This document shows, in pieces, positions 1-64,000 of a stretch of 64,000 nt of DNA. The first letter of the stretch is position 1. Each line of letters starts with the position of its first letter. The translations under genes were made by a program, and so were the position numbers. The notes beneath the pieces are model-generated. The model had not been told where the DNA came from, ran no database searches, and was given only the letters and a program-made list of their open reading frames with translations. Origin of the DNA: Eledone cirrhosa (lineage: Eukaryota). The stretch covers positions 353,338,001 through 353,402,000 of the forward strand of contig OZ024740.1 of the NCBI GenBank assembly GCA_964016885.1, written 5' to 3'.

Positions 1-138
1 TTAAAGCGTGTAGGAGAGGTATTTTAAGGCTTAAACTATTAAAACAACGGTTGTCTTTATGGTATCTCTATATCGCTGATTTCTATTTATCGCGGTCGGT
101 CCTGAAACGTATCCACCGTGATAAACGGGGTATTATTG
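1..138. mobile_element. Right end of a pogo/Tigger-like (Tc1/mariner) MITE, cut by the window start
   Basis: Ends CCGTGATAAACGGGGTATTATTG followed by TA, resembling Tigger-type TIRs; a similar left end TA|CAGTGATACCTCGC occurs at 18231. Confidence 0.5.
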
Positions 139-508
139 TATTTTCATTCTGTAAGGATTATAAATAATTTGTAATGCTATTTATACAACTGTGAATAAAC
201 TATAATGCAGCTTCTGTTAACTAATTGGTTCTTCGTGTTGATACTAAATAATTGTTTGTAGTATAGGCTTAAGTCCAACCTTTTTTTTCTTTTTTTTGCG
301 GCGGGTGGAGTGATTAAATCAATCCAGCATTTGGCTGGTACTTTATTCCGAAGAATGAAAGGTAAAATTGACTTTAGTGGGGTTTGAAACCAGAACGTAA
401 AGTCTGATGCTTTAATGATTCTGCCAATCCACCTCCCTAATTGACATGTTCATTCATATCCTATACTATTACTACTACACTGTCAATATCGTTTCATATA
501 GTGTCAAT

Positions 509-774
509 CAGGGGTCATAAACTCGAGGACTCAAAAGGGTCATTTTGTCCGGGGGATGAGGCACAGCGTGTCAAAAGGCAGATGCGGTGGGGGAGCTGGT
601 GGTTTCCACTAGTTATAATGCTTATTTGTAATACCGCTTATAAGCTGCAATTTTTTTCTATCAGAAGTGAATACGCATATGAGAGTAAGTGAGACTAGGG
701 GTCAAATTTTCCGTTTCAAATGTCCTGCCGCGGGAAGTATGCGGGCAGCATGCAGCCCATGTTTTTGACCTCTT
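509..774. mobile_element. hAT (Charlie-like) MITE
   Basis: Termini CAGGGGTCATAAAC ... GTTTTTGACCTCTT; degenerate 8-bp TSD GTGTCAAT/GTGTAGAT. Confidence 0.55.
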
Positions 775-1602
775 GTGTAGATTAAAAAAATACTGTTTTT
801 TAATTAAAAAAATTCCTTATCTATTTCTCTAAATACAAAAGTCTGTACACTGTCTTCGCAGTCCGTGATAAAAATGTTATGTTAATGTTGTTCTGGCGTT
901 GTATGCCTTTTGCTTGCTTGCACGTGATCAGAACTATTTAGAGTACCAGTCCGATAGAACAAGACAGTGTATATTATGTACCGCCTGGATAATGTTGGTG
1001 AACATGTAGTTATAACAGACGCCTGTTGTGGACTCCTATAATTATCGCATGTACAGCACTCATAAATGCCAAAAAAAAAAAAAAAAAACTTAAATCTGTC
1101 CGCCTCTACTGCATCACCAGTACCAACAGTCTTACTAAAATAGACTGTCACACCCAAGACCAGTGTTACCATTAAGCAAACTACGCAGTTACATGGTGCT
1201 CCTAACAGGCCCCATCAGCCCTGGCGTGAACTTTTATTAAGCTTATCTAAAGGATAAACAATTGATTTATTAACCAGTAGAAAATAATGTAATTTGGCTC
1301 CTATTTGTGCAGTTCTAATTCTAAATCTAATTTTGTGTTAAATACTATGCCATGATAATTGATAGTTAAAAGTCTTTAACTACTCATAAAATGTTAAAAA
1401 TAGCCATTACAAATGCTTCTGGGACTCAAAGAATATCAAATACTGGGTCATAGCACATGACTCAAAGATGTGTGCAGTTGTAAAATGTCCATAAAATACT
1501 CTCTGACTCCAACTTTTGGTCTACAAATGTTCCATCTTCCCTCCGCCTTTTCTACCGTTACTAGTGGTTTTTGCTTCCTTGGGTGGTTGGATTCGTGTCA
1601 CC

Positions 1603-1842
1603 TGTGGGGATGGTGTGGAGGAGGTGACCGGAAGCTGGGGACGATCGACCGGAGGCGGAAAAGGAAGTGACGTGAGATGCGTACCCAGGAGCTTCTGTGG
1701 GCCCTCTTTCGGCTGTGATCCTCGACGAACGGACGTGCGAATGCGAGCTGCAACAGGCGAACGGATTATACCCACGTGAATGAGGCTTGCTCGCTGAGTG
1801 AGCTAGCAGAATTGCGGTAAGTGCAGTAGCTTTCTCGTTACA
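1603..1842 (+). repeat. 5' LTR of copy 1
   Basis: TGTGGGGA...TTACA; direct repeat of 5332-5562. Confidence 0.93.
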
Positions 1843-1854
1843 AGCTATTTCGAC
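1843..1854 (+). promoter_or_regulatory. Putative non-canonical primer-binding site (complement of tRNA-Phe nt 1-12)
   Basis: AGCTATTTCGAC abuts the LTR end; 11/12 match to the reverse complement of GCCGAAATAGCT. Confidence 0.65.
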
Positions 1855-1966
1855 ATCTGAAGACTTACAATTAAAAAAAAAAAAAAAGGAAGAATTTTTT
1901 TAAAGACAAAGCTACTGGAAAACAGAGAGAATTATGTTGTTTGTTACTTACCGCAGGACTAAGGAG

Positions 1967-4900
1967 ATGGCGACGAGATTACGGATAAACGGAGAAGTAA
2001 TTAGAGCTTTTACCGGTGAAGGTGACGTTGTCGCCTGGATGCGAAAGGTTCGGCTGGTCGCTGAGCTACAAAAGATAGACAATGTAGCGGGCCTCATCGC
2101 ACTCTATCTCGAAGTGAGATGGACGCCCTCAGCCAGAGAGACGCGCAAAATATTGAGCGCCGTATGGTGGAAGCGTTCGCTGAAGGACCGCTTACCGCGT
2201 TTGCTAAGCTGGCAAGGATTTGGTGGAACGGTGAGCGTGTGGATATTTTTGCAGCGGAGATAGGCGATTGGCCATGCTGGCTGGGTTTCAGGTGGAATGC
2301 GAACATGCGGTGCGGTTGGCGTTCATAAACGGATTTCCGGATGACATCGCGGCGAAACTGCAGCAAATACCTGGCTACAAGGAAATGGAGATGCGTGCAC
2401 TGGTAGAGCAAGCCCGCATCATAGCAGAGGATGCCAAGAAGAGTGTTGCAGCAATAGCAGCGACGGAGGCCCGGAGCAGCCGGCAGCGAAATGGCGAAAG
2501 GGATACAAACACGGCGCGCAGTCGCCCGCAAACGTTTAGAGGTCGTTGTTTTAGGTGCCAGGGCGCGCACATGGCGAGAGACTAGAGAGTCAAGGCCAGA
2601 CATAATTTCCAACCGGTGTAAGCGGCCAGACCACATCGCTACCAGTTGCCACCAGGGAAATGGTCTAAGAGGGGCTACTGCGCCGGTAGCTACCCCTCGC
2701 AAGTAGAGGCGCTGTCCGTGGTGAAAGTCTTTGTGAGAGGAAAGCCATTACGAGCCCTCGTGGAAACGGGCTGTATGACGACACTAGTGACCACGGGGGT
2801 GGTGCAGAAGTGGAGAAGGAAGAGTAGCGTAAAGGCAGTCGACGATAGGAAAATTGAATGTTGACGTCGCAGCGTGGTGGAGATGGTGGTACGGAGAAAG
2901 AAAATAAGGCTTTCGGCCATTGTGGTCGACTGCCTGGTGGATGGAATCGGCGTAGTTATGGACATGGACGCGATTGGCCGTTTAGGAGGCGTCACAGTGA
3001 ACAATGACGGTGTGACTTTTGGCGGCGCCGCACCGGTATGCGCTGTGAGTATGCGACAGGAGAACGAGAAGGCTTACACAGTACAGGATAAAGACTTCAA
3101 GGAGACACTAGGAGCGAGTTTGAGCGAGAGGTAGAGAGATGGATCGAGGAGGACATACTGCTTCTCTGGAAAGAAGAGGTGAAGGGTGGGGTACTGCCGT
3201 TAATGGCGGTGGCGCAACCCATGCAGAACAAGGTGAAGCCGGTATTGGACTTTCGGGAGCTGAATGAGCATGTGTCGTGCCACACGGGTGGCGAGGTCAC
3301 GGATGTCTGCGGGGAAACCCTGCATGAGTGCAGACCTATGACGGCGGCTTCCACATCGTCGATTTAAAGTCGGCATATCTACAGCTACACGTGGAGAAGC
3401 TGTGGCAGTATCAGCTGGTCAGGTAAAGGGCCGGACATATTGCCTGACCAGGCTCAACTTCGGGCTGAACTCTGCACCGAAGATCATGGCGGCGGTCCTC
3501 AAGACCATTCTGGGAAAGGCCGACAAGATGAAGAGGGCCACCAATTCCTACATAAACGACATCCTAATGGACGAGACTGTAGTGTCGGCGGCGGAGGTCA
3601 CGAGCCATTTACAAGGGTACGGATTGACTGCGAAGCCGTCGGAGAAGCCGCGCTGGGACTTAGGTCCGAAGAGATAAGACGGGCACGTTAGTGTTTCGGA
3701 GGGGAAATGAAGTCCAGGATCTGGGCCCAAATATGAATAGACGGGAACTCTTCTCGGCGTGTGGAAAATTGGTGGATCACTACCCAATCGCTGGGTGGCT
3801 CCGGCCGGCATGCAGCTATGTCAAGAGACGAACGGACGGGGTGACAAAGTGGGAGAGAGGACGGTGGCCATGATGCAGGGGAATGTGAAGGCAGACGACC
3901 CGGTGCGAGGACGCTGGTATGTCCCCGAATCGCAGAGTGGGACCGTATGGTGTGATGCCAACAGCATAGCGTTAGGTGTCACGCTGGAGATAGGAGGTGC
4001 CGAGGTCGAGGATGCAGCTTGGCTCAGGAAGAAGGATGATTGCAACCACATTAATGTGGCCGAGCTGGACACTGTGTGGAGAGGGGTGAACCTCGCCTTG
4101 AGGTGGGGACTGCGCACCGTTGAGATTCGCACCAACTCGGCCACTATACTCTGATGGGTGACATCAGTGCTTACCGGTTAGAAGAGAGGGGCGACGGAAA
4201 TGCTGATAAAGCGCCGCCTGGGAACTCTAGGAGAGCTGGCCACCGAGTTCGACCTAAACTTGAGTGTGGTCTTCGTGCCCTCAGAGAAAAATAGAGCAGA
4301 CGTTCTAACCGGGGTGAATAAAGCCTGGATGGAAGCGCCGGAGGATGTAGAAGAGGGGATAGCTGCTGTGTGTCGGCTGAGCAAGTCGGAACTTAAAGGG
4401 TTGCATGACATGCACCACATGGGAGTGGATAGGACCCTGTTCCTAGGCAGGAGAATCGACTCCGACGTTAGCAGACACAGTCCCCAGAGAGTGGTCAGAG
4501 GCTGCGTCCGATGACAGTATATCGATCCCGCCCCGGGTGTGCACGAGACGGGAAGTCTCCCGGTGGATCGCAACTGGAAGCGATTGGCGGTGGACTACCG
4601 ACAGGGAACATACCTCTCGATGGTTGACTCTGGACTGGGACGGATGGCGATATGGAGGGAAATGAAGACGGGAACTGCGGAGGAAATCACACGGACGTTG
4701 AGAGAGATATTCTTGGAGCGGGGCCCTGTGGATGAACTGCTGATGGACAACAGCGCAACGTTCCGCCCGGAGGCACTGAGGGAGATGCTTGATGGGTGGA
4801 AGGTGGACCGCTTCTTCAGAGCAGCATAAAGGCCGAGTGGAAATGGAATCGTGGAGCGACACCACCGCACAATCAAAGCAATGGCGGAGCGGAGGCACAT

Positions 4901-5330
4901 CTCACCAATGGAGGCAGTGTTTTGGTACATGTCCCCTCAGGTGGGACAAGCTGAGGAATCGGTGCCACACAGAGCAATATACAGATACGAGTGGCGGCAC
5001 CCGTGCACTGTACCACAACGGCCAGTGGAGAGAGAGAACGCATTCGTACAGGTGGGCGAAGAAGTCTGGGTTAAGCCCCCAGACGCACGTTGCACATCTC
5101 AATGGGGAAGGGAACGGTAACGGCCGTAAATTCCCAGAATAACGTGTCCGTGGACGGAGTGCCACGTTATATTCTGGATGTCCGTAGAGTCGTTGTGTCG
5201 ACGGACTCCGAGGAAGAGGAAATCCAAAGCGCTGCCCCAACATTACGGAGATCGCCGACCGCCTGACTGGACGGCAGATTATCACATGCAGCAGTGTGAG
5301 GGGGAGATTGATCCTTGAGATCATGGGGGC
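1967..5330 (+). pseudogene. Disrupted gag-pol of LTR copy 1
   Basis: Zn knuckle CFRCQGAH, protease RALVETG, RT KVKPVLDFRELN/SYINDIL, RNase H WCDAN..HINVAEL, integrase LHDMHHMG..C and DN..ERHHRTIK, split over many frames. Confidence 0.9.
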
Positions 5331-5331
5331 G

Positions 5332-5562
5332 TCTGGGGATGGTGTGGTGGTGTGGAGGAGGTGACCGGAAGCTGGGGACGATCGACCGGAGGCGGAAGAG
5401 GAAGTGACGTGAGATGCGTACCCAGGAGCATCTGGCGGCCCGCGACGAACGGACGTGCGAATTCGAACTGCAACAGGGGAACGGAGTATACCCACGAGGA
5501 TGAGGCTAGCTCGCTGAGTGAGCTAGCAGAATTGCGGTAAGTGCAGTAGTTTTCTCATTACA
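5332..5562 (+). repeat. 3' LTR of copy 1
   Basis: Direct repeat of 1603-1842, preceded by purine tracts and followed by TSD TCACC. Confidence 0.93.
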
Positions 5563-6362
5563 TCACCTTTATTCAGGCACTTTCCACTAACTTGTCTCCT
5601 CACGTTTCCCATATAAACCTCACTCTCCCATGTATCAACCACTGTGCCTAGACCTTCCTACCCAGAACGTCGGTCCTGCAGAGTCCCTTCTGCGCACATT
5701 TTTTGCATGCAGCTGGTGACTTGCAACTGTTCAAAAGGTTCGTTGACCGCAACCATCTTACCTCTCACGAAGGGCATGAGAAAGCACAGCCATTCGTCGT
5801 GACCAAACTATCACAACTGACGCTGTACAGCATACCTTCAGTATTGAAGATTTGTTAGCAGCCGGTACATTAATCAGGGAAATAGTGATCCAAGGGACAG
5901 CATATGGGTATCTGATCCCTCCCCCCATCCTCAATAGCAATCTCTCATTCCCATTGAACTTTAAGAGGAGCTTCCCTCCTTTCGTGACCTGAAAGCAGCA
6001 TTGTTCCGCTTTATAACATTTCTCGCTATCATTATCAAAACAATTGCCGGTTCTACAGCAATGACAGAAATATACCAATGAAGAGATTTATGTCTGGTTG
6101 CTGAGATTGGAAAGGAATGGCATAATGGATAATGAAGACTCAAATATACAAAAAGACGGGATGACCACGACTGAAAAGCCTTTTACTATTGGTGTGGAGT
6201 TGCCGGAAGTTGTGAATCGCCTTATCGGAAGCGAAAATCGAGTGACGTTACATCAGGGTTCGGGGACTAGTCATTGGTTTTTTTACGTCAGGTCATGGCC
6301 CAGTGTGGACGTGTTTACAAAAGCGAGCGAGAGAGATTTTCTCATCCTCAGTCGGACGTAAG

Positions 6363-6499
6363 CAAACTTGCTAACCTCTAAAAACCCAAAAGGAGAATAG
6401 AATACCATGAAAACAAGTGCCCCAAAATGGGGAGATTTTACATAACGAAAGCTATACATCTCTTACCCATCCCAAAGTGGGGGAGAGTTGACAGGTCTG
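6363..6499. mobile_element. MITE with CAGACCTGCCAAC-type TIRs and 6-bp TSD (unclassified DNA transposon)
   Basis: Ends GTTGACAGGTCTG; TSD CGTAAG/CGCAAG; related copies at 43820 and 48257. Confidence 0.7.
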
Positions 6500-6554
6500 C
6501 GCAAGTCACGTGGACGGGGGCGTAATGTACAGTCGACGATTCGGTCAGGATTAA

Positions 6555-6573
6555 CCCTTTAGCATTCACATTA

Positions 6574-6649
<76 letters not shown>

Positions 6650-7778
6650 TAAACACAAATAACGAAACGAAATTAAATTTAGTTTCGTTTGTAACTCACT
6701 TTTGTATGACTGACGCTTAAACAATTAAGTTAGAAGTGTACATCCACATATGTATACTGAAATACTAGTATGCATATAAATACAGACACGTATACATATG
6801 TAGATCTACCGAGTTTTTCACTGGACACTTTACTGTGAGTGTTCAGCTAGTCTGTATGTAAACACACAGACAAACCGGTTTTTAGAGTCATACTGGTTTT
6901 CGAGGAAACACCTTTCCTCTATTCTCCAGAGGGCCAGACAGGAATATTGGACTAGTTTCGATGTTGTTACATCTCATCAGCAATATATACCCATCCTCCG
7001 GCCCCTCTAGAGAATCGTAAAAGCACATATCGTTATATGCTTTTTCTATGAAAATTAGTAGTGGGCATACGTGTGTGTATTTATATGCATACTAGTATTT
7101 CAGTATACATATGTGGATGTACACTTCTAACTTAATTGTTTAAGCGTCAGTCATATAAAAGTGAGTTACAAACGAAACGAAATTTAATTTCGTTTCGTTA
7201 TTTGTTTTTATCGCTTCCGCTGAACCGGTACGTACTCACGCTCTATGCAAATTAGTCTGCCCACTACTAATTTTCATAGAAAAAGCATATAACGATATGT
7301 GCTTTTACGATTCTCTAGAGGGGCCGGAGGATGGGTATATATTGCTGATGAGATGTAACAACATCGAAACTAGTCCAATATTCCTGTCTGGCCCTCTGGA
7401 GAATAGAGGAAAGGTGTTTCCTCGAAAACCAGTATGACTCTAAAAACCGGTTTGTCTGTGTGTTTACATACAGACTAGCTGAACACTCACAGTAAAGTGT
7501 CCAGTGAAAAACTCGGTACATCTACATATGTATACGTGTGTGTATTTATATGCATACTAGTATTTCAGTATACATATGTGGATGTACACTTCTAACTTAA
7601 TTATATGTATACTATTATATTTTCATGGTAAATGCTTTATCTCACATAATATCGAATCTATGAGATTTTGAAACTATTTATTTTGAGAACAATACCTTAA
7701 CATCAGTTTGAGTGACCAGTTACAGCCAGTTTCAACAGAAAAAGGTAGAGAATTCTGGCCGGTTTGAACTGTAAAGGG
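6555..7778. mobile_element. piggyBac-like MITE carrying a ~1 kb rearranged insert in its (TA)n tract
   Basis: TTAA|CCCTTTAG ... GTAAAGGG|TTAA; an uninterrupted 220-bp copy lies at 28171-28390. Confidence 0.8.
6651..7602. repeat. Compound inverted duplication (A-B-A'-X-B'-A' partial)
   Basis: 7068-7209 is the reverse complement of 6651-6792; 7258-7602 is the reverse complement of 6723-7067. Confidence 0.9.
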
Positions 7779-8469
7779 TTAAAGTGGAGACACAAGGTAG
7801 GTCCGATCGCTTTCAAACAACAATTGGCTTTCTCTATCAGGTCTTACACAACCATCACTAAAGCAACAATAATAATAATTAAAACCACAGGAGCAGCAAT
7901 AATTACGAAATGATTTCATGTAAATGTCACATTTATTTACAATGGAAAAGAATAGTCGAGTGGAATGAGATCAGTATGCAGCGAATTGCCCTACTTCTGA
8001 ATTTTCGGTTGTGAATTCATAACGTCGCGCCATGTTTTTTTTTCCCGTCGTCTTCGTGATTTCAGCAGTATTTGAAATTCTAAGTGAGCATATGAGATTA
8101 ATAGTTTCAAAATGAGACTTTATAACGTAAAAATGACAATAGCGATTTCAAAATGAAATTAACACCAAAGTATTTAACTATGGAATTCTGAGAGACGAAC
8201 AGAGAGCATGAAATAAATGCACAAAAATATTTATTTAATCGAAAGTATAACATAATAATATTGTAATGTCAACAATGTAAACACCTGGTTAATTATAAAT
8301 TTCTATGAGCCTAAGCCTTAAACTCAACACATGTTTGCAATATGATCCAGTTATTTATTTATTTATTTTGTCGGGGTAAGTACGTCAATGACACTGATCT
8401 ATTATGTATTTCTTTTCCACATCCACTTCATGCCTTCCGAAAGTGTTTTTAGTAACGTTTCTTAATAGG

Positions 8470-8745
8470 GTGTCATTCCAGGTAGAGTCATTACTTCTCC
8501 GAATCGAGAGATCACAACTACGATATTACAGACTATCTAAGGAAGGAATCGCTGGACTGATTTTACAAGCAAAGCCAACTGACAGGACACTCAGAAATAT
8601 ATCACGAGCAAAATGGTTGGAAAACATCCATGAGCTCGGTTGAGGATCCAACCGGGTTAATTTGGAAGGTTGCTTCTGATAGGACTCTCTGGAAGGCGTG
8701 TTGGATGACTGCCACCACGACCCTCCCAGGAATAAGTGGGCAAAG
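8470..8745 (+). mobile_element. Degenerate 3' fragment of an RTE-like LINE
   Basis: VESLLLRIERSQLRY...KPT..R..RAKWLENI resembles the RTE ORF C-terminus. Confidence 0.55.
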
Positions 8746-10232
8746 AAGATCCAGATGTACGAGGTGCTGCTTGTACAAAATACACGTTTAACTCTTAATG
8801 CATTGTGTCTAAAACATCCATCCGCGCAACAATTTTAGAGGCCACGCACCCCGTCAGAGAAAATGAGCTGTTACGAATGTGATTAAAATAAGATCTGGCT
8901 TTTCATTTTGCTGTGTTTTTAATATCATATTCTCCAGCTGATAAAATTTTCTCTGCTGCATTTTACCTACGTTAAGATACATTAGACATTTAAACCAAGC
9001 GAATTAAATCAAGTAAGTTTAGACACTGTTTAAGTGAGATGAGCTCACTGTGAAATTACTGTTCTCACTTTGGAGTGATATGTCGCTCTTTGAAGTACTC
9101 TCAGGTATCGAATAATCTCCCCCCCCCCCCCCCACCTTATTTATTTTTCAGACTTTTCCACCACCTCTACCCCCCTTCCAAATTATTAAATTTTGTTAAT
9201 CTACTCCCGGCGTAATTTTATTTTATACATTAAAAAACATTATCCCTGACAAAAAAAGTACATTACTAGAAATCCCATACGTTATAAAATATACAGGATG
9301 GTTTGGGTCCCAATATGTTAACTAAATGACTAATTTAGGTTTTTTAAAAATCAACGGACACAACCTAGAAAAATTACCGGCACTACCATGCTATTAGCTG
9401 TCAGAAGTGAAAGTTTCGTCAACCTTCTCAATCGTAAACATCGTTTATTTCCGTATTACCACGCGTTATTTTAATAAAGCATATCGATGTAAGTGGAGTT
9501 AATTAGAAAACAAGTCATGGTTATCAAATAAATTGGATTTAATCATATTTTCAGTCATGGTTATCAATTTCATGTATAGGGTTGGTGAACAAAATTTGAT
9601 AACCATATATTTGTTTTCTAATGTGGCCCTTTTAAGGGCCACCTATATTTTCATTTAAGTTAACTCCACTTTTGGTGAAAATTACTTGTTTTCTAATTGA
9701 TAACCATGACTATGAAAATATAGTTCATGGTATTAGCTGTCAGAAGTAACTCCACTGTTGGTGAAAATGACTTGTTTTCTACATTGATTAAATCCAATTT
9801 ATTTGATAACCATGACTTGTTTTCTAATTAACTTATCTGGGACCGAGAGTAATCTCTAGAATCGCTATTCTCATTTTGATCTGACATATGCTCGCTTAGA
9901 AATCGTTATTCTCATTTTCAAATTGTTATGTGCTTACTTAAAATTACGAAACTGTACTAGCCGACACAAATAGCAAAAGGCCGAAGCAGGACGCTGGAGA
10001 GATAAGTAGCTCGGCTATGGTCTGGTGATAACCTGAAACTGTTCACTACTTATTACTTTTTGCAATAACCTTGACGAGAATTGATATCAAATATAAAGGG
10101 ACGGGACTAAATACTGCAAGGCACTATAAATAGTTCATTACATTGGCAGTAGTCCATGAATTTAGTTAGGGTACATTACCAATAACGCATGTTTATTCAC
10201 AGTTGTATAAAAAGAAATATAATAATTGTTTC

Positions 10233-10486
10233 TGTGGGTATGGTGTGGTGTGCGGTGGCCGGAAGCTGGGGAGTGCTTGACCGGAAGGGTGCTTGACCGG
10301 AAGGGTGCTCGACCGGAAGGGCCAGCAGATCGGTCTCTCTCTAGTGGTGATCAGGAACGGTGTGGACGCGAGTTTGGCAGCTCCCGGGTGTTAATGAGTT
10401 AGACGCACGTGGAAGAGGAGAAACCAGCCATGGGATTTAGCAGCGCCTATGTAAAGCGGTAAGTGAGATAGCTTTTTCTAACCACA
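10233..10486 (+). repeat. 5' LTR of copy 2
   Basis: TGTGGGTA...ACCACA; contains tandem GTGCTTGACCGGAAGG units. Confidence 0.93.
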
Positions 10487-10498
10487 AGCTATTTCGGC
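10487..10498 (+). promoter_or_regulatory. Putative non-canonical primer-binding site (complement of tRNA-Phe nt 1-12)
   Basis: AGCTATTTCGGC, 12/12 reverse complement of GCCGAAATAGCT, directly after the LTR. Confidence 0.7.
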
Positions 10499-10625
10499 AC
10501 TGGAAACTGAGATCTGATTGAGAAAAAAATAAAAAAACTTTCTCGAAAACAAAGCTACTGGAAAAACAGAGAGGAGGCTGTTGTTTTTTTTATTTTTTAT
10601 TACGTATCGCTAGACAAATTAGGAT

Positions 10626-13600
10626 ATGGCGACGATACTACGAACGAGCTAAGCAATTAGGGCATTTACCGGTGAAGGCGATGTTGTCACTTGGCTGCGA
10701 AAAGTCCGGCTGGTCGCAAGCTTATTGGGGACGCGTTGGTACTCTTCCTTGAGTTGGATGAACACAGCCAAAGGGATGCGCAAAAGATTGAGAGGCGCAT
10801 GATGGAAGCGTTCGCGGAGGGACCGTTAGCCGCTTTTGCTAAGCTGGCAAGAATTAGATGGAACGGTGAACGCGTTGACATTTTCGCAGCGGAAATACGG
10901 CGATTGGCCATGTTGGCTGGATATCAGGTGGAATGCGAACGCACGGTGCGGTTGGCGTTCATAAATGAATTTCCAGACGACATAGCGGTGAAACTGCAGC
11001 AAGTTCCGGGTTACAAAGAAATGGAGATACATCCACTGGTGGAGCAAGCCCGCATCATAGCAGAAGATGCCTAGAAGAGTGTCGCGGCGATAGCAACTAC
11101 AGAGGCTCAAGACAGCCGGCAGCGAAATGGTGAAAGGGAGGCAACCACGGCACGCGGTCGCCCGCGAACGTTTAGAGGTCGTTGTTTTAGGTGCCAGGGC
11201 CCGCACATGGCGAGAGACTGTAGAGTCAAGGCCGGAAATAATATGCTACCGGTGTAAGCGACCAGGCCACATCGCTACTAACTGCGACCAGGGAAACGAT
11301 CCAAGGGGAACTACTGCGCCGGTAGTTGCCCCTTACGAGTAGAGGCGCTGCCCGTGGTGGAAGTCTTCGTGAGGGGAAAGCCACAGCGAGCCCTCGTGGA
11401 CACGGGCTGTACGACGGCGGGGGTGGCGCAGAGGTGGAGAGGGAAGAGCAGCATAAGGGCAGTCAACGGTAGGAAAATTGAATGCCGAGGTCGCAGTGAG
11501 TTGGAGATGGCGGTATGGGGAAGGAAAATAAGGCTTTCTGCCATCGTAGTCGACAACGTGGTGGATGGGATCGGCGTGGTTATGGGCATGGACGCAATTG
11601 GCCGTCTAGGAGGCGTCACATTGAACAACGTCGGTGTGTCGTTTGGCGGCGCTGCATCGGTATGCACTGTGAGTACGCGACAGGAGAAGCAGAAGGCCCA
11701 CGAGGAGAAATACCCCGCTTACATTGTGCAGGACAAAGACTTCAAGGCCGTGTTCGATGGGTTGCTATCAACACACATTGAAGGGAGACATTAGGAGCGA
11801 GAGGTAGAGAGATGGATTGAGGAGGTGAAGTGCGGAGTATTGTCGTTAATGGCGGTGGCGCAACCCACGAAGAACAAGGTGAGGCCGGTACTGGACTTTC
11901 GGGAGCTGAACGAGCACGTGTCATGCCACACGGGTGGTGAGGTCACGGATGTCTATGGGGAAACCCTGCGTGAGTGGAGACGCATGACGGGGGGTTCCGC
12001 AATCGTAGATCTAAAGTCGGCATACTTACAATTGCATATAGATGAGAAGCTCTGGCAGTATTAGCTGGTATAAGGGCCGGACATATTGCCTGACCAGGCT
12101 CGGTTTCGGGCTGAGCTCCGCACCGAAGATCATGGCGGCGGTCCTCAAGACCATTCTGGGAAAGGCCGACAAGATGAAGAGGGCCACTAATTCCTACATT
12201 GACGACATCCTAGTGGACGAGTCTGTAGTGTCGGCGGCGGAGGTCACGAGCCATTTACAGCGGTATGGACTGGCTGCGTAGCCGTCAGAAGCGTTGGAGG
12301 GAGGAGCCGCGCTGGGACTTAGGCTACGGCGAGACAGGACGGGCGTCTTCATATTCCAGAGGGGAAATGAAGTTCCAGAACTGGGCCCAAGTATGAGTAG
12401 GCGGGAGCTTTTCTCGGTGTGTGGAAAGTTGGTAGGTCACTACCCGATTGCTGGGTGGCTCCGGACGGCATGCAGCTATGTCAAGAGACGAGCGGGAAGC
12501 GTGACTTGGAGTGACAGAGAGGACGGTGGCCATGATGCAGGAGATCGTGGAGAGGGTGAAGGCCGACGACCCAGTGCGGGGACGCTGGTATGTTCCCAAA
12601 TCGCAGAGCGGGACCGTATGGTGCGATGCCAGCAGCATAGCGCTGGGTGTCACGTTGGAGATAGGAGGTGTTGAGGTCGAGGATGCAGCCTGGCTTAGGA
12701 AGAAGGACGACTGCAACCATATCAATGTGGCCGAACTGGACGCGGTGTTGAGAGGGGTGAACCTCGCCCTGAGGTGGGGACTGCGCACCATCGAGATATG
12801 CACCGACTCGGCTACTGTACTCGGATGGGTGATATCAGTGCTCACCAGTGAGAAGAGAGTGCGAACGAGAGGGGCGGCGGAGATGCTGATAAAGCGCCGC
12901 CTGGGAACTTTAGGAGAGCTGGCCACCAAGTTCGACCTGATGCTGAGCGTAGTTTTCGTGACCCCAGAGAAAAATAGGGCGGACGTCTTAACCAGGGTGA
13001 AGAAAGCCTGGATGGAAGCGCCGGAGGATGTAGAAAAGGAGATAGCTGCCGTGTGTCGGCTGACCGAGTCGGATCTGAAAGGGTTGCATGACATGCACCA
13101 CATGGGAGTGGATAGGACCCTGTTCCTAGCCAGGAGAATCGATTCAGACGTTAACAGACACAGTGTTCAAAGGGTGGTTAGAGGCTGCGTCCGATGTCAG
13201 TCCATTGATCCTGCCCCGGGTGTGCACGAAACGGGATGCCTCCCGGTGGATCGCGATTGGCGGTGGATGTAACGCACTACCGACAGGGAACGTACTTCTC
13301 GATGGTTGACTGTGAACCAGGACGGATGGCGATATGGAGGGAGATGAAGACTGGAACGGCCGAGGAAATCATGCGGACGTTGAGAGAGGTGTTCTTGGAG
13401 CGGGGCCCTGTGGACGAACTGCTGATGGACAATAGCGCAGCGTTCCGCTCGGAGGCGCTGAGGGAGATGCTCGATGGATGGAAGGTGGACCGTTTCTTCA
13501 GAGCAGCGTACAGGCCGAGCGGAAATAGAATTGTGGAGCGACACCACCGGACGATCAAGGCAATGGCGGAGCGGGGCCACATCTCACCAATGGAGGCAGT

Positions 13601-14034
13601 GTTCTGGTACAACATGTCCCCTCGGGTGGGACAGGTTGAGGAATCGGTGCCACACAGAGCAGTATTCAGATACGAGTGGCGGTACCCGTGCACGCCACCA
13701 CAACGGCCAGTGGGGAGAGAGAATGCATTCGTGCAGGTGGTTCGATGAAGTCTGGGTTAAACCCCCAGATGCACGTTGCACATCTCAATGGGGAAGGGGA
13801 ACGGTGGCGGCCGTAAATTCCCAGAACAATGTGTCCGTGGACGGAGTACCACGTCATGTCCTGGATGTCCGTAGAATTACTGTGTCAACAGACTCCGAGG
13901 AAGAGGAAACCCAAAGTGCCGCCCCAACACTGCGGAGATCGCAAAGAAGTCGCAAACCACCAACCTGGACAGCAGACTTTCATATGCATAAGGACGAGGG
14001 GGAAATTGATCCTTCAGATCATGGGGGCGTGTAG
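10626..14034 (+). pseudogene. Disrupted gag-pol of LTR copy 2
   Basis: CYRCKRPGHIATNC knuckle; RALVDTG protease; SYIDDIL RT; WCDAS/HINVAELD/TDS/NRAD RNase H; HHCC plus DDE integrase. Confidence 0.92.
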
Positions 14035-14251
14035 GTATGGTGTGGTGTGCGGTGGCCGGAAGCTGGGGAGTGCTTGACCGGAAGGGTGCTCGACCGGAAG
14101 GGCCAGCAGATCGGTCTCTCTCTAATCAGGAACGGTGTGGACGCGAGTTTGGCAGCTCCCGGGTGGTAATGAGTTGGACGTGGAAGAGGAGAAACCAGCG
14201 ATGGGATTTAGCGGCGCCTATGAAAAGCGGTAAGTGAGATAGCTTTTTCTA
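14030..14251 (+). repeat. 3' LTR of copy 2 (terminal ACCACA lost)
   Basis: Direct repeat of 10233-10480. Confidence 0.9.
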
Positions 14252-14547
14252 CTTTTGGCACAAGGCCAGCAATTATCCAGTGCATTACTGGTAAGAACAA
14301 AAACACAAGGTGTGAGCTGTTGCCGATTGTCGCACTTGGCAGTGAATCCCCCCCCCCCCTTTTTTTTTCTTCTTTTCCCTTTCTTTCCTTCCTTTATCAT
14401 TTTTGTTCATGATTTTATATTCTTGTGTCATTACACATGTAATTTGTTTGTGTTTTCGTTCTGTAGGCATTGTATTCTTATATTTCTTTTTATGCAACTG
14501 GGTACATTACTGAATCTTAAAGGATCCACAGTTCTATACATATTTGT

Positions 14548-15504
14548 ACTAGACATGAAAAATGCGCAAGCTCAAAAGTGCCACAGAATGTTATAATAAA
14601 CCTTCAAAAGTGTGGGACTAGAGTTGTTGCTAAAAAATATTGTAATCATTATATATCGTACATTCTGTGGCATCCTTTATAAAAATAGCTTAAACCAACG
14701 AAGCCTTTATTTTTACGCTATTTCACTTAGTTAATTCTTAGAGTGTAACATATAAAAATATGATTTACAACTATAAAATAAATTAATTAATATAATAACA
14801 GAGCTGCGGAGCTGAAATTTAGGAAATAATGGAGTATCGGATCCTGAGTTGGAGCCAGTCAATTTTTGGCCGACTCCGCAGCCCTGTATAATACATTTCA
14901 TATTAAAGTTATTAATAAACCTATTTTACACTGCATGCAAATTACCATGAGATATTGATATTAGATATAAGATACAGCGCAATATCTACAGCTGTAAAAG
15001 TACGAAAGCGAAGTAATAATAAGTGGCTTAAGGTAATTCCAATATGAAAGTTTGTAGTGATAAAAATTTGATAATGCAATACGATTGTTAATATTATAGT
15101 TCTATGAAAATGTAACAATAGATAACTAAATTATTTTACTATTAGTATATTTAAGAAATTATCATTATAGATTTGATCGTTCATATAAGCATCATATTAA
15201 TTTTCAACACAATTATTTTGTTACTATGAGTATATGATAATAATATTACGTAATTATTTATAGCTGTTATTACATTAAACATAGATGTATTTATTTTTAT
15301 ATGTTACACTCTAAGAATTAACTAAGTGAAATAGCGTAAAAATAAAGGCTTCGTTGGTTTAAGCTATTTTTATAAAGGATGCCACAGAATGTACGATATA
15401 TAATGATTACAATATTTTTTAGCAACAACTCTAGTCCCACACTTTTGAAGGTTTATTATAACATTCTGTGGCACTTTTGAGCTTGCGCATTTTTCATGTC
15501 TAGT
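14548..15504. repeat. 213-bp inverted repeat pair with ~530-bp spacer
   Basis: 14548-14760 is the reverse complement of 15292-15504, no mismatches seen by eye. Confidence 0.92.
14799..14886. mobile_element. Small hAT MITE
   Basis: TIRs CAGAGCTGCGGAG / CTCCGCAGCCCTG; 8-bp TSD TATAATAA/TATAATAC. Confidence 0.75.
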
Positions 15505-16059
15505 TTAATATTTTTTTAAGGCAACGCTTGTAATAACTCTAGTTAAACAGGATATATATTAATAATAAATTATCGTTGTAATGTAATTAGATTATGTAAT
15601 TGTTATTATAAATTATCTTATAAATATTAGTGTAAGATGTATAAAAATATTTTCAGACTTTTAATATAAACAACTACAAAAAACAATCAATATTAAATCA
15701 ATATATTATACATAATAGAAAACATAAAATAAACAATACAAAAACAAAATATTTACATACAATTGCAATTATCAGTGTATATACATTTTCTTTATATTCC
15801 CTGAGCAAATTAATAAGATTTGTTTTTATTGTACATAATTTGATGACTTGTTGGAGTGTATTAAAAGATAGCAACAATTTGTGATTAAATTGTTATCTTA
15901 AGCAACTCACTTTTTAATATTTGTTGGCTGAGCGAAATTGTAAAAGCCTATGAGCAAATATAAAAAAAAATACACAAACAACATTTCCTTGTGTTATTAC
16001 AACATTAGATAAAATAATTGAGCAATGTCGTTATATTTTGCTCTTATTGCACATTAATA

Positions 16060-16228
16060 GTGTTTCTATTTTTCGGCACAAATCCATTACGGCAGTCCAT
16101 TACTGGTACTTTATTTTATCGAATTAGTAAGTATGAAAGTCGAAGTTAACCTCGGCAGGATTTGAACTTAGAATGCAAAGGACCATAACAATACTGCAAA
16201 GCATGGTGTCTGACGCTCTACCAATACT
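16060..16228 (-). mobile_element. tRNA-derived SINE (family 1), diverged
   Basis: Reverse complement of the SINE at 50019-50211. Confidence 0.75.
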
Positions 16229-16696
16229 TGTGTTGAGCTGGTCATTAATTTATTGTGGTCGTGCGTGGAGTAGAGCAATCGCTAGTTGAAATATTATGAA
16301 CAAAACATTTTTATTTGCCGAAGAACATATTTTCAATACTGTTTGTGAATGTGACGAAGGAAATACATTCTGATATGGAACAGTGTACAAAGTGTGTCTG
16401 TGAATAACATAATGTTACCTCATGTTGTTGTCAAGACATAATGGATTTCGTATATCCAATTAGAAGATGAAACCTAGCCATCTCGGATTAGTTATATTTC
16501 ATGCCATGTGTAAACGTGTTTGAGGATAGCAAAATATGCGTGTTTCTTGTCTGGAAACTTTCTGCTAAACTGATTGGTTTCGTTTTTGGCACTATACAAT
16601 ACTCATCCAACAGATAGCTGTATTGGATCCTTGATTGGTTAATATTTAGGTGAGGGTGCTTGATGCAGAGTTAGTGCAAAATGGATCAATGAGTGT

Positions 16697-17350
16697 AATA
16701 ATAATAATGATAATAATAATGAAAATATTGTGTACAATGCTGAGGTGCACTACAACTCATCAAAAGTGCATATATAATACATAGGGTAATATAAAAACGT
16801 CAGGAAAAAAGAACAGTGCATGAGTCATGATATACACATATGTGCTTGTGTATGGAAGGGGGACATCAGGTGTAGTTTTGGTGTATTTCGGAATGTATGA
16901 TGGTTTTAAAGGATGCAGTGTGTCATCAGCTAACAACTGATGCAGGAAGTTTGTTCCATCCTTCAGCAACTCTGAGCATGAAGAAATATTTCCTAAAGTC
17001 ATGGGAGCTGTGTTGTTTTCTGACTTTGTAGGCATGTCCACGTGTTAAACACATGGAGATCAAAAAGGTGTTCGGGGTTGTTGTTGGTCGGATGGTTAAT
17101 AACTTTGTGGGTGTTTACCAAGTCCATTGCCAGAGGGAAGCAAAATATTCAGGGTATGGTAGGTGTCTGATGGAGGGTATGCGCTTGGTTGCATGTCTCT
17201 GAACAGTTTCCAGGAGGTCAATGTTCTGAGCAAGATAGGGGTTCCAGACTGATGACGCAAACTCCAAGTGTATTCGTACCATAGATGTATACAGCTTTAA
17301 ATAGATGGCTGGAGAGCAGCTAATGAAGGTCTTGCTGATTGATGCCAAGT
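16697..17350 (-). mobile_element. CR1-clade LINE 3' fragment
   Basis: LYTSMVRIHLEFASSVWNPY..DLLETVQRHATK motif typical of CR1 ORF2 C-terminus; (ATT)n-type tail near 16697-16720. Confidence 0.8.
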
Positions 17351-17534
17351 CAATCTTAATAAATTGACTGATTTATCTGTTCACTACTGCTAATCCACCG
17401 CTGTTTGTACAATTTTTTAGATAATGTCAATTTGAGCTTGAATCATTGGCGTAATGAAATTTGAAAAGATTATAAGCAAATCTTTTTTAAAATACACAGA
17501 CAACATTTAACTGTATCGTTGCAACATTAGATCT

Positions 17535-17715
17535 AATAATTGTTTCTACTTTAGGCACAAGGCCAGCAATTACCCAGTGCATTACTGGTACTTTATTTTA
17601 TCTACCCCGTAAGGATGAAAGGCAAAGTCAACCTCGGCAGGATTTGAACTCAGATCGTAAAGGGACGTAACTATGCTGGAAAGCATGGCATCCGACCCTC
17701 TACCAATACTGCCAA
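17535..17715 (-). mobile_element. tRNA-derived SINE (family 1)
   Basis: B-box GAGTTCAAATCC and core CTTTGCCTTTCATCCTTACGGGG on the minus strand. Confidence 0.85.
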
Positions 17716-17741
17716 AATAATGGAGCAACATTTGTGCAGAA

Positions 17742-18140
17742 TTATTGTTTGTGCAATAAGATATTTGCAGATCTGTACTTGGTCTGCTCTTTAGCCAACT
17801 CGGTACGTTTAGAAGCTCTACGCTCGGCTTGCTTTTGAGATATAATAGCTGAATTTGCAGATCTATACTTGGCCTGCTTGTTTGCCAACTCATACCGTTT
17901 TGAACATCTATACTTGGCCTGTTTTTGTGTTAATTTAGCAAAATTCACAGCTCTATAATCGGCCTGTTTTTGTCTCAACTTCTCCCGATTCCGCATCCGG
18001 TAAGCTGCTTTCACATCCAATTTAATACGCCCATCTAGATTATTAGCACAGGAATGTGAACAAGCTTGTGGGACCGCATCATTGTATATATGAACTGCCT
18101 GCAACATCAAGACCCAATTCACAAGTGCAGCGTTGCTCAT
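17742..18140 (-). other. ORF fragment with ~14-aa basic repeats (KQAKYR.AN), probably TE-derived
   Basis: Imperfect 42-bp tandem units across about 17760-18000; no splice context found. Confidence 0.4.
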
Positions 18141-18422
18141 TCACATCGGCAGTGGGGACACCAAAATCAGTGACAGGTCTCGATTCACTCGCGAGATACA
18201 TCACAGCTACACTATATATTTAAACATATATACAGTGATACCTCGCTACTTGGCGGTTCAACTATCGCGGATTCACGATTTCGCGCATTTCTAGAATATA
18301 TATATGAACACCTAAAATTTTTCATTAAATCCATTAAAATATTAATAATTGTTTCTACTTTTGGCACAAGGCCAGCAATTATCCAGTACATTACTGGTAC
18401 TTTATTTTATCGACCCCATAAG

Positions 18423-19033
<611 letters not shown>

Positions 19034-19041
<8 letters not shown>

Positions 19042-19227
19042 GTGATAAAATTTCAAGCAAAGAGTTTAATTAGGTAATGATTTACAAATTTGTTTCAGTA
19101 TATAGACAAAGCCTGAAGCGCTAATTATAATAATTAGTTAATAATATTATATTAAAGATATACTGAAACAAATTTGTAAGTCATTACCTAATTAAACTCT
19201 TTGCTTGAAATGTTATCATTCTTCGTT
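19034..19227. repeat. 70-bp inverted repeat with 54-bp spacer
   Basis: 19034-19103 versus 19158-19227, a few mismatches. Confidence 0.85.
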
Positions 19228-20616
19228 GAGAGAGAGAGAGAGAGAGAGAGAGATTTATCTAGTCCTTCGCTCAAGATTAATCTATAAGTTTAGATGTCTG
19301 CCTTCGTTTAAGTAAATATTACAGTAAGATTTTTAATATAAACAACTACAAAAAACAATTAATATTAAAACGAAAAAATTATCAATGATAAAAGAAGCGG
19401 ATGCAACTTTTTTTTTTTTATAAAGTTATATTCCTGTTTCTTTAAAGAACATTTCATTTTTGTTCTATTGTAGGCGAAATAATGCAATGGTTTAATAGGG
19501 AAGATATAACTTACCAATTATGTCTCTAACCGTGTAACGCTTTTTAAGTAGATAACTACAATTGAAAATACTAAAGAAATGGAACCAACAATTCAATTTG
19601 AAAGTCGTCTACTTATAGTGACAGTGTATTACTGGTACTTTATTTTATCGACCCCGTAACGACGAAAGGCAAAAATGCAAATGTTTAAAATTTAAATTGC
19701 CTTAATTCTATCGTCTGCTGTTTCATTAAAGGGAGATTCTCGTCTGTATTTAATTCTATCGTCTACTGTTCCACTAAACAGATATACCTCCACTATCGTC
19801 TCTATTTATACATTTTAACTTATAACTTATACACATTTGATTTGAAATATTTTATCTAGTCCGCCCTCTCAATATTATGATGATTTCTTTCGAATGAAAC
19901 AGTTCTAGTCCTGTAGAAGCCATTTATATATATAATTGAACTGAGTTAAAAATTCACAATATTTATAATTAAATAAGCTCATATATATATGTGTGTATTT
20001 ATCTGTTTATTGTATTATATATAATGTGTGTATATACAGGATGTCCCCCAAAAATATATACACACTTCAACAGCATTCTAATAACTATTGCCTGTACAGG
20101 TAATCAAAGTGTCAATCGAATGTTAGTTTCGTGTTTTAACAGTACAAATTTACAATACACACATAAAACCAGTCTATATACATACATGAGTGTGTATACA
20201 CATACATGAATGTGTATATACAATATATATGTATATATATATATATATAGACACATATATTCACGGTGCAACGGAACATTAAAATATATATGCGGGAGGG
20301 GGGTGTATATATAGGGGCGCTGGGGATAAAGGAGTGTAAAGCGTGTGTAATTGATATATTGAAGGAGAGGAGCGTGCAGCGATAGAGTAACAAATATATA
20401 GAGAGGGGGAGAGATGGTATTGAAGGGGAGGAGTGCAAAGCGAAAGAGTAAGAGAGATATATATATAGAGACGGAACAGATAGAGAGAAACAGGCGTAAG
20501 TAACAGTGGAAGAGATATATAGAGAGGGGGAAATGTGTTATTGAAGGGGAGGAGTGTAAAGCGAAAGCGTAAGATATATATAGAGAGAGGGGGAATAGTA
20601 TAAATATATATATATA

Positions 20617-20651
<35 letters not shown>

Positions 20652-20812
20652 ACACTTACTCTGATTGGTTGAAAATTAGCCAATGACATACGATCACCAC
20701 CACCACGGCTATCCCCGAAAAATTTATGAAGAAGCTAGGCATATATGTTAGAACACGAAAAGTGAACATTCTGTTGTTTCACACTTTTCGTGTTCTAACA
20801 GATAATTAAATG

Positions 20813-21556
20813 GGCGTTCCTTACTTTTAGCGGTGTCAAGAATGAAAGTAAATTTATTTTCATTTTCGAACGTCGTGTTTACATTTTGTGTGTGTGTGTG
20901 TTTAAACGAAACATGCTGGCGACGAAGCTTCTTCTTTGCACGGCTCCATGTGTTCTCTATGAGCTGTGTGTGCACATCAGGGTCCGCAGGATCTACAAAG
21001 TTCCGTTCGTGCACCACAACATCATGAACGTAAATCCCACCTTCAATTTCCGAATAGGAAGCCCAACCATCTTGTAATGAGGCTTGCAGAATGGTGAGTC
21101 CATTATTGTCGAGATAGACGAATCCAAATGCTTCTATAGAAAGTATCATCATGGCCTGTAGAGACAAGGCCACTGGGTCTTCGGCGCTGTTGAACGCCAT
21201 TCTGGACGCTGCTGCCTTGTAGAAGTCCCAAATCGAAGCCGTGACACTCTCGTCCCCCTCATTCAGCAGTGGATTTTGCCAGACAGCCGCATCATCTCCG
21301 ATGGTTGGGCTTCCTATTCGGAAATTGAAGGTGGGATTTACGTTCATGATGTTGTGGTGCACGAACGGAACTTTGTAGATCCTGCGGACCCTGATGTGAA
21401 CACACAGCTCATAGAGAACACATGGAACCGTGCAAAGAAGAAGCTTCGTCGCCAGCATGTTTCGTTTAAACACACACACACAAAATGTAAACACGACGTT
21501 CGAAAATGAAAATAAATTTACTTTCATTCTTGACACCGCTAAAAGTAAGGAACGCC
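20813..21556. repeat. ~258-bp inverted duplication of the Merlin fragment 3' part
   Basis: 20813-21071 is the reverse complement of 21300-21556 with a few substitutions and one CA-unit difference. Confidence 0.9.
21084..21460 (+). mobile_element. Merlin (ISXO2/IS1595-like) DDE transposase fragment
   Basis: IVEIDES..RKYH.G..WVFGAVER..DTLVPLIQQWILPDSRIISDGWASY..V.H..NFVDP...NTQLIENTW; one in-frame stop. Confidence 0.88.
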
Positions 21557-22538
21557 AATTAAATGTATAATTTCCTGCAAAATATACTTGTCGCGTAGCA
21601 GCCTTGTGGAAATATCCAAAGTAGTGGAGACGGTCATGTGGTGTCATGATCTGTAACATAGTTTGGTATTGGTGACCGCGGAGTGTGTAGTAGAAAATGT
21701 GGGCTTGGTGATATTTATTATTATTATTTTTTTTTTTTATATCGGAGCAAGAATTTTCAATAACTAGGTTTGTTATTTTATTTGGGAGAAACGGAGTGCA
21801 TTTTAGAGCTAACCCAAGGGCTGGGCCTAGAGACAGTGTATAGTTGATTGAATGGATTCCAGCATTAAATGACTCATTTTATTGATCCGTGATAATGAAA
21901 AGCAAAGTTAATTTTCATGAGATATACGAGTATGCTCAGAATGCAAAGTGTCACAACTATATAAGTAGTTTAGCTCTAAGTTTCAACCCTGAACCAACAG
22001 ATCAATAATCAACGACATTCCACCCATGACCAATCCATCTTTTACTCAAACAGTAATTCTAGCCTAGCTTTATCCAACGTGTACTCCCTATGATTTCTAT
22101 CAGTTCTCTTTGTTGGTTCGAAATATAAGTAATTTAATCCGGCACTTTAGCGTTTCCGGAATTCCATCACCTCCCTGCAACAAGTTTAACGTCATAGAAG
22201 CTTATTCGGAAGGAGAGACATTTTTTTAAAAAGATGACTGACCTCACTCCTATTCACACTCATTATTTTCCATTCTTACTTCCCAGTCATTCCGTCCACG
22301 TCTGGCTATCTTTTCCTTTGTCATTTGTCATTACCACAATCCACAACACAAATTCTTTGTTTTCTTCTCTCGCCTTTTCCCTTTTCCTCTTCTTACTCCA
22401 TCTCTCTCCTTTGTATCCATCTTATCAATTCTTCTTTACTTCCCTTTCTTTTCCTCACACATTTGCTCTTTTACATACGCACATATAAACTTTTTCGCCA
22501 ACCTCTTTCTCCTAATCTTTCTCTTTCCCTTTCTTCCC

Positions 22539-22592
<54 letters not shown>

Positions 22593-23690
22593 GTGTGTGT
22601 GTGTGTATATATATATGTGTGATGTGTGTGTATATATACATATATGTATGTGTGTGTTTACATGTTGATCAAACTACTCTTTTATAAGTTTCAGTGATTG
22701 GATAGCGACCATGCTGGGACAACCCTCCCCTCCTCTCTCCCACAATGAAATACTCATTAACAGTTTACACACAGCCGTCGGCAACCAGACACACACACAC
22801 ATTCCTCTTTCTTTCTCCTCTCTACATGATATATTTTCCCTCTCTCATTAACCCAGTCAGTCTCCTGCGTCTTTTACAATAAGAACAAGCTCAGCACACA
22901 TGGGAAGCTTTAACTTTTAACATTAAAAACACATACACACAATCCATTTATTTACTAACCATTGATATTTGTAAATATCAAGTTATGCAATATGTTTTCA
23001 CAAGTCAACCATGAGTAACTTGGATGCATCCATGCGGTCATCCGACTAGCTAGAAACAACAGCCAATTTCCCTCAAAGTATACTCTGCTGCATAAAAAGG
23101 AAAGATACCTTAAACTATGTAGTCCTTGGTTTACTAAATGTCTGAATAATAACATTTAAAACTCTTGAGCATCACTGTTGGATCAAGCCTAACCTATGGT
23201 TAAACAACATTAACAACCTGTAGACAAACTGTCCATCTTTACTCTTTATTCAAATATATTTTGTTTGAACCCAGCAAACGATATTACACATCGTTCGACC
23301 TAGCATGGTAGCTCGAATTGGTAAAAATAGCAGCCAAATCTTATTCAGAATACAATCTATTGTGTTATAAGTGGAAAGACAGAATAACTGTGTCCTGGAT
23401 GTAGTGTCTTAGGAAAATTACTCGGATTGTGACAGTCTGTGAGCTGCTGGACCAGAACTAACCTGTTAGATAACACATCAATAGCATCATCAAGATTGAA
23501 AACTGTGCCTCCGTCATCATTGTTACTACTACTACTACTATCATCATCATCGAATGTTCTGCTACATCAGTGGTATTATAACAAGCCTGTTGCCATCACC
23601 ACTATTACTACACTGGTAGTAGTAGTATTTTATTGTACTGTGCTACTCTGTAACGGACTGAATCAAACGGGGAAAACTGGGACTAGCGTA

Positions 23691-23748
23691 ATGGCTCTCA
23701 AAGTTGACAATGAGGGTCTCACAGGAAAAACATCACGTGGACAAACAG
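23691..23748 (+). CDS. CERKL: Ceramide kinase family (CERKL-like) protein, probable first coding exon
   Basis: ATG GCT..MALKVDNEGLTGKTSRGQT, donor G|GTAGGT in phase 1, compatible with exon 2; start codon uncertain. Confidence 0.55.
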
Positions 23749-24413
23749 GTAGGTACTTTTAGCATTGGCTTCAACTAGGATATATCACCACCACCAACAC
23801 TCATATCGTTAACTAAACCAGGCATGGGCAACCTTTAAACACTACCATTATCACCATCACACCTCACCTCTTCGGATACCAACCTGCCTAAAACCACCCT
23901 AGTCTTATTATACAAAATTGACCATCTTAAAATGTACATTTAAAACCCACCGTCATAATTTTAAGAAAAATTATAAGGAATTTTGATGGTGGAAATAACG
24001 TAGAGAAGGAATTCAAGTGAGTGAGTTTCATATGACCATGAAGGATTGGTAAAAAATACCCAATGAATGGTTTAACGGAAGAGTCAACAAACGTAAAAGA
24101 AATACTGCAGGAGGTTGGGGGTATTCCAATAATTATTGATTCTTTATATATGTAATTTGGATAAGGATGTAATTGATTGAAACTGATTTGGTACTTGGCA
24201 TTTTCTTAATCGATCCCAGACACAGGGAAAATAGCATTTTCTTCTTTCTTCTCAACTATTATCTTCTCTATTGGAAGGTGAAGGTTTCCTCAAATTGGTG
24301 CTAATTCTTTCCTCTCCTGTGCTGTTTTTATCCATTTAAAATCCATAAACTTATCGATATCACCTCCCCATCTCGTCGTCTGTCATCCTGAATTACATGA
24401 ACCTGTCTCCATT

Positions 24414-24593
24414 GGATTGGCAGTATCGGTAGAGAGCCGGACACCATGCTTTGAAGCATAGTTACGTCCCTTTATGATCTGAGTTCAAATCCCGCCGAGG
24501 TTAACTTTGCCTTTCATCCTTATGGGGTCGATAAAATAAAGTACCAGTAATGTACTGGGTAAATTCTGGCCTTGTGCCAAAACAGAAACAATA
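24414..24593 (+). mobile_element. tRNA-derived SINE (family 1)
   Basis: A-box TGGCAGTATCGG, B-box GAGTTCAAATCC, same body as 50019. Confidence 0.88.
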
Positions 24594-24917
24594 TTTGTTC
24601 ATGTTATATGCCCCGCCTATTTCCATTTTTTCGATGTTTTATGATGCCTTGTACTTTTGTTTGCTCTTTTATCTATTTACTAGTTTTCCTGCCCCTTCTA
24701 AGAAATTTTGAAACGCGCATCTTTCCATATTCCTTCGTCTTTTCAATTCCTATTCAATATCGCTTGTCATGAACCATATCTCTACTTATAAATTATTGTT
24801 GGTATGATACACCATTCAGCTCGGTTTCATCATTTTACTTCTAAATTCTTGTACTCCATATTTACTATATGTCCAAGATAAAGTAATGTTATTAAGCAAT
24901 GTTATTTATGTATATAT

Positions 24918-25595
24918 TTAAAACATATTTGTAATGTTATTTATACAGCTGTGAATAAAAGAATCATAATTGTATCTGTTTAAAATAAGGATGATACAAT
25001 GAAAGATATATTCTTTTAATGTTACAATATTAAAGAAAATGTAAAGGAAGGGGTGAACAACGGAGCCAACACCAGAGCAAAAGACAGCAACGTCGCGAGT
25101 ACTGAGCAACCTCTCTAATGATTTTTGAGGCAAGCCAGCACACTCGCAGCGTTGCCTCGGGTGATGGCGAGGCTGAAGCACTGAAACAGCCAAGCACCCT
25201 CGCGAGATTCGCCAGTCACCTCTATTAGGCGAGCCGCCAGTGAGGAAAGGAACCTCGCAGTCAGCGGCCCGACTCCCCCCAAACATCTCGAAAGCCACAG
25301 GCTGAAAAATGTAGCTGGCCGACAGATCAGAGTATTTGAGGATTTACTCCGCTCGACTGCAGAAGCTGTGGCTCTCGTCCTAACCGCAGCATCCAGGGTG
25401 TGGGAAAGAGCAAAAGCGTCACTAACAGTGACGTCCCAGACAAGGCACCTGCCTCTCGACCAGGGGCACAGGGTAAGACCGTCAGGTCTTTTGCCGTCAC
25501 TTCTGGACAACCCAGATGGTTCCAAGACTGAGGGGATATTCGCCCGGGCCAAAGCTCTCTTCAGAATGAGGTTTAGCTCTGTGTGACGCGACCGG
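24918..25595 (-). mobile_element. CRE-like non-LTR retrotransposon 3' fragment (restriction-like endonuclease)
   Basis: RHTELN..KRALARA..EP..DGKRPDG..PWSRGRCLVWDVTV..RGNAASVL motifs; frameshifted; 3' boundary approximate. Confidence 0.8.
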
Positions 25596-26030
25596 CATTG
25601 TTATAGTATCATGGTCGATTTGATGACGTGTTTCATGGCTGATGAACTTATTTTATGTTCCGCAATGTTGCCTTCACTGTTCAGTTTATTTAACATTTGT
25701 TCCAGTTCATGAACATCATTTGCAAGCAAAGCGTACATTCCCCATTTTTGCTTATTCCTTTTTCATCCCAATTTAGCTTTGTAAAATGCAATATCAAAAA
25801 GTTTGGGTGATGTTATATCCCACTTGACTTATCGATGATGTACCCTGGCAATAGATTTTCTAAATAATTTGTATAGAGGTTTCTTGTATACTCAGATGAG
25901 CTTCAAGTACAGTTTAAATTTCAATGCTATCGAGGGATTTCACATAATCTCTAAAGCCTAAACACTAAATTTGTTTATATTCTGTATAATCCTGAATAGT
26001 TTGGTTCACTGTATAAATGGTCAGTTGTTG

Positions 26031-27300
26031 AAAACTTACTTCTGAACCCTTCCTGTTTCCTTGGATGATAAAACTTACTTCTGAACACTTCCTGTTCCTT
26101 TGGTTCACAAAACTTAATTCTGAACCGTCCCTGTTCCCTTGGTTGATAAAACTTACTTCTGAACCCGTCTTTGTTCCCTGGTTGATAAAACTTACTTCTG
26201 AACACTTCCTGTTCCTTCGATGATAATACTTACTTCTGAGCCCTTCTTTGTTCTCTGGTTAATAAAATTTGTGTCTGAGCCCTACTTGTTCCCTTGGATT
26301 CAAAAAACTTGTATCTAAATCCTTTTTGTTTCCTTGGTTACCAAAAACCTTGCTTTTGAACCCTTCCTGTTTGCTTGGTTCATAACATTTTTATCTGAAC
26401 CTGTCTTAAACCCTTGTTTTATAAAACTTACTTCTGAACCCTCTTGTTCCCTTGGTTGATAAAACTTACTTCTGAACACTTCCTGTTCCCTTGGATGATA
26501 AAACTTACTTCTGAACCCTTCCTGTTCCCTTGGTTGATAAAACTTACTTCTGAACCCGTCTTTGTTCCCTGGTTGATAAAACTTACTTCTGAACACTTCC
26601 TGTTCCTTCGATGATAATACTTACTTCTGAGCCCTTCTTTGTTCTCTGGTTAATAAAATTTGTGTCTGAGCCCTACTTGTTCCCTTGGATTCAAAAAACT
26701 TGTATCTAAATCCTTTTTGTTTCCTTGGTTACCAAAAACCTTGCTTTTGAACCCTTCCTGTTTGCTTGGTTCATAAAATTTTTATCTGAACCTGTCTTAA
26801 ACCCTTGTTTTATAAAACTTACTTCTGAACCCTCTTGTTCCCTTGGTTGATAAAACTTACTTCTGAACACTTCCTGTTCCCTTGGATGATAAAACTTACT
26901 TCTGAACCCTTCCTGTTCCCTTGGTTGATAAAACTTACTTCTGAACACTTCCTGTTCCCTGGTTGATAAAACTTACTTCTGAACACTTCCTGTTCCCTTG
27001 GTTGATAAAACTTACTTCTGAATCCTTGTTCCCTGGTTGATAAAACTTGTGTCTGAGCCCTTCTTGTTCCCTTTGGTATTAAAAACTTGTATCTAAATCC
27101 TTTTTGTTTCCTTGGTTACCAAAAACCATGCTTTTGAACCCTTCTTGTTTGCTTGGTTGATAACATTTTTTATCTGATCTTATCTTGAACCTTTGTTTTA
27201 TAAAACTTACTTCTGAACCCTTCCTTTTCCTTTGGTTGATAAAACTTGCTTCTGAGCCCTTTCTATTTCCTTTATTAATAGAACTTCTGAGCTCTTCTTG
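26031..27300. repeat. 39-bp minisatellite with ~390-bp higher-order repeat
   Basis: Unit AAAACTTACTTCTGAACCCTTCCTGTTCCCTTGGTTGAT; variant monomer GTATCTAAATCC recurs at about 26311, 26702 and 27089. Confidence 0.92.
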
Positions 27301-28170
27301 GGATTTGGTTAATGAGGAAAGGTTAAGGCATTATTGATGTTATTTGCAAGTACTTCAGTAAATAGTTTGAACAAAAACAGCTGGCTGATTGGTTTGTAGC
27401 TTGTAACATCTATAGTGTTATTTTCTTGTCTCAAAGTATGATGCTGGCATTGTCCCATATGCTGGGGATTTCATTTGATTTTATGCATTTTATGATGATT
27501 AACCTATCCTAAATTAAAATCAGAATGTAAAAAAAACAAACATTGCTAAGCTATTTAATTGAAAACTAATATACATTGATTGACTACTGAGGAACAAAAT
27601 GTCAAGTTGATTCTGATAGGATTTTAACTCAATGTAAAGTTACAGAACTATGTATTGCCCTCCTGTCTCTTTTACTGTGACTATAACAGCTTCTCATTTC
27701 TTAAACTATGATGGGGAATTGCCTGAACACTTAAAACGTTAAAAAGAAAAAGGATGTTATAGTATTTGTTATGGCTCTTTACATTCAGAGCTCAAATCCT
27801 GGTGAGGTCAACTTTTAAAATAAAGTACTAAGTCTAGAGTAGTGGATTTGCAGAATTGTTAAAACACTAGACAAAATGTCTTGTATCATTTGTTCTCACT
27901 TTTTATATTCTGAGTTTGAATTATGCTGAAATCTCTTTTGCTTTTTGTACTTCTGGGAGTTCAATAAGATATAGTATCAGTTAAAATACTGAAATGTAGA
28001 ACTCTCTAATACAAACATACATTGCTTCTATGAAATCAAGGAAAAGGGGCAGCAAAATATAGCTGAAGCTACCTTTCCTTGCAGCTAGCAAAAGATGCAA
28101 GACTCTGAAAGTGGTTGTACAACTAGCAAGTTAAAGTATAAGGAAGCTCCTCATAGTAAAATAACTTTAA

Positions 28171-28390
28171 CCCTTTAGTATTCACATTACTCTATATATA
28201 CTATTATATTTTCATGGTAAAGGCTTTACATTGCATAATTATCTCACATAATATCGAATCTATGAGATTTTGAAAGTATTTATTTTGAGTACAATACCTT
28301 AACATCAGTTTGAGCGACCAGTTACAGCCAGTTTCAACAGAAAGAGATAGAGAATTCTGACCGGTTTTGGCCGGTTTGAACATTAAAGGG
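28171..28390. mobile_element. piggyBac-like MITE (uninterrupted copy)
   Basis: TTAA|CCCTTTAG...TAAAGGG|TTAC; matches both ends of 6555-7778. Confidence 0.8.
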
Positions 28391-28812
28391 TTACACTTTT
28401 CATCCAGGTTTTTACAGTGGCTAGAATGAAAAACATAAAGCTAATGGTTCAGCTACATAAAATATAGTGGGGAAAAAAATAGAAACATTCTACTGCTTTT
28501 TTGCTGCAAAAATCCGGAGGAATGTATCTTGCTCGATGAAGAAGCCCAATGAGATAGAATAGCTGATGCAGTGGGTGTCATTGGCTGTTCTCTGCTACAA
28601 TCCTTTCACCATCTTGTCTGCAAGGCACAGCTGAGATATTCTGTACAGCCAAGGGTGTAGAGTTTGTCCCTTCTCTTCTTCCTTTTTACTTCTCTTTTTT
28701 CTCTCTTTATTTAAATTTCTTTTAAATACTTTCATTATTATATGCCATAAATATGTAAATAAATTTTGCTTAATTTTGTCTTTCATTTTTTTATCATTTA
28801 TTTTCTTTGCAG

Positions 28813-29220
28813 AGAAAATCCTTTTTGCTGATGTCATAAAAATTTGCCTTAAAGATGAACCTAACAAAAAGAAAACGGGTTCTGCCAATAAGACAGTCAG
28901 TTATTATAATACAACAGAATCCCCTAAAATGGAAAAATGTCCCATAGATTCAACAGACGACACTACTATTATGACAGAAGCTCTCAATGGTGCTTCAAAA
29001 GACCCCAGGCCTATAATGGATAGTGCTACGAGTAGTGAAAGAATGGCAACATCCGCAATAGAGGACCTCAGCTTAGTTGATGGTGACAGACACACAGTAG
29101 TACTGTGGTATGTCAAGCATGGTACAAACAGGCATATGTCTGTCTCAGAGAACAGCTTCACAATGAGACCTCAGGAATCACAAGAGCTACTTCAGACATT
29201 AAATAAATGCTTGAAGAATG
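28813..29220 (+). CDS. CERKL: CERKL-like exon 2 (PH-like domain with long insertion)
   Basis: Pyrimidine tract + GCAG acceptor, G|GTAGGT donor, phase 1-1, open 408 nt; EKILFADVIKICLK...VVLWYVK...LLQTLNKCLKN. Confidence 0.8.
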
Positions 29221-29824
29221 GTAGGTACAGGTGTAATTGCCTCAAGTAAATTCACTGATTATTTATCATGCATCATTATATGTACATACATCATTTACAT
29301 CCATTTTCCAGGCTGCCATGGAATAGATGAGTTGTCACAGTTTGAGACTGGATGGTTGGAGAATCTTGTCTTGCTTATGCATTCAATTGTTGGCATGGTT
29401 TCTCTGGTCATTGCTCTACCTTATAACTACCATTTTCTTGAATGTAATGGCTGTTTTTATAGTGGCACCAGCACTACCATTTTACAGAAAGGACTGGATG
29501 GATTTTATCTTGGCACCATTACTGGTTTTCTGTTTGTTTTTCCATTCTGGCATGGGTTGGATGAGATTTTTTGAGGTAGTCACTTAACTTTGATAGGTTT
29601 CGGCCAGTATTGACCCAGGCCATGTCTAACTTAATAGCACCATTCTACAACTTGATGCCTTTCCTGATGCAAAATATTATCTTTTTTCAATTATTCCATT
29701 GATCTTCATTCATTGAACTACTAAATAGTGAGAAATATTGTTTATACAGGACACAAACAAATAGAACCAGTTGATTAAGCAGTGTCAATATGACACATAG
29801 ATACAAAAACACACACACACACAT

Positions 29825-30720
29825 CATTATCATTTTATGTCTTTTTTCCATGCTTGCATGGATTGGATGGGTCTTTTCCAGCACAGCATCCCTCCACTTG
29901 TTGTGCTCCTTTGTCATCTCCTCTGTGAGTTTCAGTGATTTGTGTTCATCTCCCACAAATTCTACCCAGGTCTTCATTGGTTTCCCTCTATTGCAACTTC
30001 CTTCTACTGGGATTTCTTGGGACTTTTTCAGCCAGCAATCATCCAAATGTATCACATGACCTTATTAGTGCAGTGTACATCTGATTCCTCTTATACCCAG
30101 CTTTCCTCTTAAATCATCCATGCTTTGTTGTCCATGCATATTAACATTGCCCATCCATTGGAGCATGCTCATTTCCCTTCTCTCCAGCCTTCACATATTC
30201 TCTGCATTCATTGTCCATGTCTCCCTTTCATACAGCATCACATACAGCCAACTCTTTGTTCGTAGAGAGAAATCTTTTGTTGTCAACAGAGATAGTAGCT
30301 CCTTGAACTTTTTCCATCTTATTCTAACTACTATGCTCCCAGAGCAACTTCCACAACTGTTAATTAGATCACAACGGTAGCAGAAGCTATCAACCTCTTC
30401 TATGGATCCTTCTTGGGATTTCTGATGCTCTTACTATTCACTATCCCTATGGATCTGCTACATTCAAATTCTACATTTTCTGTTAATCTGTCTGCTATCC
30501 CACTACATCTCTTGTGTACCCAAGATTTACATTGTGTACATCATATAGTTTCTACCTACCCCTTTACTACATATCAAGCAAGGCCACTTCTCTGATCGGA
30601 TCATGGTCCTGTTTTCTTTCCTACTTACTGAAACTTTGGTTTTTGCCAAGTTTACTCAAATACTTTTTGATTCTAAGTTATTTTTTTAAAGCTGGAATTT
30701 CTTCTCTAGCTCTTTTACAG
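29825..30720 (-). mobile_element. Old RTE LINE 3' fragment
   Basis: VEGSCNRGKPMKTW..W..AVLEKT C-terminus and (GAT)n-like tail on the minus strand. Confidence 0.7.
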
Positions 30721-31209
30721 ATTAAGCTATAAGAACCAGTATACAGAAGGTCCCATGGACAGCCAGTCTTAAAAACTATAATAAACAGGTGTGATTTAAG
30801 GACAGCCCTGATGGACCAATTCCTCACTAAATTCGTTACCTCCTCTCACTTTACTACCAAATTAGAAATCATCATCATCATCAATAGTTTATATAATAAA
30901 TGTGGTTGGAGTTAGGAAGGGCATCAAGCCATAGAAACCAAGCCAAAATCAGTTCTGTGTGAACAAAACACGGTCCTCAAACCTGGATGTCTCACAACAG
31001 GACAGCACGTCTGACCCATGCTAGCATGGAAAATGGACATTAAATGATTATATATTACACACACAGGTATATATATAGGTTATTTAGTACTGGAATTAGG
31101 TTTCTCATATCGATTAAGACCTAGAGCCGATCATCTGTGAAACATATGTCCCATTCAGTAATGTATAAAAATGTTTTAAAGGGAAACTTCGTTCTCTCTA
31201 CATATTATA

Positions 31210-31242
<33 letters not shown>

Positions 31243-31535
31243 TTGAAATCCAAACAGGAAAAAACTGTAACAACAGTTGATCGCTATAAATAATAATGGC
31301 TTTATAAAATTGGGCATAGTACCCTTAAGGATTGAAAAATGTAGCCAGCAGCCAGCAGCCTGTACATATAAATCAACATATCTTTAGTCTAGTTGGTAAA
31401 TAGACAACAGAACTTTCAGCAGTCATGAAGAAAGTGTGTATCAACTAATTGATTGGTTTTGGCATTTGTTAAAGGCTTCAATTACTTTCCTCTCAAGGCT
31501 GCATAAACAGTGCTAATTTATGAATAATATAAGCA

Positions 31536-32360
31536 GGTTGTACGATGCCTGCATACGAACAGCAATGCTGCATGGCAGTGAGACCTGGGCATTGTGTGCA
31601 GAGGATATACGCAGACTAGAGAGGAACGAAGCTTGCATGCTCCGCTGGATGTGTAACAGTAATATACGTGAACGGCAAAGCATAAACGAACTAAGGAAAA
31701 AATTAGAGATAAGAGGGATCAGATGTTGTTTACTCGAGAGAAGGCTACGTTGGTATGGACACGTGATGCGCATGAAAGTCGATAGCTGTATAACAAAGTG
31801 CAGGGCAATAAAGATAGACGGTAGTCACGGAATAGGCAGACCTAGAAAAACCTGGGACGAGCTGATAAACTCCGACATCACACACTTACACCTCTCCAAG
31901 ACAATGTCACTGGACCGAGACCTTTGGCGGTACTCAGTAACAGAGAAGACCCGCCTTACCTAAATATATAGTAAAACCTACTCCAGCCAGTAGGCATCCC
32001 TAACAAAATACACCCCGTCCCACCACCCCCACCCCTACCCCATCCACACCACCCCGTTCTATGTAAAGTTATGTTGGTGCCGCGCCATCGAGGCCGAAAC
32101 AAATGAGATCGTGTAGGTGTCACGACAAAAAAACACACAGTCCACGCTGTAATGTGGCCGTGTAGGCAACACGGTAAAAACCTCCCAGACCCACACTGTA
32201 AATGTGGTTGGTGTTAGGAAGGGCATCCAACTGTAGAAAACCTGCCAGACAGTCCTATGCGTGCAAGACAATCACTCTTGCCTCAAGTGGGACTACCCCC
32301 GTCCAAACCCATGCAAGCGTGGAACACGGACGTTAAACGTTGATGATGATGATGATGATG
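31536..32360 (+). mobile_element. 5'-truncated RTE LINE
   Basis: RLYDACIRTAMLHGSETW...RLRWYGHV...GRPRKTW; (GAT)n tail; TSD ATAAGCA at 31529-31535 and 32361-32367. Confidence 0.92.
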
Positions 32361-32458
32361 ATAAGCATGATCAGATTAGATTTAACCTTATTTATGTATG
32401 TTATAAAATGTTGATGAGATCATTAGAGAAATCTCAAACTAATCAATTAACTAACTCC

Positions 32459-34686
32459 ATCTTGGCTAAGACTAATGTCCTAGTATTAATATCTTGGCAA
32501 AGACTAATGTCCTAGTATTAATATCTTGGCATGACTAATATCCTAGTATTAATATTTTGGCAAAGACTAATGTCCTAGTATTAATATCTTGGCAAAGACT
32601 AATGTCATAGTATTAATATTTTGGCAAAGACTAATGTCCTAGAATTAATATTTTGGCAAAGACTAATGTCTTAGTATTAATATCTTGGCAAAGACTAATG
32701 TCCTAGTATTAATATTTTGGCAAAGACTAATGTCCTAGTATTAATATCTTGGCAAAGAGTAATGTCCTAGTATTAATATTTTGGCAAAGACAAATGTCCT
32801 AGTATTAATATTTTGGCAAAGACTAATGTCCTAGTATTAATATCTTGGCAAAGACTAATGTCCTAGTATTAATATTTTGGCAAAGACTAATGTCCTAGTA
32901 TTAATATCTTGGCAAAGACTAATGTCATAGTATTAATATTTTGGCAAAGACTAATGTCCTAGTATTAATATCTTGGCAAAGACTAATGTCCTAGTATTAA
33001 TATCTTGGCAAAGACTAATGTCCTAGTATTAATATTTTGGCAAAGAGTAATGTCCTAGTATTAATATTTTGGCAAAGACTAATGTCCTAGTATTAATATC
33101 TTGGCAAAGACTAATGTCCTAGTATTAATATCTTGGCAAAGACTAATGTCCTAGTATTAATATCTTGGCAAAGACTAATGTCCTTGCATTAATATCTTGG
33201 CAAAGACTAATCATCATCATTGTCATCATCGTTTAACGTCTATCTTCCATGCTAGCATGGGTTTAGACGGGAATTGTCCCACTTGAGGCAAGATTGGTTG
33301 TCTTGCTCGTATAGGACTGTCTGGCAGGTTTTCTACGGTTGGATGCCCTTCCTAACACCAACCACGTTTACAGTGTGGACTGTGTTTTTTTTTTGTCGTG
33401 ACACTTACACGACCTCATTTATTTAGGACTGGATGTTGTCGTACCAACATAACTTTACAGCGAAAGGGGTGGGGGAGTTGGGGTAGTGGGATGGGGTGTA
33501 TATTTGATTAAGAGGTGCCTACTGACTAGGTTTTGCTTTGTACTTAGGCAAGGCGGGTTTTCTGTATTACTGCGTAGCGCCAAAGATTTCAGTCCAGTGA
33601 CATTGTCTTAGAGAGGTGTAAGTATGTAAGGTCGGAATTTATCAAATCGTCCCAGGTTTTCTTGGGTCTGCCTGCTCCGTAACTTCCGTCAATTTTGATC
33701 GCCCTGCACTTTTTTATACAGCTGTCGTCTTGCATGTGCATCACGTGACCATACCAACGTAGTCTTCTCTCGAGTAAACAGCATCTGATCCCTCTTATAC
33801 CTAATTTCTCACTTAGTTCATTTATGCTTTGCTGTTCACAGCAAACATCAACTTCCTTACATTGAAGCATCTCTACAACCTCGTTAGAGTGACCTTTTAA
33901 AGTGCCTACATTCATGGTACCAACTCTGAAGTTTTGGATTGCGTTTGGTGGGTGGGAAGGATGAGGCGCAGGGAGGGGTGAGGGAGATGGGGTTATGTTA
34001 GCCATCCGCGGCCGAAATAAAGAGGAGTCCTTGCATGCTCGTCCGGCAACATGAGGTGAATTTATCTTTATCTTTGACAGTGTCATTGAGTGTCCAGATT
34101 CTTCAGACTCTCCAGAATTCTATAGTCCATCTAGCATATCGAAAAGCAACCAGGTCTAAACTTAAGGAGTGATAGCCAAGGCGGTGGTTTTGTGAAAGAG
34201 ATTGGTAAGAGAAACATTATAAGCCGCTGAATTATGATTGGACCAAATAAATAATAGTGGGGGCGAGGTGGAGGGATCTGGGGGAGTTAGCGAGAAGGTT
34301 ATTTTATAATATAATCCTAGAAATTTGGCCATAATTAAACGAGCATATATCAGTAATCAGAGTTTAAATACAAGAAGAAGATTGTTTTCGAGGGTCTGAC
34401 AAAATTATGGGAGTTTAAAATACAAAAAGATTGTTTTGAAGGTCTGACAGAATTATCGAATAACATTGAAAAGATTGGATTCTAAGTTAAAAGGACGATA
34501 TAATACTGATAGATAAATGGACTAGGAAAAACATGGAGAGACAAGAAAATAGGGTGAAATACATTACATTTCTCAAAAACAAGCGTTCAGCCAAGATAAG
34601 GGATCGACAATGTTCTAACATTAATATCTTGGTAAAGACTAATGTCCTAGCATTAATATCTTGGCAAAGACTAATGTCCTAGTATT
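32459..34686. repeat. 32-bp minisatellite (~26 units) interrupted by a LINE at 33212-34608
   Basis: Unit AAGACTAATGTCCTAGTATTAATATCTTGGCA head-to-tail over 32459-33211, resuming at 34609-34686. Confidence 0.95.
33212..34608 (-). mobile_element. Internally deleted (bipartite) RTE element
   Basis: 5'UTR plus ORF start (..GTMNVGTL..EVDVCC) fused directly to the C-terminus (EQQSINELSEKLG..), 3'UTR and (GAT)n tail. Confidence 0.9.
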
Positions 34687-35263
34687 TTTATCTTTAATCA
34701 TATTATTTCTATTAATATTTCCATGAGTGAATAATAATAATATCATAATATTATTATTATTCAGTTTGTTTGCAAGCAAACAGCCACATGTGTTAGATGA
34801 CCAACGTCATCCTTTTGTTCCAGCCGTAGCTGAGAGTAAACAATCAACAATTGTTTCAGAGTTTTTGCTCCTTATTGAGATTGTGTATTCTTCTCAATGC
34901 TACCCACTGGAACTGCTGAAAATACATAGTATTCTCAAATGTATACATTGGCTGATTAGCCTCATTTGCATACCGAGAGATTTTACGGCTGGCTTTGCTG
35001 AAAATTAAAAGAACAAAATTTGTTTTAGCTCTAAACATGGTGGATACCTAAATGTATTCGTGAGTGAATAATAATAATATTATAATAATATAATATCATT
35101 AATATTCGGTTTACAAGCAAACAGTCTCATAAACAACGTGTTAGATGACCTACGTCATCTTTTTGTTCCAGCAGTAGCTGAGAGAAAACAATCGACAATT
35201 GTTTCTGAGGCTTTTTGCTTTATATGACTACCCATACACTGATACGCTTTTTTCATCTTACAG

Positions 35264-35386
35264 TTCAACGACCCCGTCAACTTTTGGTCCTGCTCAACCC
35301 TTTTTCTGGAGGAGGGAATGCCTTGAAGATATTTTCCTCTGTCAAATATTTATTTGAACTTGCTGGAATTAGTTGCGATACCACAG
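35264..35386 (+). CDS. CERKL: CERKL-like exon 3 (start of DAGK-type catalytic domain)
   Basis: TTACAG acceptor, G|GTAAGA donor; QRPRQLLVLLNPFSGGG..LFELAGISCD matches the CERK/SphK NPxSG motif. Confidence 0.92.
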
Positions 35387-36065
35387 GTAAGAGATCATAT
35401 CCACACTTCTCCATTGTTCTTATTCTTTCTTTCTCTTTTTTTCATTTTACATCTTCACTTTTTAGACTATGACAGTAATAGGTCTGTTCTTCTCACATCC
35501 TCTTTTGTTTCTTCCCTCTCTCACTTTGTTTATTGCTTTCTTTCCTTTGTTTCTCATTTTCTAACTGTCATGTTGTATGATTCTTTTTCTTGTCTTTCCT
35601 TCTTTTTCATGTTTTCTGGGTTTTTTTCTCTTCTTTTTATTTTTACTTGTTTCCTTATTTCCTACTTTCCATATTTGTTGTTTCTTTTTCTGTTGTTACA
35701 AATTGAATATAGGATAGCGAGGACCCTTAAGTCTTGTACAGGAACTAATAAAATCTCTAGTAATGGTGCTACAATAAAATGCACCTGGTACACTCTGTAA
35801 AGTGATTGGGTTTAGGAAGGGCATCCAGCCATAAACCCATACCAAAATCTAGAATGTATGAATGCATCATGCTCACTTAAACAGGCTTGGTCCGTTACAA
35901 CCCATCCTACCATAGTCAGCATGGAAAGCATATTTAAAATGATGATGATTATTCTCTTTTTTCTCTTTCTGACTTTGTGTCTGTGTTTCCTTTATGTCTT
36001 TCTTTCTTTTCTTGTAGCTTTCTTTCTCTCTATCTTAATTTCCTTTTCTTTTCATATCTTTTTAG

Positions 36066-36129
36066 TTTTATCTGAAACAAGTGACTTAGCAACTGTAATA
36101 CAGAACAAGGATCTAACTCAATTTGATGG
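36066..36129 (+). CDS. CERKL: CERKL-like exon 4
   Basis: Long pyrimidine tract + TTTAG; VLSETSDLATVIQNKDLTQFDG; phase 1-2 joins exons 3 and 5 in frame. Confidence 0.85.
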
Positions 36130-38910
36130 GTAGATATATATATATATAATTCTTTGAATCTTCATCCCTGCCGAAGGGACGTTTGAGAAATGTAATTGTA
36201 TTTACGCCATTTTCTTGTCTCTCTCTATGTTTTACACGGTCCATTTACTTAGACTCCAAGCTTTCAATTTTATTCGTTAATTCTGTCAGACCCTCAAAAA
36301 CACTCTTCTTGTATTTAAACTCTGATTACTGTTATAGGTTTAGATTAAAAAAATAACCTTCTAGTTAACTTCCCCATATTCCCCCTCCCCCACTCGCCAC
36401 CATTATTAGATGGTCCAATCATAATTCAGCGGCTTATACATCTCTCTTACCAATCTCTTACACAAAACCACCGCCTTGATTATTCACTCCTTAAGTTTAA
36501 ACCTGGTTGCCTTTGATATGCTAGATGGACTGTGGGATTCTGGAGAGTAAGAAGAATCTGGACACTCAAATGACAATGTCAAAGATAAAGGTAAATTCAC
36601 CTCATGTGGCTGGCCGAAAATGCAAGGATTCCTCTTTATTTCAGACGCGGATGGCAAACATAACCCCATCTCCCTCACCCCGCCATACATCTCCAACCCA
36701 TCCTTTCCACCCATCAAACAAAATCTAAAACTTCAGAGTTGGTACCATGAATGTAGGCACTTTAAAAGGTGGCTCTAACGAGGTTGAACGTAAGGAAGTT
36801 GATGCTTGTTGTGTCCAAGAGACTAGGTGGAGGGATGGGTCTGCTAGATTCATTGTGGGTAAAAAACGATGCTATAAACCTTTCTGGGTGGGAAATGAAA
36901 ATGGGCTGGGTGGGGTAGGAATTATGTTAGCAGAAAAATAGGTAGATAAGGTAATTGACGTAAATAGAGTGAACGACAGAATATTCAAAATAAGATTTGT
37001 CCTAAATAGAACTACTGTGACAATAATATCCGCTTATACACCCCAATCTGGACTGCCTGGCGTTATAAAAGACAGATTCTATGAGTTGCTAATGCTCACT
37101 TCCTCCCAACTAACCGACAGTGACTACATAATTATTGCTGGCAACCTAAATGGTCATGTTGGACAACATTGTGACAGCTATGACAGAATCAATGGAGGCT
37201 ACAGGGTTGGTACCAGAAATGAGGAAGGCTCCAGAATTCTGGAATTCTGTGACGCAAATAACCTAACTATCTGCAAGACAAACTTCAAAAAACGAGGCAA
37301 TCACTTGATCACCTACAAATCAGGGGAACACGCCAATCAGATAGATTATATCCTTACCAGAAGATGTGACAAAGTGTTGGTTGTAAACACTAAATGCCTG
37401 CCCCGCGGAGAATGTACCTCCCAACATAGACTCATAGTTAGTGACCTCATAGTCAGGATGAGACGTACTCGACAACAGAGGAGGGCCACCCTGAGAAGAA
37501 GAATATGGAAGTTAAAGGACCCCACAGCCAGTAACAAATTTAAAAGCATACTACTTGATGCTTTTGACAGTAAAGAAGAGCAATTAGAGACGTACAGTAT
37601 AGAGGAACAGTAGGAATTCCTGAAAGTTAACCTGCTGAAGGCGACAGATGATATCTGTGGCTGGAGCAGACCTCTAGGCAGGAGGAGAGTAACATGGTGG
37701 TGGAAGAGTCAGTCAAGGCCAAAAAGCAAGCTTGGAAAGTATGGCGGGATGGGGGAAGTAGAGAACACTATCAAGTGGCCAGGAGGGAAGCTAGGAGACA
37801 AGTGTACTTTGCAAGAAGGGAAGCAGAGGAAAGAAAGTTCAAGCATGTTCTACAACGCGAGAACCAAAAATGTGAGGTGTTCAGGATTGCTCGACAGTGT
37901 GTCAAGGAAAACTGTGATATTGTCGGGGAGAAGTGTGTCTGTAATGATGATAGTATACTTGCCATCACTGATACTGATAAGAAGGTAGCTTGGAAGTGTC
38001 ACTACGAGAGGCTACTAAATGAGGAGAATAAGTGGGAAAAAGATAGTCTGCCCCAAATCGATCCAATAGAGGGACCAGCAGTGCAAGTTAAAGGTAGTAT
38101 AATAAGTAAGGCAATCAAAGATATGAAGACAGGCAAAGCAGCTGGGCCTTCGGAGATAGTTACTGAAATGCTGAAAGCATCTGGATCGGTGGGACACACT
38201 ATGGTCTCCCGAATAGTAAACCAAGTCATACAGAATGGGGTCATACCAAATGACTGGCGTAACAGCATCATCATTAACTGCTACAAGGGTAAAGGAGATG
38301 CCCTAGATAGGGGAAACTATAGAGGCATTAAATTAATTGACCAGGTCATGAAGGTCACAGAAAAAGTTATAGCGCAACTAATCAGAGAGCGAATTGATCT
38401 AGATGAAATGCAGTTCGGGTTTGTGTCAGGTAAAAGTACCACAGACGCTCTTTTCCTTGTACGACAACTACAGAAGTACCTAGCTAAAAGTAAACCCCTA
38501 TAATTAGCTTTTGTTGACTTGGAGAAAGCCTTTGACAGAGTCCTCCGCTCCATTATCTGGTGGGCTCTTAGAAAACTAGGTGTTGATGAATGGCTTGTGA
38601 GAGCTATATAAGCCATGTATAAAGAAACAGTCAGTAAGGTTAGAATTAACAACGAATATAGTGAAGAATTTAGCGTAAAAGTCGGTGTTCATCAGGGCTC
38701 TGTCCTTAGCCCCCTCCTATTTATTATTGCCCTACAGGCTATGACAGAGGAGTTTAAGACCGGCTGCCCATGGGAACTCCTATACGCAGATGATCTAACT
38801 CTCATAGCTGAATCAATGGCTGAACTAGAGAAGATATTCCAAACTTGGAAGCACGGGCTAGAATCAAAAGGCCTTAAAATTAACTTGTCTAAGACTAAAG
38901 TTCTAGTTTG

Positions 38911-39213
38911 TGTGGGGCTATGTGGAGGAGGTGACGTCAGATGTGGACGCTTGACCGGAGAAGGAGTGAGGCGATGTGTGTTTCCGAGGTGGCGTCCGTA
39001 GGCTGCATCTATGCGTTTCCAAGGCGTCGTCCGTAGGCTGCGTCTAGGCGTTTCCAAGGCGTCGTCCGTAGGGCATCTCTAGCGGTGACTTGGAGAAAGA
39101 CAGACGTATCTAACTAAGCTGCAGCTTGGCGAATTGATTGTAACCCGAAGATCGAAGCACGGCTGTGAGTGAACCAGCAGACTCGCGGTAAGTGGAATAG
39201 CTTTCTCACCACA
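38911..39213 (+). repeat. 5' LTR of copy 3
   Basis: TGTGGGG...CCACA; three 35-bp internal units versus one in the 3' LTR. Confidence 0.92.
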
Positions 39214-39225
39214 AGCTATTTCGGC
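39214..39225 (+). promoter_or_regulatory. Putative non-canonical primer-binding site (complement of tRNA-Phe nt 1-12)
   Basis: AGCTATTTCGGC, 12/12, directly after the LTR. Confidence 0.7.
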
Positions 39226-39312
39226 ACATGAAGACGTACAATTGGAAAAAAGAAGAGACAAAGCTATTTTAAAACAAAGATTATCTTGTTTTATCACCGC
39301 AGGACTAAAGAG

Positions 39313-42256
39313 ATGGCGACGAGATTATGGTTGAGCAGTGAAGTACTTAAAGCTTTCACCGGTGAAGGAGACGTTATTGCTTAGATGCGAAAGGTCTGGG
39401 TGGTCGCCGAGCTACAAAAGATAGACGATGTGGCCGGTCTCATGGCGCTATATCTCGAGGGGGGTGCACTAGCATTGTACCTCGAGATGGACGAAATCTG
39501 CCAGAGGGACGTGCAAAAAAATTGAATGGCGTATGATGGAAGCGTTTGCGGAAGGTCCGTGTACCGCGTTTGCCAAGCTGGCAAGGATAAGGTGGGAAGG
39601 TCAGCGTGTGGTTATTTTTGCTGCGGAGATAAGGAGATTGGCCATGCTGGCTGGGTTTCAAGTCGAGTGCGAGTGTGCAGTGTGGCTGGCATTTATAAAC
39701 GGATTTCCGGATGATATCGCGGTGAGACTGCAGCAAATACCTAGCTACAAGGAAATGGAGATGCGTACATTGGTAGAGCAAGCCCGCATCATAGCGGAAG
39801 ATGCTAAGAAGAGTGTTGCAGTGATGAAAACCCGGGGCAGCCGACAGCGAAATGCCGAAAGGGCAACAAACACAGCGAATAATCGTCGTTGTTATAGGTG
39901 ACACGGTGCGCACCAGACCTAATTTGCTACTGCTGTAGGCGGCCGGGCCACATCGCTACCAACTGCGACCAGGGAAACGGTCCAAGGGGAGTTATTGCGC
40001 CGGTAGCTATCCCTTGAGTGTAGAGGCGCTGCCTGTGGTGAAAGTCTTGGTGAAGGGAAAGCCATTACGAGCCCTCGTGAACACGGGATGTACAACGACA
40101 ATGGTAACCATGGGGGTGGTGGAAAAGTGGAGAGGAAAGAGCATCATAAGGGCAGTCGACGGCAGGAAGATTGAAGGTAGAGGTCGCAGCAAGTTGGAGA
40201 TGGTGGTAAGGGGAAAGAGAATTAGGCTTTCAGCCATTGTGGTCGACTGCGTAGTGGATGGGATTGACGTGGTTATGGGCATGGACGCGATTGGCTGATT
40301 AGGAGGCGTCACAGTGAATGATGGCGGAGTAACATTTGGTGGCGCTGCATCAGCATGCGCTGTGAGTACGCCTCAGGAGGGCGAGAAGGCCCATGAGGAA
40401 AAATATGCCGCTCACACTGTACAGGATAAGAACTTCAAGGCCGTGTTCGACGGGCAACGATGGATTGTTGAGTGGTACTGGAAGGGAGAACCGCCAACAT
40501 AGAAGAACAAAGTGGGTTGTTATCAGCACACACTGAAAGGAGATACTAGGAGAGAGTTTGAGCGAGAGGTAGAGAGATGGATCGAGGAGGGCATACTGGT
40601 TCTCTGGAAGGAGGAGGTGAAGTGTGGGGTGATGCTGTTAATGGCTGTGGTGCAACCCACGAAGAACAAGGTGAGACCAGTGTTGGATTTTCAGGAGCTG
40701 AACGAGCATGTGTCGTGTCACACTGGTGGTGAGGTCACGGTTGTCTGCGGGGGAAACTCTGCGGGAGTGGAGACGTATGACGGAGGCTTCCACGATCGTC
40801 GACTTAAAGTCGGCATATCTACAGCTACACATGGAGGAGAAGCTGTGGCAGTATCAGCTTGTCAGGTATAAGGGCCGGACATATTGCCTGACCAGGCTCG
40901 GTTTCGGGCTGAACTCTGCATCGAAGATCTTGGCGGCAGTCCTCAAGACCGTTCTGGGAAAGGCTGACAAGATGAAGAGGGCCACCAATTCCTACATTGA
41001 CGACATCTTAGTGGACGAGACTATAGTGTCGGCGGCGGAGGATACGGATTGACTGCGAAGCAGTCAGAGGTGTTGGAGGGAGGAGCCGCACTAGGACTTA
41101 GGCTGTGAAAAGACAAGACGGGCACGTTAGTATTTCGGAGGGGAAATGAAGTCCCAACTGTACTCGGATGGGTGAGGTCAGTGCTTACTAGTGAGAAGAG
41201 AGTGCGAACGAGAGGGGCGGCAGAAATGCTGATAAAGCACCGCCTGGGAACTCGAGGAGAGCTGGCTACCGAGTTTGGCTTGAAGTTGAGTGTAGTCTTC
41301 GTGCCCTCAGAGAAAAATAGAGCAGACGTCTTAACCAGGGTGAAGAAAGCCTGGATGGAAGCGCCGGAGGATGCAGAAGAGGGGATAGCCGCTGTGTGTT
41401 GGCTAAGCGAGTTGGACCTTAAAGGGTTGCAATGCCATGCACCACATGGTAGTGGATAGGACCCTGTTCCTAGCCAGGTAAATCGATTCCGACGTTCGCA
41501 GAGAGAGTGGTCAGAGGCTGCGTCCGATGCCAGTCTATCGATCCCGCTCCGGGTGTGCACGAGACAGGAAGTCTCCCGGTGGATCGCGACTGGAAACGAT
41601 TGGCGGTGGACGTAATGCACTACCGACAGTGAACATACCTCTCGATGGTTGATCGGGATGGATGGCGATATGGAGGGAAATGAAGATGGGAACTGCAGAG
41701 GAAATCACGCGGACGTTGAGAGAGATATTTTTGGAGCGGGGCCCTGTGGATGAACTGTTGAGGGAAATGCTTGATGGATGGAAGGTGGACCGCTTCTTCA
41801 GAGCAGCATACAGGCCGAACGGAAATGGGATCGTGGAGCGACACCACCGCACAATCAAAGCAATGGCAGAACGGGGGCACATCTCACCAATGGAGGCAGT
41901 GTTTTGGTACAACATGTCCCCTCAGGTGGGACAGGGTGAGGAATCGGTGCCACACAGAGCGATATACAAATTCGAGTGGCGGCACCCGTGCATGGTACCA
42001 CAACGGCCAGTAGAGAGAGAGTGCATTCGTACAGGTGGGCGAGGAAGTCTGGGTTAAGCCCCCAGACACACGCTGCACATCTCAATGGGGAAAGGGAATG
42101 GTAACGGCTATGAATTCCCAGAATAACGTGTGCGTAGACGGAGTGCCACGTCATGTCCAGGACGTCTGTAGAATCGTTGTGTTGATGCCCCAACATTACG
42201 GAGATTGTGACGGGATCGCCGACTGCCTGGGTGGATGGCAGATTGTCACATTGTGA
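39313..42256 (+). pseudogene. Disrupted gag-pol of LTR copy 3
   Basis: Same gag, PR, RT (SYIDDIL) and IN (NGIVERHHRTIK) motifs; most of RNase H deleted. Confidence 0.88.
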
Positions 42257-42288
42257 GGGGGAGATTGATCCTTGGGATCAGGGGGGAG

Positions 42289-42522
42289 TGTGGGGATATG
42301 TGGAGGAGGTGACGTCAGATGTGAAACGCTTGACCGGAGGAGGAGTGAGGCAAGATGCGTTTCCAAGGCGGCGTCCGTAGGGCATCTCTAGTGGTGACTT
42401 GGAGAAAGATGGACGTACCTGACTAAGCTGCAGCTTGGCGAATTGATTGTAACCTGAAGATCGAAGCACGGCTGTGAATGAACCAACAGACTCGCGGTAA
42501 GTGGAATAGCTTTCTCACCACA
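42289..42522 (+). repeat. 3' LTR of copy 3
   Basis: Preceded by purine tract AGGGGGGAG; followed by TSD GTATG. Confidence 0.92.
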
Positions 42523-43819
42523 GTATGTAGGAAGGAAAATAGGGCACTGGTCCCATCTGGGAAATGGCCATGCTCAGTGTGTAGGAAAGAAGTAGGCAGA
42601 AACTCCATTTTATGTCCCAAATGCAAAGTATGGGTGCATAAAAGATGTAGTGGGATCACAGGTAAGCTAACTAAGAATATAGATTTTATATGTGGCCGGT
42701 GCTCAGGTGCAATAAGTAATAGCAAGTGCCCACAGGATACTAGCTCCTTCCATTGTCCAGATGGCTCTATAGAAATAGTGGACACCTTCCGTTACCTGGG
42801 TGACAAAATCAGCAGTGGTGGAGGGTGCTCTGAAAGTACAGTAGCTAGAGTCAATGGGATGGAAAAAGTTCAGAGAGCTTATACCACTATTGGCCGCTAA
42901 AGGTTTCTCCCTAAAAATGAAAGGCAGACTGTATGATGCCTGCATACGAACAGCAATGTTACATGGCAGTGAGACATGGGCATTGTGTGCAGATGATCTG
43001 CGCTGACTGGAGAGGAACGAAGCGTGCATGCTCCATTGGATGTGTAACAGTAATATACGTGAACGGCAAAGCATAAATGAACTAAGTGAGAAATTAGTAA
43101 TAAGAGGGATCAGATACTGTTTACTCGAAAGAAGACTATGTTGGTATGGTCACGTGATGCGCATGAAAGACGACAACTGTATAAAAAAAGTGCAGGGCGA
43201 TCAAAATAGATGGAAGCTACGGAGTAGGCAGACCCAGAAGAACCTGGGACGATTTGATAAATTCCGACCTTACACACTTACACCTCTCTAAGACAATGTC
43301 ATTGGACCGAGATCTCTGGCGTTACGCAGTAATACAGAAGACCCGCCTTGCCTAAGTACAAAGCGAAACCTACAGTCAGTAGGCATCTCCTAACCTAAAA
43401 TACACACCCATCTCACTACCCCTACCCCACCCCATCTACACCACCCCTTTCTCTGTAAAGTTATGTTGGTGCCACAACATCCAGTCCTAAATAAATGAGG
43501 TCGTGTAGGTGTCACAACAAAAAAAAACACAGTCCACGCTGTAATGTGGCCGTGTAGGTAACACGGTAAAAACCTCCCAGTCCACACTGTAATCGTGGTT
43601 GGTGTTAGGAAAGGCATCCAGCCGTAGAAAACCTACCAGACAGTCCTATGCGAGCAAGGCAACCAATCTTGCCTCACGTGGGACAATTCACGTCTAAACC
43701 CATGCTAGCGTGGAAGATAGACGTTAAACGATGATGATGATATATATATTATTGTTATTGGATTTATTTTTATTGCGTGTCATCTTTGTATTACCAAGTA
43801 CAGCTCTGTGAACTTTGGG

Positions 43820-43986
43820 CAGACCTGCCAACCTCTAAAACGGGGAGTACCGGGGAGAAATGAGGTAAAATAGAGAGATTTTACATAATGAAAGCTATAC
43901 CCATTTTCACAAGAGAAAATGCCTTTCACACACCTCCAAAGTGAGTGGGTGATCTCTTCGACTGACGGGGAGAGTTGACAGGTCTG
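43820..43986. mobile_element. MITE, CAGACCTGCCAAC TIR family
   Basis: CAGACCTGCCAAC...GTTGACAGGTCTG; 6-bp TSD TTTGGG/CTTGGG. Confidence 0.75.
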
Positions 43987-44649
43987 CTTGGGTGTGTACA
44001 GTGCCTAGTAGTACTATTTTCTCTATGCTGTAAATATTTGTAAATATATATATATTTGTCTTTTCTTTACAGATAGTGTTTTCCTATAATATGGGCACTT
44101 TATAGCGTTATTCTCTCCAAAGAATTCTTACATTGTTTTTTTGTATTTCACCTCATAACTATTAGTGCTGCTATATTGACATGGGACTATTCTTGTGTTC
44201 ATTTACATTCTTCATTCTGTAACATTTAAAATACCACCCTAGATTGACTGAAAAATATATATATAGCATCTAATGCGCATTAAAGTTACATCAAGTTATA
44301 GAAAACTGTGCTTATATATTTTGCATTAGAAGACATTTTGTTTTCATGTGAGTTATTATCAATGTACATTTGTTTACATAGAGACTGAGTAATGACATGG
44401 CCAACCTGCCTTATATACTTAATCATTTGATAATGTGTGCATGTGGTAATGGGAAGGTGTTAGTAGGTGCTGCAATTTCAAGCCTTGACCAAGGTTTTTT
44501 GTGGAAAACTAACTAAACTTAAAGCATATGGTGGTTAATTCATACCTACTCCTCAATTTTGATGGATTCATGTTCCCTGCCTCCTTCACAAGATACTGGC
44601 ACAACATGTTGAAGTGTCTGCTTGTATTTAAACATTGCATCTACCAAAC

Positions 44650-46640
44650 AAAAGTTTGAGAGGACCCTTCAGTTATGTCATAGGCACAACAATCTCCCTA
44701 CTGCTGATGCTACAATAAAATACTTCTGATATAAAAGCAGAGCCCTTGTCCTGCAATACTTTGTTGACTGGACCTCTCTCCAAAAATAATTTATCCCCAT
44801 TGTGACTGAGATTCCCATTTCCAATCTGTTTTTCCTCTATATGGCTACCCATCATCATCATCAACGTTTAACGTCCGTGTTCCACGCTTGCATGGGTTTG
44901 GACGGGGGTTTTCCCACTTGAGGCAAGAGTGATTGTCTTGCTCGCATAGGACTGTCTGGCAGGTTTTCTACAGTTGGATGCCCTTCCTAACACCAACCAC
45001 ATTTACAGTGTGGGTCTGGGAGGTTTTTACCGTGTTGCCTACACGGCCACATTACAGCGTGGACTGTGTTTTTTTGTCGTGACACCTACACGATCTCATT
45101 TGTTTCGGCCTGGATGGTGTGGCACCAACATAACTTTACATAGAAGGGGGCGGTGTGGATGGGGTGGGGGTGGTGGGACGGGGGTGTATTTTGTTAGAGA
45201 TGCCTACTGACTGTAGTAGGTTTTACTATGTATTTAGGTAAGGCGGGTCTTCTCTATTACTGAGTACCGCCAAAGGTCTCGGTCCAGAGATCACAATTAA
45301 TCATTGTTAGGTACATACCTTTTTGGTAATGTATATCAATTGCCAACCTTTTCCAGTTATCTGCAAAACTGAATTTCTCCCTCATCATGACATAGAGTTG
45401 ATAAATTGGCACCTGTCGCACTCTCTCATCACCTGGAAAGACTTCCTTATGACATAGGGATTCACCTTTCTGATCAGAAACATACTTATGCCCACTTCTA
45501 TGTGATGCAGGCATAGAAATTCCTTCGGGTCCTTCTCCCTAAACAGTACATGATGGCAGCTTCCATCCCAGAATCCTCTAGCTACTTTAGCCAGGAATTT
45601 CCCACCCTAGTGAAAATGTCTGCTCTGTTTATCTGTGAGGGCATAAAACTCCCAGTTGTAAGTTAGCTCGAGAATCAGCTCTCCTAGAACACTTTAGTAA
45701 TGTTTGATTAGCATTTCTGAAGCCGTTTTAGTCCACACTCTCTTTTCTCACTTTATCCCAGATTTGATCCATGCAAACACCATAGCTAAATCTGTCTTGA
45801 TTTCAATGTCTCACAGTCTCCACTTCAGAGCCAAGTTGAGTCCTTTGTTACTGGATCCATCTCAACTACATTGATAGGGATGGCATCACTCTTCTTTCTC
45901 AGCAAAGCTGCATCCACAAACTTGACAGACCCTACACCTAAAATGACACTTGTCACTATGCTGCTTTTCTTTCACCACACAGCCCTTTTTCTGCATGTAG
46001 TACATGCCACCTTCTTACAGGGTCATTGTTTAACCTCCTCTACAATATCTTTTATCATGCTGACTGTTCTATCACCCATCTTGTAATCCCAACTGTCATC
46101 ATTTGCTTGTCTGTTGATATAGCTGCATGTCATGTGAAACCAACTGGCAATGCAGTAATGCCCAACAGCTTTTCTTCCTTAATTCAACATGTACCTGCAG
46201 GATCTCATTTCTTCTCCAGAAGATAATTCTCCTGTTCTGTTCTTTCTTAATTTAAGTCCCAATGATTCCTGTGACATTGCGGTGAAGTCATAGTTCTTAA
46301 CATGACCTCTCACTACTGCTATCACCACCATTTTGTCTACTAGAATATCATCAATACAGGAACTCATGGCTTCCCTTATCTTTTTCCACCTTTTCAAAGA
46401 TTGTCTTTAGGACAGCTACCATTATCTTTTGGTGTTGAGTTCAGCCCAAACCTAACTCTGCTCAGACAGTATGTTCTACCTTGGTAGTTTATCTGTTGGT
46501 GCTTTCACAATTTTCTTGCCTCACAGAGCTGTAAATAAACTGATTTTATGTTAATAATCAGGGCTGCTCCTATCATCTATCACCATGTTTGTATAGTTTC
46601 CCTACATTCATCCATTATATGTTGTGTAATCACTCAACTC
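44650..46640 (-). mobile_element. Old degenerate pol fragment of the same LTR retrotransposon lineage
   Basis: SCIDDILVD, NWKRLAIDIHYQKGMYLTMINCD and LFLERGPV motifs on the minus strand; interrupted by an RTE 3' end. Confidence 0.78.
44850..45287 (-). mobile_element. RTE LINE 3' end
   Basis: Reverse complement of about 31909-32355 with (GAT)n tail. Confidence 0.9.
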
Positions 46641-46645
46641 CTTAA

Positions 46646-46851
46646 CCATTTAGAATTTACATGACTCTATATATGCTATTGTATTTTCATGGTAAACACT
46701 TTATCTCACATAATATCAAATCTATGAAATTTTGATATTATTTATTTTGAGAACAATACCTCAATATAAATATGAGCAGCCAGTTACAGCTAGTTTGAAT
46801 CAGAAGAGGTGAGAGAATTCTGGCCAGATATGGCTGGTTTAAATGCTAAAG
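46646..46851. mobile_element. Diverged piggyBac-like MITE
   Basis: TTAA|CCATTTAG start and body similar to 28171-28390. Confidence 0.65.
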
Positions 46852-47217
46852 ATATATATAGAACTGTGGTCAACCATGGTCTCTGATGTAGGGCTGAATT
46901 TAATAGGACAATAGCTAAACAGAACTAAAGTGGTGAAAGCAAATACTTCCGTTTTTGATTTTTATAAAATTGTGGGAAATGTTCTTTGTGGTGTAGTACC
47001 ACCAACAACTTTTCATGAATCTAATAATAACTAGGAAATAATTGATACATCTTTAACCCAAGAGTCAAAGATTGGGGTACATTGTCATATATGTTCTTAT
47101 AGTCTAATTAAGCAGTCTGTAAGTTCTTCTGTTTCTGCTTGCAATCTTCTAATAATCTTTTTTTATCAATAGCTAATCTTTTTAGTCATATTTGCTACCT
47201 TCAGGTAGGATATTTCT

Positions 47218-47570
47218 GTCATCATCATCATCATCATCATTTTCGTGTCCACCTTTCCATGTTTGCATGATGAGTCCTCTCCAACACAGCCCCCCTCCAG
47301 TTGTCACATTCCTTCATCATCTCTTCTGTCAGGTTCAGTATCCTGAGATCAGTTCTCACCACTTCTGTCCTTGTCTTCCTTGGGTACTTTCTACTTGGAA
47401 TTCCTGGTATTTCTTCAAACCAACCATCATCATCATCCATACTCATTACATATCTGTACCAGCACAATCTTCTCTCTTGTATATGACATCTGAATGTATG
47501 CAAACATTATACAATCTACCCTTTGTTTGGAGAAAGAATTCCTTCATTACCAACAGATGTGTTAATATAT
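47218..47570 (-). mobile_element. Old RTE 3' fragment
   Basis: ERRLCWY..V...PRKT..W..AVLERT and (GAT)n tail. Confidence 0.7.
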
Positions 47571-48256
47571 CTTCTTGCTTTATGTTGTTATTAATGTGAT
47601 GTAGAAGTTAAAAAAACATTTGATTGGTATGAAGTTTTTAGGATCATACATATTTGTTATTTTCCTTGTGTCAACCACTCCAGTATGTATGATGGGCCCT
47701 TTATTATTCTATAAAAGCATTTGGTCATATCTAGGTATTAATAATATGTTATATCTTGATATTTTGGATATTGTTTAATCCATGTGATTTCTTATTACTT
47801 TTTCCTCAACTGCTGTTCTGGTTATTACACACACACTGTGTTGCACATGATGTGATTTAAGGACATTATCATACGGGATCGATAAAATAAAGTACCAGTA
47901 ATGCACTGGGATAATTGCTGGCCTTGTGCCAAAAGTAGAAACAATTATCATCATTATTTTGTGTCCAATTTCCATAGTCATGGGTTGGATGGGTTGTCTT
48001 TTCATGTATATGATAATTTTATGTTATTCATTTCTGAGTGAATCCTAGGACTGCTTTTTCACCAGATTTGGAAATCTCATTTTATGATATTACCTGAGGG
48101 GTTTAGTTTGACAGTAAGGAATGGAATGGACCTTTGTCACTTTCAGCAATGAGTGTTTCAGTTGTTTGATTTTGTGCAATTCAGTTGTATGAAATTGTGC
48201 AAGTGGTTGAGAATTTCATAGACATGTGTACCCTTAATTCAGCATGGCAGTGTACA

Positions 48257-48432
48257 CAGACCTGCCAATCTCTAAAGACCCAAATGAGGAATACCATGAC
48301 AAAAAAGTGCCCCAAAATGGGGAGATTTTACATAATGAAAGCTGTACGCATTTTCACAAGAGAAGACTCATCTCACCCATCCCAAAGTGGGTGGGAGATC
48401 TCCCCATTAGACAGGGAAAATTGACAGGTCTG
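48257..48432. mobile_element. MITE, CAGACCTGCCAA TIR family
   Basis: TIRs and body match 43820-43986. Confidence 0.75.
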
Positions 48433-49499
48433 GTGTGTGTGACAATGCTGACCCTTTGAATTACAGGTCCAGTCTATTCACTCACAAGACATAAATCAAT
48501 CTGATGCTATGGTAAATGACACTTGCTCAAGATGCCATGCAGTGAGATTGAACCTGGGACTTAATAATTGTGAAGCAATTTCCTTAACCATTCAGCCATG
48601 CTGTGTTCACATTTTGGCAGTAAAGAAGGTTTTTATAACCTCTAAGTATTTGGTTCTGGTCTATTTCTAACTTGTTTGCTTGTATTGTTATTTTGATTTA
48701 GCAGCATATAGTAAGATACTGCATTGTTGCAATTTTTCTCAATAACTTAGATAGATAGGGTAATAGTTTTGACTGAATGTAAAGTAAACAAATCACATGA
48801 AATAAAATTAATATTAAAATTCAAAGTTATGCTTTTGATTGTGATGATAATATATTTGAGACAGCAACAAGCATTTAAAGGCTATTTTCCCTTCTAAAAC
48901 AGGTGTCAGCTTTGTGGGCCATATGTTAGGTTTCATACCCACCACAGAGGCACTTTTTGAGGCCATGTTTTGTTATTTTAGATGGCAGTATTGGTGGACC
49001 GTTGGACAACATGCTTTATGGCACAGAGTTACAGCCCTTTACGATCTGAGTTCAAATCCCGCGGAGGTTAACTTTAGCTTTAGCTTTCATCTTTATGGGG
49101 TCATTAAAATAAAGTACCAATAACGCACTGGGGTTGATTTAATTGATTTTCCCTTCCCTGAAAATGTTGGCCTTATGCCTAAATCAGAAACCAATATTTT
49201 AGCGAATTACATTTTTTTCTGGGCCATTGTAGTATATTAAAAAACAGAAGTGTTGTTGAAAAATGTATTTTTTTAATGATATAACATTTTTTTTTACAAT
49301 TATTTCCTCTTTTTTTTATTACCCACCCAGTATCCTTTCTTCTTGAAAGTTTGTTTTTTGTTGTTTTACTTTTATTTATTGTTTTTCTTTGTTGTTGTTG
49401 TTGAATTTCTCCTGAAGTTTTGAAACCTGCATGTGCTCACTTAAACCTTTGTTGCTAAAACCTATTTACATATTATTTTTATTATCATTATTATTATAA

Positions 49500-49715
49500 G
49501 GGTGGTGGATTCGCAGAATCAGTAGTGTTGGGCCAAATGCTTTGTGGCATAGAATTATGGCTCTTTACATTCTGATTTCAAATCCTGCCGAGGTTAGCTT
49601 TGCCTTTCATCCTTACGCGGTTGATAAAATAAAGCACCAGTAATGCACTGGGGTCGATTTAATCAACTTTCACCTCCCTCCAAATTGCTGGCCTTGTGCC
49701 TATAGTAGAAATTAT
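49500..49715 (+). mobile_element. tRNA-derived SINE (family 1, longer variant)
   Basis: Same head and core with an extra segment before the tail; similar copies at about 48982-49195, 51351-51510, 51525-51742, 55175-55370 and 60690-60840. Confidence 0.78.
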
Positions 49716-50018
49716 TATTATTATTATCATAATCATGCTTTCATTGCATTACTGGGCACAGCTGTAGGTATGTGCAGTATTATTTTTGATTTTGATTCTA
49801 TTGTATTGAAAGTATTTTTTGCTACATGTCTGCACAGTAGTGCTATTTTCTATATGTTGTATTTGTAAGTACTGCGTTTTTTGTCATGTATATATGTATT
49901 TTTCATCATTATTTCCTTTATTTTATACGTTTTACACATGTCAATTCTATTTTGGAGAGTTATGTTCTCAGTATTATTATTCATGTTAGTTGTTTTGTGT
50001 TCATTATGTATTCTATCT

Positions 50019-50211
50019 AAGGGCGGTGGATTGGCAGTATCGGTAGAGGGCCGGACGTCTTGCTTTGACGCATAGAGTTACGGCCCTTGCCATTCTGAGT
50101 TCAAATCCCGCCGAGGTTAACTTTGCCTTTCATCTTTACGGGGTCGATAAAATAAAGTACCAGTAATGTACTGGGTAATTGCTGGCCTTGTGCCAATACT
50201 AGAAACAATTC
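50019..50211 (+). mobile_element. Full-length tRNA-derived SINE (family 1) with 12-bp TSD
   Basis: A and B boxes; TSD TGTATTCTATCT at 50007-50018 and 50212-50223. Confidence 0.92.
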
Positions 50212-50732
50212 TGTATTCTATCTGTTAAATGTATTTAACTTTCTGATATTAAGAAGATAGGATATATCTTAAGTTAGCTAGTCTGTTAGGGTCCAGCATG
50301 ATATTTAGATGTGGGTTATTTTCCCTCTAAATTTTAACACAGTTTCATTGATGCTTAAAAGAAAAAGGCCTGAAAATGATATCATCGGAGTTATAGAACA
50401 TTGTGTGAGAGAAAGGGAAGTCTACTTGTAATAGACCCATCAGAGGGTCCAGCTATTGAAGTCAGCAGTTATATGATCAAGGAAGGTATTAAGGATATGA
50501 AGAGTAGAAAGGCCACTGAGCTATCTAGGATAGTGGTTGAGATGGTGAAATAGGACTTGAGCTAGTCATTGGCATAGTCAACCATGATGATATTGTATCT
50601 GATGATTGGCATAGTACTATTATCCTTAATTGCTATAAGAGAAAAGATGATACTTAGCTTAATTATTTCAGTTATCAATTTCCTTTTGCTCCCAGTCCAT
50701 AGCTTAATTATTTCAGTTATCAATTTCCCTTT

Positions 50733-50909
50733 GCTCCCAGTCCACACTGTAAATGTGGTTGGTGTTAGGAAGGGCAACCAGCCGTAGAAAACCTGCCAGA
50801 TAGTCCTATATAAGTGAGACACGGTCACTCGACCAATCTTGCCTCAATTGGGACAACTCCCGTCTAACCATGCTAGCGTGGAAGATAGACGTTAAACGAT
50901 GATGATGAT
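50733..50909 (+). mobile_element. Short RTE 3'UTR insertion
   Basis: Matches the RTE 3' end including the (GAT)n tail; ~45-bp direct duplication at its 5' junction. Confidence 0.8.
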
Positions 50910-52183
50910 ACATCTAAGTATTTTTGTAGCTCAACTGTTGTTATGCTGTAGTAGTTTTCTATTTGTGTCAGACACAGTCTTTATGTATTCTGTGTAAGCT
51001 TTTCAATTCACTTTATATCCAGTTTATTATATCAAAGCTGAGGTTATAAAGGCATGGCTAGTATATTTATGCTTATCTTGTTTCAGGTTTTCAATATAAG
51101 TTTGACATTTTATTCGTGTGTTATATTTTATTAAAGTTTATTTACTCCTAAGTATTTGTGTGTATTTGTAAGTCCTGTTGTATTGGTTATGTCTCTATCT
51201 GTATTTTTTAATCATTCCCAGAGCACTTTGTTTCTGTTTTTATCATCCACATTTGAATTATTTTTATCTCTAAATCTTTATATTTGGACAATTTCTCCAT
51301 CTTGATAAATATTGTCTGACACTTCAATTAGAAGACATTTATTATTATTACGGCCCTTTACATTCTGAGTTCAAATCCTGCTGAGGTTAGCTTTGCCTTT
51401 CATCCTTACAGAGTCGATAAAATAAAGTACCAGTAATAAACTGAGGTTGATTTAATCAACTTTCCCTCCACCTTCATATTGCTGCCCTTGTGCCTCAATC
51501 TGAAATAATAATTATTATTATTGAGGGTGGAGGATTGGCAGTATTTGTAGAGTGTCGGACAACATGCTTTGTGGTATATTGTTACGTCCCTTCACGTTCT
51601 GAGTTCAAATCCCGTTGAAGTTTGCTTTGTCTTTCATCCTTACGGGATCAATAAAATAAAATATTAGTAATACACTGGCTTGATTTAATCAACTTTCCCC
51701 TGCCCTAAAATTGTTGACCTAGCGCCTAAATCAGAAACCATTATAAGTATTATCTTTATTATTCATAAGATGAGAAACACTCTAAGAGTTTATTTTCTTA
51801 AAAAATGATGAAGTATATTTTAGAAATCAGACATAAAATATTTGTTTAGTATATAATACCAAATGAACCTTTTAGCGAGTAACCTTGAAAAGAATATGAT
51901 GTGTGAACATGCTTTTAACCTAGTATTGCTATTTATTTCTCTGGAATGTTTCTATCTCTATAAATAATCTGTCAATGTTTTCATAGAGGTGGCTGAGTAT
52001 CATTTCACATGTAACTGTTAAAAACAGGGCAATGGACACATCCGGAACTGATATTATGATTTTAATTCAATGGCTAGAGTGGAGGAATTTCTTAGCTTTT
52101 TTGCTTGCTTCTTGCACAACCTGCTCATTCTATGTTGACAATTTTTATATTGGTAATGGTGATATACATGATAAACACATGCT

Positions 52184-53375
52184 GTTCTAGTATGTAGGAA
52201 GGAAAATAGGGCACAAGTCCCCTCTGGGAAATGGCCATGCTCAGTGTTTAGGAAAGGAGTAGGCAGAAATTCCATTTTATGTCCCAAATGCAAAGTATGA
52301 GTGCATAAAAGATGTAGTGGGATCACAGGTAAGCTATCTAAGAACGTATATTTTATATGTGGCCAGTGCTCAGGTTCAATAAGTAGCAAGCGCACACAGG
52401 ATACTAGCTCCTTCTATTGCCCAGATGGCTCTATAGAAATAGTAGACACCTTCCATTACCTGAGTGACAAAATCAGCAGTGGTGGAGGGTGCTCTGAAAG
52501 TACAGTAGCCAGAGTCAGAACGGGATGAAAAAAGTTCAGAGAGCTTATACCACTATTGGCCGTTAAAGGTTTCTCTAAAAATGAAAGGCAGACTGTATGA
52601 TGCCTGCATACGAACAGCGATGCTACGTGGCAGTGAGACATGGGCATTGTATGCAGATGATCTGCACAGACTGGAGAGGAATGAAGCGCGCATGCTCCGC
52701 TGGATGTGTAATAGTAATATACGTGAACGGCAAAGCATAAATGAGCTAAGTGAGAAATTAGGTATAAGAGGGATCAGATGCTGTTTACTCGAGAGAAGAC
52801 TATGTTGGTATGGTCACGTGATGCACATGAAAGACGACAGCTGTATAAAAAAGTGCAGGGCGATCAAAATTGACGGAAGTTACGGAGTAGGTAGACCCAG
52901 AAAAACCTGGGACAATTTGATAAACTCCGACCTTACACACTTACACCTCTCTAAGACAATGTCACTGGACCGAGATTTTTGGCGCTACGCAGTAATACAG
53001 AAAACCCGCCTTGCCTAAGTACAAAACGAAACCTAGTCAGTAGGCACTTCTTAATCAAATATCCACCCTCTCCCACTACCCCAACTCCCCCATCAACACC
53101 ACCCCTTTCTCTGTAAAGTTATGTTAGTACCACAATATCCAGTCCTAAATAAATGAGGTTGTGTAGGTGTCACGACAAAAATACACAGTCCATGCTGCAA
53201 TGTGGGCGTGTAGGTAACACAGTAAAAACCTCCCAGTCCACACTAAACGTGGTTGGTGTTAGGAAGGCAGACAGTCCCATACGAGCGAGACGACCAATCT
53301 TGCCTCAAGTGAGACAATTCCCATCTAAACCCATGCTAGCGTGGAAGATAGACGTTAAACGATGATGATGATGAT
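52184..53375 (+). mobile_element. 5'-truncated RTE LINE (PHD finger, RT C-terminus, 3'UTR)
   Basis: Highly similar to 42523-43741; (GAT)5 tail. Confidence 0.93.
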
Positions 53376-54919
53376 GTAAAGTGGTTGGTGATAGGAAGTG
53401 CATCCAGCTGTAGAAAGCTTGCCTTCAGTTGTGTCAAAGACAACCCTCTCAGGAATAAATGGGTTTAGACAAAGAACAAGCATGACTGATGAAAAACTAT
53501 TTAAAAATATTTTCCCCAGCTAACCTTTCTTGAATATTCCAGATGTCTCTCTCAGTATAGAAAAGATTTAAGGGTCATTATTTTTTTGAGAAAATACCCA
53601 CCAAGAACATCAATTTGCAATAACTACAGAAAACAAACAAAAAAAATCAAACAAAAAAGAGTAAAAAATTTAATTATTAACAGGATATACTCGAAAACAT
53701 TCAACATGAAAATCAAAAGTGAATTTTTGAAACTAGTCACAACAATATAGAAAACATCATTAACAACAAGAGACACATGTACACACACATTTTGCTAAAT
53801 GAAAAAAAAATGATAAAAATACTGTATATACTTTTATATAAGCTGAGAAATATGAGAGAAAAATGACGATGGTAAAATGAGGATTGGCTTATATCTGAAG
53901 TCAATATTTCACCAACTTCAAAATTCTATGTAAATGAGGTGTTAAAATATTTTCGTTCTGTGAGTAAATATTGTTCCAGTTTCACTTTGGAGGTTAATAT
54001 TACACTGATTTCACTTCATCATGGAATTTGTATTTCCTATTTTTTTATGTTTTAAATGAATATGGCCTTCAAAATGGTTGGAAATTGGTAAAACATCATT
54101 ACGTAATCATCATTCATTTTACATCCGCTTTTGCTTCCTTGCAAGATGAGCACAACATACAAAAAATCATAATGGAGTTGTGAAACAAAAACTATTGCTA
54201 TTAAGTTAGACATTTGGCCAATACTGGCCAAAACCTATCAAAGTAAACAACATTTAAAACATTTTAAATATCAAAATATTAAAACTTCATAAATATATTT
54301 TCCACTTATGTGAATTTCAAAACCACACCATCTGAACATAATGTGTTGATTAGCTGCCTTGTCTTATAAACAGGGTTTGGATTTTTGCCTATTTCTCAGA
54401 CATAAAAAAGGAGGTGAGGTTGGTCGATTATATCTGAGTACATACAGTAAATTTTTCTTTTACCAATACTCCCAACAGTGAGACACTAATTATAGATTAA
54501 CATTTTGTAACCACGCAGGTGTGTCTTTATTGAAGTTATTTATTCAAGAATGAAAGACGCAACAAACAATCTATCCCTGCATAACTAAATGGAAGAGATT
54601 TCCTTTTATCTTCAAGCAAGCAATTAGAAGTAGCTTTGGCTGATGTGTAGAATGATATTTTCGCTATCAGTCATGTTAAGGTGTTTCTGATATTATTTTG
54701 TTGGGTTGGTGATTATGTCAAGTATGTGATGTGTGGGTTGTATTATATTATCGGGTGGCAATTGTGTAAAATCTGAGTTGTAATTATTGTTGATATAGTG
54801 TTCAGTATTATGTAAGAGTATGTGTGGTGTTATTCTATTAGCTAGTGATTGTATAAAGTATGTGTTAATGGTGAGATGTAATATAGTTTGGTGGTGAGTT
54901 GATAGAGTATGGGTTGTAT

Positions 54920-55157
54920 CAATGATGTAACTAGATTGTGTACTGCCCGGGGCAGCCCTTTAGTTTGCCACCCCCAAGCCCCCACAGAAAATACATATTG
55001 CCCAGTGACTCACTCTTAAAGTTTTATATATATATATACTAGTCTGTATACAATTATAATATGCTGCAGCATTAAAAGAACACTTATAGCCTCCAGCAGA
55101 CCCAAAAGTGTCGCCCGGGGCGGACCACCCCCTCGTCCGCCTCTAGTTACCCTACTG
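54920..55157. mobile_element. hAT MITE
   Basis: Degenerate TIRs CAATGATGTAACTAG / CTAGTTACCCTACTG; perfect 8-bp TSD GGTTGTAT. Confidence 0.8.
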
Positions 55158-55419
55158 GGTTGTATTGTAAGTGTAGTGGATTGGCAGAATTATTAGAGTA
55201 TCAGATGAAATACTTATCAGTATTTGTTCCCACTCTTTATATTCTGAGTTTAAATCTTGCTACGGTCATCTTTGCCCTTCATCCTTGTGGGGTCATAAAT
55301 TAAAGTACCAGTCAAGTACTGGTTCAAAGTAATCTATTGCCTTTCCCTGTCCCCAGATTGCTGACAATTATTTTATTGGATGATGAATGCATAGATTTGG
55401 TTTTGTATGCAAAGAATAT

Positions 55420-57560
55420 ACCATTTAATTTGTGCTAATGAATTAAAGATATGGGCTGTATTTACTTATTACACTAATCAGTTTCCCTTTGCTTGCTTCT
55501 CTGTATGTTTCTAGTTCCACTGTTATCACTTTGTAGTAGTTCTTGTACATGAGGGATAAGTATTTTCTATTTATATCAACTTTGGAGTAGTGACTTTAGA
55601 ATACTCTAGCTAGTTTCTTGGTTTTTCTGTCTAAGCTCTTCAATTCACTTCGCTTCATTTTAATAAAACTGTAATTTATAACAAATGGCTAGTCTACTTA
55701 TAGTTGATATGTTATTTAGAACATTGAGTTCAGTTTTAATATCAATCTAATTCCTTCAATTTCTCTGTGTTGAATCTTATCAGTTTCATCAACTCATAAG
55801 TATTTGTATGGGTGTCTGGTTTAACTCTGATTTCAATCCCACCATATTTGTGAATGAAATGATATTACAATATACAAAACAAAATCTACATCAAGATTAA
55901 TGTCAAATTCATCATATAAATACTTAATTATTTCATGCCATGATATTTCATTCTGGGTATCTCATTCTTTTCTTTTTCTTTTTTCTTTATTTGAATTAAC
56001 TTGCCTTCTCTTGTAGCAACTTTGGAAATGTATCTAATCCCTTCTGTCATGGCTGAATTTATGAACACTTTTAGTAGGTTTTCAAAGTCATTGATATAGA
56101 AAAGGTGGTTTTTAGTTTGTCTGTAGTATTTATAACCATTGGTGGTTCCATTTAGCAGATTTAGAAGAGTAGAGGAGATAATGAATTTCACTGAAAAATT
56201 CCTACTTTTACGGGCTTAAGTTTGATACTAATTAATGTCTCTTTGCGTTGTATATGATATGCAAGATGTGTGAAGTGTGTTCACTTCCCAATGACAACAT
56301 GAGATTCGCAGTTATTTGGAGCTCCAATAAGTCTTGCAAAGAAAGAAGCTGTTGTGATATTTCTTGAGGAGGAAATAAGAGTAGAATTCAAAAGTAATTT
56401 GAATGATAGACTATTTCTGAAAACCACAATAGCTTGAAATAAATCTGTGCAGAGCATATGGGATACCTCCTGCCTTATCCAGCACAAAGAATGCTCTATA
56501 GACACTTTTGGATGTATCGGGTTTTATTTACAGTGTTGGGAAATGGATGCCTATTTCATTATTCTTTGCAATTAGTTTTGTTAAACTAATGCATCTATAA
56601 TATTCCTTCCTAACCTTTCATTTGTATGTAGGACTGTGTCTAGTTCATTGAATCCTATCTGTTTATATGTCTGTGGTCTGATGCTCATATTTCTGTTTCT
56701 TTATTGAGCTTGGTATCAGTGTTCTTAATTTTCCTGTCTCCAAGCTTTCTTATCAGCTCCTCTAGTAAATCTATGAACTGTCTGTAGCAGTGTTTGTTGT
56801 GATGTACAAGTGTACAACTTGATGTTTATATGCAAAAGATGGTTGATTGTCCACCCATAGTATTTGTATCAGAATCCAGTTTGGTTTAACATGCTGATTA
56901 GAGATGTTAGCACCAGGTAGAAAAGGTGTGGTGAACAGGCATCACCTTGGAATATTATCTTCTTTTAGAGATATGATTTTTTTTTTTTTTTTTTTTGCTT
57001 TTACACATTGATTTTAGCCATTAAGGTAATCAACCATTTGCTCCTCCAAAAATGTTTGCCCTTAGAAATCATTTTCATTGATATTATATATTATAAGCAC
57101 CGATTTAAGATATCAAAGAAAAGCAGGTCTACTGATGGGAATTGAACCATGTTTAACATTAGTAAAATATCATCATCGTGTTTCTACGACTGATGCAGCA
57201 GGTTGTTGTGGTGTCACTCTAGATGTTTGATTGTGTGCCCATCATGAAATTTCAATGGACCTTAGAAATGCTTTGTGGTGTCCATCTCGTCTCCAAGCAT
57301 CCAGTCCTTCACTAGATTTAGCCTGTGAGCAGAAACAGTTATGTAAACCTAAAGTGAGAGTCAGGTGTGAACCAGTTTACTCATCCTTCACTAAAGATGT
57401 TGCTGCCAGATATTAAGGTATTCTCTCTACCTGAACATCATGGTTTTGAGATAATGTTTCTTTAAATTCTGGATAATGGTACATCAGGTTTTGCAATAAC
57501 ATTTCTTCAAATCACTTCACTCTATTTTCTAATAGAATAATATATCCAGCTTGTGATGGT
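55420..57560 (-). mobile_element. Highly degraded non-LTR retrotransposon (R4/Dong-like RT remnants)
   Basis: NHLFYIND (cf. HLxYMDD), KV.TREGKL and PYKYL remnants on the minus strand; boundaries approximate. Confidence 0.5.
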
Positions 57561-58275
57561 AAGTGATTTGCACAATATTTTGTGAGGAATAAAATTGTAC
57601 AGATAAAACAGAAACAATTTATATAGTACTTAAAGATTTGGAATTTCTTCCCTGGAACCAAGTGCCTCTCATTTGAAAATCACAGAGCTAGAGGAACATT
57701 ATGAAGCTGTAATCCATAAAGAAACAGTAAAATCAGGTATGGCTGATCATTTGTGATAGGAAAAGTTTAAGTGTGGAATAAATTAAAGTTAATAAATAGG
57801 GAACAGCACTGAAATATGACAGTTAAGAAGATCAGCATATATGTTTGGTTCTAATAATATACTTAGTGGTCCTAGCATCGATACAAACACCACATGGGAG
57901 CCTTTAACTAAGAAAGAAAGAAAGAAAGAACATTAAGTTTAAGACCATTAAAAAATGTTAGGTTTAAAGCTACAAAATTCCATTACCTAATTTCCCTGGG
58001 GGACAATTGAATATAAGCATTTATTAAATTCTAAGTCCTTTAGTTTATCTAGTGTGAGTTAAATTCCCGAGTCAGTGTCTCTATATACCCTAGTTTAAAC
58101 AGAATGACTAAGCTGAATCTCAAGTAATTAATATATATGAGAACATTCCAAGCTTGGATATGGAATGAAAACAATCTACCTAAATTCTAAGAATATTACT
58201 GAATAGGATTAGCACCCACAGAAAGCTGAAGGGTACAGTGTGAGGATGTAGTACAAGATTGTAGTCTTTATATGT

Positions 58276-58739
58276 ATCATCATCATCACCGTTTTACGTC
58301 CGTTCTTCCACGCTAACATGGGTTAGACGGGTTGTCCTGTTGTGAGCAGTGTCTGGTCGGCTGACCATGCCTTGCTCATACAGGAACTGATTTGGCTTGA
58401 TTTCTACAGCTGGATGCCCTTCCTAACACCAACCTCATTTACAGTGAGTGCTGGGTGCTTTTTCGTGGCGCCTACACGTCCACTTTACAGTGTGGGCTGG
58501 GTGCTTTTTTGCCGTGGCACCTCCACGACCATCTTGCAGTGGGAGGGTGTGGGGGCATATTGTCTATATGCTTCAGCTTGTACTCATGGGAGGTCGGGTA
58601 CTCTGTATTACTGCGTGACGCCAGAGGTCACGGTCGTGTGTCATCGTCTTGGAGAGGTGTAATTAGGTAAGGTCGGCTTTTATCACCTCATCCCAGGTCA
58701 TCTTGGGTCTCCCCACTCCGCGGTTTCCATCGACTTCTA
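58276..58739 (-). mobile_element. RTE LINE 3' fragment, older subfamily
   Basis: GRPKMTWDEVI..YAVIQ-type C-terminus, 3'UTR and (GAT)n tail. Confidence 0.8.
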
Positions 58740-59384
58740 GTATAGGTATTGCATTTTTGTGTTGTCGAAATAATTGTATATCTGTGTCTAATTTTGACTG
58801 AAGCATTTGTCATTACTTTTCTTCTTTTTTGTCAATACTAATTCACTTAATTTCCAACAAAGTATATTATAACTATAGCATTTCCCTGGAACATTGGGGG
58901 TTATTTATACCAACTATATAATTTTTAACAGGTATTTAACCTTTGAGTATCTATAATATTTGTTCCCAGCCATTTCTATCATAACGGATTCCACACTGTA
59001 ATACCCTTTTCAGTGCATCTTTAAGATCATTAGGCAATTTATTTTTAATAAGGAAATGGGAGAGAGATCTACCAAAATGCTCAGAAGAGGAATAGCCCTC
59101 TTGTGACATGGTTCCAACAGTAAGTCAACTAGGAGAGTTCATAACACTATACTTTTGATAGAATCCAAGAATCCATGGAGGAGGAAAAATTGTACCAAGA
59201 ATGGACATAGTTCACCCTAGAGAGACTAAACAAATTATCTCAGATTGCTATGAAAGGAGCTATAAAAGGGGCCAACATTTGAAGATATCTGTACACATCA
59301 CAGAATCATTCACAACAGCTAGAAAGAAGAAGCAGAGAGCAGAAATTTGTTGAACAATAACATAGTCCATGAATACTCAAGTGC

Positions 59385-59560
59385 TGCTCACTGAATATTC
59401 ATATGCAATACCTGCAATATAATCTTCAATTAATTGCTGCTCAAACTGCTGAAATATCATTCCAGAATCTGTTGGACTACTGAAAGCACAAATTACAGCA
59501 AACAGTTCACTTAACTGTGTTGGTATTCTGAATTCTGTGGCCTCAAGCAATGCACTGTAT
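59385..59560 (-). mobile_element. Helitron RepHel fragment
   Basis: LLEA...PTQLSELFAVIC.FSSP....IF......LIED resembles the conserved segment between the Rep and helicase domains. Confidence 0.6.
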
Positions 59561-59863
59561 CCACTTAATTTTGAACTTAATATAGCAATATGAAAGAGAT
59601 AAGAAATGCACAGTGTCTTTGTGTTTATATATATATATATATAATTAGGAGACAAAGCTAGTCGAGTAGAGTGAACATAGCTTCAGCCATTTCTTCACTC
59701 ACTCCATGGGAAACTAAGTTCTTACTATTAAAATTCTAACCCAGCTGCCCAGAGCGGACACTTTTGTTAAACAGCAAAGGAAGTGGTTTTATGTGGGTAA
59801 GATGTATATATATATATACAAACGTACATGGTGTATTATTATGGTTAATTGTTGTTATTGTAG

Positions 59864-60009
59864 TGTAATAGTGGTTGGTGGAGATGGTTCACTAAGCAGC
59901 ACAGTGACTTGCCTGATGAAAAAGACTCAGAAGGATGTTAACATTGATGTAAGTGACTCATCAACTGACCTGAAGCAATGTCTTCTACCTATTGGAATCA
60001 TACCTGCTG
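59864..60009 (+). CDS. CERKL: CERKL-like exon 5 (GGDG ATP-binding motif)
   Basis: TGTAG acceptor, G|GTAAGT donor; VIVVGGDGSLS...LLPIGIIPA; phase 2-1. Confidence 0.93.
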
Positions 60010-60139
60010 GTAAGTGCCTAGCTGAAGCAAGTATTTTTTTGTTTATTGTTTTATGGGGGTGGGGGTGTTGGGAGTACACATGATCATCTCAGAATCTGTA
60101 GCATTGAGTGACAGTTAACACATATCTTCACTGTGGATT

Positions 60140-60300
60140 CAGCATGGACAAATGGTTAAAAAGTTTGCTTCGCAATCCATAAGGTTACAAGTTCGATTCC
60201 ACTGCATGTCATCTTGGGCAAGTGTCATTTACCACTTCCTCTAATTGACCCTAGTCATGTGAGTGGTATTGGGTAGACAGAAACTAGTTAGATTTCTATC
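60140..60300 (+). mobile_element. Second tRNA-derived SINE family, diverged
   Basis: GGTTA..GTTTGCTTC..GTTCGATTCC..CTTGGGCAAGTGTC; a minus-strand relative lies at about 48470-48600. Confidence 0.6.
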
Positions 60301-61600
60301 GAATGGACTGTACCTGTAAATCAAAGGGCCAGCCTTGTCACACACTGCCATGCTGAACCTCCCTGAGAACCATGTTAAATGTACATGTTAGTTCCATGAG
60401 CAGGCCATTCCATTGATCTAACAGCTAGAACATATCTCCACTTCACCCTCAAGATAGTGGAAAATACTCAAACGTGTGGATAGGGATTGGGAATCTCAAA
60501 GCCATTTGACTCATTACTTAAGCTAATTTCCTGGTGTGATTCTCTTGTTAAGTAGAACACTGGTACATTATCAGTAATTGGTTATTTTGTTTCCTTTTGT
60601 ATCTGAGGGGTGTTATTTGCCAGAATCTACTATTGAGGATTAGGAATACAATTGCACTATTTGGGAGGTATCCTTGTTTGTACAAGGTGATGACTTGTCA
60701 GTCATTAGAACATCAGATAGAATGCTTTGCAGTATTCATTTTAGCTCTCTGTACTCTCTGACTTCAAATCCCTGTGGTCAACTTTGCCTTTCATCTTTTC
60801 AAGGTTGATAAAAAAAAGTACCAGTCCAGACTGGAGTCGATTCTTCCTCTGTATATATTTCTCACTTCTCTCTTTTTCTCTCCTTCTCTGGAAGATATTG
60901 GTTGTGTTCTGACCTGGAGAAATGATGGTTCCGCCAGATTTAAAGCACCCATGTCATGACAACACCCCTACAACTCCTTATTGCTTGTCCAACATGTAGT
61001 TGTTTTGCATTTACAATAGAGTTGATAAACATTACATTGTAGGGGAACTTGTACCTTCTAAGACATCTTTAGCAGTAATGTAACAGGGGATACACTGTAA
61101 CATCTAAGCATAGATGAAGCAACATTATAATACAGTAACAACTAGTGTTTTAATGACATTTTCCTGCTAAAACTTCACGAGCTTTATATTCACTGTGGGT
61201 CTTCTTTGAGGCAAAGTTTTACAGCCAAATGCCTTCCATGGTACCAACCTTTTTAATCACCACCTACGTGTGGGAGACAGAGGCATTAGATAATTGCTGC
61301 ACTATATTGTGGTGTGCCATATTGAATTATGAGCATTACATTGAATTATTTGATGCCCTTTTGCATCAGAGAACTGCATTGCATAATAAAAAAAATTACA
61401 GTTACATTATGGGTAGTTGTAGCATTGCCTTACAGAAAGCAGCTTTGAAGCATGTAACCCAAGCTACATATATCACTCATGATACATATTTGAAGTATAT
61501 GACAAATTAATTATGTGTAATACAATTTCATCATAATTGTGAATGAAATTATATTACAATGTACGAAACAAAAACTACATCAAGGTTAATGTCACTCTAT

Positions 61601-61780
61601 TTGGCAGTATCGGTAGAGGGTCGGACGCCATGCTTTGACGCATAGAGTTACGGCCCTTGCCATTCTGAGTTCAAATCCCGCCGAGGTTAACTTTGCCTTT
61701 CATCCTTACGGGGTCGATAAAATAAAGTACCAGTAATGTACTGGGTAATTTCTGGCCTTGTGCCAATAGTAGAAACAATT
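61601..61780 (+). mobile_element. tRNA-derived SINE (family 1), young copy ~80 bp upstream of exon 6
   Basis: Near-identical to 50031-50210. Confidence 0.9.
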
Positions 61781-61863
61781 ATATAAATACTTAGTAATTC
61801 CAAGCCATGATATTTCTTTCAGGGTATTCTCATTATTTTCTTTTTCTTTCTTTATTTTTCTAG

Positions 61864-61938
61864 GCACTGGTAACATGATGGTAAAAATGTTACATGGCAA
61901 TGATGATGTCATAACAGCAACACTTCACATAATACGAG
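61864..61938 (+). CDS. CERKL: CERKL-like exon 6 (gene continues beyond the window)
   Basis: Pyrimidine tract + CTAG; GTGNMMVKMLHGNDDVITATLHIIR, G|GTGAGA donor; LHG...VITATLHII matches CERKL as recalled; not in the supplied ORF track. Confidence 0.9.
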
Positions 61939-63131
61939 GTGAGATCATAGCTCTGTTTATCTATTTATGCATCAGTTTGCTCTTATTTTAATAGAATGGT
62001 ATCAGCAAGCATTTAAAAAAGTCATTTACTTTGCTAGAACAGTAGTTAGCTTTCACTATGTAATGTTTTACACCCAGATTCTCTTTCTGGTGTCAACCCT
62101 TTTAGGTGACTCTTATCAGATATGGATATTAAACTACATTAGCAAATGGTGAAAAGACCGTTTTATATATAATTTGGAACACTTAATTTTCAAGTTAGGC
62201 TTCTAACATTGGCACAAAGCCACCAATATGGGGTAAAGTATAGCAGATTGAATTAACTCCAGTGCTTGACTGGTACCTTATTTTATTGGCCTGGGGTAAC
62301 AAAGGGCAAAATTGACCATGGCAGTATTTGAACGCAGAACATAAGAACCATAACTAGATATTACAAGCAGTTAATCCAGTGCTCCAACAATTCTGCTTAT
62401 CCATCACTCTCAAATATTGGTCTCCATCTCTACTCCTTCAAATTTAAAAAAAGAAAATATGAGAAATAAGCTAAGTATGGGAACAAGGCAAAAAAAAAAG
62501 AACTCGAGAAAGGTATAATTAGCAGTGGAGGTGAGTGTTCTGAAAACAAAGTAGTTAGATTATGAACCAGTTGGAAGACGTTCAGGGAGCTATTACCTCT
62601 ATTGGTAACAAAGGGTTTCTCTTCCAGAGTGAAAGGCAGATTGTATGGTGCCTTTGTATAAATTACAATAGTAGCAAGATGTAACTCTTGAATGACTAGA
62701 AAACTAGAAATAAATGAGGCAAACATCCTCCACTAGATATGTAATGTTAGCATACCTAGCTGATGAAACAGATGTTTCTCCTATTATACACCTGCTCTCC
62801 TCTTCCATTACCCAACGACCATTACTGTCTATCTTTCATTACTTTTAGTACTGCCTCTCACCCATCACTTCCCTCTCTGCTACACACCAATACTAGTATC
62901 TCATCCACTACACTCTTTCTCCTTTCACCAACTCAGCATGGTTCTTCTGTCATTGCTCTCTCCCTTATTCATTCTATTGTCTCTATTGCATTGAAGGAAC
63001 AGAGATAGTGTTCAAGTACTCTTTAGTCTTGGAGAAATTCATGAACACATCAATAAATACTGATAATGATAGGAATTAAAGTTTGTGAAAGAATTAGATA
63101 ATTAAAAATCTCTTAACCTTGTATATATATT

Positions 63132-64000
63132 AAGGCCAAAAAGCAGGCTTGGAAAGTATGGCGGGATGAGGGAAGTAGAGAAGACTATCAAGTGGCCAGG
63201 AGCGAAGCTAGGAGACAAGTGTACTTCGCAAGAAGGGAAGCAGAGGAAAGAAATTTCAAGCATGTTCTACAACGCGAGGACCAAAAACGTGAGGTGTTCA
63301 GGATTGCTAGGCAATGTGTCAAGGAAAACCGTGATATTGTCGGGGAGAAGTGTGTCCTTAATGATGATGGTGTACTTGCCATCACTGACGCTGATAAGAA
63401 GGTAGCTTGGAAGTGTCACTACGAAAGGCTACTAAATGAGGAGAATAAATGGGAGAAAGACAGTCTCCCCAAATCGATCCAATAGAGGGACCAGCAGTGC
63501 AAGTTGAAGGTAGTGTAATAAATAAGGCAATCAAAGATATGAAAACAGGTAAGGCGGCTGGGCCTTCGGAAATAGTTGCTGAAATGCTGAAAGCTTCTGG
63601 AATGGTGGGACACACTATGGTCACCCGGATAGTAAACCAAGTCATACAGAATGGGGCCGTTCCGAAGGACTGGCATAGCAGCATCATCATTAACTGTTAC
63701 AAGGGTAAAGGAGATGCCCTAGATAGGGGTAACTATAGAGGCATTAAATTAATCGACCAGGTCATGAAGGTCACAGAAAAAGTAATAGCGCAACTAATCA
63801 GAGAACGAATTGATCTAGATGAAATGCAGTTCGGGTTTGTGTCAGGTAAAAGTATCACAGACGCTCTTTTCATTGTACGACAACTACAGGAGAAGTACCT
63901 ATCTAAAAGTAAACCCCTATACTTAGCTTTTGTTGACTTGGAGAAAGCCTTTGACAGAGTCCCCCGCTCCATTATCTGGTGGGCTCTTAGAAAACTAGGT
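63132..64000 (+). mobile_element. 5'-truncated RTE LINE running off the window
   Basis: Highly similar to about 37715-38581; preceded by (TA)n. Confidence 0.92.

Follow-up and report, generated by a model that had tools for sequence, protein, structure and literature searches.

A site complementary to the first 12 bases of tRNAs abuts the 5′ LTR in a lineage of animal LTR retrotransposons and is a candidate primer-binding site

Three related LTR elements in Eledone cirrhosa

We analyzed a 64,000-nt stretch of the Eledone cirrhosa genome (contig OZ024740.1, positions 353,338,001 to 353,402,000, forward strand), referred to below as the window. Self-BLAST and end alignment identified three related LTR elements with paired LTRs in the window, all on the + strand. 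Their features are as follows.

1598..1602, + strand: 5-bp target-site duplication of element 1, found again at 5563-5567 (by sequence; 5/5 letters alike)
1603..1842, + strand: 5′ LTR of element 1, TG..CA (self-BLAST, end alignment)
1843..1854, + strand: 12-nt site of element 1, complement of tRNA-Phe bases 1-12 with one mismatch
1967..5324, + strand: broken gag-pol of element 1 (stops, frameshifts), with DUF7047 and RNase H-like RVT_3 matches
5325..5331, + strand: short G-rich tract ahead of the 3′ LTR of element 1, by its position a likely polypurine tract
5332..5562, + strand: 3′ LTR of element 1
10233..10486, + strand: 5′ LTR of element 2
10466..10477, + strand: U5 stretch of element 2, for which folding predicts pairing either to the site or to another AAAGCTAC motif in the leader (host family only)
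10487..10498, + strand: 12-nt site of element 2, directly adjoining the LTR; exact reverse complement of bases 1-12 of host tRNA-Phe(GAA)
10626..14022, + strand: broken gag-pol of element 2, with zinc knuckle, DUF7047, RVT_3, and integrase H2C2 and core
14023..14029, + strand: G-rich tract of element 2, likely polypurine tract
14030..14251, + strand: 3′ LTR of element 2, truncated at its 3′ end
38906..38910, + strand: 5-bp target-site duplication of element 3 (4/5 letters again at 42523-42527), within a LINE-like RT frame
38911..39213, + strand: 5′ LTR of element 3
39214..39225, + strand: 12-nt site of element 3, exact
39313..42279, + strand: broken, internally deleted gag-pol of element 3, with protease and with RT carrying YIDD at 40726-41028
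42280..42288, + strand: polypurine tract of element 3
42289..42522, + strand: 3′ LTR of element 3

Within each element the two LTRs were similar (207/222, 215/221 and 220/233 identical positions for the three elements). Between elements, LTR identity was 73-77% of aligned columns with many gaps, in agreement with the original prediction, made from the window alone, that the LTRs of the three copies are quite different. The interiors, read with X at stops, had the domain order zinc knuckle, protease, RT (YIDD), DUF7047, RNase H-like and integrase, all broken by stops or frameshifts; two gag knuckles were present in the window frames.

Element 3 was inserted into a LINE-like RT frame that carries YADD (38700-38910 and 42523 onward), and related LINE pieces occurred at 31533, 42924, 52588 and 37715/63132. 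Other repeats in the window included tandem arrays at 32405-33344 and 25985-27325, with units of 32 and 39 bp, and near-perfect, MITE-like long inverted repeats at 6723-7602, 14548-15504 and 20886-21485, with arms of 348, 213 and 186 nt (98-100%).

A 12-nt site at the 5′ LTR edge matches the start of host tRNA-Phe

The sequence AGCTATTTCGGC was present in the window in two exact copies (10487-10498 and 39214-39225) and one copy with a single mismatch (1843-1854), all on the + strand. Since the 5′ LTRs end at 1842, 10486 and 39213, each terminating in ACA, the 12-mer is indeed flush with the 5′ LTR end in all three copies, with no TGG behind any of these LTRs, as had been claimed.

The tRNA-Phe start on which the original prediction relied, that of human and Drosophila, proved correct for this host: tRNA-Phe(GAA) genes called by ARAGORN open with the reverse complement of the site. 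Likewise, pairing ends at the LTR edge, because tRNA base 13 is C and needs G, and the terminal LTR base is A; tRNA bases 13-15 would require CTG, and the LTR offers ACA. The computed duplex energy with tRNA bases 1-12 was -20.7 kcal/mol, or -13.8 kcal/mol for the mismatched copy, and that with the last 18 tRNA bases including CCA was -7.3 to -12.8 kcal/mol.

Occurrence in the host genome

In the 3.0-Gb host genome, the exact 12-mer occurred 853 times, compared with 24 for the reversed control. Among the first 30 genome matches, 25 were LTR ends of several subfamilies, four were neither LTR ends nor tRNA genes, and one was a tRNA gene, identified by ARAGORN as tRNA-Phe(GAA) with the matched stretch at its bases 1-12. 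A 15-mer representing the LTR context (ACA plus the site) had 514 matches (control, 1), and a 15-mer representing the tRNA context had 247 (control, 0). Thirty tRNA-context loci were retrieved; tRNA-Phe was called in eight of the nine analyzed with ARAGORN, and most Phe genes of the retrieved loci had the same 12 starting bases. An Rfam tRNA search of the host genome gave 16 matches, with no tRNA-Phe among them.

We asked whether these counts could reflect a conserved cis element that resembles a tRNA end by coincidence. The site is short, and when up to two mismatches are allowed it is found three times in the window against a shuffle mean of 3.34, so this loose count by itself is not above chance. 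However, the two exact copies in the window (about 0.008 expected), the placement at LTR ends and the genome-wide excess over control are far above chance. In addition, the probability of hitting any of about 60 tRNA starts exactly is near 4e-6, and the likeness recurs with different tRNA starts (see below). Coincidence is thus largely refuted, and we assign it almost no weight.

Conservation of the site within the host family was assessed in 18 of 150 listed RT matches, which were picked by hand with long open frames favored. The site was present in 16/18 of these RT-picked copies (14 exact, two with one mismatch), 1.5-1.6 kb upstream of RT, which bears out family-wide conservation; the other two had neither the site nor a visible LTR pair. 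In 13 of the 16 site-bearing copies the 3′ LTR end could be located, with unrelated DNA beyond it, and this fixes the site as flush with the LTR.

Two variant site patterns found in relatives (described below) were also searched for in the host genome. With the Lys-type pattern there were 80 matches against 57 in the control; the clustered ones were tRNA-Lys genes, and the first 30 included no recognizable LTR end. The CVCG pattern gave 61 matches against 82, with no tRNA and no LTR end among the first 30.

These searches also revealed the organization of several host tRNA genes. Large tandem arrays of tRNA-Phe and tRNA-Asn in units of about 1.26 kb were located on host C4 at about 117.36-117.54 Mb and beyond (L051-L076), and many copies in them were slightly mutated. 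Matches to the tRNA-Lys(CUU) start clustered on C4 at 79.56-79.62 and 128.67-128.74 Mb, with genes confirmed at 79.56-79.62 Mb. Ten scattered tRNA-like genes (L003, L005-L013) had one body with anticodons shifting among Ala, Val, Thr and Asp, and are likely heads of a tRNA-derived SINE.

Site variation among distant relatives

Protein searches yielded 525, 527 and 784 relatives, most of them without a name; those with one came from Argonauta, Aplysia, crustaceans, Nymphon, Trichuris and Hydra. An alignment of 46 relatives was used to retrieve metagenome loci by Pol alone, giving 59 loci with 42-61% Pol identity to the query, and the same 46-row alignment found no relative among viral contigs. 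In 33/59 metagenome loci, a site starting with AGCTA directly followed CA (TA in one). These were all the loci that hold an LTR-gag junction, so that the site recurred clade-wide in 33/33; a gag start with upstream DNA was absent from all of the other 26, which therefore offer no counter-example. No TGG-type site was detected in the 33 junctions or in the host copies.

Twelve of the 33 sites were exact, six had CGCG, five CACG and four CCCG in place of TTCG, and six were single types, with variation mainly at tRNA positions 3-7. A profile of 30 distinct sites showed that tRNA positions 8-12 were invariant, that position 5 was nearly free (0.14 bits) and that position 1 was kept in 29/30. In tRNA 5′ ends, U8 is invariant and the acceptor stem is variable. 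The column profile of the site appears to follow this variation, a likeness that is partly circular in that resemblance to the 12-mer, or CA+AGCTA, was how the sites were recognized. Conservation ended at tRNA base 1, the next base carrying only 0.22 bits. The letters 3′ of base 12 of the site thus vary freely, which does not sustain the proposal of tRNA 3′-end mimicry by the element (TTTCGGCAC); the TTTCGGC of the element is an automatic consequence of acceptor-stem complementarity.

Several variant sites corresponded to other tRNA starts. The site of locus L155 was the exact complement of bases 1-12 of tRNA-Lys(CUU) of Eledone cirrhosa, a match to this host and not to the host of L155 itself. 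The CGCG type corresponded to the start of tRNA-Phe(GAA) genes in 9/47 loci, and the L149 site to that of one tRNA-Met and one tRNA-Thr gene, in each case with tRNAs of organisms other than the elements' own hosts. The L171 site resembles what we take to be the start of animal tRNA-Lys(UUU). Among the loci compared, no tRNA gene matched the CACG and CCCG types, and three sites (L132, L158 and L174) fitted tRNA starts more poorly.

The clade tree was a quick tree of 46 rows with SH-aLRT values only and no bootstrap, from which duplicates (L138, L139 and L152) and the deleted L182 were omitted. In this tree, host copies adjoined Argonauta proteins with weak support (82). Phe-exact sites appeared in several branches, and a CGCG element was sister to a Phe-exact one (96), implying site switches. 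What the sequences of these elements show is the site itself, its position, its match to tRNA, that it is conserved and that it changes from one tRNA 5′ end to another; it is a feature wider than tRNA-Phe and wider than the host family.

One CCCG element was found in at least 20 public runs, 16 of them recorded as RNA, in which contigs indicate its presence only and not its transcription or start. In 4/4 runs examined, contigs diverged from the element at the base immediately preceding the site, which confirms the flush edge of this variant; other contigs crossed the junction without changed letters.

Two further observations concern the metagenome loci. The L137 element, from jellyfish-labeled libraries, grouped tightly with sea-spider proteins (support 100), which may reflect either its host or a transfer. 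A contig of a bacterial-labeled metagenome bin (L249-L251, L253, L254, L261 and L262) had a tRNA-Phe gene every 3,738 bp and looks like eukaryotic contamination.

Could such a site bind tRNA for another purpose, such as packaging, dimerization, translation control or silencing, with priming achieved otherwise? Primer sites acting as tRNA-pairing platforms for silencing are mentioned in part of the text of PMC13537249, and the start codon of gag is frequently only a few bases away from the site. However, the site sits exactly where a primer site belongs, with no TGG-type alternative beside it, and minus-strand DNA must begin at the site edge because the LTR has to be rebuilt. We regard a purpose other than priming as very improbable.

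Classification of the lineage

The elements were LTR retrotransposons of the Ortervirales type: LTRs were paired and bounded by TG..CA, the target duplication fell within 4-6 bp, and the domain set comprised gag knuckle, protease, RT, RNase H and a DDE integrase with catalytic residues. The order PR-RT-RH-IN is that of Ty3/Gypsy (Metaviridae). All 46 aligned Pol proteins matched DUF7047 and RVT_3, and none of the 46 matched the Gypsy-type RT_RNaseH models PF17917 or PF17919; comparison of RT with 12 host Gypsy-type frames gave at most 4.2 bits.

BEL/Pao (Belpaoviridae) was rejected, as no match to the Peptidase_A17-type model PF05380 was found in the 46 Pol proteins and the window frames had two knuckles, not three; BEL references gave one weak match in the host genome. 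Ty1/Copia (Pseudoviridae) was rejected because integrase lies after RNase H and not before RT. Troyka/Kuafuorterviridae was excluded by termini, duplication length and RT motif, although, like the present group, it is an LTR lineage that branches deeply, occurs in aquatic animals, and has short LTRs and an identical order of domains. The parts of PMC12440569 and PMC11673190 that describe Troyka give CG..CG ends, 3-bp duplications, xADD in RT, a CX2CX8-10HX4C knuckle and a size of mostly 5-6 kb, in contrast to TG..CA, 5 bp, YIDD, CX2CX4HX4C and about 4.2 kb in the present group. Primers are not mentioned in the available portion of PMC12440569 (Troyka/Kuafu).

The predicted Pol fold (mean pLDDT 78) resembled the RT-RNase H of retroviruses and caulimoviruses at 10-20% identity, with CaMV RT as the best structural fit (rmsd 4.9). 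Identity of Pol to solved or viral structures did not exceed 20%, sequence matches in PDB were weak (integrase and RT), and the top two Atlas clusters consisted of unnamed DUF7047 proteins.

Self-complementarity and leader folding

Priming from the element's own RNA, either of the Tf1 type or from a U5 hairpin, would make the tRNA match secondary, and the flush geometry of the site is Tf1-like. To look for a self-complement, we scanned the whole upstream LTR for the complement of the site, as opposed to a mapped transcript start; 36 sites were listed and one with only four upstream bases was dropped, leaving 35. The best upstream complement had 8-11/12 pairs counting G-U and at most nine Watson-Crick pairs, and exceeded 95% of shuffles in 1/35 sites only. 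With no conserved complement in these LTRs, Tf1-type self-priming was rejected. Thus, neither a match to a tRNA 3′ end nor a conserved self-complement, either of which would have spoken against the original prediction, accounts for the site.

In the host family, folding predicted that 8-9 bases of U5 can pair with the site in a local hairpin, a pairing predicted to compete with tRNA. Although this would suit a U5 hairpin, self-complementarity would not keep the site tied to tRNA 5′ ends across unrelated LTRs, and we consider both forms of self-priming very improbable. An alternative predicted pairing of U5 with the second AAAGCTAC motif downstream frees the site at a cost of 2-11 kcal/mol, and the two pairings may form an open/closed switch.

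Host-family leaders (10456-10630 in the window; also 1812-1970 and 39183-39316) keep a splice-donor-like U5 motif, GCGGTAAGT. A stretch complementary to GCGGTAAGT lies just upstream of gag, and the long stem predicted from the two encloses the primer site.

Proposed priming mechanism

The sole conserved complement at the edge where minus-strand synthesis starts is the first 12 bases of a tRNA, and we consider it quite probable, judging from sequence, that tRNA bases 1-12 are the minus-strand primer. In the proposed chain of events, element RNA would invade the acceptor stem and the first half of the D-stem of the tRNA. The RNase H of the element would then cut at the end of the duplex, in the manner of Tf1, whose RNase H cuts its own RNA between bases 11 and 12 according to the available part of PMC7175516. 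This would create a 3′-OH at tRNA U12, presumably required because tRNA bases 13-15 cannot pair with the LTR-terminal ACA, and extension into U5 by RT would give cDNA ending at the LTR CA with no spacer. Copying of the short primer during plus-strand synthesis could also rewrite the site, which would explain both its sharp edge at base 1 and the site switches.

That a 12-nt fragment actually primes, and which enzyme releases it, we infer. The catalytic D/E/D/D residues of RNase H were kept in 45-46 of 46 relatives, as is expected for any active element, and cleavage of RNA paired to RNA by this RNase H is suggested by analogy with Tf1 only. For the whole chain, in which a 12-base 5′ piece of tRNA primes after the element's RNase H has cut it free from the duplex, we see the chances as evenly balanced.

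The same primer might instead be a 12-nt 5′ fragment made beforehand by a host nuclease, through a cut in the D-stem or trimming of a longer 5′ fragment, and then only picked up by the element. Everything that the sequences say about the site would fit equally, the acceptor stem need not open, and host-made tRNA primer fragments have a precedent: capture of a half tRNA made by RNase P has been proposed for copia, and Kikuchi is said to have reported such a primer fragment in 1990. However, the 12/13 edge shared by Phe, Lys and other tRNAs in distant hosts would be set more simply by the end of the duplex at the LTR. Moreover, the classes of 5′ tRNA fragments described in the relevant part of PMC7599909 are 14-16, 22-24 and 28-30 nt, so that a 12-mer is not a species described there. 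A fragment made by the host is possible but, in our view, rather unlikely.

Another way to dispense with a nuclease would be for the intact tRNA to pair by bases 1-12 and prime uncut, for example from the 2′-OH of U12. Retron RTs do prime from an internal 2′-OH, and the RT found here is very divergent, with at most 20% identity to any match. However, its predicted structure is the fold of an ordinary RT-RNase H, and to our knowledge branch priming does not occur among LTR elements or retroviruses. Uncut priming is accordingly very unlikely, slightly more so than use of the site for a purpose other than priming.

Relation to known priming systems

Known LTR-element primers are few, namely the tRNA CCA end, a tRNA half and the element's own 5′ end. 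If the clade-wide site complementary to tRNA bases 1-12 is a primer site, it would add a mode uniting tRNA-fragment priming and self-priming. We view the site as a real clade-wide feature, and its use as likely a variant of tRNA-fragment priming with Tf1-like geometry. More tentatively, and with somewhat less than even confidence, we propose an unnamed deep LTR lineage, possibly its own superfamily, distributed among molluscs, crustaceans, sea spiders, cnidarians and nematodes, whose members take hold of an intact elongator tRNA through bases 1-12 and use their own RNase H to cleave it between bases 12 and 13. Such a mode would amount to Tf1 chemistry in trans and would link self-priming with tRNA priming. 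This would bear on how tRNA priming relates to hairpin or self-priming, a question raised in part of PMC3601003. It also predicts that tRNA is cleaved by an RNase H and yields a fragment of 12 nt, shorter than any described size class, and such elements would be beyond the reach of 3′ tRNA fragments and exposed to 5′ ones.

No description of priming at tRNA bases 1-12 was found in the open-access literature; the search lay outside Repbase reports and subscription papers, and there is a small but appreciable chance that the site was noted earlier in one of these. Such priming is not described in the available main-text parts, supplements aside, of PMC7472051, PMC3601003, PMC8220671, PMC6238403, PMC13537249 and PMC13524379. 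As far as its available text goes, PMC13524379 tests only 12 bases at tRNA 3′ ends, and surveys of this kind would miss such elements.

The closest geometry is that of the Tf1/sushi group (Schizosaccharomyces pombe Tf1, and Tj1), in which the primer is the first 11-12 bases of the RNA, paired beside the LTR, with a cut needed at the duplex end (parts of PMC7175516 and PMC4600332). Unlike in that group, the complement here lies in a host tRNA and not in the LTR of the element, and Pol has no Gypsy-type RT_RNaseH Pfam matches.

Drosophila copia and yeast Ty5 are similar in that the primer is a 5′ tRNA fragment and not the CCA end. In both, integrase precedes RT and the primer is a stretch of about 39-40 nt from initiator tRNA-Met that pairs near the anticodon stem. 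In the present elements, integrase follows RNase H and the site pairs with bases 1-12 of elongator tRNAs such as tRNA-Phe or Lys, and not with the anticodon-stem region of initiator tRNA-Met, which speaks against half-tRNA priming of the copia/Ty5 type.

Retroviruses, Ty3/Gypsy and BEL/Pao, which prime from the 3′-CCA end, share with these elements a tRNA-complementary site at the 5′ LTR edge, TG..CA termini, a 5-bp duplication and the order PR-RT-RH-IN. Nevertheless, the site described here has no TGG start and no spacer and pairs with the opposite end of the tRNA, without pairing to the CCA end, and canonical 3′-end priming was therefore rejected. In control Gypsy-type elements of the same genome whose LTR edge was readable, TGG came a few bases downstream of it. 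One such host family (L314-L319, L324 and L325) had long open frames, and about 8 bases separated its LTR CA from a site starting with TGG; a Y/F-x-D-D motif was not found in 8/12 frames of this Gypsy type.
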